The notes under the pieces: generated by a model
What the model was told of the DNA's origin: nothing
What the model saw: the letters and a program-made list of their open reading frames with translations, nothing else
Database searches by the model: none
In this document: piece after piece, positions 1 through 35,526 of the stretch
Numbering within the stretch: the stretch's first letter is position 1
How the letters are laid out: each line of letters starts with the position of its first letter
Translations under genes and position numbers: made by a program
NCBI GenBank assembly: GCA_044238605.1
Contig: JBIICY010000013.1
Span: 1 to 35,526, forward strand
Source: Patescibacteria group bacterium
Lineage (GTDB): Bacteria > Bacteroidota > Ignavibacteria > Kapaibacteriales > Kapaibacteriaceae
Length of the DNA stretch: 35,526 bases
Reading direction: 5' to 3'

Positions 1-243
1 CATGGAAACCCAATGCGACGCTGCTCAAGGGGCGGCAGGGTACCGGTCATCACGCCATCCACATACCGCTCCGTATGCGCAAGCAGCACATCCTCGCGCG
101 ATGCCACACCAGGGTCGAACAACTCATGCTGCTCCACAATCCCACGCTCGAGCAGCGTTTCGCGCAGCATCCTGTACTTGCGCATCGGAAATCGATGTCC
201 CTCTGGCAAATCGATGGTGTAATGGTCGGAGTAGAAGATTTTC
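1..243 (-). CDS. HDAC/AcuC-family (arginase-deacetylase fold) protein, N-terminal part; gene continues beyond window start
   Basis: Minus-strand ATG at 243 reads MKIFYSDHYTIDLPEGHRFPMRKYRMLRETLLERGIVEQHELFDPGVASREDVLLAHTERYVDGV... with no stop before the window edge. This N-terminus is typical of histone-deacetylase-like amidohydrolases (from memory). It is absent from the supplied ORF track because it has no in-window stop. Confidence 0.55.
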
Positions 244-260
244 ATAAGCAACAATTTCCA

Positions 261-405
261 ATTACGAGTTACGAATTACGAATTACGTCATTGGTACTTC
301 GTCATTGGTACTTCGTCATTGGTACTTCGTCATTGGTACTTCGTCATTCGTACCTCGTAATTAGTACTTCGTAATTAGTAATCAGTCCCTAGTCCCTCGT
401 CCCTA
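261..405. repeat. Tandem 7-mer (TTACGAR x3.5) then ~10 drifting 14-mer units (TCATTGGTACTTCG x4, TCATTCGTACCTCG, TAATTAGTACTTCG, ..., TCCCTAGTCCCTCG)
   Basis: Read directly: attacgagttacgaattacgaattacg then gtcattggtacttcg repeated with 14-bp period, ending gtccctagtccctcgtccctagt. Lies in the leader between the TraB-like gene stop (389) and the HDAC-like gene start (243). Confidence 0.9.
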
Positions 406-1288
406 GTACATTCCTCCGTCTTCCTCCCATTACCGGATCTACGCTATATCCGTTGTTGGAAAGAAGCGTAAGAACAGATGATGGGCCGGCTAGGTGAAGG
501 GCGCCGATGGCGATGAAGGCGCCGCCATCGTTGATAAGGGGGATCATGCGTTGGACGAAGCGTTGATTGCGTTTGTCATTGAGGGTTTCAAGGTCTGCCC
601 CTTTGGTGAATTCTGGATCACGTGCGGCTTGGTCGAGTGAGTCGAGGTGTTCTCCAATGTAGTAACGAGTAAGAGTGGCAAGTTGCTTGGAGCTCGAATC
701 GTTGCCGCGGATCATTTCCAGGAGGGCATCTGCTGGTTGCTCGTTGATCACGGCGAGTTGTTCGCCCAGGGTTTCGAGTCCAACGCGTTTGAGTTTCTGT
801 TTGCGTGCCTTGCTCCAGAGAAACTCATCGAGCGAGGTCGAGGCTGTCTTTTCCATGGACTGCATCATCACCATCATGCCGATGATGCCGGGTTTGAGTC
901 GTGGACATAGCGCCTTAAGTGGGGCCGCAACTTCTCCAAGTCGTGTGCAGATCTCATCAACTGTGGCCGAATCATAGAGGTCGTAGAGCGTGCTGTTTTT
1001 CATGACAAGGATCGACGGATCCATCATTTGACGCATCAGAGAATCCAGGTTAAGCTCTGAAGCATAGACGCGGGAGGATGCAATGAGCGATATCACCGTG
1101 TCACGGATGTAGAACACGTTGGTGTCGGGTGCATGGATCGTCCCAAAGACATAGCTGGTAGCCCCTTTCGGCGTGATGATACGCCAGAGCAGGCTCTGCG
1201 GAAGTGCTCCGGTTTGTGCCTGCACAATCGTTGTGAGCGCAGTAACCAGCACGGCTGCGTGTACAATTAGCCTTCGGTGATTCGTCAT
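389..1288 (-). CDS. TraB/GumN family protein (secreted)
   Basis: ORF 389..1333(-). The first ATG is at 1288; 1333 is a TTG. The start MTNHRRLIVHAAVLVTALTTIVQAQ looks like a signal peptide. Motif LLWRIITPKGATSYVFGTIHAPD matches the TraB/GumN (PF01963) signature LWkv.k.g..syLfGTiH from memory. Confidence 0.65.
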   Translation of the reverse strand: MTNHRRLIVHAAVLVTALTTIVQAQTGALPQSLLWRIITPKGATSYVFGTIHAPDTNVFYIRDTVISLIASSRVYASELNLDSLMRQMMDPSILVMKNSTLYDLYDSATVDEICTRLGEVAAPLKALCPRLKPGIIGMMVMMQSMEKTASTSLDEFLWSKARKQKLKRVGLETLGEQLAVINEQPADALLEMIRGNDSSSKQLATLTRYYIGEHLDSLDQAARDPEFTKGADLETLNDKRNQRFVQRMIPLINDGGAFIAIGALHLAGPSSVLTLLSNNGYSVDPVMGGRRRNVLGTRD

Positions 1289-1312
1289 GTTCGTGGTATT
1301 CTTGCGGTTCGT

Positions 1313-2425
1313 ATGAAAACGTATCAGATGCAAATATCGCTTCTCATCCTCGTGATGATCTTCTCATTCGGCAGGGGGCTTGCACAAGTTGCCCCGGATG
1401 TGGCGCGTCGGGCCGATTCTGCAGCAAAGAAGGCTGTGGAGATGATGGATAACAACCTGCCGGAGTCTGCTCTTGAGGTGTGGGACGTTGCCATTAAGCT
1501 TGTTCCGTACTACGTGCCCTACAAGTACGAAAAGGCCGTCTGCTATGTGATGGCCAAGAAGTACCAAGAGGCAGTGGCTATTCTGAAGGGCATCTACACG
1601 GACAAAACCCTTGGCGACAGGGGATACCAGTTGCTAGGGAACTGCTATGATTTTCTGGAGGACACGTCTGCATCGTATGCAGTCTATTCAGACGGACTTG
1701 TCGCCAATCCAAAGTCGGGTAGGTTGCACTTTGAGATTGGACAGCGCAAGTACCTGCAGAAAGACCGGAAGGGGGCTCACGAGTTCTGGCTTAAAGGTAC
1801 ACGCGCAGAACCTCGGTATGCCACGAACTACTACTGGCTTGCACGGTCGTATTCTGAAACGCGCGACAGACTTTGGTCAGCGCTCTTTGGAGAAGCATTT
1901 CTGAACCTTGAGCGCAACACGCAGCGCACACGCGAGATTTCGAAACTTGTCTACGATATGTGGAATCTCTCGATGCGGCTGGGAGACACACTCGACCCAA
2001 TCAACTTCTGCACAGAAGAAACGCTTGAAGTGCCAGATAAGAGGGGTCCGGATGTGATGAACTTTCCAACGGCATTTGAGTTTACCGTGGCCCAGGCATC
2101 GCAGCCGTTTATCATCAAGGATTCGGTGATCAAGGGCTTGTCCATCGAAAAGCTCGTAGACCTGCGTTACCGCTTCACCCGTGCGTGGATATCCTCCGGC
2201 AACGACTCGCTGCACACCAACGACCTGCTGCGCTGGAGCATGTACCTGCAGAAGCAGGGCAGACTTAAAGAATACCTCTGGTGGCTCTACTCCTACGGCG
2301 ATATCCGGGAGATGAATGCCTACTTTAAGAAGAACGAAGAGCGGTACGATGTTTTCCTAGTTTGGTTTGGAGAAAACCAGCTCTCGTTCGATAAGCCCCT
2401 TTGCTTGGGACTTGGTTGTCAGTAA
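1313..2425 (+). CDS. hypothetical secreted protein, TPR-like helical repeats
   Basis: ORF 1277(GTG)..2425. The first ATG at 1313 gives MKTYQMQISLLILVMIFSFGRGLAQ (signal peptide). The body is helical and repeat-like with YYW/LAR motifs. No confident family. Divergent from the TraB-like gene, 25 bp apart. Confidence 0.5.
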   Translation: MKTYQMQISLLILVMIFSFGRGLAQVAPDVARRADSAAKKAVEMMDNNLPESALEVWDVAIKLVPYYVPYKYEKAVCYVMAKKYQEAVAILKGIYTDKTLGDRGYQLLGNCYDFLEDTSASYAVYSDGLVANPKSGRLHFEIGQRKYLQKDRKGAHEFWLKGTRAEPRYATNYYWLARSYSETRDRLWSALFGEAFLNLERNTQRTREISKLVYDMWNLSMRLGDTLDPINFCTEETLEVPDKRGPDVMNFPTAFEFTVAQASQPFIIKDSVIKGLSIEKLVDLRYRFTRAWISSGNDSLHTNDLLRWSMYLQKQGRLKEYLWWLYSYGDIREMNAYFKKNEERYDVFLVWFGENQLSFDKPLCLGLGCQ

Positions 2426-2474
2426 GGCAGCCAGATGCTATATTTGCGGTCCTTGTTAAACCTTTACGACTCCT

Positions 2475-2855
2475 ATGGATACGCTTTTTTCAGTGCTCGC
2501 ACTCATCGCTTCGGTTCTGCTCATCCTTGCTGTAATCATTCAGCCAGGCAAGTCTGATATGATTTCAGGCATGGCAGGCTTGGGCGGACAAATGACGAAC
2601 CTCTTTGGTGCACGTCAGTCACGCAACGTTCTGCAGAGCGCTACGATGGTTCTGTTGGGGTCTATCGCGCTGATCGCCATCCTCGTCAATGCCTTCTTCC
2701 TCGAAGAAGCAGCCGTTGGATCTACACGTCAGCCAACAACACAGGGTGCGCCAATGCCAGCTATGCCAGCTCCAGCACGTCAGGCTCAGCCAGCAGCTCA
2801 GCCAGCACCGGCACAGCAAGCGCCAGCACAGCCAGCAGCTCCTGCTGGTAAGTAA
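2475..2855 (+). CDS. secG: preprotein translocase subunit SecG, with Pro/Ala/Gln-rich C-terminal tail
   Basis: MDTLFSVLALIASVLLILAVIIQPGKSDMISGMAGLGGQMTNLFGARQSRNVLQSATMVLLGSIALIAILVNAFFL is a textbook SecG (two TM segments, GG..G...FG motif). The C-terminus is an atypical low-complexity stretch PAMPAPARQAQPAAQPAPAQQAPAQPAAPAGK. Confidence 0.85.
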   Translation: MDTLFSVLALIASVLLILAVIIQPGKSDMISGMAGLGGQMTNLFGARQSRNVLQSATMVLLGSIALIAILVNAFFLEEAAVGSTRQPTTQGAPMPAMPAPARQAQPAAQPAPAQQAPAQPAAPAGK

Positions 2856-2881
2856 GCTTTTACTCGATACGCGAATCACAA

Positions 2882-2910
2882 GGCGCTTCCCGCAACGGAG
2901 CGCCTTTTTT
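2882..2910 (+). terminator. rho-independent terminator after secG
   Basis: ggcgcttcccgcaacggagcgcc stem-loop (GGCGCT/AGCGCC) followed by TTTTTT at 2905-2910. Confidence 0.6.
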
Positions 2911-2937
2911 GTAGACACGAGCGCAAGAGACCATCTC

Positions 2938-4602
2938 ATGGCAACAACAATTGGTTCGGCAGTAACCCACGATCTAAACTTTGAATCAAATGCCGATGCG
3001 AACAAGCAGACGTTTCGCATGATCGACGGCGTCTCGCAATCGGTTATGCTTGGCGGTGGCAAGAAGTCTATTGAGCGCCACAAGGCCAAGGGCAAGCTCA
3101 CGGCACGCGAGCGCATTGCGTTGCTTGTGGACGAAGACAGTGCGTTTCTCGAGGTCGGACTCCTTACCGCGCACGGCATGTATGAGCAAGAAGGGGGCTG
3201 CCCGTCCGCAGGTGTGGTTACGGGCATTGGCATCATCCACGGACGCGAGTGCATGATCGTAGCAAACGATGCTACGGTAAAGGCGGGCGCATGGTTTCCG
3301 ATGACGGCAAAGAAGAACATGCGCGCGCAAGAGATCGCGATGGAGAATCGGATTCCGATCATCTACCTTGTGGACTCCGCTGGGGTGTTTCTGCCGATGC
3401 AGGATGAGATCTTCCCCGACAAAGAACATTTCGGACGTCAGTTCCGCAACAACGCCATGATGAGCGCTATGGGCATTCCGCAGATTGCGGCCATCATGGG
3501 CCCGTGCGTTGCAGGCGGCGCATACCTGCCCATCATGTCAGACGAAGCAATCATCGTCAACGGCACCGGCAGCGTCTTCCTCGCAGGACCTGCCCTTGTA
3601 GAAGCTGCCATTGGAGAGAAGACAGGCATAGAGCCCCTTGGCGGAGCAACAATGCACAGCACCGTATCGGGCGTGATCGATTACAAGGTTGACTCAGACG
3701 AAGAAGCTCTCTCGACCATTCGCTCTCTCGTTGAGAAGTTCTCGCCTACACTTGGCAAGAAGGATCTCTTCTCGCGCGTAGAACCACGCGAGCCAGCGTT
3801 TGATCAAGAAGAGATCTACGGCATTATGCCATCGGATAGAGCAAAGCCCTACAACACACGTCAGATCATTGCACGCTTGGTCGACGGATCAGAATTCGAC
3901 GAATACAAGGCCGGGTTCGGTCAGACCATCATCTGCGGCTATGCCCGCATCGACGGCTGGAGCGTTGGCATCGTGGCCAACAACCGCGAGATCTCGAAGT
4001 CAGGCAAAGGCGAGATGCAGGTAGGGGGCGTGATCTACTCCGACTCTGCAGATAAAGCAGCACGCTTCATTCTGAACTGCAACCAGCGCGGAATTCCACT
4101 CGTGTTTCTGCAGGACGTAACAGGCTTCATGGTGGGCACACGCGCAGAGCAGGGCGGCATCATCAAAGACGGCGCAAAGCTTGTTAATGCCGTCGCCAAT
4201 TCTGTTGTACCAAAGTTTACGATCATCATCGGCAACTCGTATGGGGCTGGCAACTACGCTATGTGCGGCAAGGCCTACGATCCACGTCTGATCTATGCCT
4301 GGCCAACGGCGCAGATCGCTGTAATGGGCGGCGCGCAGGCAGCAAAGACGTTGTTGACGATTAAGATTGCCACGCTTGAGAAGCAGGGCGAAGTGTTAAC
4401 GCCCGAGAAGCAGGCGGCAATGCTCAAGGATATACAAGCCAAGTACGATGCAACCACAACGCCGGTCTATGCGGCGTCGAAGCTCTGGGTAGACGGCATC
4501 ATTGCTCCAACAGACACGCGCAACGTTATCTCGCGCGGCATTGCCGTGGCATCGCATCAGGGCTCGATCCCCGAGCTCAAGACAGGCGTATTCCAGGTAT
4601 AG
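2938..4602 (+). CDS. acyl-CoA carboxylase carboxyltransferase subunit (methylcrotonyl-/propionyl-CoA carboxylase beta-chain family)
   Basis: In-frame ATG at 2938 inside ORF 2689..4602 gives MATTIGSAVTHDLNFESNADANKQTFRMIDGVSQSV... Hallmark carboxyltransferase blocks are present: KLTARERIALLVDEDSAFLE, GVVTGIGIIHGRECMIVANDATVKAGAW, MGPCVAGGAYLP and GNSYGAGNYAM. Size is ~554 aa. Confidence 0.8.
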   Translation: MATTIGSAVTHDLNFESNADANKQTFRMIDGVSQSVMLGGGKKSIERHKAKGKLTARERIALLVDEDSAFLEVGLLTAHGMYEQEGGCPSAGVVTGIGIIHGRECMIVANDATVKAGAWFPMTAKKNMRAQEIAMENRIPIIYLVDSAGVFLPMQDEIFPDKEHFGRQFRNNAMMSAMGIPQIAAIMGPCVAGGAYLPIMSDEAIIVNGTGSVFLAGPALVEAAIGEKTGIEPLGGATMHSTVSGVIDYKVDSDEEALSTIRSLVEKFSPTLGKKDLFSRVEPREPAFDQEEIYGIMPSDRAKPYNTRQIIARLVDGSEFDEYKAGFGQTIICGYARIDGWSVGIVANNREISKSGKGEMQVGGVIYSDSADKAARFILNCNQRGIPLVFLQDVTGFMVGTRAEQGGIIKDGAKLVNAVANSVVPKFTIIIGNSYGAGNYAMCGKAYDPRLIYAWPTAQIAVMGGAQAAKTLLTIKIATLEKQGEVLTPEKQAAMLKDIQAKYDATTTPVYAASKLWVDGIIAPTDTRNVISRGIAVASHQGSIPELKTGVFQV

Positions 4603-4606
4603 CCCC

Positions 4607-7273
4607 ATGATTAGCGAGCTGCAAGAAACCATCGGGAGCGAGCGCGTTTCGACGAAGCTCACCGAGCGTCTTGCCTATGCTCACGACGCATCGTTCTATA
4701 GGCTTGTGCCTCAAGCTGTGGTGCGTCCAACCACCGTTGATCACATCAAGCAGATCCTGCAGTGGTGCACGCGGACGTCTACATCGTGCACCTTCCGCAC
4801 AGGAGGCACCAGCATATCGGGTCAGGCCGTAACAGACGGCATCATCGTCGACCTCTCACGCGACTGGCATCATGTGGCTATTGCTTCTGATGCGAGCAGC
4901 GTTACCATGCAGCCAGGGATCACGGGTGCTCGGGTGAATGCCATGCTTGCCCCGTACGGACGCAAGATTGGTCCTGACCCCGCATCGCTCATCGCTGCGA
5001 TGATCGGTGGCATTGTTGCAAACAACTCAAGCGGCATGTGCTGTGGCACGGCGCAGAACTCCTACCACACCCTTGATGGCATGACGTATCTGCTTGCCAA
5101 CGGCGTGATGATCGACACACGCAGTCCCGATGCCGATGCAACCCTGCGCGAGCATGCACCAGAGATCCATGCCGATATTGCGGCGTTGCGTGATGATGTC
5201 CGCAACGATGCAGACCTCGTTGCAACGATTCGCAGAAAGTACCGGATCAAGAACACGATCGGATATTCCCTCAATGCATTTCTCGACGAAGACCAGCCGG
5301 CGCGCATCATTGCAAAGCTGCTTGTGGGCAGCGAGGGTACGCTTGGGTTTATTGACGACGTAACGCTGCGCACGGTTGCTGATGCAGCGATAAAGCACAC
5401 AGCGTTCATCGTCTACGACACGCTCGACGAAGCATGCATTGATGTGTCGTATTGGCGCGATGCCGGAGCCGCAGCGATCGAGATCATGGACGACGCATCG
5501 CTGCGCTCGTTTGCACACCTGCCAACCACGCCAGATCAGTATCGCATTGATAAACCCGGCGCAGCGGCGTTGCTTGTGGAGTTTCACAACTGCGAGCCCC
5601 CTGCAGACCCTCAGCGCAAGGTTGAATGGTCAACCAACCCCACTGAGCAGCGCGCACTGTGGAAACTTCGCAAGGGGCTTATGCCAACTGTTGGCGCAAT
5701 GCGCAAGGCAGGGCAGAGCATGATCAACGAAGACGTGGCCGTGCCTGTTGAGCATTTAGCGTCGCTCGTAAAAGACGTCCAGCAAGCGTTTCTCGACTTC
5801 GGCTATCATGATGGCATCGTGTTTGGTCATGCCAAGGACGGCAACATCCACTTTATCATGAACCAGTCGTTTAACGAGCAGAGTGAGGTAGATAGATACT
5901 CAGCATTCATGGACCGCATAGTAACCATCGTTATCGATCGGTATCAGGGATCGCTCAAGGCAGAGCATGGCACTGGACGTAACATGGCGCCATTTGTGCA
6001 GCATGAATGGGGCAAAGGTGCCTATGCCGTGATGAAGCGCATCAAGGCACTGCTTGATCCGCACGACATCCTAAACCGTGGCGTGTTGATGAACGAAGAC
6101 CACAGCGTGCACACCTCCAACCTGAAGCCCGTGCCGGCCTTTGCAGGGGAGGAAGAGCACCAGACCAACTTGTGTATCGAGTGCGGGTTCTGTGAGCACG
6201 TATGTCCTACGCGGGGTCATTCCCTTACGCCACGTCAGCGCATTGTGCTACAGCGGGAAATGGTAATGTCACAGAGTGACGCGGAGCGCAAGCAGATCCA
6301 GCGCGAGTACGAGCGAGATGGGGCAGACACCTGCGCGGTTGACTCCTTCTGTTCGGCTGTGTGTCCTGTAGGCATCGACACAGGTGCCATGGTGAAACGT
6401 CAGCGCGCCCGCAAGCGCACATCACTGCGCATTCCTGCGGGCATCATTGCGCGTAACATGCATCACGTGCGAGCGATCATGCGTGGCATGTTTGCGCTTA
6501 ACGCCACGCGCATCGCAAAGGGAGGCAAGCTCCTGCTTGGGTCGCACGTGCCACCTGTGATGCGCGAGCAGACGCAGCACGCTCAGCCGGATATGCTGTA
6601 CGTACGCACATGTGTAAGCTCGTGGCAGAGCAGATCCAGTGGACCTTCGATGCAAGAGCAGATCATAAACCTTGCTACGAAAGCAGGCATCAAGCTGAAC
6701 GTCCTCTATGCAACTCGTGGGTGCTGTGGTCAGCCCCTTGCCTCGAATGGTCAGCCCGAAGCTGCCAATCAAACCATGCACATCATGCTTGCCGACATCG
6801 AGCACGCTCTTGGCGGACGCACCATCCCTGTATTTGTAGACACCTCAACATGTGCCAGCGCCCTCGTAGCAGCAGCCAAAGCAAGGGGCATGGAGATCAT
6901 CGACCAAGTAGGCTTTGCAGAGCGCGTCTTAGAGCGAACAGACATCACACCAACAGACACACCACTCGTTCTGCACCCAGGCTGCGGCAGCGCCAAACTT
7001 GGCACCAGTGAGCGCTTCGAAGCAGTAGCGCGTAGAATCTCGAACAACGTTATCATCCCACCTTCAGCCACCTGCTGCGGCATGGCCGGCTCTCATGGCC
7101 TGTTAAATCCAGACATCGTTGCAAGTGCACTCTCAGCAGAACGCAAAGAGGTCCACAAAGCATGTGGCAGCACCGCAGCCATCGGCATCTCCTGCAACCC
7201 CATGTGCGAAGCCGCGCTCAGCAATACAATTGGTATCGAGTACAAGGGGCTGGTGGAAGTGATTGCTCGGTAG
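4607..7273 (+). CDS. FAD-binding oxidase fused to 4Fe-4S and CCG domains (YdiJ/D-lactate or D-2-hydroxyacid dehydrogenase-like)
   Basis: ATG at 4607 (MISELQETIGSERV...) lies 4 nt after the upstream stop. The N-terminus has a PCMH-type FAD domain (RTGGTSISGQAVTDGIIVDLS), then FAD-oxidase C. Two ferredoxin-like Cys clusters follow (CIECGFCEHVCP, CAVDSFCSAVCPVGIDTG) and Cys-rich CCG-like repeats near the C-terminus (ATRGCCGQPL, PGCGSAK, ATCCGMAGSHG). The architecture is the same as E. coli YdiJ (from memory). Confidence 0.7.
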   Translation: MISELQETIGSERVSTKLTERLAYAHDASFYRLVPQAVVRPTTVDHIKQILQWCTRTSTSCTFRTGGTSISGQAVTDGIIVDLSRDWHHVAIASDASSVTMQPGITGARVNAMLAPYGRKIGPDPASLIAAMIGGIVANNSSGMCCGTAQNSYHTLDGMTYLLANGVMIDTRSPDADATLREHAPEIHADIAALRDDVRNDADLVATIRRKYRIKNTIGYSLNAFLDEDQPARIIAKLLVGSEGTLGFIDDVTLRTVADAAIKHTAFIVYDTLDEACIDVSYWRDAGAAAIEIMDDASLRSFAHLPTTPDQYRIDKPGAAALLVEFHNCEPPADPQRKVEWSTNPTEQRALWKLRKGLMPTVGAMRKAGQSMINEDVAVPVEHLASLVKDVQQAFLDFGYHDGIVFGHAKDGNIHFIMNQSFNEQSEVDRYSAFMDRIVTIVIDRYQGSLKAEHGTGRNMAPFVQHEWGKGAYAVMKRIKALLDPHDILNRGVLMNEDHSVHTSNLKPVPAFAGEEEHQTNLCIECGFCEHVCPTRGHSLTPRQRIVLQREMVMSQSDAERKQIQREYERDGADTCAVDSFCSAVCPVGIDTGAMVKRQRARKRTSLRIPAGIIARNMHHVRAIMRGMFALNATRIAKGGKLLLGSHVPPVMREQTQHAQPDMLYVRTCVSSWQSRSSGPSMQEQIINLATKAGIKLNVLYATRGCCGQPLASNGQPEAANQTMHIMLADIEHALGGRTIPVFVDTSTCASALVAAAKARGMEIIDQVGFAERVLERTDITPTDTPLVLHPGCGSAKLGTSERFEAVARRISNNVIIPPSATCCGMAGSHGLLNPDIVASALSAERKEVHKACGSTAAIGISCNPMCEAALSNTIGIEYKGLVEVIAR

Positions 7274-7296
7274 GGGCGAGCCGGCGGCTCGCCCGC
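7266..7296 (+). repeat. stop-codon-embedded REP-like GC hairpin (CGG TAG GGGCGAGCC ggc GGCTCGCCC)
   Basis: Perfect 9-bp stem GGGCGAGCC/GGCTCGCCC with a 3-nt loop, starting on the TAG stop of the oxidoreductase. The same element recurs at 28868-28933 (two copies) and 30081-30112. Confidence 0.7.
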
Positions 7297-7328
7297 ATGA
7301 TATGCGAATGCGCAGTATGGATTACATG

Positions 7329-7427
7329 TTACGTTTCATGTCGGTGATAACACAGCATCTGCATTGATTCTTTTGTGAAGTAGTTGTACTTCAATTCACG
7401 AAAGGCTTCACTAAATGCAATCCTCAT
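7329..7427 (-). pseudogene. 32-codon remnant of a RelE/ParE-type toxin 5' end (MRIAFSEAFRELKYNYFTKESMQMLCYHRHET*)
   Basis: Lies within repeat copy A. The first ~25 codons are collinear with the start of the 11274..11816(-) ORF (MRIAFSKAFRESMFDYFTQESLQML...). It then diverges and terminates, running antisense into the 3' flank of the upstream gene. Confidence 0.35.
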
Positions 7428-7508
7428 AGAAACAGAATACAGTCGTGAACAGAAAGGTATATCTACGTTCACTGTGTATTGTGACAACCATTACGTCACA
7501 ATCGGGGG
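7354..7508. repeat. copy A of a ~155-bp direct repeat (partner at 11557..11710)
   Basis: Direct comparison with 11557-11710. A 55-bp core is identical (aatacagtcgtgaacagaaaggtatatctacgttcactgtgtattgtgacaacca). The flanks are ~85% identical. An 11-nt cassette differs at almost every base (gttgtacttca here vs atcaaacattg in copy B). Confidence 0.9.
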
Positions 7509-7617
7509 TGTCAGAGTGTAAAAAATAAAATATACTATTTGACCATCTCCCTCGTCATACATGCCAATTATATAGCGCTATAGTAAGACTGAATCCCAAC
7601 ATATTATCGGAGTATGT

Positions 7618-9522
7618 ATGTCTGCAACGTTACTGATCGCGTTGGCGATCGTTCTGCTACTTGTTATTGGTATGCGATTCGTACTACGAATCTTTGGAAT
7701 GGTGTCTATACCTGAAGACCGAATAGGTCTTGTCACTAAAAAGTTTGGTGGACCCCGCCTCGATGGCGATCGAATCATTGCTATAAATGATGAATCAGGC
7801 TTTCAGGCCTATACACTTGGGCCTGGACTCCACTGGGGATTCTGGCCATGGCAGTATTCAGTAGAGCGTAAAGAGTTCACTGTTATCCCGGAAGGTCATA
7901 TCGGTCTCGTGAATGCGAAGGACGGTAGCATCCCCGAGACGGGACGAATTCTTGGGCGCAGGGTAGAGTGCAATGATTACCAGGATGCAGTTGGATTTCT
8001 TCGCAATGATGGACAAAAGGGACGTCAGTCAGCGTTTATCCCGTCGGGTGTCTATCGTATCAACACCTATCTCTTCGATGTAACGGTTGTTCCGCAAGTA
8101 CACATCCAGGATAACATGCTTGGTGTTATCACGGCCTTGGACGGGGCTCCTCTCGAAGATGGTCAGATAGCCGGTAAGCTTGTTCCTAATGAGGTACACA
8201 ACAACTTCCAAGACTTTGATGCCTTTCTTAATGCTCACGGTAATCGTGGTCTGCAACAGCAGGTTATTCTCGCGGGTACATATAATCTCAACCCATGGGC
8301 AGTTACAGTTGAAGAAGTGAAGATGACCGAGATCACGATTGGCCATGTTGGTGTTGTGATTTCGTTCTTTGGTAAAGAGGGAGTTGATGTTTCTGGAGAT
8401 GGATTCCGTCACGGCAACCTTGTATCGAAAGGTCAGCGTGGGGTGCTCGCAGAGCCCCTTAACCCCGGACTGTATCCAATCAACCCATATACAACGCGTG
8501 TGGAGGTTGTGCCGACAACCAACCTCGTGCTCAACTGGGCGCTTGCGCGCACAGAGGCGCACAACCTGGACAAGAATCTCTCAACGATCACGGTCCGCTC
8601 AAAAGATGGATTCCAGTTCAATATCGATGTCTCACAGATCATTCACATACCACTTATCGATGCGCCTAAGGTAATCGCACGATTTGGGAACATCCATAAT
8701 CTGGTTTCTCAGGTACTAGAGCCAACGATCGGAAACTACTTTAGGAACTCGGCGCAGGACTCTGATGCCATCGACTTCCTCAGTAGCCGACAGCAACGTC
8801 AGGAAGAAGCGAAGACACATATATCTCGTGTGCTTGACGAATACAATGTGCAGGCGGTCGACACACTTATTGGTGACATCGTACCACCGGTTGAGCTGAT
8901 GAAGACACTCACAGATCGAAAGATTGCCCAAGAGCAGGAGAAGACCTTCGACGCCCAGCGTCTGGCCCAGGAGAAGCGTCAGGCACTTGCAAAACAGACT
9001 GCCGTTGCAGACATGCAGGCAGAGGTTGTAAAGGCAGAGCAGAGTGTAGCAATCGCCGAACAGGTGGCCGATGCATCCGTTAGAAAAGCAAAAGGCGAAT
9101 CACAATCGATCAAAATCGCTGCAGAGGCGAACTCAGAGGCTACAAGGCTTAAGGCAACAGGCGATGCGCAATCTGTAAAGATCTCTGCTGAGGCTGAAGC
9201 AGAATCCGTGCGACTGCGCGCTCAGGCAGAATCCACCCGCATCGCATTGACTGGTCAGGCCGAGTCGGAGTCTATCTTGGCAAAGGGCAAGGCCGTCGCA
9301 GAATCCTATCGTCTATCGGTCGAAGCTATGGGACCAGAGAACTTCACTGCGATGAAGGTCACCGAAGAGATCGGAAAGAACGGTATCAAGCTCATACCCG
9401 AGCTTGTTATCAACGGGGGAGGCAAGGAAGGGGGCGGCTCTACACCGGTAGACGGACTCTTGGCAATGCAGCTACTGCAGATGATGCAGGGATCGAAAGC
9501 AACGAAGAAACCTGCTGCATAA
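7618..9522 (+). CDS. flotillin-family SPFH/band-7 membrane protein
   Basis: N-terminal TM (LLIALAIVLLLVIGMRFVL). An SPFH-like domain follows. The long C-terminal coiled coil has Ala/Glu-rich flotillin repeats (AEANSEATRLKATGDAQSVKISAEAEAESVRLRAQAESTRIALTGQAESESILAKGKAVAE) and a Gly-rich tail. Size (634 aa) and layout match YqiK/FloT-type flotillins. Confidence 0.75.
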   Translation: MSATLLIALAIVLLLVIGMRFVLRIFGMVSIPEDRIGLVTKKFGGPRLDGDRIIAINDESGFQAYTLGPGLHWGFWPWQYSVERKEFTVIPEGHIGLVNAKDGSIPETGRILGRRVECNDYQDAVGFLRNDGQKGRQSAFIPSGVYRINTYLFDVTVVPQVHIQDNMLGVITALDGAPLEDGQIAGKLVPNEVHNNFQDFDAFLNAHGNRGLQQQVILAGTYNLNPWAVTVEEVKMTEITIGHVGVVISFFGKEGVDVSGDGFRHGNLVSKGQRGVLAEPLNPGLYPINPYTTRVEVVPTTNLVLNWALARTEAHNLDKNLSTITVRSKDGFQFNIDVSQIIHIPLIDAPKVIARFGNIHNLVSQVLEPTIGNYFRNSAQDSDAIDFLSSRQQRQEEAKTHISRVLDEYNVQAVDTLIGDIVPPVELMKTLTDRKIAQEQEKTFDAQRLAQEKRQALAKQTAVADMQAEVVKAEQSVAIAEQVADASVRKAKGESQSIKIAAEANSEATRLKATGDAQSVKISAEAEAESVRLRAQAESTRIALTGQAESESILAKGKAVAESYRLSVEAMGPENFTAMKVTEEIGKNGIKLIPELVINGGGKEGGGSTPVDGLLAMQLLQMMQGSKATKKPAA

Positions 9523-9547
9523 TAGACGATAACACGATGGTTCAACG

Positions 9548-9585
9548 CACCCTGGAGAGGTATGTATCTCCGGGGTGTGTTGTAT
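9548..9585 (+). terminator. possible terminator after flotillin gene
   Basis: caccctggaga / tctccggggtg forms an 11-bp stem with 1 mismatch and an 8-nt loop. It is followed by a T-rich tgttgtat stretch, which is a weak U-tract. Confidence 0.35.
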
Positions 9586-9637
9586 CAAGGTTGATAAAAT
9601 CTGAAGATGTCGGATATTCGCCCCTTACGAGGATTGT

Positions 9638-11041
9638 ATGAATAATGCGACGAATAACAAGGCGGTACTGTGGCGATTAGCAATACCTGTTATCATCTTG
9701 ATACTGTCTACGATTTGCTTCGAAGCAGGTGTTGTAGTGCAGCACAGACCCGACATTGCATCAGAGGGGCTGTTTATGCACGTACTCTACGCGATGAGTC
9801 TGTTCAAAGTCAATGGCATCAACCTTGGCGTGCCGGTATCTGGTCCAATCTGGGCAATTGATCTTCTCTACGTTATGTATTTCGCTGCTCCTGCCGTTTC
9901 AATCAGCGCAATTCTTGAGGCCGTGTTTCGTGTTGCACGGCTTAAGCTACGTTGGTTTCTACTGCGTGGTGGCCATGCGGTAGTGCTTGGTGCGGGACGT
10001 GCAACGTCGGACCTGCCGGCTATTCTCGATGCTGAAGTTGAGTCAAGGGGCTGGTTTGGACTTGTCCGCAAATCGGTTCCAATTGTTATCGCAGACAAAT
10101 CAGAGGATGCGCTGCTTCGCAATTCAACGAGTATGCTCAAGATGCATCTTGATGCAACCGATCCAGCAATTGTTGACACATTAAACATGCGTCGTGCTAG
10201 GGTAGTCATGCTACTCACCGATGATGATCAGGCGAACATCGACGTGTATTTCCGCTTGCGTGAACAACTATCGTCAGTGCCGGAGGAGAAGCGTCCTGTG
10301 GTCTTCATTCGTGTACGCGACATGGACCTGATCCGTGTGCTGCGTTCATACAATACCTCCCCGAAGACGCGGTTTTTTAACGTCCACATCGAAGGCGTCC
10401 GCTCGCTCTTTGCTCTCGATTCATCGATCACAGCAAGCGAATGGCTTGTGCACGCCCGCGAGACAAACGAAGCCCTGTCAAAGAACTGGGATGCTGTTAC
10501 GCGCATCAAGGACATGCAGCCTCAGCGCATCGTAATGGTTGGGTTTGGACGCTTTGGCCAGCACCTGCTCGCCGAAATGATGTTGAATAATGATGGACAT
10601 ATGACGAAGCACCTTGAGTCGCTGGCAATCATCAGTCCAGACGTCTTTCATGGATGGGCTCACTTTGAGCGTCTACTGCTGTGCAACATCACCAATAGCA
10701 GTGCTCTACCAAACCCTGAACTGCTCTCAGGCACTCATAGCGATGTAGGGCTGCTGCATTCGCTCGCTCAGGAGTCCGCTAACCGCAACACACTCTTTAT
10801 CATTGGCACCGATGATACGCCTGCAAACATTCAAGCAGCATCGGTTCTCCAGCGCTTCTGTGCGGCACACTCATCACAACATCCGTCGCGCTCCACTATC
10901 ATGGTGCGCACAAACATGTTCAGCATGGCACACGAGCGTCTGCTCCATTCAGGTACTTCAGAGAATGTAGACTACGTTCTCCTGCCAACGTATCATATCC
11001 TCGGTACGTACTTCAGTCGTCGTATCAGAGAAGCGCGGTAG
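9638..11041 (+). CDS. MthK-like two-TM ion-channel homologue with tandem RCK/KTN (TrkA-N) domains and a degenerate selectivity filter
   Basis: Outer helix LWRLAIPVIILILSTICF. The pore region is FKVNGINLGVP where K+ channels carry TVGYG. Inner helix IWAIDLLYVMYFAAPAVSISAIL. Two Rossmann GxGxxG motifs follow (HAVVLGAGRATSDL and IVMVGFGRFGQHLL). Confidence 0.55.
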   Translation: MNNATNNKAVLWRLAIPVIILILSTICFEAGVVVQHRPDIASEGLFMHVLYAMSLFKVNGINLGVPVSGPIWAIDLLYVMYFAAPAVSISAILEAVFRVARLKLRWFLLRGGHAVVLGAGRATSDLPAILDAEVESRGWFGLVRKSVPIVIADKSEDALLRNSTSMLKMHLDATDPAIVDTLNMRRARVVMLLTDDDQANIDVYFRLREQLSSVPEEKRPVVFIRVRDMDLIRVLRSYNTSPKTRFFNVHIEGVRSLFALDSSITASEWLVHARETNEALSKNWDAVTRIKDMQPQRIVMVGFGRFGQHLLAEMMLNNDGHMTKHLESLAIISPDVFHGWAHFERLLLCNITNSSALPNPELLSGTHSDVGLLHSLAQESANRNTLFIIGTDDTPANIQAASVLQRFCAAHSSQHPSRSTIMVRTNMFSMAHERLLHSGTSENVDYVLLPTYHILGTYFSRRIREAR

Positions 11042-11105
11042 AGAGCAGCGAGCAGCGAATAGAAAGCAGCGAGCAGCGAGTAGCAAACAGCGAGTAGCGA
11101 GTACC
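11042..11105. repeat. AGCGAGY heptamer satellite (9 units) beginning immediately after stop codon
   Basis: agagcagcgagcagcgaatagaaagcagcgagcagcgagtagcaaacagcgagtagcgagtaccgagt, followed by the hairpin gtttacttcgtaaac. Confidence 0.85.
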
Positions 11106-11112
11106 GAGTGGT

Positions 11113-11298
11113 TTACTTCGTAAACAATGATGCTACGATCTGGCGGATCTCGTCTTGGGGATGCTCTTCGTTCGTTACTTCGAACGTAGTGAGTTGCGAC
11201 TTTCCTTGGCGTACATCCTTCATCTCTTGAAGAACTGCAACGAATCTGTCAAAGAAGTCGTCGGAAGCATCTTCTAGTTGTTCCGTGGGTCGTGCCAT
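11113..11298 (-). CDS. 61-aa acidic protein in the antitoxin position downstream of a RelE/ParE-type toxin; candidate non-canonical antitoxin
   Basis: MARPTEQLEDASDDFFDRFVAVLQEMKDVRQGKSQLTTFEVTNEEHPQDEIRQIVASLFTK. Overlaps the toxin ORF by 25 nt. I see no HTH or RHH motif. The AGCGAGY satellite begins 8 nt after its stop. Confidence 0.4.
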   Translation of the reverse strand: MARPTEQLEDASDDFFDRFVAVLQEMKDVRQGKSQLTTFEVTNEEHPQDEIRQIVASLFTK

Positions 11299-11630
11299 AG
11301 GTCTTCATCCTCTATATCGATTAGTGATAGGTGAATTAGATACGCACGTTGCTGTGGCAATAGATCTGGCTGGTCTCTTTTCCGGTAAGCAAGATACAAC
11401 ACAAGAAGCCGCTTTCTTCGGTCATAAGCGTATAGTATTCGTAGGCCTGATCGTGCACCAGTGTGATGTAGTGCATCAGGTGCGCGAATCTTGCGAATGC
11501 CACCAAGTCCTCGCATAAGTGCGCCAGCCTCTGGCGCATGGACAAGTCGTTCTAGGAGCATCTGTAGCGATTCTTGTGTGAAGTAATCAAACATTGATTC
11601 ACGAAACGCTTTGCTAAATGCAATCCTCAT
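11274..11630 (-). CDS. RelE/ParE-superfamily toxin (HigB2/Gp49-like)
   Basis: C-terminal block GLRILYAYDRRKRLLVLYLAYRKRDQPDLLP fits the RelE/ParE/Gp49 core (YRIlY..d.....v.il...hRk). The longest ORF runs to 11816, but ATGs at 11630 (MRIAFSK...) or 11594 (MFDYFTQ...) give a family-typical 106-118 aa. The 5' end lies in repeat copy B. Confidence 0.55.
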   Translation of the reverse strand: MRIAFSKAFRESMFDYFTQESLQMLLERLVHAPEAGALMRGLGGIRKIRAPDALHHTGARSGLRILYAYDRRKRLLVLYLAYRKRDQPDLLPQQRAYLIHLSLIDIEDEDLWHDPRNN

Positions 11631-11710
11631 GGAAACATAATACAGTCGTGAACAGAAAGGTATATCTACGTTCACTGTGTATTGTGACAACCAAAACGTG
11701 ACAATTGGGG
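11557..11710. repeat. copy B of the ~155-bp direct repeat (partner 7354..7508)
   Basis: See copy A. Read on the minus strand, the core contains TTGTCA-16nt-TAGATA, a sigma70-like -35/-10 pointing into the RelE/ParE-like gene. An imperfect inverted repeat ACAGTcgTGAAC...GTTCACTGT is also present. The two copies bracket 7509-11556. Confidence 0.9.
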
Positions 11711-11854
11711 AGGGCGACTCAGTCCTCGTAATGCTTCTGCTTTCGCAGGATGACCTTCGCAACAACGACGAGTTGCTCGCTATATTTCTATGTGAGGCAT
11801 GATTACAATGAGACAATCAATAGTTTACTAATAGTAAACACACTATATTGCACA

Positions 11855-12166
11855 GTGTTTAACATCATTGCAAGAAAAACCATCCTTGTATACGCGCGGA
11901 GGTATCCCAAGGCATCGAATGCCTTGTTCGCGTGGTACTATGAGATTGTCAATGCAGACTACAAGAACTGTAACCAGTTAAAGGCAGACCATCCATCTGC
12001 GAGTATTGTAGGAGATGACCGCGTGGTGTTCAACATTATGGGTAACAAATACAGACTCGTTGTGCGTATTGTGTTTGCCTACCGAGCAGTGCAAATCAAA
12101 TGGTTCGGCACCCACAAGGAATACAATGAGATCGATGTTCAAACTATCGACCCAAGGAGAAACTAG
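11855..12166 (+). CDS. higB: HigB-family type II toxin (mRNA interferase)
   Basis: KADHPSASIVGDDRVVFNIMGNKYRLVVRIVFAYRAVQIKWFGTHKEYNEIDVQTI matches the HigB signature (..NRVVFNIkGNkYRLIv.i.y....vyIrfiGTHaEYDkID). A GTG at 11855 gives the family-typical ~104 aa. The ORF-track ATG at 11750 would add 35 non-conserved residues. Confidence 0.75.
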   Translation: MFNIIARKTILVYARRYPKASNALFAWYYEIVNADYKNCNQLKADHPSASIVGDDRVVFNIMGNKYRLVVRIVFAYRAVQIKWFGTHKEYNEIDVQTIDPRRN

Positions 12167-12168
12167 TC

Positions 12169-12525
12169 ATGGAGCTACGAGTCATCAAGTCCGCTAGGCA
12201 GTACAACGAGTATCTCTCGTGGGTAGACGAACAATTCGACAAGAACGTAAAGCCAACATCGCCCGCAGGACGCAAACTCGATGTGGCTCTGGCATTGATC
12301 AAGCTGTATGAAGATGAGCACTATGCCATCCCGCACCCCGATCCAATCGAGGCTATCAAGGCTCGAATGCAGGAAATGGGGCTCCGCAATAAGGACCTTG
12401 TTGGCATCATCGGTAGTAAGAGTTATATCTCACTCGTGCTTAACGGGCACAAACCACTTACTCTTGATCTGGCAAAGGCATTCCATAAGGTACTGGGCAT
12501 ACCAGCAGACGTGCTGCTGAAGTGA
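12169..12525 (+). CDS. higA: HigA-family antitoxin (C-terminal HTH)
   Basis: Starts 2 nt after the higB stop. PHPDPIEAIKARMQEMGLRNKDLVGIIGSKSYISLVLNGHKPLTLDLAKAFHKVLGIPADVLL matches the HigA pattern (PDPIEAIKFRMEQ.G..QKDLA...G.KS.VSEILNKKR.LTL.MIRKL...L.IP.EVL) from memory. Confidence 0.8.
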   Translation: MELRVIKSARQYNEYLSWVDEQFDKNVKPTSPAGRKLDVALALIKLYEDEHYAIPHPDPIEAIKARMQEMGLRNKDLVGIIGSKSYISLVLNGHKPLTLDLAKAFHKVLGIPADVLLK

Positions 12526-12631
12526 AGTTCGTTCGCGAGTGTGCCGAGATACCAGCTACTCGCTGTTCGCTACTCGCGGCGTTTTGACCGGTGTTACACG
12601 AATTTTTACGAGATTTACCAAGGTACGTGTC

Positions 12632-12943
12632 ATGAATGGACCATTTACGATGCTCGATCACAACGTGCAAGAAAGATTCAATCTGGAAGAGGAGGGTTCT
12701 CTGATGAATGAGCTCCTATCAGATGATATCGATCGACAGCGCATTGCTGCTGCGTTTGTGCGTGCTTCATACGATGCTCGAGCTCGAGCTCGAGAGCATG
12801 GTACCAAGCTTGTGTACATGATTGATGGCAAGGTACAGCTTCTAGATCCTGATTCTCCACTGCTACTGGATCTGTCACCATTGGTGCCAATAGTTAAACG
12901 GCTTTTTCCGCTGCCGCCTGAAATGGAGCCTAAAGGGTTCTAG
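12632..12943 (+). CDS. small hypothetical protein, paralogue of 13931..14221, with internally duplicated C-terminal motif
   Basis: MNGPFTMLDHNVQERFNLEEEGSLMNELLSDDIDRQRIAAAFVRASYDARARAREHGTKLVYMIDGKVQLLDPDSP... It shares the DIDRQR.AAA.VRA....R..AR..GT.LVY..DG.V....PDSP core with the 96-aa protein downstream. The ATG at 12632 is in frame within ORF 12539..12943. Confidence 0.5.
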   Translation: MNGPFTMLDHNVQERFNLEEEGSLMNELLSDDIDRQRIAAAFVRASYDARARAREHGTKLVYMIDGKVQLLDPDSPLLLDLSPLVPIVKRLFPLPPEMEPKGF

Positions 12944-12964
12944 CCAGAGAGCAAGCACACCTGC

Positions 12965-13033
12965 ATGGCACAACGCCCGCTCACCGATCTTACCGAACTT
13001 GTCGCAATCGCAGATCGGCTGTTTCCGCGGTAA
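12965..13033 (+). pseudogene. in-frame orphan C-terminal module (MAQRPLTDLTELVAIADRLFPR*) of the paralogue family
   Basis: Same reading frame as 12632..12943, with a single TAG between them. The sequence matches the C-terminus of the second paralogue (ELPDLTELLALADQLFPRNS). Confidence 0.4.
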
Positions 13034-13063
13034 TCCGTCTTCTGTGATCCGCAATCCAAACAT

Positions 13064-13567
13064 TTATTCGCTTTCGCGGGGTACCCCATCCCTATTGACC
13101 CAAGGAGTAACTAGTCTTGGAGCCTTCAAGATTTCTAAAGTCGAAGTATCAAGTTTTCCATCGTAGTATTTTCTCACTGCATCTTCAAAACACAAATAGT
13201 CGGTGCTATTCTGAAAGTTACTGTTTGTCATCACTACCGCGTAGAATAGTGTCATCGATGAATGAAACTTCAGATCATCAGGAAACCCAAATATTTCCTC
13301 GGCAGTTCTTCCTTCAACGTTGTACGCTAAGATCTTAGTTAACTCCAGAAGTCTCATTGAAAGCAATTCATCCCTTAAATAGTGTTCTGCCTCTTCGAGG
13401 TTAGCAATCTCGTATTTTTTGGCGGTTTCAGATTTTCCTAAGCCAGCTATTTGTGGGAAAACAAACCACATCCAATGGCTCGTTTTTTTACCAACTTTCA
13501 TTTCTGCCAGAACTTCTTGGTAGCAACTATCTTGAGCAGTCTTGAATCTGTTTAAATCGTATTTCAT
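13064..13567 (-). CDS. DUF1810-family protein, AT-rich (likely horizontally acquired)
   Basis: MKYDLNRFKTAQDSCYQEVLAEMKVGKKTSHWMWFVFPQIAGLGKSETAKKYEIANLEEAEHYL matches the DUF1810 N-terminal signature (L.RF..AQ...Y..AL.E...G.K.SHWMWF.FPQ..GLG.S) from memory. GC is visibly much lower than the flanks. Confidence 0.6.
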   Translation of the reverse strand: MKYDLNRFKTAQDSCYQEVLAEMKVGKKTSHWMWFVFPQIAGLGKSETAKKYEIANLEEAEHYLRDELLSMRLLELTKILAYNVEGRTAEEIFGFPDDLKFHSSMTLFYAVVMTNSNFQNSTDYLCFEDAVRKYYDGKLDTSTLEILKAPRLVTPWVNRDGVPRESE

Positions 13568-13661
13568 TTTCTGCGCTGTTCAGAAATGCTTGTATTGGTT
13601 TCAGGCTTTGCGTTTGAGTCGATTCGATTGATAGACCAGCCCAATGTTTAGAAAATAGTGA

Positions 13662-13934
13662 TTGTGCTGCTTCGATCTCGCAAAGGTGGGGCGCATGGCT
13701 ATTGAACGCACAAAACAGCTGATTGAAAACCGTGACTCATTTGCAATCGAGACCACAATGTCTGGAACGGTGCTTTCTCAAACACTAGGGCAGGCTGCTG
13801 ATGCTGGGTATTATATTGCAATCAAACTCCTACGAGTAGAGACAGTAGATGTGTCGTCCAAACGCGTTGCTAGACGCGTCCAACAAGGTGGACACGATAT
13901 TCCAATGGCAGATCAGATGAGGGGGGGGCAATGA
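13662..13934 (+). pseudogene. zeta-toxin-family (P-loop kinase) fragment lacking the Walker-A N-terminus
   Basis: AIERTKQLIENRDSFAIETTMSGTVLSQTLGQAADAGYYIAIKLLRVETVDVSSKRVARRVQQGGHDIP resembles the C-terminal two-thirds of zeta-toxin/AAA kinase domains (..FafETTLSG......L.....GY.v.l.yv.l...el...RV..RV..GGH.IPe). A stop sits immediately upstream in frame, the start is TTG, there is no P-loop, and a G8 tract sits at the 3' end. Confidence 0.5.
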
Positions 13935-14221
13935 GTGGACCATCTACGACGCCGAATCCCAACAACCGCAGATTCTCCTCAGTGGAAGGGGAGGACTCGA
14001 TCCTGAATGATCTACTTTCAGGTGACATTGATCGCCAGCGCATGGCCGCAGCTATTGTCCGTGCTTATGCGCATGCCCGTGAGCAGGCTCGCGCATACGG
14101 AACTACACTGGTCTACTCGAAGGATGGGGTTGTAACAGAATACCATCCCGACTCACCAGAGTTACCAGACCTTACAGAACTGCTCGCACTCGCTGATCAG
14201 CTCTTCCCGCGTAACTCGTGA
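13931..14221 (+). CDS. small hypothetical protein, paralogue of 12632..12943
   Basis: MSGPSTTPNPNNRRFSSVEGEDSILNDLLSGDIDRQRMAAAIVRAYAHAREQARAYGTTLVYSKDGVVTEYHPDSPELPDLTELLALADQLFPRNS. Its ATG overlaps the zeta-fragment stop (caATGa). Confidence 0.5.
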   Translation: MSGPSTTPNPNNRRFSSVEGEDSILNDLLSGDIDRQRMAAAIVRAYAHAREQARAYGTTLVYSKDGVVTEYHPDSPELPDLTELLALADQLFPRNS

Positions 14222-14247
14222 TTGGTAATTGTTCTTTCGCTGTTTCG

Positions 14248-14265
14248 GGCACGATGTATCGTGCC
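14248..14265. promoter_or_regulatory. palindrome GGCACGAT-gt-ATCGTGCC between convergent genes (a second copy lies at 30194-30211)
   Basis: Perfect 8-bp arms. The identical arms recur at 30194..30211 with an 'at' spacer. It is a bidirectional terminator hairpin or a dimeric regulator site. Confidence 0.4.
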
Positions 14266-14272
14266 GCTATGG

Positions 14273-14312
14273 CCACTCGGCACTCGCTACTCGGCACTCG
14301 CTACTCGGTACT
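14273..14312. repeat. heptamer satellite ACTCGSY x5.5 (reverse-complement orientation of AGCGAGY)
   Basis: ccactcggcactcgctactcggcactcgctactcggtactc, ending at the stop codon of the GT2 gene. Confidence 0.8.
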
Positions 14313-15410
14313 CTAAAACGTCTGCCCCTTCCATTGCACTCGCTTGCGCATTGCCAGAATTGGCAGGATAAGCTCAAGAAGCAACAGGATGATGAGCGAG
14401 GGGGCGATTGCTGGTATGGAAGACCAGCGGCGAAGACGCATAACTGAGAGGCCGATCAGCACGCCGTCTCCAAGTGCACGAAGAGCGAGATAGGTGAGTG
14501 TCCAACTTGCTGACTGCGTCACGATGGAGAGCACAAGGGCCGCCCAGTAGGTAACACTGGTAATCACAAAGATGGTGGCGCGCCATCCAAGCTGTGTGCC
14601 GCCCCTTACCCAGCGCTGCTTCTGATGAAGGTACTCCATCAGCGTTGTGCAGGGAAGGGTCTCAACGGCGCTGTCGGCACTGCAGATATAGGATACGCTA
14701 TGTCCAGCTCGCACCATTGCCTGCAGGAGTGCAAGGTCTTCGGTGATGCTAAAACTTACTACGTTATATCCTCCTAGTTCGCGAAATGCAGCGGCATCGA
14801 TGGCAAGATTGTTGCCAAAGCATCCGATGGGGATGCCGTTTGTGAGCGATCCCTGTGCCATGCTGTGCGTGTAGAGCCACTCTACGTCCTGCAAGACTCC
14901 AAACGCTGAGGAATGCTCAATGGTGGTAAATCCGCAAACCATCTTGACGCGCTCGTTGTTGAACGGGGCAAGCATGGTGTGCACCCAGTCGGGGTCTACT
15001 ACGCAATCTGCATCGGTAAAAAGAAGTACATCTCCCGATGCACGGTCAACGCCTGCTTGAAGCGCTCCCGGCTTGCCGCGCAGATTCTCTCGTGCTTCCG
15101 ACTCCGTTCGGTGCACAGTCTTGATCACCGACCACGATGCAGCGGCCAGTTCAATAATGCTGCCGGTTGCATCTGTGCTGCGATCGTTCACAATGATGAT
15201 CTCCAGCAGGTGCTCGGGATAGGTTATCGTGCGCAGAGATGCAATACACCTGTGCAGGGTAGAGGCTTCGTTACGGGCTGGGATGATGATCGAGACGCGC
15301 CGCTGTGGAACGTTGTTCTGCTTGCGGATGGATGCCCGCAGCTGTCCGCTTAGAAAGTACACCAAGCGAAGGCTGTAGATGACGGCCGAGATGGTCAGGA
15401 CAAGTTCCAT
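14313..15410 (-). CDS. family 2 glycosyltransferase (membrane, processive type)
   Basis: The N-terminal GT-A domain carries the DxD region (VSIIIPARNEASTLHRCIASL...IIVNDRSTDATG...LLFTDADCVVDPDW) and QKQRWVRG (the QxxRW motif). Multiple C-terminal TM helices follow. Confidence 0.8.
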   Translation of the reverse strand: MELVLTISAVIYSLRLVYFLSGQLRASIRKQNNVPQRRVSIIIPARNEASTLHRCIASLRTITYPEHLLEIIIVNDRSTDATGSIIELAAASWSVIKTVHRTESEARENLRGKPGALQAGVDRASGDVLLFTDADCVVDPDWVHTMLAPFNNERVKMVCGFTTIEHSSAFGVLQDVEWLYTHSMAQGSLTNGIPIGCFGNNLAIDAAAFRELGGYNVVSFSITEDLALLQAMVRAGHSVSYICSADSAVETLPCTTLMEYLHQKQRWVRGGTQLGWRATIFVITSVTYWAALVLSIVTQSASWTLTYLALRALGDGVLIGLSVMRLRRWSSIPAIAPSLIILLLLELILPILAMRKRVQWKGQTF

Positions 15411-15485
15411 GGGGAGAAGATTCTACGCCCGCCAAATTAGCTCGTCGTAGCTTTGTTGTCTATTACGAAACGTTCATAAAGTGAC

Positions 15486-16856
15486 ATGTCCGCCGCCTCC
15501 GCATTCTCCAAACAAAGCGTCGACCTGATCAACGACCCAATCGATCAGTCGCTGCGGCGATATAGCTTGCCCCTTGCCCTGAGCTTCGTAGTCAATATGG
15601 TCTACTCGTTTGTAGACCGATTCTACGTCTCACGTCTAGGCGATGCGGCAACAGCCGCCATTGGCGCTACTGACCAAGTAATGTTCGTACTCTTTACGCT
15701 CGTAAGCGGTATTGCCGTTGGTGCTGGGATCATTGTCTCGCGTCGCTTTGGAGAGGGCGACAATCAGGGGGCGATGCGCACTGGTACTCAAGCGCTCGTT
15801 GGCATTGTGATCATGGCTCTAACGGTAACTGTGTCGATGTACGTGGCACTCCCGCAGGTGCCTGTGATCATGCGCATGAAACCCGAAGTAGCTGTCCATG
15901 GCATCGACTATCTCTCGACACTGCTGCTGGGCTTTACGTTTCAGCTGTCAAACTTCCACATGTTCACGATCTCACGGTCAACAGGGAACACGATGTTCCC
16001 AACGATTGTGCTTATCACAACCGTTGTAGTAAATGCTGTTGTAGCCCCGTTCCTGATCTTTGGGATCGGGCCCTTCCCGGAAATGGGGATGTCGGGTGCA
16101 GGTCTTGCAACAGCTATTGGACAGATGACAGGTACGGCGATCACGTTAACAGCCATGTTACGGGGCTCTACTGGCATCCGCCTCGATTTTTCGCAGTTCA
16201 AATTAGACTGGCCGCTCTTGAGACGTGTCGCTCTGCAGGGGTTCCCTGCTTCGGTGCAGATGCTCTCGGTGAGCATGACGCGGGCAATCATCTTTATGTT
16301 CGTGGGTGAGCTTGGAACCAGCACCACTGCGGCCTACACGCTCGGACTGAGTATCGACATGCTTGTGATGATGACGGTGTTTGCCGTGGGGATTGCAGTG
16401 CAGACAGCAACCGGACAGAACATCGGGGCTGGCAAGCCGGAGCGCGTATGGCTGTATTACAAGAGCGCATGCAAACAGCTAACGTACCTCATGGTTGGCT
16501 TGGGCGTTATCGTTTATGCCTTTGGAGATGACTTTATCCTGCTCTACACAACAACGCCAGATACAGTTCGCGAAGCCACGGAGTACATGCGTATCTCGGT
16601 GTTTGGCTACATTTTCTTTGCCTATGGGCTGATGTCGGTTAGAGTGATCTCTGGCGCAGGGGCATCGATCCTTTCCATGTCCATCACTGCCGGTAGCCTG
16701 CTCCTGCTCCAGGTGCCTCTAGCCTACGTGCTGTCTCACTGGACGCCTCTGGAGAGCTCTGGCATCTGGATCGGTCTCGCCACTGGCTACGCTGTGTTTG
16801 CGGGAATAAGTTACAGCGTTGTCCGCAGCGGTAGATGGATGAAGGCTAAAGCGTAA
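15486..16856 (+). CDS. MATE family efflux transporter
   Basis: 456 aa with ~12 TM segments. The N-terminus LPLALSFVVNMVYSFVDRFYVSRLGDAATAAIGA is the MATE signature (..l....L...VD..fVg.LG..alAA.g). Confidence 0.8.
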   Translation: MSAASAFSKQSVDLINDPIDQSLRRYSLPLALSFVVNMVYSFVDRFYVSRLGDAATAAIGATDQVMFVLFTLVSGIAVGAGIIVSRRFGEGDNQGAMRTGTQALVGIVIMALTVTVSMYVALPQVPVIMRMKPEVAVHGIDYLSTLLLGFTFQLSNFHMFTISRSTGNTMFPTIVLITTVVVNAVVAPFLIFGIGPFPEMGMSGAGLATAIGQMTGTAITLTAMLRGSTGIRLDFSQFKLDWPLLRRVALQGFPASVQMLSVSMTRAIIFMFVGELGTSTTAAYTLGLSIDMLVMMTVFAVGIAVQTATGQNIGAGKPERVWLYYKSACKQLTYLMVGLGVIVYAFGDDFILLYTTTPDTVREATEYMRISVFGYIFFAYGLMSVRVISGAGASILSMSITAGSLLLLQVPLAYVLSHWTPLESSGIWIGLATGYAVFAGISYSVVRSGRWMKAKA

Positions 16857-16911
16857 CGCGCTCTGGATTAAACGAAAGTGGTTGTTCTGCGTCTGAAGCA
16901 CCTATAGCTGC

Positions 16912-17526
16912 ATGGAACTTGTACACGATATCACCACAATGACGCCACAGACCGACGCAGAGATTCTCGCAGAATTCCGGCAGGGTAGTCGCGATGTAGC
17001 TCTTACGGCATTTGTGCGAAAGCATCAGCGGTTCGTGCTGTCCGTTGCGCTGCGTCATGCGATATCGCGACAAGATGCCGAAGATGCTGCCCAGGAAGTC
17101 TTCGTAAAGGCATCTCAAAAACTCGGTGAGTTCCAGGGCAACAGTACCCTTCAGACATGGCTCTACCGCATCACGGTAAACGTCTGCACGTCGATTCATC
17201 GTAAGCGCAAGTTCACCACGTTCTTCGGATTCGGAGAAGCAGAAGGGGAGATGGACGTTGCCAGCTCCGACAGAATGCCGTCGCATCAGGCAGAGCATAA
17301 TGAGTTTGATGTGTACATCAAGCAGGTGTTGTCCGGGCTGCCCCCTAAACAGCGCGAAGCATTCTGTATGCGTCACTACGACGAGCTGAGCTACGAGGAG
17401 ATATCGGCGATCACGGGAACCTCGGAAGGGGCTCTCAAGGCAAACTATCACTGGGCGGTAAAGAAGATCGCCGAGGCACTTCGACAAAGCGAATACTACG
17501 CACACTGGATGGAGAATGGTCGATGA
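16912..17526 (+). CDS. ECF-type RNA polymerase sigma-70 factor
   Basis: Region 2 (DAEDAAQEVFVKASQKLGEFQGNSTLQTWLYRITVNVC) and region 4 HTH (LPPKQREAFCMRHYDELSYEEISAITGTSEGALKANYHWAVKKI). An alternative start lies at 16939. Confidence 0.85.
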   Translation: MELVHDITTMTPQTDAEILAEFRQGSRDVALTAFVRKHQRFVLSVALRHAISRQDAEDAAQEVFVKASQKLGEFQGNSTLQTWLYRITVNVCTSIHRKRKFTTFFGFGEAEGEMDVASSDRMPSHQAEHNEFDVYIKQVLSGLPPKQREAFCMRHYDELSYEEISAITGTSEGALKANYHWAVKKIAEALRQSEYYAHWMENGR

Positions 17527-18065
17527 ACACTGCACATCACGATGAGCTGCGAGAAATCCTCGGCACAGACGATACCGCCGTGGCAGCCATGCTGGCGCAG
17601 CACAAGGAACGTCGCAATCACGAGGTAGACCATCAGGCACGCAACCTGAGTGTAGCCGTAGCTAAGCGTCTGCAGAAGAAGAGCCGCACCAGCAACACAA
17701 CATTGGCAGGTGCTCTAGCAGCATCAGCTGCTGCTGTTGTTATCATGATATCGCTGAATCAAACGGGGCCTCAACTCGGCGACTCTCCGCGCGCACCGCT
17801 TGTGTCAGCGCCTCGTGTTGCAGCATCAATGGCACCAGCAAAGCCTGCTTCAGCCTCTGCTGTTGCAGAATCCCCGCAACCAACACGTATTCGCAAAGCC
17901 TCTTCAACAGCAACCGTGCCGGATGAGGTCATACTTGAGCAAGAAGCCGAAAATCAATTGGTAAACTTGTTGGCCAATGCGATAACCGACGAAACAGCAT
18001 GGACGATCACCAATGAAGATGTTGACAAGATCCTGCAGGAGAACAGCAATGATAATGGCCTCTAA
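17523..18065 (+). CDS. putative membrane-anchored anti-sigma factor
   Basis: ATGA overlap with the sigma-factor stop. A single TM (LAGALAASAAAVVIMISL) sits after a ~60-aa cytoplasmic N-terminus, and the C-terminus is Ala/Pro/Ser-rich. This is the typical position and topology for an anti-sigma factor. No family match beyond that. Confidence 0.45.
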   Translation: MNTAHHDELREILGTDDTAVAAMLAQHKERRNHEVDHQARNLSVAVAKRLQKKSRTSNTTLAGALAASAAAVVIMISLNQTGPQLGDSPRAPLVSAPRVAASMAPAKPASASAVAESPQPTRIRKASSTATVPDEVILEQEAENQLVNLLANAITDETAWTITNEDVDKILQENSNDNGL

Positions 18066-18525
18066 GTCACTCCTCGTCATGATGTGCCTAGCGCTATCGT
18101 GGACAGCCCTCGCAGCCCAGGACGACGACGAACCACCTATGCCGCGCGAGCGCATGCAGCAACGGATCGAAGATGTCCGCAAAATGAAGCTCATCGACAT
18201 CCTCGAACTGCAAGACTCGCAGGTAGAGAAGTTCTTCCAGTTGTACAACTCACTGCATGGCACAGTTCTGCAGCGCAAACGCGATATGGACGAAAAGGCA
18301 GAGACACTTAAGCGTATGTCCCGCGACGCCTCCTCCAGCCTCCAACCCCAGATCGATGCCCTTCAGTCTGCAACCCATGCATTCCACGAGGCCATCGAAC
18401 AACGCAACGCGAAGATCAAGGACGTCCTCTCCCCACAGCAGCACGCCAGATACTTAGTCTTCGAAGCAAAGTTCCCAGAAGAACTCGCGAAGATGCTGGC
18501 GAAGAGAGCGAAGAAGAGAGAGTAA
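18049..18525 (+). CDS. small periplasmic helical protein (Spy/CpxP-like LTxxQ-type motifs)
   Basis: ATG at 18049 gives the signal peptide MIMASKSLLVMMCLALSWTALAAQ. Charged helical repeats carry LQDSQ and LSPQQ motifs, and the C-terminus is basic. It is the third gene of the sigma/anti-sigma operon and overlaps the previous gene by ~14 nt. Confidence 0.4.
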   Translation: MIMASKSLLVMMCLALSWTALAAQDDDEPPMPRERMQQRIEDVRKMKLIDILELQDSQVEKFFQLYNSLHGTVLQRKRDMDEKAETLKRMSRDASSSLQPQIDALQSATHAFHEAIEQRNAKIKDVLSPQQHARYLVFEAKFPEELAKMLAKRAKKRE

Positions 18526-18608
18526 GATAAAGCAGCGAGCAGCGAGTAGCGAACAGCGAGCAGCGAACAATTAGACGTACTCGCTGCTCGCTGTTCGCTG
18601 CTCGCTAC
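18526..18608. terminator. 83-bp perfect palindrome built from AGCGAGY heptamers filling the gap between convergent stop codons (bidirectional terminator candidate)
   Basis: ataaagcagcgagcagcgagtagcgaacagcgagcagcgaacaattagacgtactcgctgctcgctgttcgctgctcgctactc. The left arm is AGCGAGY units, the right arm is their reverse complement, and the loop is aattagacgta. It abuts the stop at 18525 on the left and the stop at 18609 on the right. Confidence 0.7.
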
Positions 18609-19850
18609 TCATATCAGCATTCCCGCTACACACGCGGTTAGCAGATTTGCTAGGGCCCCAATGCACATGGCTTTGAAGCCAAAGCGGGCTACTTCGGCGC
18701 GGCGTTCTGGGGCCATCATGCCGTAGCCGCCGATTTGGATGCCGATGGACATGATGTTGGCAAAGCCGCACAGGGCAATAGTAGCAAGGCGCACAGTTCG
18801 GTCTGAAAGAGCCCCTTGTCCAACAAGGGTTGCAAGCTTGTCGTAGGCGATGAACTCTGTGAGTGAGATCTTGGTGCCTAAAAGAGATGCGAATGTGTGG
18901 GCCTCGTTGGATGGTATGCCAACGAGCCACGAGAACGGCAGAAAGATGTAGCCAAGGATCTGCTCGATGGATGTGCCAATACCCATCATCAGGAGTGCGT
19001 CCATGAAGGCAACGATGGCCTTAAAGGCAATGAGTACTACGATTACGTTTACGGCAAGCTTTACGCCATCAAATGCACCGCGCGCTATGGCATCGAGCAC
19101 GTTGCCGGCAGGCAATACGGGATCGAGGTTGGTAACCTCTTCACGTGTAAGTGCATCTTCTGGTCTGTCTGGCTCTGCGATCTTGGCAAGGGCCAGCGCC
19201 GCGGGTGCGGCAAGGATACTGGCGATCATCAGGTCGGTGGCCTGAATGCCCCTTGCCACGTAGACACCCATGGTAGAGCCGGCAATGGTTGCAAAGCCAC
19301 CTACCATCATGGCAAAGAGCTCAGAAGGGGCTATGCGGGGTATGTAGTGTCTCACGAGCAGCGGAGACTCTGTCTGACCCAAAAAGATCTCGCCAACAGC
19401 GTTGATGGACTCAATGGGAGATGTCTTCATTGTGCGTTCAAGAATGCGCGCTGCGATCTTCACGAACCGCTGCATGATGCCGTAATGATACAGCACGGCC
19501 ATGCATGCAGAGAAGAAGACAATAACAGAAGTTATCGTGAGGGCAAACTGAAAGCCCACTGCGGCAACGCCTTTTGCGCGTGGAAGATCGCCAAAGAGAA
19601 ATGCTGCACCCTCATTGGCAAAACCCAGAAACCATGTGATGCCATCGCCCATCCACTGGAAGAAGGCAATGCCCGGTGGAAACACCATTACAACAACAGC
19701 CAGTAGAAGCTGCAGGACAATGCCCCAGAGAACGGTTCTCCACGGGATGGCGCTTCGAGAAGATGACCAGATCCAAGCGATGGCAAGGATCACGAGTATA
19801 CCAAGGGCCGACTGAAGCTGGGGCATGGACGTTCCGCTATCGTTCTGCAT
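18609..19850 (-). CDS. nupC: NupC/CNT-family concentrative nucleoside transporter
   Basis: A multi-TM protein with the conserved CNT blocks GFANEGAAFLFG, FQFALTITSVIVFFSACMAVLYHYGIMQ, KTSPIESINAVGEIFLGQTESPLLVRHYI and ELFAMMVGGFATIAGS. An alternative start at 19826 (MPQLQ...) would remove the 14-nt overlap with dnaE. Confidence 0.8.
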   Translation of the reverse strand: MQNDSGTSMPQLQSALGILVILAIAWIWSSSRSAIPWRTVLWGIVLQLLLAVVVMVFPPGIAFFQWMGDGITWFLGFANEGAAFLFGDLPRAKGVAAVGFQFALTITSVIVFFSACMAVLYHYGIMQRFVKIAARILERTMKTSPIESINAVGEIFLGQTESPLLVRHYIPRIAPSELFAMMVGGFATIAGSTMGVYVARGIQATDLMIASILAAPAALALAKIAEPDRPEDALTREEVTNLDPVLPAGNVLDAIARGAFDGVKLAVNVIVVLIAFKAIVAFMDALLMMGIGTSIEQILGYIFLPFSWLVGIPSNEAHTFASLLGTKISLTEFIAYDKLATLVGQGALSDRTVRLATIALCGFANIMSIGIQIGGYGMMAPERRAEVARFGFKAMCIGALANLLTACVAGMLI

Positions 19851-22800
19851 CTACAAGTACATTGGCGTCGCCAAATGTACTGCAAAGAAACTTCGTTGTC
19901 TCTTGTGAATACTTGATCTTGCTCATGGTTGTGTACAGGCGCTTGCCTTCGGGATGCATAACCACAAAGGAGAGTTGATCTTGCGCGTCCGATGTATTGC
20001 AACGCTGCTTGAGAGATTTGAGCTGTTCGTCTGTGTGCTCGTCCGGCCGGATGCAAACCACGTAGCCACGGACAAGTTTTTTCTCTGCCTGCTCAAGCGT
20101 TAGCACGTCGTCGGCGGTAATCTTGATGGACTCTCCGCTGACTTCACATTTGCCGATAACTACAACAACGGTATCGGGCTTAATGAGCTCTGCAAACTGT
20201 TTATACTTGTCACTCCAGAAGATCACTTCCACAGAGCCCTGGTATTGCTCTACCTTGACAAAGGCAATAGTGTTCTCGCGCTTGTCAAGTCTCGTGCGGA
20301 CGTCACTGATGAGTCCGCAGATACGAGCCCCCTTACCATTCATGTCGGCATCGATACGTGCTAGGTTGATGGTGCTAAATGACTGCACAGCCATGGCGTA
20401 TTCTTGCAGGGGGTGACCCGATACGTAGAAGCTGAGCACTTCCTTCTCTTTTCGCAAACGGTCGCGCTCGGGCCATGGCTCGAGCACTGGAAGGGATGGT
20501 TCTTTCGGACGTTCGATTTCGGCGTCGCCAAAGAGTCCGCCACCCATAGCAGAGAGGGCATCGTCTTGCACCTGTGATGCATAGTGAATAGCTGTATCGA
20601 TTACAGAGAACAGCTGCGCACGGTGTCCGTTGCGCAGACTGTCGAAGGCACCAGAGCAAACGAGGGCTTCCAGCACGCGCTTATTGACAACTTTTTTATC
20701 AACTCGTGCCGCAAAGTCAAAGATGGATGTAAAGGGGCTGTCCTTGCGCGCTTCTACAATCGACTCAACGGCGGTAATGCCAACGCCTTTGATACCTGCC
20801 AAACCAAAGTAAATCGATGAGCCTTCGGCTACAAACGTTGCCATCGAACGGTTGATGTCCGGTGGGAGTACCGTGATGTTTACACGCTTTGCTTCATCAA
20901 TCAGCGCAACGATCTTGGCCTGATCATTAAGTTCAGCCGTCATGTTGGCGGCAAGAAACTCAGCAGGGTAATGCGTCTTGAGCCATGCCGTCTGGAAGGC
21001 TAGATACGAATACGCAGCCGAGTGGGACTTGTTAAAGCCGTACGAGGCAAACTTCTGGATAAGGTCGAAGATCTCGCTCGCGAGGGCTTCTTCGATATTG
21101 GCGTTGCTCTTCGCCCCCTCAATAAACTTGACGCGTTGCTCGGCCATGGACTTCTCGTCCTTCTTACCCATGGCGCGACGCATCACATCTGACTGCGCAA
21201 GGGTAAAGCCAGCGAGCGTCTGCACGAGCTGCATAACCTGTTCCTGATAGACAATAACGCCGTACGTCTTGTTCAGGATGGGCTCCATCAGCGGATGGAG
21301 ATATTCAACAGGTTTACGACCATGCTTACGGTCGATGAAGTCCGGAATGTTATCCATCGGACCCGGACGGTAGAGGGCGTTCATCGCGATGAGGTCTTCA
21401 AGCACCGTTGGCTTAAGCTCTCGCAGGGCCTTCTGCATTGGGTCGGATTCGAACTGGAACACGGCTTGCGTATAGCCCCGTGAGAACAGCTCGTAGGTCT
21501 TCGGATCGTCGAAATCTATCGTATCGACATCTACGTCGATACCGTGATTGCGTTTGATCTGCTCCAGCGTTTGGTCGATGATGCTCAGCGTTCGCAAACC
21601 CAGAAAGTCCATCTTGAGAAGTCCGGCTTCTTCAAGATCCTTCATGTTGTACTGCGTGGCCGCTTCGGTATTCGGCGTCTTGTACACCGGCACGAAATCA
21701 CTGATCGGTCCGGGCGCGATAACAACACCGGCAGCATGCAGCGATGAATTTCTCGCAAAGCCCTCGAGCACCTGTGCGTAGCTGATGAGGTCTTTGATGC
21801 GATGATCGTCTGTGGTCTTGATCCACCGAAGCTCGGGGAGTTCCATCGCTTCGGCGATGGTATGCACCTTACCCATGATCACTGGAATCTTGTCGGTGAT
21901 CTGTGTGATGGCCGAGAGTTCGATTCCGAGAACACGACCAACATCTTTAAGCACAGCTCTTGACGAGAGCGTACCAAAGGTGATGATCTGGGCAACGGAA
22001 TCGGCGCCGTACTTTTCTTTGACGTATTCGATCACCCGACTTCGTTTGTCGTCGGAGAAGTCAACGTCGATATCGGGCATCGATACCCGGTCTGGATTCA
22101 GGAATCGCTCGAAGAGGAGATCGAACTTGAGCGGATCGATATCGGTGATGCGTAGCGCATAGGCAATGAGCGATCCAGCAGCAGAGCCCCGTCCAGGACC
22201 AACGCGCACACCCATCTGCCGTGCCGCACGGATAAAGTCTGCTACGATTAGGAAGTACCCCGCATACCCCATGCGCTTGATCACCTGCAGCTCAAAGCTT
22301 GCACGGTCGAGCACCTCACTCGTCATCACAGGGTAGCGTTCTTCGAGCCCCTTCATCGTGAGTTCTTCGAGGTAGTCTTCGAGCGTTGTAGCGTCTGACT
22401 CCGGAGGAATAGGGAACTGCGGTAGCTGCAGATCTGTCGGGATCTTCAGGTCTACCTTCTCGGCAATCTCAACTGTGCTTTCAATGCCCTCTGGAAACGC
22501 CTTGAAGAGATCCTTCATCTGCTTCTGCGTCTTCATGTACATCTCGGGTACACGGTAGCGCAGGTCTTTCTTCACGTCGAATTGTGATCTGTCGAACGAG
22601 GCGTCTTTTTGAATGTGCAGAAGAACGTTGTGTGCAACTGCATCGTCTTTCTTGACGTAGTGCGTGTCGTTGGACACCACGATCTTTATGCCAAGCTCCT
22701 TTGCAAGACGTGGTGCAAACTCGAGCACGTGCTTGTCTTCGGGCAGACCATGGTCCTGCAACTCTATGTAGAAATCATCGCCAAAGATCTCCTTCAGCGT

Positions 22801-23289
22801 TATCGCATTGCGCCGTGCCGTTTCTTCGTCACCGGCAAGCATTGGCGCATTGATGGGTCCGGCTAGACATGCCGACGTCGCGATGAGCCCCTCATGGTGT
22901 TCACGCAACAGGTCCATGTCGATACGGGGCTTGTAGTAAAACCCATGCGTATGGCCAATGGAGGTAAGCTTTACAAGGTTCTTGTATCCCGTTTCGTTCT
23001 TTGCCAGCAGCACCAGATGGTAGTAGTTCCGCTTCTTGCCAGCATCAACAACCTTCTCGCGGTCGGTGTGCTTCTTTACCGCGATGTAGACCTCGCAACC
23101 AATGATGGGCTTAATGCCCGACTTCTTGGCCTTTTTGTAAAACTCAAAGCAGCCGAACATCACGCCGTGATCCGTGATCGCCAGCGCAGATTGTCCGTCG
23201 GCCTTGGCCGCATCGATCAACGTCTGCGGACTCGCCGCAGCATCGAGCAATGAGAAGTGTGTGTGGTTGTGAAGGTGGACGAAGCTCAT
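19837..23289 (-). CDS. dnaE: DNA polymerase III alpha subunit
   Basis: 1150 aa. N-terminal PHP domain MSFVHLHNHTHFSLLDAAASPQTLIDAAKADGQSALAITDHGVMFG. The polymerase core is GPGRGSAAGSLIAYALRITDIDPLKFDLLFERFLNPDRVSMPDIDVDF. The OB-fold region lies C-terminally. Confidence 0.95.
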   Translation of the reverse strand: MSFVHLHNHTHFSLLDAAASPQTLIDAAKADGQSALAITDHGVMFGCFEFYKKAKKSGIKPIIGCEVYIAVKKHTDREKVVDAGKKRNYYHLVLLAKNETGYKNLVKLTSIGHTHGFYYKPRIDMDLLREHHEGLIATSACLAGPINAPMLAGDEETARRNAITLKEIFGDDFYIELQDHGLPEDKHVLEFAPRLAKELGIKIVVSNDTHYVKKDDAVAHNVLLHIQKDASFDRSQFDVKKDLRYRVPEMYMKTQKQMKDLFKAFPEGIESTVEIAEKVDLKIPTDLQLPQFPIPPESDATTLEDYLEELTMKGLEERYPVMTSEVLDRASFELQVIKRMGYAGYFLIVADFIRAARQMGVRVGPGRGSAAGSLIAYALRITDIDPLKFDLLFERFLNPDRVSMPDIDVDFSDDKRSRVIEYVKEKYGADSVAQIITFGTLSSRAVLKDVGRVLGIELSAITQITDKIPVIMGKVHTIAEAMELPELRWIKTTDDHRIKDLISYAQVLEGFARNSSLHAAGVVIAPGPISDFVPVYKTPNTEAATQYNMKDLEEAGLLKMDFLGLRTLSIIDQTLEQIKRNHGIDVDVDTIDFDDPKTYELFSRGYTQAVFQFESDPMQKALRELKPTVLEDLIAMNALYRPGPMDNIPDFIDRKHGRKPVEYLHPLMEPILNKTYGVIVYQEQVMQLVQTLAGFTLAQSDVMRRAMGKKDEKSMAEQRVKFIEGAKSNANIEEALASEIFDLIQKFASYGFNKSHSAAYSYLAFQTAWLKTHYPAEFLAANMTAELNDQAKIVALIDEAKRVNITVLPPDINRSMATFVAEGSSIYFGLAGIKGVGITAVESIVEARKDSPFTSIFDFAARVDKKVVNKRVLEALVCSGAFDSLRNGHRAQLFSVIDTAIHYASQVQDDALSAMGGGLFGDAEIERPKEPSLPVLEPWPERDRLRKEKEVLSFYVSGHPLQEYAMAVQSFSTINLARIDADMNGKGARICGLISDVRTRLDKRENTIAFVKVEQYQGSVEVIFWSDKYKQFAELIKPDTVVVVIGKCEVSGESIKITADDVLTLEQAEKKLVRGYVVCIRPDEHTDEQLKSLKQRCNTSDAQDQLSFVVMHPEGKRLYTTMSKIKYSQETTKFLCSTFGDANVLVDAER

Positions 23290-23382
23290 AGGGACAAGGG
23301 ACTAGGGACAAGGGACTAGGGACAAGGGACTAGGGACAAGGGACTAGGGACAAGGGACTAGGGACTAGGTACGGGGGTACGG
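23290..23382. repeat. 14-mer tandem satellite (GGGACAAGGGACTA x6) directly abutting the dnaE start codon
   Basis: agggacaagggactagggacaagggactagggacaagggacta... followed by gggactaggtacgggggtacgg. It occupies the entire space between the upstream small-gene stop (23383) and the dnaE ATG (23289). Confidence 0.9.
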
Positions 23383-23661
23383 TTATTTGAGGCGTTTGAT
23401 TTGTTCTGAAAGGGTTTGTTCGATAGCCCCCTTAGCAGCAGAGCCAAAGAACGAGAGTTCGATATCGATGTCGACGAAGTTGTCGCGAAGCGTAATCGTG
23501 CCGTGTCCGAGTTTGCCGGAGGCGTGGAGCACGTTGCCCTTCCATTCGTGGGTGGAGACCAGCATGGACAGTTCTGGACGCGTGAGCACCTTGCTATCGA
23601 TTAGCAGGCGCATTTCCATGGCTGTCTTTGAGGTCTCGATGGTTTGTTTAATGTTGGCCAT
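23383..23661 (-). CDS. small conserved protein, possibly polyhydroxyalkanoate-system family (TIGR02610-like)
   Basis: 92 aa. MANIKQTIETSKTAMEMRLLID...HEWKGNVLHASGKLGHGTITLRDNFVDIDIELSFFGSAAKGAIEQTL loosely fits the W.G..L.F.R.Gv.G.I.V....V.V...LG......K..IE pattern of that family. The assignment is tentative. Confidence 0.3.
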   Translation of the reverse strand: MANIKQTIETSKTAMEMRLLIDSKVLTRPELSMLVSTHEWKGNVLHASGKLGHGTITLRDNFVDIDIELSFFGSAAKGAIEQTLSEQIKRLK

Positions 23662-23691
23662 AGTGATGAGTACGGGGCTTGTGGTGACGGA

Positions 23692-25860
23692 TTATTGCAC
23701 GATCAGTGCCGACGTTGCAATGCGTGATCCATTGTTGGCCGTTGCCGCAACGGTGTAGTGTCCGGCAGGTAGACTTGATATGTCGAGCTGCATAGGCCCT
23801 GCTAGGCCCGTGCCAACGGGTGCAACGAGTACTGTTGATCCCTGTACATCCACAACGGTCAGATACTGCACGTTCGTAACTCCCTCGCCAAACACCACCG
23901 ATACCATGCCCTGTGTTGCAGGTTGCGGCATAATGGTGATTGTGCGTTCGCTGTGTGATTCTTCGTTCACGCCAACAGTTTCAAACATGATTGGACGGTT
24001 TACCGATACGTTCTCAGGATGCGTGCTGTCGCGGTTATCGCATGGCAATAGTTCGTTGCGGTAGTACTGCGTAAGGACATGGTACTCACCGCTGTTGCAT
24101 TCACCGGTTTCGTTGTAGACAACGAGGTCTCCAAAGATGCGCACGGTGCCGCCGAGCTTGTAGTTGTATACCTGTGAGCATCCGCCGAGTAATGCCTTAC
24201 CCTTGATCGTATTGTTCTGCGCAAAGCACTGATCCTTGATCACTGCTGAGTCCGTAAGCGTGCCGCCGAGCACAAAGGCGTTGTCCGTTACGCGGGCGTT
24301 GCCGGAGATTGTTGCGTCATGCACAAATGTATGACCATCGATGCGGGCGTTGCCCGAGAGCTTGCTTGCACCAGAGACAATAGCACGAGGACCAACGTAA
24401 ACCGACGCCTCGACCGTGGCGCGGTCATCAACCCAGCCCCCTCCATTTGCATGACGGCGTCCGGCTGCTCTGCGCAGTTGTGGACGCACTAGTTCGGGGT
24501 CTTGATAACCCTCGGGCACAGCATTAGTCAGGCGCACTTCATACGGATAGTGATATCGTTTCGGGTTGCCGTTCCATGTATTGTTCAGCGCCGGATTTGC
24601 ATGCATGCTGTCAACCGGCGCACCGAGCACAACCAGATAGAGCTTTGCATCATCAGGTGTGAGCGTGATCTCGATAGTGCTTCGTGGATCAGCGTGCACC
24701 GTGCCGCGTCTGTTTTCCGTGCCGTCTGCACGTTCTGTCACAAATCCGTAGCGCCAACCAGCGTGATCGTTTACCTCGGTGTGACCAATAAACTGCACAC
24801 GCACCGGCTTTGAGCGGTCATCCGGATAGAGCGGCACAACATTGTATCCATAATCTTGAGGCGCATTGTACGGGTCCGAGTAATACCTGCGCTGCGTTGT
24901 ATCGATTGCACGGAGCACATCGTAGGTGCGCTGAGCAAAGATGCGACCCCAATCAGCATTGAGCCGGTCTCGGCGGGAATTGCGCAAATACGAGCCCCAT
25001 TGCTTCATCGGATAGTTCCACGTAGCAGCATTGCGTGCATAGTCGAACATGTAGTCATTAAACTCGGACTGCGTCATACCGGCCAGACGCCTAAGTGTCT
25101 GCAGCGGATATTCAAGGGGCTTCCATTCCGTCCACAAGCGGCTAACCATATCTAGCCCCTTTGTAGAATGAATGTGAAACAAGAAGTGATAGCCCTCGTA
25201 GTTGAATTTCCAATCAGGCTCGAGCATCAGATAGTGATGCGCATCGATGTCGGACGAAACTGCCTGAGGATAGATCGCATTGCGCACAAAGTTGGCATGG
25301 GTCTCGTAGAAGAGTCCGTCGTTATCATAAATAGCTTTACTACCGCGTGACGGATTCTGATTGTCGATATGGAACATCGCCTGCAGCGAGTGTGTAAACT
25401 CATGAGCAATCACGCCACCATCGCGCGTGGCACCTGGATGCACCCAGAACGCTCCAATCGAATCATCTACAGCCCAGCCATTTGCCCAGCCTTCTGGACC
25501 GCCCTTACCATACGTGTTGTACATCACGATCACGTACTTGTAGAGGTTAGCCTTTGAGGAGGGGGCTGTGTTGATCATCCCCATCTCCATGCAACGGTCG
25601 TAGACATACTCCATGGTGTCGAGCACCTGCTTGGGATCGAACCGCAAATCTGGATTTGCAAACTTCGATGGGTCGGTGCCGACGGAGTCGCCCCAGATCA
25701 TCAGGAAGTTCTTGCTCTGAGCAGTCTTTGTCCACGTAAACTGACGTCCCTCTACCGTCGTGGTATCACGGATGTACGCCGGCACATAGGCCCGCTTTTG
25801 CGCGATTAGGGAGCTGCCTGCAGCGATGCAGATACATACAAGAAGGACAAGATGGTTCAT
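23692..25860 (-). CDS. T9SS-secreted zinc metallopeptidase (HEXXH) with beta-helix repeats and C-terminal type IX sorting domain
   Basis: ATG at 25860 gives the signal peptide MNHLVLLVCICIAAGSSLIAQ. The zincin motif is VIAHEFTHSLQ. Left-handed-helix-like repeats GNARIDGHTFVHDATISGNARVTDNAFVLGG follow. The C-terminus YLTVVDVQGSTVLV...GHYTVAATANNGSRIATSALIVQ is typical of T9SS CTDs. The start overlaps the permease stop as ATGA. Confidence 0.65.
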   Translation of the reverse strand: MNHLVLLVCICIAAGSSLIAQKRAYVPAYIRDTTTVEGRQFTWTKTAQSKNFLMIWGDSVGTDPSKFANPDLRFDPKQVLDTMEYVYDRCMEMGMINTAPSSKANLYKYVIVMYNTYGKGGPEGWANGWAVDDSIGAFWVHPGATRDGGVIAHEFTHSLQAMFHIDNQNPSRGSKAIYDNDGLFYETHANFVRNAIYPQAVSSDIDAHHYLMLEPDWKFNYEGYHFLFHIHSTKGLDMVSRLWTEWKPLEYPLQTLRRLAGMTQSEFNDYMFDYARNAATWNYPMKQWGSYLRNSRRDRLNADWGRIFAQRTYDVLRAIDTTQRRYYSDPYNAPQDYGYNVVPLYPDDRSKPVRVQFIGHTEVNDHAGWRYGFVTERADGTENRRGTVHADPRSTIEITLTPDDAKLYLVVLGAPVDSMHANPALNNTWNGNPKRYHYPYEVRLTNAVPEGYQDPELVRPQLRRAAGRRHANGGGWVDDRATVEASVYVGPRAIVSGASKLSGNARIDGHTFVHDATISGNARVTDNAFVLGGTLTDSAVIKDQCFAQNNTIKGKALLGGCSQVYNYKLGGTVRIFGDLVVYNETGECNSGEYHVLTQYYRNELLPCDNRDSTHPENVSVNRPIMFETVGVNEESHSERTITIMPQPATQGMVSVVFGEGVTNVQYLTVVDVQGSTVLVAPVGTGLAGPMQLDISSLPAGHYTVAATANNGSRIATSALIVQ

Positions 25861-27212
25861 GAAGTAGCCTTTCGTCCATTGCGGAGCATGATCATGCCGA
25901 TACCAATGATGCCTGCAAAGAACAACACGCCCATAATGGCAGCGTTGGTATCGAACATGAAGATATTGAGCGATGTAAATGCACACGATCCAATGAAGAT
26001 CGCGGCGGCAATGTGGTTTCGAAGTTTAATGCGCTCTGAGCCAAGACGATAGATCGCAGCAGCGCTTACGGCAAGGCCTATTGCATCGATAAAGATGGTG
26101 TAGTTCAGAATGGTCTCAAACGACTCGCCCAGGTACACACTCAACACCGAGAGCGCCGTAAAGGCAATCAGCGAACCCTGCTGCACTCCGTTTACAGAAG
26201 TTTTTCCTGCAAGCCCCTTGGGAAGAACACCGTCTTCGCTCATGGCGTTGATCACGCGTGGGTTGGAGAGCATGGCAACGTTTACGTAGCCAAAGACGGA
26301 GATAACAAGGACAGTGGAGAGGATAACGGCGCCTTGCGGACCAAACATCTTCTCGACCACCAAGGCGGCTATCGATGAACTATTGGCTAGTGTGTCAAAC
26401 CCAAGCACGTGAACATAGGCCATGTTGGCAAGCAGGTAGATCGCCGTAATCAACGCAACGCCGATCATGATGGCAAGGGGCATTGTCCGCGTACTATCCT
26501 TGATCTCACCACCAAAGTTGATCGTGGACTGATAGCCACCAAACGTAAACGAGACAGCAATAAGGGCAAGTCCGAAGGACTCCCAAGGTCCTTGCGTGTG
26601 CACCACACGTGAAGCCAGCGTTTGGGTTGCCGGTTCTACGTAGGCAAGTGCTGCGATGATACAGGCAAGCATCAGTACCTTTACACCGATCAGGACATTC
26701 TGCACCTTCGTGCTTGCGCGCAGGCCCAGCATGTTGAGTCCATAGAGTGCAACGATCATTCCCGTAGCCGTGATTGACGTATCAATTCCGGGCAGTCCGC
26801 TGGCAATGTACTCTGCACCGATGATGGCCACACCCGCAGCTGAGGCCGCGTTGGAGGCCAGGATAATGGTGTTTACTGCGAAGGCGATAACCGGGTGATA
26901 GGCATGAGCGAATACGCGATAGTACGCGCCGGTAACCGGCATGCGACGTCCCACCTCGGCAAACGTCAGAGCTCCGGCAAGAGCAAAGACGCCCCCCGTG
27001 ATCCAGGCAAGGTAGAACAGCGTGGGGTCACCGGAGCGCAGCGCAACGGTTGCAGGAGTCCGAAAGATGCCCATGCCAATCACCAGACTGATCACCAGCA
27101 TCACAACATCGAACATCCCAAGTTTAAACCCTGATTTCGTCACCCCAAGCCCCCTGAATAATCGCATCCAATTTACACGCTGCGAGTAGTTTTGTGTCAT
27201 GAAACTTCTCAC
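25857..27212 (-). CDS. APC-superfamily amino-acid permease
   Basis: 451 aa, 12 TM. The N-terminus GMFDVVMLVISLVIGMGIFRTPATVA and the overall layout are typical of APC amino-acid transporters. Confidence 0.75.
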   Translation of the reverse strand: MRSFMTQNYSQRVNWMRLFRGLGVTKSGFKLGMFDVVMLVISLVIGMGIFRTPATVALRSGDPTLFYLAWITGGVFALAGALTFAEVGRRMPVTGAYYRVFAHAYHPVIAFAVNTIILASNAASAAGVAIIGAEYIASGLPGIDTSITATGMIVALYGLNMLGLRASTKVQNVLIGVKVLMLACIIAALAYVEPATQTLASRVVHTQGPWESFGLALIAVSFTFGGYQSTINFGGEIKDSTRTMPLAIMIGVALITAIYLLANMAYVHVLGFDTLANSSSIAALVVEKMFGPQGAVILSTVLVISVFGYVNVAMLSNPRVINAMSEDGVLPKGLAGKTSVNGVQQGSLIAFTALSVLSVYLGESFETILNYTIFIDAIGLAVSAAAIYRLGSERIKLRNHIAAAIFIGSCAFTSLNIFMFDTNAAIMGVLFFAGIIGIGMIMLRNGRKATS

Positions 27213-28872
27213 CCTGATATCAACATTAACCCTTTGCCTAAGCCCCGCATTGTCTCAGCAGTGGCAAGGCCGCACGATGCAGTGGATGCGCTCTGGATCG
27301 CGGGTGTTTAGCTCGCCCGAGTTGCGCGTCTACCTCGACTCGCTGGGGGCCGATCCAACGGGTGCAATGCCTTCGGATGACGCCATGACACAGGCCTTGT
27401 CAACCGCTCAGGGAGAGGGAGCAACGATTGTGCTTGGCGCAGGCACCTACATGTTTAGGCGTCCGCTGAACATCCCTTCCAACACCACCATCCAGGGTCA
27501 GGGGGCTGATGCCACCAAGCTTACCTTCAACAATCTTGGAGAGGTAGACTGCATCCGTATCCAGGGCGGAATAACGCGTGCACTCTACCCCTTGGTGCAG
27601 CCGTTGAAGCGGGGGGACTCGCTCCTGTACTTCGACGGAGGCGTGATGGAGCCGGGAGCATTGCTGCGCATCGTGCTGAACGACTCCGACTACGTCTACA
27701 GCGATTGGGCACGGGGCTCTGTAGGACAAGTTGTGGAAGTGCGCAGCAGTATCAATCAGGCAACAATTCTGGATACGCCGCTGCGGTTTAGTGCTAGTAT
27801 GAACCGCAATCCGCGGTGCATCAGAATTCTTCCGGCCCAGAACATCCGTCTACGTTGCATGAGTATTGAGCGCACGGATTCTACCGTGGGGCAGACGGCC
27901 AACATCCGTGTTGCCTATGCGCGCGATGTTGTTATTGATGGTGTCCGCAGCCGCAACACCAACTTTGGTCATATCGTAATCGAAGCATCAGCCCGCGTCA
28001 CCGTAACGCGCTGCGACATCGCCGAGAGTTTCGGCTATGGAGGGGGCGGACGTGGCTACGGCGTGGTGTGTCAGTTCACAGCCAGCGACTGCCGCATCGA
28101 GGATAACATCTTCAGTGATCTGCGTCATTCAATGCTCATGCAAGCCGGTGCCAACGGCAACGTCTTTGCCTACAACTCCTCTGTAAACGCCCGGTGGACA
28201 GAATTCCCGAACGATGCAGCCGGGGATGTAGTCTTCCATGGCAACTGGGTCTTTGGCAACCTCGTAGAAGGCAACGATGTGTGCCATATCGTTGTCGACA
28301 ATTCCCACGGCGCCAACGGCTGGTTCAATACCATCCTGCGCAACCGCTCCCGCGAGTACGGACTCTTCATGGGCGCATCACCCTATGCAGACTCCACAAC
28401 GATCATGGGCAATGAGATCACCAACACAGGTCTTATCAAGGGGCTCTTCATCATCGGTGGTGCTGGACTTGTAAACATCGGTAACATCGTGAAAGGAAAA
28501 CTCACGCCCCCTCAACTATCCATCGTGCCACCTGCATCGTTTCTCTACTCTATGCGTCCACCTTCCTACCAAGGCAGCATATGGCCGCCGCACGGCGCAA
28601 TGGACCCCGCCCAGCGAGACACAATACCCGCACGCATGCGCATGCTGGTATCCAAGCAGACATGTCCGTGCGAGGCCGACATCCCAACAACAGTTGCAGA
28701 TCGTACACCATTTACACCAAACTTCGACGGTGTGAATCAGGTGCTTGTGTATGATGTGCAGGGACGGTTAGTCTTTGAGGGATCCGTGCAGAAATATCGA
28801 TCATGGAACCACGATCGTTTGGTGATATCACAACACATTGCGAACGGCACGTTGTTGATGTTGATGCGGTAG
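27199..28872 (+). CDS. secreted right-handed beta-helix (pectate-lyase fold) protein with T9SS-type C-terminal domain
   Basis: Signal peptide MKLLTLISTLTLCLSPALSQ. Pectin-lyase-fold markers are present (TIVLGAGTYMFRRPLNIPSNTTIQGQG; repeated NxxG/VxxG rungs). The C-terminal QVLVYDVQGRLVFEGSV motif is typical of T9SS CTDs. Confidence 0.55.
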   Translation: MKLLTLISTLTLCLSPALSQQWQGRTMQWMRSGSRVFSSPELRVYLDSLGADPTGAMPSDDAMTQALSTAQGEGATIVLGAGTYMFRRPLNIPSNTTIQGQGADATKLTFNNLGEVDCIRIQGGITRALYPLVQPLKRGDSLLYFDGGVMEPGALLRIVLNDSDYVYSDWARGSVGQVVEVRSSINQATILDTPLRFSASMNRNPRCIRILPAQNIRLRCMSIERTDSTVGQTANIRVAYARDVVIDGVRSRNTNFGHIVIEASARVTVTRCDIAESFGYGGGGRGYGVVCQFTASDCRIEDNIFSDLRHSMLMQAGANGNVFAYNSSVNARWTEFPNDAAGDVVFHGNWVFGNLVEGNDVCHIVVDNSHGANGWFNTILRNRSREYGLFMGASPYADSTTIMGNEITNTGLIKGLFIIGGAGLVNIGNIVKGKLTPPQLSIVPPASFLYSMRPPSYQGSIWPPHGAMDPAQRDTIPARMRMLVSKQTCPCEADIPTTVADRTPFTPNFDGVNQVLVYDVQGRLVFEGSVQKYRSWNHDRLVISQHIANGTLLMLMR

Positions 28873-28933
28873 GTAGGGGCGAGCCGGTGGCTCGCCCGTT
28901 GTTGGTTCGGTAGGGGCGAGCCGATGGCTCGCC
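28868..28933 (+). repeat. two tandem stop-embedded REP-like hairpins (GGTAGGGGCGAGCC-grtg-GCTCGCCCGTTG)
   Basis: gcggtaggtaggggcgagccggtggctcgcccgttgttggttcggtaggggcgagccgatggctcgcccgttgg. The first copy starts on the gene's TAG stop. Confidence 0.75.
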
Positions 28934-28940
28934 CGTTGGG

Positions 28941-29648
28941 TACACAAGGGTACGTGGTGCCCAATGCGCACGTAAGGTTCCTCGGCACTTCGTGCCTCGG
29001 AATGACGCCCGCGCAGATTGTTTTTAATTGGAGATCAGCGCGCCTACGGCGCGCTGATCCAATAACATTTAAAGCTGCACCAGCGTCATTCCGAGCGAAG
29101 CGAGGAACCTAGGGACAGGGCACAGGGGTACGTGGTGCCCAATGCGCACGTAAGGTTCCTCGGCACTTCGTGCCTCGGAATGACGCCCGCGCAGATTGTT
29201 GTTGATTGGAGAGCAGCGCGCCTGCGGCGCGCTGCTCCATTAACATCTTAAGCTGCACGAGCGTCATTCCGAGCGAAGCGAGGAACCTTGGGACAGGGCA
29301 CAAGGTATTTGGTCGCCCAATGTGCACGTAAGGTTCCTCGGCACTTCGTGCCTCGGAATGACGTCCGCGCAGATTGTTTTTAATTGGAGATCAGCGCGCC
29401 TACGGCGCGCTGCTTCATTAACATTTAAAGCTGCACGAGCGTCATTCCGAGCGAAGCGAGGAACCTAGGGACAGGGCACAAGGTATTTGGTCGCCCAATG
29501 CGCACGTGAGGTTCCTCGGCACTTCGTGCCTCGGAATGACGCCCGCGCAGATTGTTTTTAACTGGAGAGCAGCGCGCCTACGGCGCGCTGCTCCATTAAC
29601 ATTTAAAGCTGCACGAGCGTCATTCCGAGCGAAGCGAGGAACCTAGCA
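28941..29648 (+). repeat. tandem array of four ~178-bp palindromic structured elements with TIR-like ends
   Basis: Unit starts at 28951, 29129, 29306 and 29484. The left end GGTTCCTCGGCACTTCGTGCCTCGGAATGACGCC and the right end GCGTCATTCCGAGCGAAGCGAGGAACC are imperfect inverted repeats. The central hairpin stems are GATCAGCGCGCC-tac-GGCGCGCTGATC (unit 1) and GAGCAGCGCGCC-tgc/tac-GGCGCGCTGCTC (units 2 and 4). Unit 3 is a hybrid. Confidence 0.9.
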
Positions 29649-29692
29649 GGTGCAATATCTTCACGTATTAGGCTTTCGTTTAAATTGCCCGT

Positions 29693-30085
29693 ATGGCAAA
29701 AGCTCAGCTCAAAACAGCGCAGACAGACGCCTCGGTGCAGGCGTTTCTCGATAAAATCAGTAAGCCCAACGTACTTGCAGACTGCGAAGAGTTGATCGCC
29801 CTCATGTCCAAGCTTACAAAACACCCACCTGCGATGTGGGGACCATCCATCATTGGATTTGGTAAGCAGGAACTCAAGTACGAAAGTGGGCGCACGCTCG
29901 ACTGGTTTGTCATGGGCTTTTCGCCGCGCGCAACAAGTCTGGTGATTTACACCAACATCAATCTGGAAGAGGCCACGGAAACGCTCGCCTCCTTAGGACC
30001 CCACAAAACAGGCAAAGGGTGTTTGTATATCAAGCGCATGTCCGATATCGACACAAAGGTGTTGGAGAAGTTTTTGGCGAGGTAG
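29693..30085 (+). CDS. DUF1801 (YdhG-like) domain protein
   Basis: 130 aa. MAKAQLKTAQTDASVQAFLDKI...AMWGPSIIGFGKQELKYESGRTLDWFVMGFSPRATSLVIY loosely resembles the DUF1801 block (YGMPAF.......l.yfaafk.hiGfYP). The assignment is tentative. Confidence 0.4.
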   Translation: MAKAQLKTAQTDASVQAFLDKISKPNVLADCEELIALMSKLTKHPPAMWGPSIIGFGKQELKYESGRTLDWFVMGFSPRATSLVIYTNINLEEATETLASLGPHKTGKGCLYIKRMSDIDTKVLEKFLAR

Positions 30086-30112
30086 GGGCGACCCTATGTG
30101 GTCGCCCTATGT
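30081..30112 (+). repeat. stop-embedded REP-like hairpin variant (AGG TAG GGGCGACC ctatgt GGTCGCCC)
   Basis: gaggtaggggcgaccctatgtggtcgccctatg. The 8-bp stem carries compensatory changes relative to the GGGCGAGCC/GGCTCGCCC copies. Confidence 0.6.
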
Positions 30113-30420
30113 GTGCGGTGGCCCGCCCAGTCGATTATCCCCCCATACGACACATTACGTCGCATCGAGAAGTAGTATTGTAAAAGCAATTGTATATAGA
30201 GGCACGATATATCGTGCCGGTAAATACAAGCAGCAAAGAATGTTGGATGTATGCGATGCACGCAATAAATATCGTTAGCATCGTGTTTAGATAAAGAAGA
30301 CGCTTATCTCTGGGCGACAACGTAGAATCGCCCCTTCTATGGTAGATATTGCCGCTTCCCGCCTCCGCGGGAATGACGAGTGCCCCCTCCGTACCCATAG
30401 TCCATCTTGGACTCCGCACT

Positions 30421-30500
30421 CCGTAATCCGTACCCCGTAACCAGTAACCAGTAACCAGTAACCAGTAACCAGTACCCCGTCCCTAGTCCCTAGTCCCTAA
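30421..30500 (+). repeat. heptamer satellites (CGTAAYC, CAGTAAC x5, GTCCCTA x3) immediately upstream of the S41 peptidase RBS/start
   Basis: ccgtaatccgtaccccgtaaccagtaaccagtaaccagtaaccagtaaccagtaccccgtccctagtccctagtccctaac, then ctcccGGAGGttctcATG (30516). Confidence 0.9.
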
Positions 30501-30515
30501 CTCCCGGAGGTTCTC

Positions 30516-32939
30516 ATGCATCCGCGCATCCTTGCCATCGCGATTGTTTCATGGGTGCTATGCGCGCCCCTTGCGCTCCAGGCGGACACAGCATCGGCGA
30601 TGCGGTATATCATGGAGCACTACGTGCACCCGTTGCCGCCTGGCAGCGAGAAGCTTCCGTATACGAAGTTTGATAAGCTGCTGGATAAGTGGACGTGGAT
30701 CATTTCCAACGAAGAGTGGTCAACGATGGCCAATAGCCTCCAGGGCAAACACACTGGTAAGGTTGGTGTTATGCTGCTGAAGCTTCCATACGGAGAGCGT
30801 GTTACGCATGTAACAGCGGGTTCTCCGGGATACTACACAGGCCTTATGATCGGCGATGTTGTAGAGTCATGGGGCGATGTAAGCGTAGTCTATCCCGACA
30901 CGACCGCAACGGCTGTGCGCAGGTATAGTCCTGCCGGACAATACATCATGCTGGATGTGCGCCGCGGAGATTCCTGCATGCGCATTCCAACATTCCGAGA
31001 AACATTCACAACAGATGCCGTCGATGTTGCCGTGCGCGGCAGAACGCTGGCCGTGCGCCTGGAGCAGTTCACAAGTGATATGCACAAGAACTTTACGATG
31101 AAGTGCTTTGGCATTGATCGCAGCAGCATTGATACGGTGATCTTTGATGTGCGAGACAACGGAGGCGGCTATGTGGACGCAGCACTGGCAATGATCGGGG
31201 AGTTTGTGAAGGAGGGAGACACCATGCTCTCGATGCATTTCCGCAACCGGACAGAATACAGCATTGCTGAGAGCACAGGCGATTGGTACGATCCGCGTCG
31301 TACGATCATCATCCTGCAGGACAGCGGTTCTGCATCAGCAAGCGAGCTTTTTGCCGGCGGTATGAGAGAGCGTGCACGCGCCATCATTGTGGGTCAGCGC
31401 AGCTACGGCAAGGGGCGAGTATTGAACCGCATTCCAGCTAGGGTGTTTGGGTCATTCAATGACCCCAAGATTGGCGGACTCAGCATCACGATTGCGCTCT
31501 ACAAAGCAGCCGGTAAGATCGATGTAGACAGCATTGGTATACCTGCATCAGTGGCAATTCCAGAGCAAGCAGCTGCATGGCTGCCTCCAACAGTTGATAT
31601 AATCGCTCTGCGCAACCGCACGCGCTATCCATCTGAGGAGCTCATCGATAGCATCAACCGTCTTGGCAGGGGAAATGCTGCGGGCCTTGTCTGGGGAGAT
31701 CGTATCTCGGCCCGAGTAGCAATAGATGATATCGCTTCCATGCGCGAGATGCTTCCAGTGCCTGTATGGCGCTGCCTTGCAGATCATGGAGCTGTGCACA
31801 CACAGTTTAGCCGTCAGGATGAAGAGCAGATCCGTCGGGCCATTTACGACGGCATCATCGGCAGCGTGCCAGACAGCGTGCTCCGCATCGAACCTGTCGA
31901 GAAGATGCTCGAGCACCTGCAGATCAACATCCGCATCCGCAGCAAGGAACAGGTGTTTGCTGAGCACACACTTGCCCCCAAGCTTATGAACACGCTCGGC
32001 CTGCGTTTGCGTCAGCACCAGAATGCCATCATTGTAGACCACGTTGCTCGCGGGTCAGCAGCATACAATGCAGGCGTCTGCGTAGGGGACAACATTGTAA
32101 GCGTAGAGAACTTTGCAACAGGCGGGGGCATCGACCGTGCAATAGCGCTGCTTGTGAACAGCAAGCCCCATGACGGAATCCTCGGCGTAGAAGTCCGCCG
32201 CGGCAACCGTCAGTTCACACTCCCCATCAGCCAAAGCTCAGCATCCGCATCACTTGTTACCTCAACGATCGACGATGACGTTGCCTACATCGCCCTGCAC
32301 AGCTTCTCGGTAGAAGCCGGCGCCCAGGCCCGCAAGAACATCATCGACGCCGACCGCCAGGGGGCTAGCAGCATCGTTATTGACTTGCGCGGCATTGCGG
32401 GTAACAACGCCCGCAGCGTAATCCACCTGCTGGACCTCTTTGGCAAAGGCAAACCGCTTGGTGCATCAGCCCCCTACATCCTTGTAGACCAGTTCACAGC
32501 AGGCGCGCCCGAGTACTTTGCAAGCCGCATGCAGCGAGAGCACGGCGCCGTGATCGTTGGCACAGCAACAGCTGGACGCATGGAGCGCGAGCTTCGCATG
32601 GGCATCAGCAACGAATCAGACATCATCATCACACGTCAGCTCGATACCCTCAGCAACGCCACATCCATCTCACCCGACATCCAGCTTACATGGCCTGAGC
32701 GCTCACTGGATGCCATCCGCACAGCCGCATCACACTTCAGAGACGTTGTCAACATGCGCAAGGACGCAACGGATATCACAGACAACGAGCTCGACAACAT
32801 CTACGCACGCATCCCCAACGCACAAAGCATCGACCGGGGCGTCCTCTCCGAAGCAATCTTCGGCAGCGCCGCCAAGTATTACCAGATAGCGCCTATCGTT
32901 CGCCGCGTGGTAAACAACAAACGATGGACGAGGAGATAG
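30516..32939 (+). CDS. S41-family peptidase (two S41 catalytic-domain copies plus PDZ-like region), secreted
   Basis: Signal peptide MHPRILAIAIVSWVLCAPLALQA. S41 blocks VIFDVRDNGGGYVDAALAMIGEF and IVIDLRGIAGNNARSVIHLLDLFG, each followed by Ser-rich SxSASE motifs (SGSASASELFA). The PDZ-like segment is HVTAGSPGYYTGLMIGDVVESWGDVSV. Confidence 0.7.
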   Translation: MHPRILAIAIVSWVLCAPLALQADTASAMRYIMEHYVHPLPPGSEKLPYTKFDKLLDKWTWIISNEEWSTMANSLQGKHTGKVGVMLLKLPYGERVTHVTAGSPGYYTGLMIGDVVESWGDVSVVYPDTTATAVRRYSPAGQYIMLDVRRGDSCMRIPTFRETFTTDAVDVAVRGRTLAVRLEQFTSDMHKNFTMKCFGIDRSSIDTVIFDVRDNGGGYVDAALAMIGEFVKEGDTMLSMHFRNRTEYSIAESTGDWYDPRRTIIILQDSGSASASELFAGGMRERARAIIVGQRSYGKGRVLNRIPARVFGSFNDPKIGGLSITIALYKAAGKIDVDSIGIPASVAIPEQAAAWLPPTVDIIALRNRTRYPSEELIDSINRLGRGNAAGLVWGDRISARVAIDDIASMREMLPVPVWRCLADHGAVHTQFSRQDEEQIRRAIYDGIIGSVPDSVLRIEPVEKMLEHLQINIRIRSKEQVFAEHTLAPKLMNTLGLRLRQHQNAIIVDHVARGSAAYNAGVCVGDNIVSVENFATGGGIDRAIALLVNSKPHDGILGVEVRRGNRQFTLPISQSSASASLVTSTIDDDVAYIALHSFSVEAGAQARKNIIDADRQGASSIVIDLRGIAGNNARSVIHLLDLFGKGKPLGASAPYILVDQFTAGAPEYFASRMQREHGAVIVGTATAGRMERELRMGISNESDIIITRQLDTLSNATSISPDIQLTWPERSLDAIRTAASHFRDVVNMRKDATDITDNELDNIYARIPNAQSIDRGVLSEAIFGSAAKYYQIAPIVRRVVNNKRWTRR

Positions 32940-33008
32940 CAGCGAGTAGCGAACTATTAGCAGCGAGCAGCGAGCAGCTAGCAGCGAACAGCGAGTAGCG
33001 AACAGCGA
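32940..33008. repeat. AGCGAGY heptamer satellite beginning immediately after the stop codon
   Basis: agcagcgagtagcgaactattagcagcgagcagcgagcagctagcagcgaacagcgagtagcgaacagcgagtagc. Confidence 0.85.
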
Positions 33009-33009
33009 G

Positions 33010-33180
33010 TAGCAGAGCTCCCTCGGCACTATGTGCCTCGGGATGACGCCCACACGTTGCTTTTTAGGTAGGCGCAGCGCGCCTGCGGCGCGCTGCGCCA
33101 TGTTATAAACCGCCTCTAAGCGGCGTCATTCCGAGCGAAGCGAGGAACCTCGGCGTCAATCCGAGCGAAGCGAGGAACCA
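33010..33180 (+). repeat. solo copy of the TIR-bounded palindromic element (family of the 28941-29648 array), with duplicated right end
   Basis: Left end ctccctcggcactatgtgcctcgggatgacgccc. Central 13-bp perfect stem GGCGCAGCGCGCC-tgc-GGCGCGCTGCGCC. The right end ggcgtcattccgagcgaagcgaggaacc occurs twice (33125-33180). Confidence 0.85.
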
Positions 33181-33208
33181 TGTGTAACAATTATCCTGGA
33201 GTTATGTC

Positions 33209-34678
33209 ATGAACCAGCACATCATTCATCTCGTCAGCACGATTATCATTTGCGTGTCTTTCGGACTCGCTGCTAGCTGCTCGCTGTTCGCTGCTCCGTC
33301 TGCGGGACTCGCTGCTCGCTGTTCGCTGTTCGCTGCTCCGTCTGCGGGACTCGCTACTCGCTGCTCGCTGTTCGCTGCTCCGTCTCCGGGACTCGCTGCT
33401 CGCTGTTCGCTGCTCGCTGCTTCTTCTGATGATTCCGAGCTCCGCAAGATCATCAAGGATCGGTCTCTCAAGCAGCTTACGCCTGATGCGCTGAATAACA
33501 TCAACGAGGATAACCTCAAGCAGAATCTTGATCGGTACTCAACGGTGTATGATCAGGCAGTTGGCAGGTATCGTAGGGCGGAGATCGATGGGAACGAGCC
33601 ATTTGGCATGGACGCCGACAAGTACCCAATGTACTATCCCGTTACGATCTCGGAGATCTTGGTTAGCGGCACGGCGTACATCGATGGCCTTGCCGTGGGT
33701 GATGAGATCATCGCGGTTAATGGCGATGCTGTAACGAGCTCATGGGACATGTTCGAGCATCAGGCTATGAACACAGAGCGTAAGCTGGACGTCACGATCA
33801 AGCGGGCAAAGGTGGAGTATACGGTAACGCTCTATCCGCGCGGACGCCGCTTCCGCAGCGTTGTGGGGATGATGAGCAACGGCATTGGCTACGTCAACGT
33901 GGGTGGCTTTACATCTGGCAGTGCGGAGGCAATGCGCACGCTGTTTACAGCATTCAAAGAGCAGGGGGCTACGCGCTACATTATTGATCTACGTGGCACA
34001 CCTGGCGGACGCATGGACGAGTGTCTGGAGATGCTCGAATTGTTTTCGCACAAGGGAGATACACTCGTCATCATCGACAATGCAGCTGGCGAGGAGCGGG
34101 TCTTTCTCTCGCATACTACAGGCCCCTTCTATGGAGAAAGCGTTGATATTCTTGTAGACAACAAGAGCGTCTCTGCAAGCGAGATGTTTGCCCTGGTTGC
34201 TCAGGACAACTCCTTTGGACGCATCATCGGCACAGTCACAGAGGGTAAGGGGCGCTACAACATTATGGAAGAACTCTCGGACGGACGCGTAGTGCAGCTT
34301 ACAACTGAGCGCTACTACTCACGCAAGCATCGGTCTATCGACTATGAATACGGCTCGGACGGCGTGCGGCCAGATGCCGAACATAGGTGGACATCACGCC
34401 GATACCTCTGGATCCAGCGTCAGGGCAACGCTCTTGGCATACCACCTAGAGACATGCGCGCACTTCGGACGGTCTACCCCGAGCCCAACGCCGCCGCACT
34501 TGACTCACTGCTTGGCGTCTATCGCATAGACTCCACACCAGACAACCGCAACTACTACGCAGTTGTGGTATGGGGCAGACTCGGCATGGCTGTAGAAGCA
34601 TTCAACTACTATGCCGCAAAGACAGAACAACCAGTACCTCCTTCACCGTCACGGTCAAGAAAGGGCAGGCGATTGTAA
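33209..34678 (+). CDS. S41-family peptidase with N-terminal 3x 14-aa peptide repeat encoded by the AGCGAGY/GCTCGCT satellite
   Basis: Signal peptide MNQHIIHLVSTIIICVSFGLAA. Residues ~22-70 read CSLFAAPSAGLAARCSLFAAPSAGLATRCSLFAAPSPGLAARCSLLAASS, encoded by gctcgctgttcgctgctccgtctgcgggactcgct x3. S41 blocks YIIDLRGTPGGRMDECLEMLELF and NKSVSASEMFALV. Confidence 0.7.
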   Translation: MNQHIIHLVSTIIICVSFGLAASCSLFAAPSAGLAARCSLFAAPSAGLATRCSLFAAPSPGLAARCSLLAASSDDSELRKIIKDRSLKQLTPDALNNINEDNLKQNLDRYSTVYDQAVGRYRRAEIDGNEPFGMDADKYPMYYPVTISEILVSGTAYIDGLAVGDEIIAVNGDAVTSSWDMFEHQAMNTERKLDVTIKRAKVEYTVTLYPRGRRFRSVVGMMSNGIGYVNVGGFTSGSAEAMRTLFTAFKEQGATRYIIDLRGTPGGRMDECLEMLELFSHKGDTLVIIDNAAGEERVFLSHTTGPFYGESVDILVDNKSVSASEMFALVAQDNSFGRIIGTVTEGKGRYNIMEELSDGRVVQLTTERYYSRKHRSIDYEYGSDGVRPDAEHRWTSRRYLWIQRQGNALGIPPRDMRALRTVYPEPNAAALDSLLGVYRIDSTPDNRNYYAVVVWGRLGMAVEAFNYYAAKTEQPVPPSPSRSRKGRRL

Positions 34679-34681
34679 GCA

Positions 34682-34900
34682 CAGCTTCCTCGGCACTACG
34701 TGCCTCGGAAAGAAATCCTCCCGCATCAGTTTCCTCGGCACTTCGTGCCTCGGAAAGACGCCCACACGTTGTTTTTTTGTTGGGCGCAGCGCACCTTCGG
34801 TGCGCAGCGCCATGTAGTTATCTCCTGCAGCGGCGTCATTCCGAGCGAAGCGAGGAACCCTGAGCGTCATTCCGAGCGCAGTCTGGAATCTGGCGTCACC
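34682..34900 (+). repeat. solo copy of the TIR-bounded palindromic element with duplicated left and right ends
   Basis: Two left ends (cttcctcggcactacgtgcctcggaaag / tttcctcggcacttcgtgcctcggaaagacgccc). Central stem GGCGCAGCGCACC-ttc-GGTGCGCAGCGCC, 12 of 13 bp with a covarying A-T pair. Two right ends (ggcgtcattccgagcgaagcgaggaacc / gagcgtcattccgagcgcagtctggaatc). Confidence 0.85.
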
Positions 34901-34994
34901 TCAGCATGAGAGGCTGGACTGTGATACGTGACACCATACGTCGTCTATCGCCTGATATTTACGTGGTCAGTCACAATTAACATTCGAGGTAGCT

Positions 34995-35222
34995 ATGAGT
35001 ACTATGTGGATGGTAACTATACTGTTGTTGTCATTGTTTGTTCAGTTTCAAATCGGTCGCGCCTCAAGCGGTGACGAAAAGTCAGGAAAGAAGAAGACGG
35101 TAGTAACTCCGAAGGATACGACTAATCCAGACCTATGGATCGAGCGTAACATCGATGACATGGAAGACGACACAACATACTCGTCACGGATATTGTCAGA
35201 GTTGACGAAACAAACTATTTGA
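34995..35222 (+). CDS. small secreted hypothetical protein in AT-rich segment
   Basis: MSTMWMVTILLLSLFVQFQIGRASSGDEKSGKKKTVVTPKDTTNPDLWIERNIDDMEDD... It has an N-terminal hydrophobic signal-like segment, low GC and no family match. Coding status is uncertain. Confidence 0.3.
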   Translation: MSTMWMVTILLLSLFVQFQIGRASSGDEKSGKKKTVVTPKDTTNPDLWIERNIDDMEDDTTYSSRILSELTKQTI

Positions 35223-35399
35223 TTTGTATATATAAATGGTTTTATTAAGTCAACCACTTTTTATTTGGTTCTGGGATACTTTTGCCAGGAGGAAACTCGG
35301 ATTTATTCATGTGCAATTTTTCACCAGATGTTAAACGATATGTTGTTGATTTTTTAACATAATCAGATGCTCGTGATTTTATGATATCTAGATAATCAG

Positions 35400-35526
35400 T
35401 GATCTTCCCCCCATTTAGTTGACAGTAAGTCGATCTCTAATCACATATTTGGATTGGAGGAAACGATGGGAAATGACAACAGGGGTCGTCGCTATGACGA
35501 CGAGTTCAGAGCAGCGGCAGTTGCGC
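35400..35526 (+). mobile_element. left end of an IS3-family insertion sequence (IRL plus start of transposase OrfA), continues beyond window
   Basis: TGATCTTCCCCC at 35400 resembles IS3-group left inverted repeats (TGATCTTACCC...). A strong RBS ttGGAGGaaacgATG sits at 35465. The ORF MGNDNRGRRYDDEFRAAAVA matches the conserved IS3 OrfA N-terminus (..RRrYs.EFK.eAV) from memory. Confidence 0.5.

Follow-up and report, generated by a model that had tools for sequence, protein, structure and literature searches.

Direct repeats of about 155 bp that bracket a 4.2-kb gene segment in the genome of a freshwater Kapaibacterium raise the question of whether they mark the ends of a mobile islet, a duplicated regulatory device or something more ordinary. 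The window analyzed here (the whole stretch of DNA, 35,526 nucleotides) carries these repeats inside a highly rearranged part of the genome. A repeat search of the window paired 7354–7507 with 11557–11710 (154 nt, 87% identity, spacing 4203), and our own count over 7354–7510 (copy A) and 11557–11713 (copy B) gave 22 differences in 157 nt, i.e. 86–87% identity, so that the ~155-bp direct repeats reported in an earlier, sequence-only reading are real. The differences are clustered rather than even along the 157 nt. Specifically, the 55-bp identical core given in that reading was found again at 7436–7490 and 11639–11693, with zero differences and exactly two occurrences in the window against a chance expectation of none. 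Under random placement of the 22 differences, an identical run of 55 bases has p ~7e-4 and the packing of 7 differences into 11 nt (7383–7393) p ~7e-3. The arrangement is no assembly artefact, as independent contigs of other samples cover the two copies together (L038, L042 and L043) or copy A (L025 and L039); the two copies of L042 share a shorter core because its copy B has a leader like that of contig L012. The repeats correspond to the regulatory region plus the opening 25 codons of a HigB-2-like toxin gene, one copy being intact and the other probably a truncated leftover. The finding is one of ordinary genome decay, and concerns neither a mobile-element boundary nor a new regulatory device.

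The repeated toxin-gene 5′ end

Copy B (minus strand) comprises the upstream control region, the leader and 25 initial codons of an intact toxin gene (11274–11630, minus strand, ATG at 11630–11628), which bears out its earlier description as the promoter region and ~25 codons of a RelE/ParE-like toxin. The 118-aa product belongs to the RelE/ParE superfamily and matched HigB-2 entries in a phmmer search of the PDB (residues 7–99; 5ja8 and 9tv9, E = 4.5e-9 to 8.5e-9), with no Pfam match at E ≤ 0.05; the family is rare, with 8 clusters among 5.8 billion proteins. An acidic 61-aa ORF (11113–11298, minus strand), the putative antitoxin, shares 25 nt with the 3′ end of the toxin gene, and an overlapping ORF of 61–65 aa is kept 3′ of the toxin in the distant homologues from L014, L016 and L021. 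The 61-aa partner gave no match in Pfam, NCBIfam, the PDB or PADLOC and has no detectable HTH or other DNA-binding domain. The locus therefore shares with HigB-2-type systems the toxin homology and a toxin-first bicistron with a small downstream partner, and lacks an antitoxin with a detectable operator-binding, autoregulating HTH. A family-conserved motif, TTGTCACGTT, lies upstream at 11695–11704, and TGTCAC, its C included, precedes all six of the six intact family members examined. The operon is transcribed divergently from a neighboring higBA pair. Across lineages it is nucleotide-identical despite flanks that are ~10% different, which suggests that it moves by recombination.

By repeat comparison, copy A (minus strand) is probably a truncated relic of the same toxin-gene start, left by a second operon copy. 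Its homology to the toxin ends after codon 25 (tblastn, residues 1–25). The earlier view of copy A as a 32-codon remnant is right. The remnant ORF (7329–7427, minus strand) reads MRIAFSEAFRELKYNYFTKESMQML followed by 7 unrelated codons, and no gene was called at the equivalent place in related contigs. Copy A bears the signatures of decay in two forms. Three nonsynonymous changes (K7E, Q19K and L22M) are specific to it; outside the variable block, the two intact toxin alleles differ by three synonymous changes only. In addition, an invariant C has been lost upstream, where TGTCAC has become TGTGAC at 7497 in copy A alone, at a base that is the same in six intact family members. The junction piece that joins copy A to the oxidoreductase gene (7265–7353) contains a REP-like hairpin (7275–7295) that recurs at 28872–28935 and in other Ignavibacteria loci.

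A hypervariable island and the origin of the two copies

The repeats are part of a hypervariable island that extends from the conserved oxidoreductase gene to a glycosyltransferase gene (7265–14312, from strain comparison and GC), has a GC of 0.44–0.53 vs ~0.55 in the flanks and holds four or more toxin-antitoxin-like modules. Its length is 810 bp in L031; in L027, it is 5.9 kb and the content differs. The sequences of contigs L002, L004 and L027 part from that of the window at 7264/7265. In L002 and L004, the oxidoreductase gene is joined to the complete operon via a heptamer array and window positions 7265 to ~11043 are absent; L027 is without 7266–10915, and its oxidoreductase gene is followed by no more than the final 42 codons of the channel-like gene (97.6% amino-acid identity). 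In L031, from a species with ~72% DNA identity, the oxidoreductase gene is immediately followed by a partner-gene remnant; the position of the operon there is therefore old. L014 carries a complete homologous operon head-to-head with a 5′-truncated channel-like gene, which is how the ancestor of copy A would be expected to look. The same toxin gene is cut short in L012 by an IS3-type remnant, so that truncation is recurrent here.

The ORFs between the repeats encode a flotillin, an RCK-domain protein, the 61-aa partner and the toxin. The flotillin gene (SPFH/Band-7, YqiK-like; 7618–9522, plus strand; Pfam PF01145, E = 4e-27) is widespread, with homologues 66–70% identical, and its identity drops from 90–99% to 67–70% with no intermediates, which hints at import. 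The adjacent gene (9638–11041, plus strand) encodes a channel-like membrane protein with a TrkA_N/RCK domain (Pfam PF02254, E = 2e-9). This domain is all that is left of the MthK-like channel proposed earlier, as neither a pore-domain (Ion_trans_2) match nor a solved relative was found and the sequence contains no GYG. Between the partner gene and the channel-like gene lies a tandem array of the heptamer AGCGAGY (11038–11109), a junction hot spot; its length differs between strains, and like arrays are present at the deletion junctions of L002 and L027.

We propose that the repeated unit represents the 5′ end of a higB2-like operon (upstream control region, a leader of ~25 nt and the first 25 codons) and that copy A would be the remainder of a second operon copy, once facing the flotillin and channel-like genes in a head-to-head order. 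The direct orientation of the repeats would then follow from two operon copies having bracketed these genes. Illegitimate recombination at 7353/7354 would have removed the 3′ part of the second operon together with its partner gene, and the 4.2-kb segment would have been neither integrated nor excised at the repeats. Both the former presence of a complete operon at the position of copy A and the order of events are what we infer, since no contig with such an operon was found in this species. Copy A would by now be functionally neutral, and promoter activity may persist in it.

It is possible, albeit rather doubtful, that the repeats mark the arrival of the cargo through homologous, not site-specific, recombination. 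In such a Campbell-type event, circular or transferred DNA carrying one higB2-like operon along with the flotillin and channel-like genes would have recombined with the resident operon to give an operon–cargo–operon order, the left copy being truncated later. A resident operon beside the oxidoreductase gene seems to be the ancestral state (L002, L004 and L031), and L014, which belongs to another lineage, has an operon head-to-head with a channel-like gene. A donor origin would also be expected to give copy A a block haplotype different from that of copy B, as found, while the identity of the operon between flanks ~10% apart points to its movement by recombination and the gap in flotillin identity (90–99% to 67–70%) to import. 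However, neither a circular junction nor a full-length left copy was seen among the contigs compared, an extra truncation step is needed, and the 97.6% identical remnant in L027 makes the channel-like gene an old resident of the island. This scenario largely overlaps the relic explanation, from which it differs in the order of events alone.

Invariance of copy A and the promoter-like core

Across three lineages, copy A shows 0 differences in 157 nt, with flanks that differ by 4–9%; in L042, the 89-nt junction piece beside it has 4 differences. This identity could reflect selection on copy A and counts against the relic reading. A maintained orphan promoter or operator would explain it, and is in our judgment unlikely. 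By firing a short minus-strand RNA or the 32-aa peptide, or by titrating the repressor of the operon, copy A would on this view link toxin-antitoxin regulation to the divergent flotillin and channel-like genes, or it would serve as a decoy for the toxin mRNA leader. The 55-bp core is intact in copy A, with its –35/–10-like hexamers and imperfect inverted repeat, and the REP-like hairpin at 7275–7295 could end such a transcript. Nevertheless, these recombining lineages often share identity tracts of such length (zero-difference tracts of 200–800 nt in the mosaic comparisons), and the tract common to L025 and L038 also takes in synonymous positions in the oxidoreductase gene. The upstream motif that is invariant in the family is mutated in copy A alone, the coding part has accumulated nonsynonymous changes of its own, the 61-aa partner is without a detectable DNA-binding domain and the repeat/leader has no Rfam family match. 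The minus-strand promoter put forward earlier (TTGTCA-N16-TAGATA) is present as a sequence, but it matches the consensus weakly and was not called by the promoter scan.

Of a duplicated toxin-antitoxin promoter-operator with exchanged half-sites, as suggested in the sequence-only reading, the duplication stands in a literal sense, as it is the 5′ end of a toxin-antitoxin operon that is repeated, whereas the exchange does not. Operator half-site swapping is not supported, the block being coding and allelic between strains and the partner having no detectable DNA-binding domain. The conversion of an inverted into a direct repeat between the copies, also described earlier, comes down to one G/C substitution and two other changes close by; an operator switch by way of this second difference is likewise unsupported, given that copy A alone has here lost the family-invariant base.

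A more far-reaching proposal, which we regard as speculative and quite unlikely, is that identical toxin-antitoxin modules serve as portable homology arms by which cargo, in this case the flotillin and channel-like genes, is swapped between Kapaibacterium lineages, with copy A as a live orphan promoter/operator or decoy leader through which the cargo would depend on the state of the toxin-antitoxin operon. If this were true, the invariance of copy A in three lineages would reflect selection.

The variable palindromic block and the ends of the segment

Codon alignment places the variable block in codons 12–15 of the toxin, at 7383–7394 in copy A (minus strand, LKYN allele) and 11586–11597 in copy B (minus strand, SMFD allele), the protein contexts being ELKYNYF and ESMFDYF, respectively. 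Its earlier assignment to an operator or leader cassette was wrong, as the block is inside the toxin coding sequence. The clustering of changes over 11 nt is genuine, while the "almost complete" substitution amounts to 7 of the 11 bases, and the palindromes described in both copies were recovered on the coding strand (TGAAGTA-caac-TACTTCA in copy A and AATCAA-tgt-TTGATT in copy B). The block is an allelic coding polymorphism, both versions occurring in the same toxin gene of related strains. Specifically, the copy-A type (ELKYNYF; GAAGTAGTTGTACTTCAA) is found in the higBA-adjacent toxin gene of L012 and L013 (proteins P0008 and P0143), and the SMFD block is joined to an L012-like leader in L042; the haplotypes therefore recombine. 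In the relic explanation, the block would be part of the toxin's N-terminal helix, where SMFD and LKYN would be old haplotypes that circulate and recombine with different leader haplotypes, the LKYN type having been frozen in copy A.

Both alleles contain perfect stems of ≥6 bp, for which the background per 24-nt window is 1.6% (0.6% for ≥7 bp), and the nominal chance that both alleles are palindromic is ~1e-4, a value that counts against the relic reading, which does not account for it in full. These stems, together with the exact complementarity of the copy-A left arm TGAAGTA to the conserved Tyr-Phe-Thr codons TACTTCA, would be accounted for by an RNA hairpin or DNA site selected for its fold, or by a quasi-palindrome acting as a template-switch hot spot, either of which seems improbable. 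The hairpin is absent at this position in the more distant homologues L014, L015 and L021 (no stem ≥5 bp at codons 11–17), and the copy-B stem is disrupted by the synonymous change 11595T>C (TCA>TCG) in at least 10 contigs (L001, L009 and L042–L049). The copy-B palindrome is missing from its minimum-free-energy fold, the minimum-free-energy structures of the two copies differ and neither exceeds shuffled sequence in stability (z-scores of –0.76 and –0.23). The earlier suggestion of a leader in which the fold alone is conserved is not supported, given these z-scores, the distant homologues and the broken copy-B stem. Template switching leaves the changed loop bases unexplained and no intermediate allele is known; moreover, the codon-by-codon conservative replacements (F/Y, D/N) fit ordinary protein divergence.

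The reading of the repeats as attL/attR boundaries of a small islet with site-specific excision is very improbable: the direct orientation, the identical core and the lower GC of the bracketed DNA recall integrative islands, but no integrase, recombinase or transposase (ORFs, Pfam and NCBIfam) and no tRNA gene were found in or beside the segment, the repeat consists of the start of a gene, in which ~80% homology reaches beyond the core on both sides, unlike att arms, and the flotillin/channel-like indels end at ~7265 and at ~10916 or ~11043 instead of at the repeats. In the relatives compared, the strains without the flotillin and channel-like genes have other boundaries (L002, L004 and L027) and keep the complete operon. 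A search for the core yielded 14 contigs, and in this small sample of short-read assemblies all 14 showed only the two parental contexts and no excision or circle junction; the core was absent from viral contigs.

The intact operon resembles HigB-2/HigA-2 of Vibrio cholerae (PDB 5ja8 and 5jaa) in its toxin (residues 7–99 aligned, E = 5e-9), in having the toxin gene first with a small partner downstream and in its chromosomal location in a variable region among other toxin-antitoxin pairs. It differs from it in that the toxin has no Pfam model match and so few relatives, and in that the partner is an acidic protein of 61 aa with no detectable HTH, whereas V. cholerae HigA-2 has a C-terminal operator-binding HTH. 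A short disordered N-terminal peptide of V. cholerae HigA2 suffices to neutralize the toxin (PMC5416850); by analogy, the 61-aa partner is plausible as a minimal neutralizer. A rare HigB-2-like toxin family whose partner is without a detectable DNA-binding domain is thus one side product of the analysis, and the apparent spread of the module by recombination is another.

In genomic islands and superintegrons, duplication of toxin-antitoxin loci is common, as are their truncation by IS elements and their persistence as relics. The present locus is similar in its truncated toxin 5′ end beside an intact paralogue, in the IS3-type truncation in L012 and in its hypervariable, lower-GC setting rich in such modules. 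Unlike the usual relics, copy A keeps its 55-bp control core intact, is invariant in three lineages and flanks cargo in direct orientation with the intact copy. The main value of the result is negative, in that an exotic-looking, att-like palindromic cassette turns out to be a truncated duplicate toxin start with an allelic coding polymorphism.

Intergenic heptamer arrays, with the units AGCGAGY, TAGGGAC and GTAACCA, are dispersed through the genome. In cyanobacteria, STRR (short tandemly repeated repetitive) arrays are intergenic heptanucleotide tandem repeats scattered through the genome. The arrays described here differ from these in phylum (Kapaibacterium) and in their units, and coincide with rearrangement junctions, which they mark in this uncultured freshwater Kapaibacterium.

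Two direct repeats and the toxin gene behind them

The repeat search and our own count placed two direct repeats of ~155 bp at 7354–7507/7510 (copy A) and 11557–11710/11713 (copy B), with a spacing of 4203 bp and 86–87% identity. They share an identical 55-bp core (7436–7490 and 11639–11693) that occurs twice in the window against a chance expectation of none. The 22 differences between the copies are unevenly distributed, with a 55-bp run free of differences (p ~7e-4) and seven differences inside 11 nt at 7383–7393 (p ~7e-3). Since the same arrangement recurs in independent contigs from other samples, with both copies spanned by L038, L042 and L043 and copy A by L025 and L039, the repeats are not an assembly artefact. 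The repeats and core described in the sequence-only reading were thus borne out, and palindromes are present in the variable block of both copies as that reading gave them; the overall observation is confirmed and its interpretation supported in part.

As had been proposed, copy B forms the first 25 codons of a RelE/ParE-like toxin gene, the ATG at 11630 opening a minus-strand ORF of 118 aa (11274–11630). Residues 7–99 align with the solved Vibrio cholerae HigB-2 structures (E = 5e-9), and a Pfam search with the 118-aa toxin gave no match. The family is rare (8 clusters among 5.8 billion sequences). An acidic 61-aa partner ORF (11113–11298, minus strand) overlaps the 3′ end of the toxin gene, and an overlapping ORF of 61–65 aa is still found at this position in homologues of only 57–73% identity; by gene order and homology, the operon is a toxin-first, HigB-2-like two-gene module. 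Pfam, PDB and PADLOC searches detected no DNA-binding domain in the partner, and the idea that it binds an operator lacks support. To neutralise its toxin, HigA2 of V. cholerae needs no more than a short disordered peptide at its N-terminus, a part distinct from its HTH domain (PMC5416850), so that, by analogy, a role of the 61-aa protein as a minimal neutraliser is plausible. A search for Bacteroidota-type or sigma-70 promoters upstream of the toxin gene gave no convincing match, so the toxin promoter remains a presumed one.

Some pipelines call a 67–69-aa ORF in another frame (11336–11545, minus strand) plus a 42-aa C-terminal fragment in place of the 118-aa toxin. These calls were made on DNA identical to the window in L011, L038 and L039 and nearly identical in L042–L049; they are therefore gene-caller alternatives rather than truncations, and the toxin is under-annotated in public data.

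The operon is nucleotide-identical in L007 and L008 (11061–11679/11724, ~620–660 nt with zero differences) and both flanks are ~10% different, the boundary of identity falling at the repeat's right end. The pattern suggests that recombination has recently carried one operon allele across lineages.

The variable block, the upstream motif and the decay of copy A

The variable block (7383–7394 and 11586–11597) corresponds to toxin codons 12–15, reading with its neighbouring codons GAA TCA ATG TTT GAT TAC TTC (E-S-M-F-D-Y-F) in copy B and GAA TTG AAG TAC AAC TAC TTC (E-L-K-Y-N-Y-F) in copy A. Exactly the copy-A bases make up the block of the toxin gene in L012 and L013 (proteins P0008 and P0143), at the normal locus adjoining the higBA pair; all window-like strains have the copy-B type at this locus. 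In the L042 lineage the copy-B type is joined with an L012-like leader. Both types being present at one locus, and this hybrid, the block is an allelic polymorphism of the coding sequence, subject to recombination within the population.

Template switching as the source of the block was given low weight; it would account for the left arm of the copy-A palindrome, which is exactly complementary to the conserved codons for Tyr-Phe-Thr, but leaves the loop changes unexplained. By chance, two such stems would seldom coincide (nominally ~1.6% x 0.6%). A leader in which only the fold is conserved, one of the earlier proposals, did not stand. The two leaders are predicted to fold into different RNA structures, whose stability shows no gain over shuffled sequences (z = -0.76 and -0.23), and the copy-B palindrome lies outside the minimum-free-energy fold of copy B. 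No stem of at least 5 bp occurs at the block position in the more distant homologues L014, L015 and L021, and L001, L009 and L042–L049 carry a synonymous TCA>TCG change (11595T>C) that disrupts the copy-B stem. The palindromes thus look unlike a selected structure. Likewise, a swap of operator half-sites switching specificity was discarded, the block being coding and allelic and operator binding by the partner being unsupported. Inversion of the block between GTGAA and TTCAC was rejected, as the reverse complement of either allele does not yield the other, and so was a compensated frameshift, the frame-shifted sequences having no match.

Aligned upstream of the toxin gene, six intact members of the family share a conserved motif, TTGTCACGTT, ~65–75 nt upstream of the ATG (11695–11704 in the window; also upstream of toxin genes in L012, L014, L015 and at two loci in L021). 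Within it TGTCAC is invariant in 6/6 intact members, and copy A alone has TGTGAC, with TT instead of AA beside it. The reported conversion of an inverted into a direct repeat between the copies therefore comes down to a conserved base that truncated copy A has lost. A second conserved patch, CACAnnGAAyG, follows the motif; both are kept among toxins just 57% identical and are candidate promoter or regulator sites of this rare toxin family.

Copy A preserves the ATG (at 7427) and homology over 25 codons, after which come 7 unrelated codons and a stop at 7329, in agreement with the 32-codon remnant reported. Three nonsynonymous changes (K7E, Q19K and L22M) are private to it, and the two intact alleles (copy B of the window and L012) show only three differences outside the block, all synonymous. 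Both the lost TGTCAC base and the three private changes point to a relaxation of constraint in this copy.

The window and the L025/L038 and L042/L043 lineages share an identical copy A, with flanks 4–9% different. The tract shared with L025/L038 (7146–7650, 0/505 nt) also takes in 128 coding nt of the oxidoreductase gene, where synonymous sites are likewise unchanged; recombination is therefore a likelier source of this tract than selection. In L042 there are four differences in the neighbouring 89-nt piece and 0/157 in copy A, and zero-difference tracts of 200–800 nt are frequent in this comparison. Neither tract is therefore decisive for selection on copy A, and a retained function, for example as an orphan promoter/operator or a decoy, is improbable.

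A hypervariable island and the origin of copy A

The organism, a Candidatus Kapaibacterium from Lake Mendota, has L027 as closest GTDB representative (91% DNA identity). Between the conserved oxidoreductase gene (ending at 7273) and glycosyltransferase gene (14313–15410) the DNA is variable, forming an island of 7.0 kb with lower GC in the window, 5.9 kb with different content in L027 and 810 bp in L031 (a species ~72% identical). The flotillin gene (7618–9522) and the gene of a channel-like RCK-domain protein (9638–11041) are absent in some strains, with boundaries that differ from the repeats. In L002 and L004, the oxidoreductase gene (...GAAGTGAT) runs into a heptamer array and a hairpin and then meets the 61-aa gene directly at its stop codon, with the complete operon and higBA beyond and window 7265 to ~11043 missing. 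In L027, a heptamer array links the oxidoreductase gene to what is left of the channel-like gene, its last 42 codons (97.6% aa identity). In L031, the oxidoreductase gene is directly followed by a partner-gene remnant (residues 35–61, 63% identical), after which comes a mazEF-like pair. From L002, L004 and L031, the operon position beside the oxidoreductase gene appears old. In L014, whose toxin is 73% identical to that of the window, a complete operon stands head-to-head with a channel-like gene starting at the equivalent of residue 234, the layout expected if a complete operon had formerly occupied the position of copy A and a deletion had then taken out flotillin together with half of the channel-like gene.

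Copy A is a relic of a toxin-antitoxin operon inside a hypervariable island, a known type of thing, and in the literal sense the repeat is indeed a duplicated toxin-antitoxin 5′ end. In the simplest account, two operon copies would formerly have bracketed the flotillin and channel-like genes. Illegitimate recombination at 7353/7354 would then, in the window lineage, have swapped the 3′ part of the left copy for the 89-nt piece with its REP-like hairpin, and L002 and L004 would have lost the cargo through recombination between the operon copies or between heptamer arrays. Apart from that hairpin, nothing in the piece (7265–7353) matches elsewhere. Truncation of this toxin gene recurs, as the L012 gene ends after codon 68 beside an IS3-type orfA remnant (L012 3600–3800). 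A Campbell-type arrival of operon and cargo through homologous recombination, which differs only in the order of events, fits equally well.

The proposal that the repeats are attL/attR-like boundaries of an islet was rejected. In addition to the boundary mismatch, ORF, Pfam and tRNA searches found no integrase or tRNA gene, 14/14 core-carrying contigs, a small sample of short-read assemblies, show just the two parental contexts and no excision or circle junction, and searches of viral contigs with the core and the toxin gave no match, on which ground a phage or viral origin was also rejected. A defence system was rejected, since PADLOC matched none of the flotillin, channel-like protein, toxin and partner.

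The flotillin is 89.5% identical to its L040 homologue, the adjoining RCK-domain protein just 50.5% (window 7618–11041 compared with L040 and L041); these two genes of one operon have diverged at very different rates. In L040/L041 the pair lies beside a PrsW protease gene, without the toxin-antitoxin operon.

Tandem arrays and other loci in the window

Heptanucleotide tandem arrays (AGCGAGY, TAGGGAC, GTAACCA and others) stand at many gene ends (260–407, 11038–11109, 12555–12577, 14274–14313, 18531–18610, 23289–23369, 30421–30499, 32929–33018 and 33263–33428), the pattern AGCGAGTAGCGAG giving 38 matches with ≤2 mismatches against ~1 expected. Copy number varies among strains, and the rearrangement junctions of L002, L004 and L027 fall precisely on such arrays. 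Some arrays are read as part of a protein end, as at the oxidoreductase C-terminus (L027/L002) and the N-terminus of the 33209–34678 ORF. A longer tandem repeat of four 178-bp units at 28943–29646 (93% matching; see also 28872–28935 and 34680–34830) holds REP-like GC-rich hairpins related to that at 7275–7295.

Two small ORFs, 12539–12943 and 13931–14221, are paralogous (51% identity over 93 aa), with no Pfam or NCBIfam match at the thresholds used and only a marginal PADLOC match for the latter (E = 0.0012), which directly follows a zeta-toxin-like fragment (13662–13934, Pfam E = 0.006). Both ORFs may encode antitoxin-like partners in zeta-type modules that have decayed. The window end (35400–35526) looks like an IS3-family element at its left end, with an orfA start (MGNDNRGRRYDDEFRAAAVA); the first 86 nt of it match the end of contig L012 (11348–11433) at 100% identity.

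Follow-up and report, generated by a model that had tools for sequence, protein, structure and literature searches.

A reduced HigB2-type toxin-antitoxin module with a predicted HTH-less mini-antitoxin facing an E. coli-type higBA pair in a Kapaibacteriaceae contig

HigB2-HigA2 of Vibrio cholerae is the closest described relative of the toxin-antitoxin (TA) pair discussed here. The active site of VcHigB2 is formed by R51, R64, Y82 and K84 (PMC5416850). When VcHigA2 is bound to the toxin, its residues 3-22 form a helix and residues 28-37 a strand, and the 3-22 peptide alone neutralises HigB2 (PMC5416850). Hadzi et al. found in vitro that such a 20-residue HigA2 peptide suffices for neutralisation. 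The HTH and dimerisation domain of VcHigA2 comprises residues 37-104, and the isolated IDR does not bind DNA (PMC11006873).

The window, i.e., the whole stretch of DNA that was analysed, is 35,526 nt long (contig JBIICY010000013.1, assembly GCA_044238605.1) and is assigned to the Kapaibacteriaceae. As described in a first-pass annotation, two divergent, toxin-first type II modules lie back to back; the ORF coordinates and the homologies agree with this description. The minus-strand pair is quite likely a type II TA module of the HigBA2 lineage. Its antitoxin would have shrunk to the neutralising segment, and the module probably does without classical autorepression. The facing HigB/HigA pair is an ordinary higBA module of the E. 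coli type and most likely independent.

The minus-strand toxin and its partner

The 118-aa toxin ORF starts with an ATG at 11630 and ends at 11274 on the minus strand; the motif GLRILYAYDRRKRLLVLYLAYRKRD corresponds to its residues 62-86. Taken alone, the window toxin matched none of PF05016, PF05973 and PF06296 at E ≤ 1. Every curated Pfam and NCBIfam model failed, the PF06296 gathering threshold was not reached, and PADLOC returned nothing useful. Among nine relatives, PF06296 was matched by two (E 0.0035) and PF05016 by one (E 6.9e-4), all sub-threshold. The homology of both the toxin and its partner was revealed by family profiles only and not by single-sequence family searches, and the RelE/ParE label for the window toxin depends on the family profile or on fold comparison.

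The toxin-family profile matched V. cholerae HigB2 structures in the PDB (E 3e-13, positions 6-102). The AF2 model of the toxin has the topology b-a-a-b-b-b-a at a moderate pLDDT of 67.7. In a Foldseek comparison of this model with the PDB, ranks 1-11 were all VcHigB2 (E 3e-7 to 4e-5, TM 0.55-0.69), followed from rank 12 onward by RelE structures, with HP0892 and PfiT. Moreover, R49, R64, Y82 and K84 of the toxin align with the four active-site residues of VcHigB2 and are invariant in the nine family members. By family profile, modelled fold and catalytic residues, the 118-aa protein is most likely a RelE-fold toxin of the HigB2 type (PF06296-like RelE), predicted to act as a ribosome-dependent mRNA endonuclease, and would be expected to be toxic. 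The earlier label of a RelE/ParE/Gp49-like toxin thus holds at the level of the RelE/ParE superfamily, by family profile and fold, but not as a PF05016/PF05973 match of the window toxin alone.

The partner gene lies downstream on the same strand (11298-11113) and overlaps the toxin ORF by exactly 25 nt (11274-11298). It encodes 61 aa with a net charge of about -6, and no HTH or RHH family match was found in Pfam, NCBIfam or PADLOC. The overlap, the acidic character and the lack of an HTH or RHH agree with the first-pass annotation. The structure check named there gave an AF2 model with two isolated helices only (14-30 and 49-60), no globular core and a moderate pLDDT of 62.9, while profile comparison gave HigA2. 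HigA-2 was the sole match of the partner-family profile in the PDB, at residues 2-35 (E 6.3e-6) and also at residues 3-47 (E 4.4e-4), and hhalign of the family against HigA2 gave 94.8%; the link covers about 30 aligned residues with moderate statistics. Together with its relatives, these comparisons point to an acidic mini-antitoxin homologous to the N-terminal segment of HigA2, which is intrinsically disordered and neutralises the toxin. The end of the partner is equivalent to about HigA2 residue 55, just past what is left of the first HTH-domain helix, and the HTH and dimerisation domain is absent. Between its stop codon and the following gene there are just some 71 bp of heptamer repeats, which leaves no space for a lost HTH domain.

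The partner would fold as a helix and a beta-strand on the toxin and thereby block it, and neutralisation in the HigA2 mode may be expected from the sequence relationship. As the partner appears to have neither a DNA-binding nor a dimerisation domain, classical antitoxin-mediated autorepression is probably absent. The balance of expression could instead be set by translational coupling through the 25-nt overlap and by an upstream element specific to the module. At its C-terminus the partner has a conserved helix (49-60, ending in LF), which could serve in oligomerisation or in an unexpected function.

The shared spacer and the facing HigBA pair

The facing start codons are separated by 224 bp (11631-11854). 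A shared control region of about 220 bp containing a repeat copy B had been described, and copy B indeed covers 80 bp of this spacer. Copy B (11557-11710, minus strand) consists of the promoter/leader and the first 24-25 toxin codons. It is 87% identical to copy A (7354-7507, minus strand), in which the leader and MRIAFSEAFRELKYNYFTKESMQML are followed by an early stop; by alignment with copy B, copy A is the remnant of a second, decayed module. For the sequence 3' of copy A, no alignment was obtained with the junction in contig L021 (4.2-kb difference).

The upstream element of the minus-strand module (11631-11702, minus strand) was recognised by its conservation. It comprises a GTCACG box (11702-11697) and a leader hairpin with the arms GTGAACG (11675-11669) and TGTTCAC (11654-11648), which ends 17 nt 5' of the toxin ATG. 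The box is present in all module loci. A 6-9 bp stem starting 27-31 nt past the box occurs at all nine loci (9/9), compared with 15% of background positions, and the stems have six different sequences with an arm spacing of 4-14 nt. The box and the covarying stem-loop are probably a promoter and a 5' leader hairpin. Scanning for sigma-70 promoters and for terminators revealed neither a promoter within the spacer nor any terminator, and Rfam gave no known RNA family within 10900-12700. The conserved element was also considered as an N-terminal extension of the toxin; this was rejected, as that frame lacks a start codon at locus L001. The inverted repeat 5' of the TA operon also resembles an operator, and for this reason the absence of autoregulation in the minus-strand module is something we infer. 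It is conceivable, albeit unlikely, that the stem-loop at its fixed distance from the box is a 5'-leader element setting the stability or translation of the TA mRNA, possibly via the mRNase toxin itself. If true, the self-regulation of this type II TA module would be post-transcriptional instead of operator-based.

On the plus strand, HigB (103 aa, 11855-12166) matched PF09907 (E 7.6e-27; 93.8 bits, cutoff 27), HigB structures of E. coli/Shigella in the PDB (about E 6e-7) and PADLOC PD-Lambda-2_A (E 4.4e-31). Residue 3 of HigB is aligned with chain residue 2 of these structures, which supports the GTG start. HigA (118 aa, 12169-12525) has a C-terminal HTH_3 domain (residues 63-116; E 3.6e-5; 24.2 bits, cutoff 23) and matched E. 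coli HigA structures (E 1.7e-4) and PADLOC PD-Lambda-2_B (E 5.3e-36). The HigB and HigA pair with a GTG start at 11855 had been recognised from the sequence and is confirmed by these matches. A third, SecB-like gene as in the PD-Lambda-2/TAC type was not seen downstream of HigBA, and an 84-aa ORF at 12689-12943 had no Pfam match. A perfect palindrome, GTTTAC-N5-GTAAAC (11823-11839), is a candidate HigA operator. It occurs once in the window (0.01 matches expected by chance), is the sole strong palindrome in the spacer and lies 16 nt 5' of the HigB start.

The first-pass annotation had proposed that the minus-strand toxin may be regulated in trans by HigA. The HTH-less module would then be controlled, or its toxin neutralised, by the facing HigA, and the four genes would form one unit. 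Both operons share the 224-bp spacer, and the back-to-back arrangement is retained in contigs L021-L023. There is also a precedent for an antitoxin without a DNA-binding domain (DBD) that relies on a separate regulator, namely PaaR2 with PaaA2-ParE2 (PMC8630535). However, L021-L023 are same-species contigs that are essentially one sequence (the toxin is 100% identical), and their synteny therefore cannot count as independent evidence. The HigBA neighbour was found in these contigs only. For the eight other distinct modules, whose toxins are 42-58% identical, the 1.5-3 kb flanks contained no HigBA as far as the contigs reach. Moreover, the unique palindrome adjoins the HigB start, more than 115 nt away from the conserved upstream element of the HigB2-like module, and has no second copy near the other promoter, whereas the HigB2-like module has its own conserved element wherever it is found. 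As HigBA is kept only in same-species contigs, trans control by HigA does not belong to the module as such and finds no support as a general mechanism; for the locus in the window it is improbable.

Two arrays of inverted heptamers flank the four genes (11040-11116 and 12550-12582). They were rejected as the ends of a mobile cassette, as the same arrays also fill many intergenic regions elsewhere in the window. An identity as cyanobacterial STRR repeats was discarded as well, since the relatives with a name are MAGs of Kapaibacterium, Melioribacter and Ignavibacteria and a contig near-identical to the window has a T9SS Por_Secre_tail gene.

Conservation of the short partner

Every partner relative examined sits just 3' of a HigB2-like toxin gene, usually with an overlap of 10-25 nt; at L007 the two genes are separated by a 21-nt gap. 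The order toxin-then-partner is constant in all related loci. The named genomes with the module are Ignavibacteriota/Kapabacteria MAGs (Kapaibacterium, Melioribacter, Ignavibacteria), and collection scans added four genome, five metagenome and no viral loci. No third gene of the module is conserved. The flanking genes differ at every locus, without a conserved HTH gene, and WYL/WCX genes occur near the module at L015/L016 only.

True relatives of the partner were 59-67 aa long in a search of 5.8 billion proteins and 61-67 aa in an exhaustive search of 1.84 billion proteins, the exceptions being two variants, of 78 and 93 aa, that appear to be corrupted. The few long proteins retrieved by the exhaustive profile search were rejected as relatives, as they look like spurious repeat matches. 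The short form is found in about ten 50%-identity clusters, with identities down to 16-40%. The first-pass annotation had considered a truncated standard HTH antitoxin. The partner does correspond to the front part of one, but with relatives of 59-67 aa it is not a fresh truncation.

A reading of the 61-aa ORF as what is left of a decaying full-length HigA2-type gene, within a dying pseudogene pair, is very improbable. Decay does occur locally: copy A is the remnant of a second module, the toxin is frameshifted at L019/L020, and at L005 it has lost its stop codon. Nevertheless, the short form is kept across the clusters, with G32, L36 and L58 as invariant residues and a conserved hydrophobic helix face. 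The toxin retains all catalytic residues, and no HTH-carrying intermediate was found in either of the two protein searches. Equally hard to uphold is the earlier suggestion of an antitoxin with a novel fold, unrelated to the known classes: the partner has no Pfam, NCBIfam or PADLOC match and its relatives are annotated as 'hypothetical protein', save one evidently spurious PurS label, but the HigA-2 match falls exactly over the neutralising segment, the toxin of the pair is homologous to HigB2, and two isolated helices are what is expected of a segment that folds on binding.

The reading as a HigBA2-lineage module with a reduced antitoxin has some practical implications. Gene callers frequently miss or split the toxin gene, and neither protein has a Pfam or NCBIfam match; the module is therefore likely unreported in TA surveys using such curated models. 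It also offers a compact test case for how a type II TA module may stay in balance when both antitoxin-mediated autorepression and conditional cooperativity are missing, and for whether a conserved leader hairpin can replace antitoxin-mediated control.

Comparison with known systems

The plus-strand pair is identified with HigB-HigA of E. coli K-12 (PF09907 and HTH_3; PDB 5IFG, 6KML) and with PD-Lambda-2 A and B. This system has no sequence relationship to the minus-strand pair.

PaaA2-ParE2 of E. coli O157:H7 (paaR2-paaA2-parE2) shares with the minus-strand module the combination of a small antitoxin without a DBD and a toxin of the RelE/ParE superfamily (PMC8630535). In contrast, its genes are arranged antitoxin-first, its toxin is of the ParE type and not an mRNase, and a dedicated regulator, paaR2, is part of the operon. 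The minus-strand module has no conserved third gene, and the partners of the two systems are not related in sequence.

The V. cholerae HigB2-HigA2 system (PDB 5JAA, 8A0X; toxin Pfam PF06296 'RelE') shares more with the minus-strand module. Both have the toxin-first gene order and a RelE-like toxin with a C-terminal helix and an R/R/Y/K active site, and by homology the start of both antitoxins would be the toxin-neutralising helix and strand. In the minus-strand module, a conserved acidic tail is found on the toxin, which scores under the PF06296 gathering threshold, and the partner carries a 12-residue N-terminal extension. The partner ends at about HigA2 residue 55, so that the HTH-XRE domain (37-104) is missing. 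Hence, one would expect neither the HigB2-HigA2-HigA2-HigB2 tetramer nor binding to an operator. With these differences, the minus-strand module looks like a natural equivalent of the neutralising HigA2 peptide, inherited in reduced form.

Gene layout and identity of the minus-strand toxin

The plus strand carries HigB (GTG 11855 to 12166; 103 aa; PF09907, E 7.6e-27) and, after two bases, HigA (12169-12525; 118 aa), which has an HTH_3 domain at residues 63-116 and matches E. coli HigA structures. In a PDB search, alignments of HigB with E. coli and Shigella HigB structures begin near residue one, so its GTG start is supported. The minus strand carries a toxin ORF (ATG 11630 to 11274; 118 aa), bearing the motif quoted in the first-pass annotation, and the ORF of a 61-aa acidic partner (11298-11113), which overlaps it by exactly 25 nt. 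The divergent start codons of toxin and HigB lie 224 bp apart. The two-module layout, the GTG start, the overlap and the acidic partner had all been described correctly. HigB and HigA also match components A and B of PADLOC PD-Lambda-2 (E 4.4e-31 and 5.3e-36), the HigA match covering just positions 1-119 of the 402 in its profile. A SecB-like third gene was not seen 3' of the pair, and an 84-aa ORF downstream of HigA (12689-12943) has no Pfam match.

As a single query, the 118-aa toxin finds nothing at E<=1 in either Pfam or NCBIfam. Database relatives reach 57-73% identity, and their profile retrieves only Vibrio cholerae HigB-2 (VcHigB2) chains from the PDB (E 3e-13 to 2e-12, positions 6-102). 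Some relatives show sub-threshold matches to PF05016 (E 6.9e-4) and PF06296 (E 0.0035), the Pfam family containing HigB2, with gene order toxin-antitoxin (PMC11980606). Applied literally, the Pfam check proposed at first pass for the toxin family would fail: a RelE-type assignment stands through family profile and fold, not through a match of the window protein alone. The AF2 model (pLDDT 67.7, pTM 0.62) has the order strand-helix-helix-strand-strand-strand-helix, and VcHigB2 fills Foldseek ranks 1-11 (E 3e-7 to 4e-5), followed by RelE, HP0892 and PfiT. The VcHigB2 active site consists of R51, R64, Y82 and K84 (Hadzi et al., PMC5416850). In the HMM alignment these residues map to R49, R64, Y82 and K84, which do not vary across nine members of the family, among them relatives sharing 45-46% identity. 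Because of the HigB2 profile and fold matches and the conserved active site, the protein is read as a divergent HigB2-type RelE toxin, predicted to be catalytically competent. Public gene calls frequently miss or split such toxins: JGI records hold 42-aa fragments, and the near-identical, same-species contigs L021/L022 carry a 67-aa call where the 118-aa ORF stands intact. The module is therefore under-annotated.

The 61-aa partner and the spread of the module

The reference antitoxin VcHigA2 is intrinsically disordered at residues 1-36. When bound to the toxin, residues 3-22 form a helix and 28-37 a strand, and the 3-22 peptide by itself is enough to neutralise HigB2 (PMC5416850). DNA binding and dimerisation reside in an HTH-XRE domain at residues 37-104; on its own, the disordered segment fails to bind the operator (PMC11006873). 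Against the PDB, a six-member partner profile finds HigA-2 alone below E 0.001 (residues 3-47, E 4.4e-4), and a 14-member profile finds HigA-2 residues 2-35 (E 6.3e-6) with no other match below E 10. Comparison of the partner family with HigA-2 in hhalign gives 94.8% probability. The alignment spans the HigA2 helix and strand; with the six-member profile, the partner's PQDEIRQI aligns with SPDEIVSI at the start of the globular domain, and the partner ends a few residues on. Judged by this homology, the 61-aa partner is the toxin-neutralising part of an ordinary HTH antitoxin, present as a stand-alone gene.

The first-pass statement that the partner lacks a recognisable HTH or RHH holds. Its AF2 model alone has two helices (14-30 and 49-60) and no core (pLDDT 62.9), as would be expected for a segment that folds on binding. 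The accompanying suggestion of a novel antitoxin fold was not borne out, the only PDB match of the family profile being the HigA-2 neutralising segment. Nor is the antitoxin recently truncated: nine other distinct loci or groups of loci carry a matching toxin-partner gene pair. There is also no space for a lost HTH domain, since the partner stop is followed by only ~71 bp of heptamer repeats before the neighbouring gene's stop. Partner relatives from word-based searches of 5.8 billion proteins measure 59-65 aa, except for two variants (78 and 93 aa) that appear to be corrupted. When 1.84 billion cluster representatives were searched exhaustively with HMMER, about ten partner clusters emerged, every one 61-67 aa, and no relative bore an HTH; a few long matches look like spurious repeat matches.

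Overlaps of 25 nt recur in L001-L004 with L026/L027 (toxin 57% identical to the window's, partner 65 aa), L015/L016 (57-58%, 61 aa), L017/L018 (58%, 62 aa) and L013/L014 (42%, 64 aa). L005/L006 (57%, 65 aa) have a junction like L001, with the toxin stop lost in L005. The overlap is 19 nt in L011/L012 (42%, 67 aa) and 10 nt in L008 and L009 (50-51%, 63 aa), and L007 (46%, 65 aa) has a 21-nt gap; L025 (57%) also has a partner homologue. Partner identity falls to 16-40%, yet G32, L36, L58 and the hydrophobic helix face are retained. The family is rare, with four loci in the genome scan, five in the metagenome scan and none in the viral scan. The carriers that have names are all MAGs, assigned to Kapaibacterium, Melioribacter and Ignavibacteria, so the window too is probably of Ignavibacteriota/Kapabacteria origin. 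Signs of toxin decay beside an intact partner were seen in L019/L020 (172-524; a 1-nt deletion with a frameshift after about codon 26) and in L005 (3001-3474; reading on to 157 aa). Defence-type genes surround some modules, with Mrr, HNH and type I R-M HsdM in L001 (1-1270 and 3812-4714), and WYL/WCX regulators in L015 (3824-4795) and L016 (2760-3689, 3955-4926). This suggests a defence-island setting in those genomes, not in the window.

The upstream element and the repeats

In every locus, GTCACG precedes the start codon of the toxin by 65-95 nt, and most loci have (T/G)GCAC 17 nt after GTCA. The pattern GTCACG-N14-18-GCAC lies upstream of the toxin wherever a locus has it; other matches occur only on the minus strand of L015/L016. 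The 5' arm of a 6-9 bp stem starts 27-31 nt after the box, with loops of 4 to 14 nt, and a stem at this set offset occurs in 9/9 loci versus 15% of background positions. In the window, the element occupies 11631-11702 on the minus strand (box 11702-11697; arms 11675-11669 and 11654-11648). Box and stem-loop lie at 2929-3000 in both L001 and L005, 2936-3000 in L007, 358-423 in L008, 2935-3000 in L009, 593-654 in L011, 2097-2168 in L015 and 757-827 in L017. The arms differ by lineage (GTGAACG/TGTTCAC, GAATGG/CCATTC, CCGATGT/ACATCGG, GAACAGAAG/CTTCTGTTC, TGTGTC/GACACA, TGCAGA/TCTGCA), which indicates covariation. The element has no Rfam match. It could be a protein operator or an RNA leader hairpin; the variable spacing and the covariation favour the hairpin.

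Repeat copy B, placed in the shared control region at first pass, is real: 11557-11710 is matched by a direct repeat, copy A (7354-7507), at 87% identity. Copy A, on the minus strand, holds the leader element, with GTGACG as its box, and 25 codons from the start of a paralogous toxin gene (MRIAFSEAFRELKYNYFTKESMQML), then an early stop; it is what is left of a second, decayed HigB2-like module. The two copies flank a ~4.2-kb segment with TrkA_N and Band_7 genes. This segment, copy A included, is extra relative to L021/L022, where the partner gene directly adjoins an FAD-oxidase gene.

Tandem heptamer arrays occupy many intergenic regions of the window in both orientations (11040-11116, 12550-12582, 14273-14313, 18506-18610, 32913-33036 and 33256-33423, as well as 272-411, 23275-23386 and 30441-30499). 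Their units are AGCGAGC/AGCGAGT/AGCGAAC and, in other places, CGTCATTGGTACTT and GGGACTA/GGGACAA types. Similar arrays lie beside modules in L001, L005, L007 and L011; as a genome-wide feature, they were rejected as TA cassette ends. Four tandem copies of a 178-nt unit (28959-29670; 84-100% identical) have related pieces at 33016-33182 and 34683-34893. Each unit has GC-rich sub-repeats of 36-38 nt, which recur at two other intergenic sites.

Regulation and comparison with known systems

The alternative raised at first pass, control of the toxin in trans by the facing HigA, was not borne out as a general mode. HigB/HigA homologues adjoin the module only in L021-L023, whose modules hardly differ from the window's in DNA sequence, and none occurs in the available flanks of all other modules. 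One perfect palindrome in the spacer, GTTTAC-N5-GTAAAC (11823-11839), occurs nowhere else in the window; at 16 nt from the start of HigB, it could plausibly serve higBA as an operator for its own HigA. Cross-talk between the two operons across their shared spacer may still occur locally in the window.

The overall reading is a HigBA2-lineage module whose antitoxin, as its sequence indicates, is naturally reduced to the disordered neutralising segment, together with a conserved, putative leader element. By homology and its conserved active site, the 118-aa protein would be a ribosome-dependent mRNA endonuclease, and partner residues ~13-41 would bind it as a helix and an added strand, as in VcHigA2. 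With the HTH and dimerisation domain absent, the complex would not repress its own promoter. More speculatively, the overlap may couple translation of the two genes and so maintain their stoichiometry, and a conserved promoter and the leader element may set the level of expression. The superfamily already includes an antitoxin without a DNA-binding domain, PaaA2 of paaR2-paaA2-parE2 (PMC8630535), so the surprise is moderate, not high. In contrast to that system, the minus-strand module has no third gene conserved alongside it across loci.

Follow-up and report, generated by a model that had tools for sequence, protein, structure and literature searches.

Many of the zeta-type kinases, which form a major class of toxins, have no assigned antitoxin and are listed as orphans. 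The toxins of the epsilon/zeta and PezAT systems are UDP-N-acetylglucosamine kinases of ~250-290 aa, and the epsilon/PezA antitoxins are three-helix bundles encoded upstream. To our knowledge, all characterised zeta-type antitoxins (epsilon, PezA, and ParD-like) are encoded upstream. AvrRxo1 of Xanthomonas is a zeta/polynucleotide-kinase-like toxin that is bound by a small partner, Arc1, encoded immediately downstream of it. HigBA is a toxin-first type II system that pairs a ribosome-dependent RNase (HigB) with an HTH protein (HigA). In Mycobacterium, AAA_33/zeta-like kinases of ~195 aa were shown to be toxic, and the product of a small adjacent gene neutralises them (PMC5728571, PMC6362051). 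A 2023 survey of zeta toxins screened upstream genes only and reported 'orphan zeta toxins' (PMC10532202).

We analysed a window of 35,526 nucleotides (the whole stretch of DNA under study) with a small low-GC toxin-antitoxin islet, carrying HigB-2-like and HigBA genes and bounded by heptamer repeats. The islet also holds decayed copies (two and the fragment of a third) of a two-gene module, and our favoured reading, which we consider likely, is that the module is toxin-first, with a kinase as toxin and a small protein as coupled, binding antitoxin. The intact module comprises a ~175-180-aa Zeta_toxin/AAA_33 P-loop kinase, followed by an overlapping same-strand gene for a 65-100-aa protein, and the latter would be a translationally coupled antitoxin that binds the kinase directly. 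We infer both the toxicity of the kinase and its neutralisation by binding; that a small helical protein would neutralise it is plausible by analogy with epsilon/zeta and PezAT.

These modules share the P-loop kinase with epsilon/zeta and PezAT, and the intact homologues score at or just above the Zeta_toxin cut-off. However, the kinases are compact, the partner is encoded downstream, has no Pfam or NCBIfam match and is predicted to form a helix-hairpin-helix, and no epsilon/PezA-type antitoxin was found upstream of the kinase. With the non-canonical PezAT-like systems of M. tuberculosis (Rv0366c-Rv0367c) and Mycobacterium sp. MHSD3, they have in common a compact single-domain AAA_33/Zeta_toxin P-loop kinase and a small overlapping neighbour, a likeness of domain matches and layout; the antitoxin there is ParD-like and upstream, whereas the partner here is downstream and belongs to an unannotated family of a different predicted fold. 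The combination of a putative zeta/polynucleotide-kinase-like toxin and a small, putatively binding partner recalls AvrRxo1-Arc1. The toxin-then-antitoxin order and overlapping stop/start are shared with HigBA, and both kinds of module occur in this islet and in locus L009, where a higA homologue lies immediately upstream of the kinase; however, neither the kinase nor the small protein is homologous to HigB or HigA.

Conservation and layout of the kinase/small-gene pair

An exhaustive HMMER search of 1.84 billion proteins with the small-protein profile found 42 representatives, and the wider family comprises at least 1,487 clusters across phyla (Acidobacteriota, Proteobacteria, Verrucomicrobiota, and the Ignavibacteria/Kapabacteria group), so that the small proteins are not orphans without a family, as had been supposed. 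Genomes were scanned with alignment A7, since A5 and A6 were too divergent. Of 12 genome loci, 11 (among them a contig with two modules) had a zeta/AAA_33-like kinase gene immediately upstream of the small gene and co-oriented with it, and all five annotated contexts had a Zeta_toxin/AAA_33 gene upstream. Among 79 metagenome loci, 70 had an upstream kinase, which was full length in 48. The original prediction had suggested that the small protein and a zeta-type kinase are cognate partners, with gene-neighbourhood analysis as a check; the linkage proved to be conserved, and it strongly supports this partner relation. Since members of the small-protein family nearly always directly follow a kinase gene of this type, they are probably the antidote to these kinases. 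One candidate, Geobacter L020, was a weak match (E = 1e-5 among candidates only) with no kinase gene detected in its locus, and a longer ORF of 418 aa covers the matching segment in a different frame; we judged it spurious.

The paired genes are small, adjacent, and co-oriented, with overlapping or close stop and start codons, as is generic for type II systems. A 4-nt overlap was found in 42 of the 48 intact distant pairs. In all 13 close modules, the small-gene ATG is located inside the kinase H/N/D-E-W codons, out of frame and ~80 nt ahead of the kinase stop codon; the T-ending codons that this ATG requires are the minority in this genome (0.43, 0.29, and 0.47). No third gene is conserved, since different genes precede the kinase in the annotated contexts. 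Disrupted kinases occurred in four of the 11 close modules, in three of the five distant contexts with annotation, and in 14 of 62 pairs from metagenomes, as well as in the two copies of the window, although the loci were found via the small protein, and retention of the small ORF is thus confounded by ascertainment. The modules sit among other toxin-antitoxin and restriction-modification genes. These surroundings and the frequent kinase disruption were counted as toxin-like behaviour.

Comparison of the small protein with Pfam, NCBIfam, PADLOC, and PHROGs returned nothing meaningful; a PADLOC match to REase_MTase_IIG (E = 8e-4, 14.9 bits), given by one copy only, was taken as chance. Contigs of sister strains carry the copy 2 gene as a called gene. 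The AF2 model of the copy 2 core (pLDDT 95.9) predicts a long helix and a beta-hairpin, with an additional C-terminal helix in the close family, and this helix-hairpin-helix fold had no match in the PDB. No match was found by tblastn against plasmids with copy 2 and the distant member P0037, and scans of viral contigs with alignments of both subfamilies revealed no relatives.

Affinity of the kinase and possible roles of the pair

The Zeta_toxin profile (PF06414; cut-off 22.3 bits) gave 22.5, 25.1, 31.1, and 45.6 bits for the intact homologues L010, L017, L021, and L025, and 27.3 bits for the longer sister allele P0002, which also passed the AAA_33 cut-off. AAA_33 scored equal to or better than Zeta_toxin for these kinases, and their "zeta" membership appears marginal; the zeta-like similarity predicted originally is upheld by the sister allele, with the window fragment below the Zeta_toxin cut-off. 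We further searched PDB sequences with a profile of 11 kinases and found that the best full-length match was the RNA-repair polynucleotide kinase Pnkp1 (4xrp, E = 1e-5), with T4 Pnk also among the matches; zeta and PezT were absent among the best 60 of 101 matches at E <= 1, and within these no sequence relation to the solved zeta/PezT structures was detectable. A PHROG polynucleotide kinase was matched at E = 5.5e-4. The compact kinases resemble polynucleotide kinases as closely as they do zeta toxins, and their substrate may therefore not be UDP-GlcNAc.

These matches would suit an alternative that we consider unlikely, namely that the pair is a conserved operon with no toxin-antitoxin function, in which the kinase is non-toxic (e.g., a polynucleotide-kinase-like repair or defence enzyme) and the small protein serves it as adaptor, regulator, or substrate; the decay would then mean no more than that an accessory operon was dispensable and was lost. 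It would also accommodate the pairs inside methyltransferase/helicase operons (L025 and L028) and a small protein without an antitoxin-like domain. However, toxin-antitoxin systems typically show such tight overlaps (4 or 80 nt), a very small partner, frequent selective disruption of the kinase, and a location in toxin-antitoxin islets, and the related mycobacterial kinases were toxic in experiments (PMC5728571, PMC6362051). The downstream position of the partner, Pnkp1 as PDB match, and the lack of plasmid or viral copies were counted against a toxin-antitoxin reading.

If the pair is a toxin-antitoxin module, as we favour, its overlapping, unannotated downstream partner of no known fold would be a candidate antitoxin for a whole kinase clade. 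It is conceivable, although we would not yet lean towards it, that the small protein founds a widespread new-fold antitoxin family (at least ~1,500 clusters) which neutralises toxin-first compact P-loop kinases, perhaps with a substrate other than UDP-GlcNAc. Such a downstream family, if true, would explain part of the 'orphan zeta toxins' (PMC10532202), and the finding raises the question of what the compact kinases phosphorylate.

Remnants and decay of the modules in the window

The first kinase gene is reduced to its last ~45 codons (12577-12711, plus strand; residues ~132-179 of 180; RRFDRCYTNFYEIYQGTCHEWTIYDARSQRARKIQSGRGGFSDE, then stop), which were detected with the L010 kinase as tblastn query (E = 1.4e-12) and show synonymous-biased divergence in the kinase frame. 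This remnant, overlooked previously, precedes small gene copy 1, which is therefore not an orphan. The second kinase gene is represented by a central fragment (13683-13934, plus strand; residues ~53-132) that ends at a premature TGA. The ORF containing it, 13662-13934, matched residues 53-132 of a full-length homologue (tblastn, E = 1.4e-17) and positions 80-152 of 199 of the Zeta_toxin profile (E = 0.0058), at 16.5 bits against a cut-off of 22.3. The Walker-A P-loop is absent from both remnants, as had been noted for the second; P0002 and the intact homologues have it as GPNGVGK(S/T)T.

A G8 homopolymer (13921-13928, plus strand) at the junction of an internal deletion shifts the frame of the second kinase, whose natural 3' end (GGGNEWTIYDAESQQPQILLSGRGGLDPE, then stop) follows in the shifted frame at 13921-14010 on the plus strand. 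The undeleted sequence is retained in P0005 (…MRRFNRSYDNFFTHYIEVCHEWTIYDA…), and P0003 is an in-frame allele. The natural kinase stops are at 12709-12711 in copy 1 and 14008-14010 in copy 2, and in intact relatives the TGA of 'caATGa' is not where the kinase stops. As the 3' part of the kinase runs on in another frame across the small-ORF starts, the 'caATGa' junction, formerly read as translational coupling in copy 2, is a by-product of the internal deletion and the G8 frameshift.

Two small genes on the plus strand, recognised as paralogous ORFs in the original prediction, share 73-aa cores that are 53% identical: copy 1 (12632-12943, 103 aa, alternative ATG at 12704), which has a subtype-A C-terminus and an out-of-frame 80-nt overlap with the kinase remnant, and copy 2 (13931-14221, 96 aa), which has a subtype-B C-terminus. 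The tail of copy 1 (…PLVPIVKRLFPLPPEMEPKGF, then stop) is the conserved subtype-A C-terminus, and homologues (P0014, P0026, L013, L014, L015, and L018) end exactly at its stop (…PPGF(E)); its C-terminus is native and the TAG at 12941-12943 its normal stop, rather than a mark of recent pseudogenisation or readthrough. The C-terminal motif does recur beyond this in-frame TAG, but not through internal duplication of copy 1: the second motif (12974-13030, plus strand; RPLTDLTELVAIADRLFPR, then stop) is, at the DNA level, 80% identical to the end of copy 2 but only 65% to that of copy 1, and it matches the subtype-B tails of homologues; it is what is left of the 3' end of another small gene, of subtype B.

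Between this remnant and the second kinase lies a DUF1810 gene (PF08837; 13064-13567, minus strand; residues 3-147 of 167, E = 5e-49, 166 bits, gathering cut-off 25). It is AT-rich, as described before, with a GC content of 39-43% versus 52-56% in its flanks. Its proposed insertion at the lost kinase N-terminus does not agree with blastn comparison of the window with L001, L002, L006, and L007. Sister strains that are 96-98% identical possess DUF1810 together with a kinase keeping its Walker A (GPNGVGKST), and 1,871 nt, made up of a Por_Secre_tail (T9SS-cargo) gene of 503-540 aa and the Walker-A-bearing 5' end of the kinase, occupy the place of a 71-nt filler at a deletion scar in the window (13617-13687, no strand assigned). 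The filler had no homology to the missing sister-strain segment. Given these strains, the N-terminus of kinase 2 was lost by deletion and not displaced by DUF1810; its gene lost the 5' end in a 1.9-kb deletion and also carries the internal deletion with G8 frameshift.

We thus regard as very unlikely the combined account in which copy 1 underwent an internal duplication, followed by pseudogenisation or TAG readthrough, and a DUF1810 insertion removed the Walker-A end of the kinase. It would explain the doubled motif with a single in-frame TAG between, and an AT-rich gene 50-100 nt from the truncated kinase start, but the homologues that stop where copy 1 stops, the nearness of the second motif to copy 2, and the sister strains, in which DUF1810 and a Walker-A kinase coexist with an extra 1.87 kb separating the two, all argue against it.

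Past the kinase stop, copies 1 and 2 differ across the core (12712-12861) at 11, 14, and 34 sites of codon positions 1, 2, and 3, with 20 synonymous versus 18 non-synonymous codon changes; this third-position bias indicates that both small ORFs are protein coding under constraint and not chance. Within 12632-12711, synonymous changes numbered 9 in the kinase frame versus 1 in the small-ORF frame. The first ~25 codons (1 synonymous versus 17 non-synonymous changes in the small-ORF frame) are common to both small ORFs mainly because the kinase 3' end (…EWTIYDA…GRGG…, then stop) is encoded there in the other frame. That the small ORFs are no genes at all, their similarity being a shadow of the kinase 3' end plus neutral duplicated DNA, would fit these first codons but is scarcely credible in view of the core divergence, a family that HMMER finds across phyla, a highly confident AF2 model, and a conserved ATG.

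Both small genes are still open in the window and both kinase genes are dead. Duplication and decay of the module next to HigBA, as originally predicted, is borne out by the remnants of two or three copies, and the locus can be viewed as a graveyard of kinase/small-gene modules, a natural record of the kinase lost first and the small gene staying open. The practical message for this genome is modest.

Neighbouring toxin-antitoxin genes and repeats

Upstream of the kinase and small-gene remnants, a RelE-like higB toxin gene (11855-12166, plus strand; Pfam HigB_toxin, E = 1.3e-26, 93 bits, cut-off 27), for which sister strains have a gene call of 103 aa, is followed by a higA HTH antitoxin gene (12169-12525, plus strand; Pfam HTH_3, E = 3.6e-5, 24.2 bits, cut-off 23). 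A HigB-2-like toxin gene (11274-11660, minus strand) was identified by phmmer against the PDB (HigB-2, 5ja8 and 8a0x, E = 4-6e-9) and by PHROG 5869 (E = 5e-11), with no Pfam match; together with a downstream 61-aa ORF (11113-11298), it is the third toxin-antitoxin-like pair of the islet. An Rfam scan of the islet and the whole window gave no match and thus no evidence for an RNA antitoxin.

We also found the remnant of a second higB-stop/higA-start junction (13092-13142, plus strand) inside the 3' end of the DUF1810 ORF, whose last ~20 codons run through it. Of these 50 nt, 32 are 91% identical to 12144-12175, and the local alignment scored 53 versus 23 +/- 3 for shuffles (maximum 36).

Heptamer tandem repeats, with no strand assigned, mark the left edge of the islet (11038-11116, AGCGAGT-like) and, as the reverse complement, its right edge (14272-14313, ACTCGCT-like), and a short block at the junction of higA and the kinase remnant (12549-12580) is likewise the reverse complement of the AGCGAGT-like repeat. 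A role as islet-specific recombination sites was rejected, as the same repeats are found throughout the window and in related genomes; the heptamer repeat is a genome-wide intergenic element.

Small-protein family and its kinase partner

ORF calling recovered every gene named in the original prediction, namely two paralogous small ORFs (copy 1, 12632-12943, +; copy 2, 13931-14221, +), a kinase-like ORF (13662-13934, +), a DUF1810 gene (13064-13567, −; Pfam DUF1810, E = 5e-49) and, just upstream, HigB (Pfam HigB_toxin, E = 1e-26) and HigA (Pfam HTH_3) genes. The kinase fragment matched Pfam Zeta_toxin below threshold (positions 80-152 of 199, E = 0.0058, 16.5 bits; cut-off 22.3 bits), and neither small ORF matched Pfam or NCBIfam. 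A word-indexed homologue search returned no relatives; when a profile built from the cores of both copies was run exhaustively with HMMER against 1.84 billion representatives, 42 proteins were detected at E ≤ 1e-3 (15 at E ≤ 1e-10). The family comprises a close group (~90-125 aa, with a C-terminal helix) and a distant group (62-75 aa; consensus D.D…AA..RA…ARE.AR..GT.LV…DG…..DPD), whose profile yields at least 1,487 clusters, each annotated as 'hypothetical' and none with a Pfam domain. Family members gave zero matches to Pfam and NCBIfam, and the small-protein family had no description in any library searched. AlphaFold2 (117 aligned sequences, pLDDT 95.9) predicted a short helix, a long helix (10-33) with a conserved Ala/Arg face, a beta-hairpin (37-48) and a C-terminal helix (59-68). 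The top two distant-family matches, P0051 (133 aa) and P0052 (127 aa), each contain two tandem small-protein domains.

Pairing of the small protein with a zeta-type kinase, as originally proposed, was borne out in three locus sets. Among 12 loci from a genome-contig scan (mostly Ca. Kapaibacterium, Ignavibacteria, Melioribacter and Bacteroidota MAGs, plus Didemnitutus and a Hyphomicrobiales MAG), a kinase gene lay directly upstream on the same strand and overlapped the small gene in 11, one of which (L015) holds two modules. The twelfth, Geobacter locus L020, was rejected as spurious (weak match, no kinase found in the locus, and a longer overlying ORF in another frame). For the distant group, a Zeta_toxin/AAA_33 or P-loop gene was directly upstream in all five annotated contexts, and scoring of 80 metagenome loci with a kinase HMM gave linkage in 70 of the 79 assessable (full-length kinase, 48; adjacent degraded kinase, 14; kinase cut by a contig end, 8); the rest had no kinase (8), a match elsewhere (1) or no upstream room (1). 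The kinase stop and small-gene start overlapped by 4 nt in 42 of the 48 intact distant-group pairs (at 90% identity, the 48 group into 28 clusters). All 13 close-family modules place the small-gene ATG within the kinase H/N/D-E-W codons (cATGArTGG). The T-ending codons this requires make up less than half of those used by genes of this genome (0.43, 0.29 and 0.47), which argues that selection maintains this ATG as the true start; if so, the small gene would overlap the kinase 3' end out of frame by ~80 nt. Because the genes 5' of the kinase differ between contexts (cation efflux, methyltransferases and others), the unit is a two-gene module.

Intact kinase homologues (173-183 aa) carry Walker A, a conserved (N/D)(A/P)D, ETTLSG and RV..RV..GGH.IP. 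They match both Pfam AAA_33 and Zeta_toxin at or just above the cut-offs; the best full-length match of the kinase profile to PDB sequences was polynucleotide kinase Pnkp1 (4xrp, E = 1e-5, positions 3-136), and neither zeta nor PezT was among the matches listed (best 60 of 101). In Pfam terms, the name 'zeta-toxin family' would thus be justified, but UDP-GlcNAc kinase activity should not be assumed from it. PADLOC and NCBIfam gave nothing beyond generic P-loop matches for the kinase.

Coding status and decay of the locus

Three-frame translation revealed that the kinase 3' end, missed in the first reading, runs on in another frame over the start of both small ORFs, ending as …GGGNEWTIYDAESQQPQILLSGRGGLDPE in copy 2 (stop 14008-14010) and RRFDRCYTNFYEIYQGTCHEWTIYDARSQRARKIQSGRGGFSDE in copy 1 (stop 12709-12711). 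An offset of 1,299 nt brings the two copies into gap-free alignment. In the small-ORF frame, differences 3' of the kinase stop (12712-12861) numbered 11/14/34 at codon positions 1/2/3, and of the codon changes 20 were synonymous and 18 non-synonymous; across the overlap (12632-12711), synonymous changes numbered 9 in the kinase frame versus 1 in the small-ORF frame. These biases indicate that the small-protein core is a protein under constraint, and since that of the overlap sits in the kinase frame, the common 'M.GP.T' N-terminus for the most part mirrors the kinase motif EWTIYDA.

Close-group tails are of subtype A (…PLVK.lFPLPPE.EPPGF(E), then stop) or B (…DLTELLALAD.l.P…, then stop). Copy 2 is subtype B; copy 1 has a complete subtype-A tail with the same terminus as in homologues, so its TAG is the native stop, contrary to the suggested internal duplication with recent pseudogenisation or readthrough. 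The motif 3' of this TAG (12974-13030, RPLTDLTELVAIADRLFPR, then stop) is subtype B, with 80% DNA identity to the copy 2 3' end and only 65% to that of copy 1, and is best explained as the surviving 3' end of another copy; the sister strains are identical there and uninformative.

Eight sister-strain contigs (96-98% identical) share the layout apart from two differences. Between DUF1810 and the kinase they have a gene for a 503-540-aa T9SS cargo protein (L001 3310-4821, −; L007 3310-4932, −) with a C-terminal sorting domain (Por_Secre_tail, E = 1e-8), which also assigns the organism to the FCB group, and their kinase is longer (137-139 aa) and retains Walker A (GPNGVGKST in allele P0002). Collinearity between these contigs and the window breaks only at 13617-13687, where the window has 71 unrelated nt in place of 1,871 nt, which indicates that the Walker-A end was lost by deletion; the secreted-protein gene was lost here too. 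DUF1810 coexists with the Walker-A kinase in these strains and hence did not displace its N-terminus by insertion, as had been supposed. The window and all eight contigs also share an internal kinase deletion ending in a G8 run (13921-13928), shifting the frame to a premature TGA; P0005 preserves the undeleted C-terminus (…MRRFNRSYDNFFTHYIEVCHEWTIYDA…). The 'caATGa' previously taken as translational coupling arises because this TGA happens to overlap the small-gene ATG. Allele P0003 implies an in-frame G7 version, and the tract (alleles P0001 and P0003) seems length-polymorphic in the population.

Only the last ~45 codons of the copy 1 kinase are left, beginning right after a heptamer-repeat block (12549-12580). 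A second higB-stop/higA-start junction survives as a 50-nt remnant (13092-13142), which, together with higA immediately 5' of the kinase in locus L009, suggests an ancestor with repeated higBA-kinase-small units. The DUF1810 ORF ends in ~20 codons (13064-13123, −; residues 148-167) that lie outside the Pfam domain and are read from the strand opposite this remnant, so the original stop seems to have been replaced. A HigB-2 homologue (11274-11660, −; PDB 5ja8, E = 5e-9) and a downstream 61-aa ORF (11113-11298, −) may also be decaying, since the sister-strain calls at this pair are in pieces (61, 42 and 67 aa). GC content across the islet (about 11.1-14.3 kb) is 39-51% versus 53-56% in flanking core genes. 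Decay of the same kind occurs in independent lineages: in P0011 (126 aa), L009 (3726-3999) and L015 (2334-2601), a large internal deletion fuses the Walker-A end to the last ~40 kinase codons and leaves the small gene intact. The window locus itself is a decayed example of the module.

A candidate toxin-first module

We propose that the two genes form a type II-like module with the toxin gene first and translational coupling: the kinase would be the toxin, and the small protein would act as an antitoxin that binds and blocks it. Support for this is indirect and comes from the gene architecture, from neighbourhoods of toxin-antitoxin and restriction-modification genes, and from the many loci where the kinase is disrupted but the small gene is still open (4/11 close modules, 3/5 annotated distant contexts, 14/62 metagenome pairs and both window copies), a retention confounded by ascertainment, as loci were found through the small protein. 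It also comes from short AAA_33/zeta-like kinases of mycobacteria, which are experimentally toxic and have a ParD-like antitoxin encoded upstream (PMC5728571, PMC6362051), whereas the partner here is downstream. The leading alternative is that the kinase is non-toxic and is accompanied by an accessory or regulatory subunit. In a 2023 survey of PezT/zeta homologues, orphan toxins were reported and new antitoxins were sought among upstream genes only (PMC10532202); a downstream partner of zeta-type kinases was not found in the literature searched.

On two proteobacterial-type contigs, the pair lies inside an operon that also encodes one or more N6_N4 methyltransferases and a ResIII helicase (L025, 1-5261) or adjoins DUF3375 (L028, 686-5222), settings that suggest a tie to restriction-modification or defence loci.

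Repeats in the window

The islet is edged by inverted heptamer tandem repeats, which are common throughout this genome. Intergenic arrays lie at 260-407, 11038-11116, 12549-12580, 14272-14313, 18531-18610, 23289-23369, 30421-30499 and 32929-33428, with units including AATTACG, AGTCCCT, TAGGGAC, GTAACCA and CTCGCTG/AGCGAGT; such arrays are frequent between genes, often as inverted pairs around them, and similar ones occur in related Kapaibacterium and Ignavibacteria loci (L009, L011 and L012). They resemble the heptameric STRR repeats known from cyanobacteria. A 178-nt unit is present four times in tandem at 28943-29646 (93% matches); each copy includes a palindrome rich in GC (GAGCAGCGCGCCTACGGCGCGCTGCTC) as well as the motif GTCATTCCGAGCGAAGCGAGGAACC, and the unit had no Rfam match at the gathering threshold. 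Finally, the predicted start of a 489-aa ORF (33209-34678, +) falls inside a 42-nt x 4/heptamer repeat array (33263-33428), so its true start probably lies downstream of the array.

What the first reader, a model, noticed from the sequence alone, without database searches (positions are those of the whole stretch)
28941..29648. Four-unit tandem array of a ~178-bp palindromic element with compensatory stem mutations; two more solo copies at 33010-33180 and 34682-34900
Each unit runs from a ~32-nt left end (GGTTCCTCGGCACTTCGTGCCTCGGAATGACGCC) to an imperfectly inverted right end (GCGTCATTCCGAGCGAAGCGAGGAACC).

The centre holds a 12-13-bp GC-rich hairpin, and the whole unit can fold as one long imperfect hairpin.

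The central stem sequence differs between copies but stays paired:
- GATCAGCGCGCC/GGCGCGCTGATC (unit 1)
- GAGCAGCGCGCC/GGCGCGCTGCTC (units 2 and 4)
- GGCGCAGCGCGCC/GGCGCGCTGCGCC (33068)
- GGCGCAGCGCACC/GGTGCGCAGCGCC (34784)

Unit 3 is a left-type-1/right-type-2 hybrid with a broken stem, which suggests recombination between units.

Covariation implies selection on the fold, which could be a structured RNA, a hairpin recognised by a protein, or a MITE that transposes as a hairpin.

All six copies have the same orientation and sit just 3' of + strand secreted-protein genes (T9SS beta-helix protein, S41 peptidases).

Solo copies carry duplicated ends (two left or two right termini), which is a hallmark of abortive or nested transposition.

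I am not aware of this architecture as a described element family.
Basis: seen in the sequence. Interest (0 to 1): 0.75.

Follow-up and report, generated by a model that had tools for sequence, protein, structure and literature searches.

The report
Tandem array of nuclease-target hairpin repeats
The four-unit array and two solo copies are real, but they belong to a described class of bacterial intergenic hairpin repeats (CGTC-tagged REPs, like the Neisseria NTS/dRS3 repeats cut by the small Ssn nucleases), here as a variant in a freshwater Kapaibacterium.

Summary
In detail: 28943-29646 is a 178-bp x 4.0 tandem array, with two further copies at 33017-33182 and 34684-34893.

Each 138-nt "palindromic element" is a pair of inverted short hairpin modules. 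Both modules read CGTC-ATTCC-GA-stem-GAA-stem-GA-GGAAC-C, one on each strand, with the CGTC tags facing inward.

This is the architecture of CGTC-tagged REP dimers (Di Nocera 2013). Its flanks match the Neisseria NTS/dRS3 repeat, which the GIY-YIG nuclease SsnA binds and cuts as single-stranded DNA (Chenal 2025).

The exact 23-mer of the right end occurs in more than 120 species genomes from about nine phyla. In five independent loci this motif subtype flanks single-domain GIY-YIG genes, often as tandem arrays.

Only the central 12-14-bp GC stem covaries. The long outer stem is invariant, so it gives no evidence for or against a fold.

Strain comparisons show 4, 3, 1 or 0 units at the array site and 2 versus 6 left modules at another site. 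One copy is absent in a 92%-identical relative. This points to slippage or unequal recombination, not nested transposition.

No Rfam family, terminator or target-site duplication was found. An ssn gene in this organism could not be checked.

Verdict: a variant of a known kind, of moderate interest.

The parts
28943..29646 (+). Tandem array, 178 bp x 4.0. Each unit is a 41-nt linker plus a 138-nt dimer of inverted hairpin modules. The modules alternate in orientation at 78/48-nt spacing, which is BIME-like.
28976..29009 (-). Left module of unit 1. On the minus strand it reads (GG)CGTC-ATTCC-GA-GGCAC-GAA-GTGCC-GA-GGAAC-C: a CGTC-tagged REP with a long inner stem. The same module lies at 29154-29187, 29332-29365 and 29510-29543.
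29084..29112 (+). Right module of unit 1: CGTC-ATTCC-GA-GC-GAA-GC-GA-GGAAC-CTAG, NTS-like. The same module lies at 29262-29290, 29440-29468 and 29618-29646.
   Evidence: compared with the NTS consensus
29033..29059 (.). Central 12-bp GC hairpin in the spacer of unit 1 (GATCAGCGCGCC-TAC-GGCGCGCTGATC). Equivalents lie at 29211-29237, 29389-29415 (hybrid, broken) and 29567-29593. It is optional: absent from the orthologous site in L124.
29113..29153 (+). Inter-dimer linker, also at 28935-28975. It contains a TAGGGAC-like heptamer and GGTAYGTGGTSGCCCAATG, which is half of a GTAG-type REP. Because it is duplicated together with the dimer, the array grew by tandem duplication and not by separate insertions.
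33017..33182 (+). Solo dimer 1: left module 33017-33050, central 13-bp hairpin 33071-33099, two right modules 33124-33152 and 33154-33182. It is absent from the 92%-identical relative L192.
34684..34893 (+). Solo dimer 2: two left modules (34684-34717, degenerate; 34729-34762), central hairpin 34783-34811 (one A.A mismatch), and right modules 34834-34862 and 34865-34893 (degenerate). The orthologue in L192 has about 6 left modules.
30352..30380 (-). Separate near-canonical NTS/dRS3-type module on the minus strand: CGTCATTCCCGCGGAGGCGGGAAG.
28873..28934 (+). Two GTAG-tagged REP hairpins (28873-28897 and 28910-28934, GTAG-GGGCGAGCC-N4-GGCTCGCCC) between the stop codon of the beta-helix gene and the array. 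The first is terminator-like.

Best explanation
**What it is.** Each "178-bp palindromic element" is a dimer of two short REP-type hairpin modules in inverted orientation, with their CGTC tags facing each other. They are separated by a 75-78-nt spacer that carries its own GC hairpin.

**Which family.** The modules belong to the CGTC-tagged REP superfamily. Its best-studied member is the Neisseria NTS/dRS3 repeat.

**How it most likely works (inferred).**
- When the DNA is single-stranded (during replication, repair or DNA uptake), each module folds into a small hairpin: ATTCC / GGAA(C/T) outer stem, tandem sheared G.A pairs, inner stem and GAA loop.
- A small single-domain GIY-YIG nuclease of the Ssn family binds it, reading the GTC just 5' and the C just 3' of the hairpin. 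It nicks a few nucleotides upstream of the tag.
- In a tags-inward dimer, both predicted cuts fall at the edges of the spacer, one on each strand.

**How the array arose.** The array, the runs of extra left or right modules and the hybrid units arise secondarily. The cause is replication slippage or unequal recombination between these highly similar hairpin-forming modules, which makes the loci hypervariable between strains.

**Shown versus inferred.**
- Shown here: the anatomy, the family resemblance, the genomic association of this motif subtype with GIY-YIG genes in other genomes, and the strain polymorphism.
- Inferred: that this organism has a cognate Ssn, that it cuts these sites, and what the consequence is. 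Restriction of recombination or transformation across flanked genes, as in Neisseria, is one candidate.
For: **Module anatomy and match to the published families**
- All 13 modules in the window carry CGTC + ATTCC...GGAA: 14 hits to the relaxed pattern against 0.16 expected.
- The published NTS is CGTCATTCCCGCGMAVGCGGGAATCYRG. The window's right end is CGTCATTCC-GAGCGAAGCGA-GGAACC-NNG.
- It keeps the GTC that governs SsnA cleavage and the C after the palindrome that governs binding.
- Di Nocera 2013 describes CGTC REPs with 8-9-bp stems starting AT. They occur mostly as HH dimers and heterodimers, have 20-100-bp spacers that sometimes hold stem-loops, and have no dedicated transposase.

**Distribution**
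Hosts include Acidobacteriota, Verrucomicrobiota, Bacteroidota, Armatimonadota, Chloroflexota, Gemmatimonadota and Proteobacteria.
- It also occurs in 12 viral contigs.

**Association with GIY-YIG genes**
- Single-domain GIY-YIG genes (Pfam PF01541, E = 1e-15 and 6e-14) are flanked by this very subtype in L169. That locus includes the window's exact left-module core.
- The same holds for L045, L262, L263/L264 and L267/L268.
- In L262, L263/L264 and L267/L268, the only genuine motif copies in the fetched flanks (20 kb for L262, L263 and L267) lie within 55-420 nt of the gene. The one other match to the relaxed pattern looks like chance.
- Tandem arrays of such modules next to these genes: 105 nt x 4.3, 110 nt x 5.0, 42 nt x 10.2.

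**Strain variation**
- Array site: 4 units (window), 3 (L001), 1 short dimer without central hairpin (L124, 88% identical, syntenic), 0 (L005/L008).
- L192 lacks the 33017 copy and has 5.7 left modules where the window has 2.
Against: - No ssn-like gene lies in the 35.5-kb window (tblastn). The rest of the genome could not be searched, so the cognate enzyme is unproven for this organism.
- The modules fail the published degenerate SRM pattern: 0 hits. The tandem G.A pairs replace G-C pairs in the stem.
- They would also have been discarded by Di Nocera's rule of at most one mismatch.
- In Neisseria, changing the palindrome sequence while keeping the hairpin abolished SsnA activity. A different, co-evolved Ssn would therefore be required.
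- The covarying central hairpin is not explained by Ssn recognition.
- Copy numbers come from short-read metagenome assemblies, which can miscount tandem repeats.
Confidence: 0.6

Rival explanations
1. RNA-level element. The dimers are transcribed as part of the 3' UTR of the upstream gene. They act as very stable stem-loops that protect the mRNA from 3' exonucleases, attenuate read-through or are processed by RNase III. This is the role proposed for E. coli REP/BIME and for many REPs by Di Nocera 2013. It could coexist with the DNA-level role.
For: - All six window copies lie 5-77 nt downstream of + strand genes and are on the + strand.
- The fold is very stable, z about -11.
- The central stem covaries.
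- A few G.U-compatible pairs occur on the + strand (GU or UG at three pairs).
- REPs in general sit preferentially between unidirectional or convergent genes.
Against: - No Rfam family matches at gathering threshold or at E <= 10.
- No T-tract terminator lies in the elements. A terminator-like GTAG-REP hairpin lies upstream of the array, so transcripts may end before reaching it.
- In related contigs the dimer is inverted relative to the upstream gene, or lies 5' of a gene (L146, L212, L243).
- The fold is at least as stable on the minus strand.
- The outer stem shows no covariation.
- SsnA does not bind the RNA form of NTS.
Confidence: 0.15
2. A MITE: a non-autonomous transposon with terminal inverted repeats, mobilised in trans by a conventional transposase, like Correia, ERIC or RUP elements. 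Duplicated ends would then reflect nested or abortive insertion.
For: - The ends are inverted and the element is about 138 nt and multi-copy.
- There is a presence/absence polymorphism at 33017 versus L192.
- In an Acidobacteriaceae genome the same motif is embedded in a 250-500-bp repeat with 93-100% identical copies.
Against: - No target-site duplication is visible at any of the three loci.
- The "empty" site in L192 is not a clean excision; its flanks differ.
- The "ends" also occur as singletons, tail-to-tail pairs and tandem runs across phyla, so they are not bound to one internal sequence.
- Numbers of end modules vary with a regular period.
- No protein recurs within 1.5 kb of 120 random copies.
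Confidence: 0.1
3. A REPIN mobilised by a RAYT (REP-associated tyrosine transposase of the IS200/IS605 type), as in Pseudomonas and E. coli.
For: - The two inverted REPs with a spacer form one long hairpin, which is exactly the REPIN layout.
- The same window holds classical GTAG-tagged REPs at 7270, 28873, 28910 and 30082, so a RAYT may exist in this genome.
- The central hairpin is preceded by GTAG in two copies.
Against: - The dimer modules carry CGTC tags, not GTAG tags.
- Di Nocera 2013 found no CGTC REP flanking any RAYT or other transposase gene.
- Here the subtype flanks GIY-YIG genes instead.
Confidence: 0.07

Closest known systems
Neisseria NTS / dRS3 repeats with SsnA (Chenal et al. 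2025, PMC11893778), including their clustering in intergenic mosaic regions
   Same: - Both share a 5' CGTCATTCC and a 3' GGAA(T/C)-C-..G, a small hairpin core, a defined orientation, an intergenic location and hundreds of copies.
- Both cluster around genes for surface or secreted proteins and next to strain-variable DNA.
- The motif subtype flanks single-domain GIY-YIG genes on both sides (L169, L045, L262, L263, L267).
   Different: - The inner stem has tandem G.A mismatches and a GAA loop instead of CGCG-MAV-GCG.
- It fails the published SRM search pattern.
- The last stem base is C rather than T in this lineage.
- The host is a freshwater Kapaibacterium (Bacteroidota).
- No enzyme was shown for this organism, and no biochemical test was done.
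CGTC-tagged REP families 1-4 (Di Nocera, De Gregorio, Rocco 2013, PMC3733652)
   Same: - Unpaired CGTC tag.
- Stem of about 9 positions starting AT.
- Short loop and short tail.
- Inverted dimers with tags facing each other, made of two different modules (heterodimers).
- Spacers of 20-100 bp, sometimes with a stem-loop.
- No adjacent transposase.
- Reported in Bacteroidetes and Chlorobi.
   Different: - The stem is interrupted by two non-Watson-Crick pairs. Such repeats were discarded by that study's filter.
- One module has a 5-bp inner stem.
- Whole dimers, and single modules, are amplified in tandem. "Grouped elements" were called rare for CGTC REPs outside Neisseria and Wolbachia.
E. coli BIMEs and Pseudomonas REPINs (GTAG REPs with RAYT)
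   Same: - Regularly spaced REPs in alternating orientation.
- Dimers able to fold into one long hairpin.
- Located after genes.
- Copy number variable between strains.
   Different: The tag is different (CGTC, not GTAG), and the presumed partner enzyme is different (a GIY-YIG nuclease rather than an HUH tyrosine transposase).
MITEs such as Correia, ERIC/IRU and RUP
   Same: Size of 100-180 bp, inverted ends, long imperfect hairpin, intergenic location.
   Different: - No target-site duplication.
- The ends are autonomous hairpin modules found alone in many phyla.
- The make-up is modular and of variable number.

Membership tests
CGTC-tagged REP superfamily (Di Nocera 2013) | Unpaired CGTC (or TGTC/CCTC) tag at one end of the hairpin | tested here: met
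   All right modules, and all left modules read on the minus strand, begin with CGTC. The exception is the degenerate copy at 34684.
CGTC-tagged REP superfamily (Di Nocera 2013) | Stem of 8-9 bp whose first two positions are complementary A/T; loop of 4-5 nt; about 3-nt tail | tested here: inconclusive
   - ATTCCGAGC / GCGAGGAAC gives 9 positions, but positions 6-7 are G.A / A.G.
- The first A faces C in this lineage; it faces T in the AATC variants of other phyla.
- The loop is GAA, or 5 nt if the closing C-G pair is counted.
- The tail is C-T/C-N.
- Figure 2 of the paper, which holds the consensus sequences, was not available.
CGTC-tagged REP superfamily (Di Nocera 2013) | Mostly inverted dimers with 20-100-bp spacers, often heterodimers; no linked transposase | tested here: met
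   - Six of six window copies are tags-inward dimers with 75-78-nt spacers. A short form has a 26-nt spacer (L124).
- The two modules differ in inner stem length.
- No transposase is adjacent.
- The paper's definition of "head" could not be read, so equating tags-inward with HH is an assumption.
Ssn-related motif (SRM) / NTS (Chenal 2025) | Match to the degenerate SRM pattern HGTCWYN(0-2)YYVSBRHN(0-5)WNVSBRGN(0-2)RNCYNB | tested here: not met
   0 matches in the window. The A of the G.A pair falls on an S position. The NTS-like copy at 30356 also fails, because its loop starts with G.
Ssn-related motif (SRM) / NTS (Chenal 2025) | Conserved GTC 5' of the palindrome and C 3' of it (the nucleotides critical for cleavage and binding); hairpin core ATTCC...GGAAT | tested here: met
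   CGTCATTCC and GGAAC-C are present in all intact modules.
Ssn-related motif (SRM) / NTS (Chenal 2025) | Motif copies flank the gene of a single-domain GIY-YIG (cd10448) protein | tested here: inconclusive
   - Met for this motif subtype in five other loci: L169, L045, L262, L263/L264, L267/L268.
- Assignment of those proteins to cd10448 could not be made; only Pfam GIY-YIG was shown.
- For the window's own organism no ssn gene could be looked for. There is none in the window.
Ssn-related motif (SRM) / NTS (Chenal 2025) | Bound and cut as single-stranded DNA, not as dsDNA or RNA, by the cognate Ssn | not testable with these tools
   Needs purified protein and oligonucleotides.
REPIN / RAYT system | GTAG tag on the REP, and a RAYT gene flanked by the same REPs | tested here: not met
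   The dimer modules carry CGTC. GTAG REPs in the window are separate hairpins. No Y1 transposase is in the window.
MITE | Terminal inverted repeats plus target-site duplication; a related autonomous IS | tested here: not met
   Inverted ends are present, but there is no duplication at the three loci and no clean empty site. No recurrent neighbouring gene was found in 120 loci.
BIME-like cluster | Regularly spaced REPs in alternating orientation | tested here: met
   Eight modules alternate in strand (- + - + - + - +) with gaps of 78 and 48 nt.
Any Rfam RNA family | Covariance-model match | tested here: not met
   0 matches at gathering thresholds over the whole window. Only chance-level hits at E <= 10.

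The most novel reading that the evidence does not exclude
The G.A-bulged CGTC module is an unrecognised, pan-bacterial branch of the Ssn-target repeats, kept letter-perfect over 23 nt in about nine phyla. In Bacteroidota, including Kapaibacteria, a cognate GIY-YIG nuclease may actively generate the hypervariable arrays and module runs by nicking at the spacer edges of tags-inward dimers. The covarying central GC hairpin would then be a functional third component. Its role could be a cruciform or replication-pausing element that brackets secreted-protein genes and the entry points of genomic islets.
Probability: 0.2. Interest if true: 0.6.

Novelty: new variant of a known kind. Interest (0 to 1): 0.35.

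Why it matters
- It links a striking raw-sequence feature to a repeat-nuclease partnership that was worked out only in 2025. It also suggests that this partnership reaches into Kapaibacteria, Chitinophagaceae, Acidobacteriota and other phyla through a motif subtype that both published search definitions miss.
- If a cognate Ssn exists, these arrays mark places where single-stranded DNA is cut. Here they coincide with strain-variable DNA next to secreted-protein genes. That would be relevant to how recombination and gene flow are shaped in uncultured freshwater bacteria.
- Such an enzyme would also add a new specificity to the toolbox of site-specific ssDNA nucleases.
- Practically, the repeats explain why assemblies of this lineage break at these loci.

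Tried and rejected
- **Rfam.** Gathering thresholds over the whole window and E <= 10 over the array gave nothing.
- **tRNA/tmRNA scan.** Nothing.
- **Literature search by motif sequence and by the peptides it would encode.** Only unrelated primer hits.
- **Exact-protein look-up of the 557-aa upstream gene.** Not on record. The DUF1801 gene worked instead.
- **Search for a protein recurring within 1.5 kb of 120 random motif copies.** None found. This fits a single-copy partner gene rather than an IS.
- **Published SRM pattern.** 0 hits.
- **Terminator and promoter scan.** No terminator inside the elements and no sigma-70-like promoter. Bacteroidota promoters are not covered by the scan.
- **Target-site duplications and a clean empty site.** Not found.
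- **Covariation of the outer stem.** None, because it does not vary.
- **Central hairpin as an independent repeat.** It was never seen outside a dimer.
- **Locating an ssn gene of the Kapaibacterium lineage.** Two homologue searches gave 3738 and 6452 relatives without organism labels.
- **Pfam on the two small ORFs that replace the array in L005/L008.** No family.
- **Integron attC and CRISPR readings.** Considered and dropped. There are no R'/R'' boxes and no unique spacers, and the flanked genes are ordinary chromosomal genes.
Full report
**1. The observation**

Tandem Repeats Finder reports one array at 28943-29646 with period 178, 4.0 copies and 93% matches. The right-end 25-mer occurs seven times in the window and the left-end 32-mer five times, each with at most one mismatch. 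None is expected in shuffles.

The 138-nt core of a unit folds into one long hairpin. The energy is -78 kcal/mol (z = -10.8) on the + strand. The fold is even more stable on the - strand, and it also forms as DNA.

The two further copies, their doubled ends, the central stem variants and the hybrid unit 3 are all as described. There is one correction: the stem at 34783-34811 has an A.A mismatch.

- a beta-helix protein (27199-28872);
- a DUF1801 protein (29693-30085);
- two S41 peptidases.

**2. Where the window comes from, and what relatives show**

The DUF1801 protein is found, letter for letter, on freshwater metagenome contigs. A pattern scan of species genomes returned L124, a Candidatus Kapaibacterium MAG from Lake Mendota. 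It is syntenic with window 23629-30114 at 86-89% identity.

The same intergenic site differs between these relatives:

| Source | State of the array site |
|---|---|
| Window | four units |
| L001 | three units, including the reciprocal of the window's hybrid unit |
| L124 | one short dimer with a 26-nt spacer and no central hairpin |
| L005 / L008 | no element; two small minus-strand ORFs of unknown family instead |

L192 is a 92%-identical relative of window 33164-34757, and it differs at both solo sites:
- It has no element between the two S41 genes, only heptamer repeats.
- At the third site it has a run of 5.7 left modules with a 45-nt period, where the window has two.

Other contigs of the lineage carry one to three right modules with a 30-38-nt period, and dimers with or without the central hairpin. 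The element is therefore modular: left module x 1-6, an optional central hairpin, and right module x 1-3. The 41-nt linker is duplicated together with the dimer in the array.

This pattern indicates slippage or unequal recombination rather than nested transposition. No target-site duplication or clean empty site was found.

**3. What the ends are**

Read on the strand that starts with the tag, both ends have the same plan.
- Right end: CGTC-ATTCC-GA-GC-GAA-GC-GA-GGAAC-C.
- Left end (minus strand): CGTC-ATTCC-GA-GGCAC-GAA-GTGCC-GA-GGAAC-C.

Each module is thus a small hairpin. It has an ATTCC/GGAA outer stem, two tandem G.A pairs, an inner stem of 2 or 5 bp and a GAA loop.

The motif is not private to this element. 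Most hits are in Acidobacteriota. Others are in Verrucomicrobiota, Bacteroidota, Armatimonadota, Chloroflexota, Gemmatimonadota, Proteobacteria and others. The AATC variant occurs in 12 viral contigs.

In those genomes the motif is a singleton, a pair in either orientation, or a tandem run. In one Acidobacteriaceae genome it is part of a 250-500-bp repeat.

**4. Comparison with what is known**

*CGTC-tagged REPs.* Di Nocera et al. 2013 (PMC3733652) defined a superfamily of CGTC-tagged REPs with these features:
- an unpaired CGTC/TGTC tag;
- stems of 8-9 bp beginning with A-T pairs;
- loops of 4-5 nt and a short tail;
- mostly HH dimers, frequently of two different modules;
- spacers of 20-100 bp that may hold stem-loops;
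- no dedicated transposase.

Hosts include Bacteroidetes and Chlorobi. Neisseria dRS3 is the CGTC-1 family.

*NTS and SsnA.* Chenal et al. 2025 (PMC11893778) showed that the longer Neisseria repeat NTS, CGTCATTCCCGCGMAVGCGGGAATCYRG, is bound and cut by SsnA.
- SsnA is a 94-aa single-domain GIY-YIG nuclease.
- It acts only on single-stranded DNA and only on the NTS strand.
- The GTC before the palindrome controls cleavage, and the C after it controls binding.
- The cut lies a few nucleotides upstream.
- Related motifs flank ssn genes in many phyla.

*How the window's modules compare.* They share the 5' CGTCATTCC, the 3' GGAA(T/C)-C and a G three positions further on. They differ in the inner stem, and for that reason they do not match the published degenerate SRM pattern (0 hits). 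A near-canonical NTS-type copy also sits in the window at 30352-30380 on the minus strand.

**5. Test of the link to GIY-YIG genes for this subtype**

Two motif-containing loci fetched by pattern scans for the motif, not for any gene, hold single-domain GIY-YIG genes next to clusters of the motif.
- L169 (96 aa, Pfam GIY-YIG E = 1.2e-15). It has modules on both sides. One is the window's left-module core, CCTCGGCACTTCGTGCCTCGGAATGAC.
- L045 from a Chitinophagaceae MAG (123 aa, E = 6.4e-14). A 110-nt x 5.0 array of CGTCATTCCGAGCGAAGCGAGGAACC units lies upstream.

I then started from homologues of these proteins, of which thousands exist, and fetched three more genomic contexts: Paraflavitalea soli L262, L263/L264 and L267/L268.
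- In each, the only convincing motif copies in the fetched flanks (20 kb for L262, L263 and L267) lie within 55-420 nt of the gene.
- They again form tandem arrays, for example 105 nt x 4.3 of tags-inward dimers and 42 nt x 10.2 of left-type modules.

So the association reported for SRMs also holds for the G.A-type subtype. Tandem arrays of dimers or modules are a normal manifestation of it in Bacteroidota.

I could not show an ssn gene in the Kapaibacterium lineage itself.

**6. Covariation**

| Stem | Pairing | Variation | Controls |
|---|---|---|---|
| Outer (28 pairs) | 94% of cells paired | 19 pairs never vary; one changes on both sides | not above shuffles |
| Central (14 pairs, 12 distinct copies) | 93.7% of cells paired | five pairs with changes on both sides (11 cells); a paired A-T insertion | 0 of 500 shuffles reach the score; slid controls give 0-3 |

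The outer stem's complementarity is a by-product of two inverted copies of one conserved motif. It is not evidence for selection on a long fold.

The hairpin potential of the central stem is actively maintained. With so few and related copies this supports the hairpin but does not prove RNA-level selection. Template-switch correction within DNA palindromes would give the same pattern.

The central hairpin is never found outside a dimer and is dispensable (L124, L190, L246, L257). In two copies it is preceded by GTAG, so it might be a degenerate GTAG-type REP nested in the spacer. That reading is unproven.

**7. RNA reading and other rivals**

No Rfam family matches. No T-tract terminator lies in the elements. 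The terminator-like hairpin is the GTAG REP upstream of the array.

In other contigs of the lineage the dimer is inverted relative to the upstream gene, or lies 5' of a gene. A role as a 3' UTR stabiliser cannot be excluded and could coexist, but it is not favoured.

The MITE and REPIN/RAYT readings fail on target-site duplication and on the tag respectively.

**8. Most likely mechanism**

- *Shown:* the array is a BIME-like cluster of CGTC-type REP dimers. Eight modules alternate in orientation with gaps of 78 and 48 nt.
- *Inferred from the family:* on single-stranded DNA each module folds and is recognised by a co-evolved Ssn-type GIY-YIG nuclease that nicks just upstream of the tag. In a tags-inward dimer the two nicks, one per strand, fall at the spacer edges.
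- *Inferred from strain comparisons:* similarity between modules drives slippage and unequal crossing-over, which gives the variable numbers and the hybrid units.

As with NTS and dRS3 in Neisseria, the copies bracket genes for secreted proteins and abut strain-variable DNA:
- the two-ORF cassette in L005/L008;
- a McrBC-like system downstream of the third site in L192 but not in the window.

**9. Verdict**

It is a variant of a known kind, not a new class. Its ends are CGTC-tagged REPs, that is NTS-like Ssn-related motifs.

The new points are modest:
- the G.A-bulged subtype and its letter-perfect spread over many phyla;
- its escape from both published search definitions;
- the covarying central hairpin;
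- its occurrence and hypervariability in Kapaibacteria.

Noticed in passing
window 286-380, 11038-11109, 14274-14313, 18531-18569, 23289-23369, 30421-30480, 32929-33018: Many intergenic regions hold tandem heptamer or 14-mer repeats (AGCAGCG, TAGGGAC(A), GTAACCA, CGTCATTGGTACTT). They are often directly next to the REP-type hairpins, and the same heptamers appear on either strand at different loci. This resembles the short tandemly repeated heptamers of cyanobacteria. Their lengths differ between strains.
   Followed up: partly
window 33263-33428, inside ORF 33209-34678: A 42-nt repeat built from CTCGCTG heptamers lies in frame just after the predicted signal peptide of the S41 peptidase. It encodes GLAARCSLFAAPSA about 4 times. 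The 92%-identical relative L192 has about 3 copies. This is an in-frame variable-number repeat in a secreted protease.
   Followed up: partly
window 7270-7294, 28873-28897, 28910-28934, 30082-30107: A second, classical repeat family: GTAG followed by a GC-rich palindrome (GTAG-GGGCGAGCC-N4-GGCTCGCCC), placed right after stop codons. This is the layout of RAYT-associated REPs. Half copies (GGTAYGTGGTCGCCCAATG) form the linker between the array units. No RAYT gene is in the window.
   Followed up: partly
window 30352-30380 (minus strand): A single near-canonical NTS/dRS3-type module, CGTCATTCCCGCGGAGGCGGGAAG. Two subtypes of the CGTC repeat therefore coexist in this genome.
   Followed up: partly
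L005 1-690 and L008 1-660 (alleles of window 28935-29690): In some strains the array site holds two small minus-strand ORFs (64 and 118 aa) with no Pfam match, between the same flanking genes. The layout looks like a toxin-antitoxin pair, but that was not established.
   Followed up: partly
L192 2100-6050 versus window 34894-35526: Downstream of the third repeat locus the relative carries three genes: an HTH gene, a McrB-like gene (MrcB_N + AAA_5) and a McrC-like gene (DUF2357 + PD-(D/E)XK). The window has unrelated AT-rich DNA, a 75-aa ORF and an ORF that runs off the end from 35466 (MGNDNRGRRYDDEFRAAAVA). From memory that N-terminus resembles an IS3-type OrfA; this was not tested. The repeat sits at the edge of a strain-variable islet.
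   Followed up: partly
window 7354-7507 and 11557-11710: A 154-nt direct repeat, 87% identical, 4.2 kb apart (family D9). It was not examined.
   Followed up: no
L027, L038, L043, L079, L100, L138, L139, L141 (one Acidobacteriaceae MAG): The same 23-mer is embedded in a 250-500-bp dispersed repeat with 93-100% identical copies. A GTCATCCCGAGC-type module lies further upstream. It may be a larger non-autonomous element built around the motif.
   Followed up: partly
proteins P0001-P0240 (homologues of the GIY-YIG genes): Most of these genes sit on very short contigs of about 1 kb. That would be expected if the flanking repeats break short-read assemblies.
   Followed up: no
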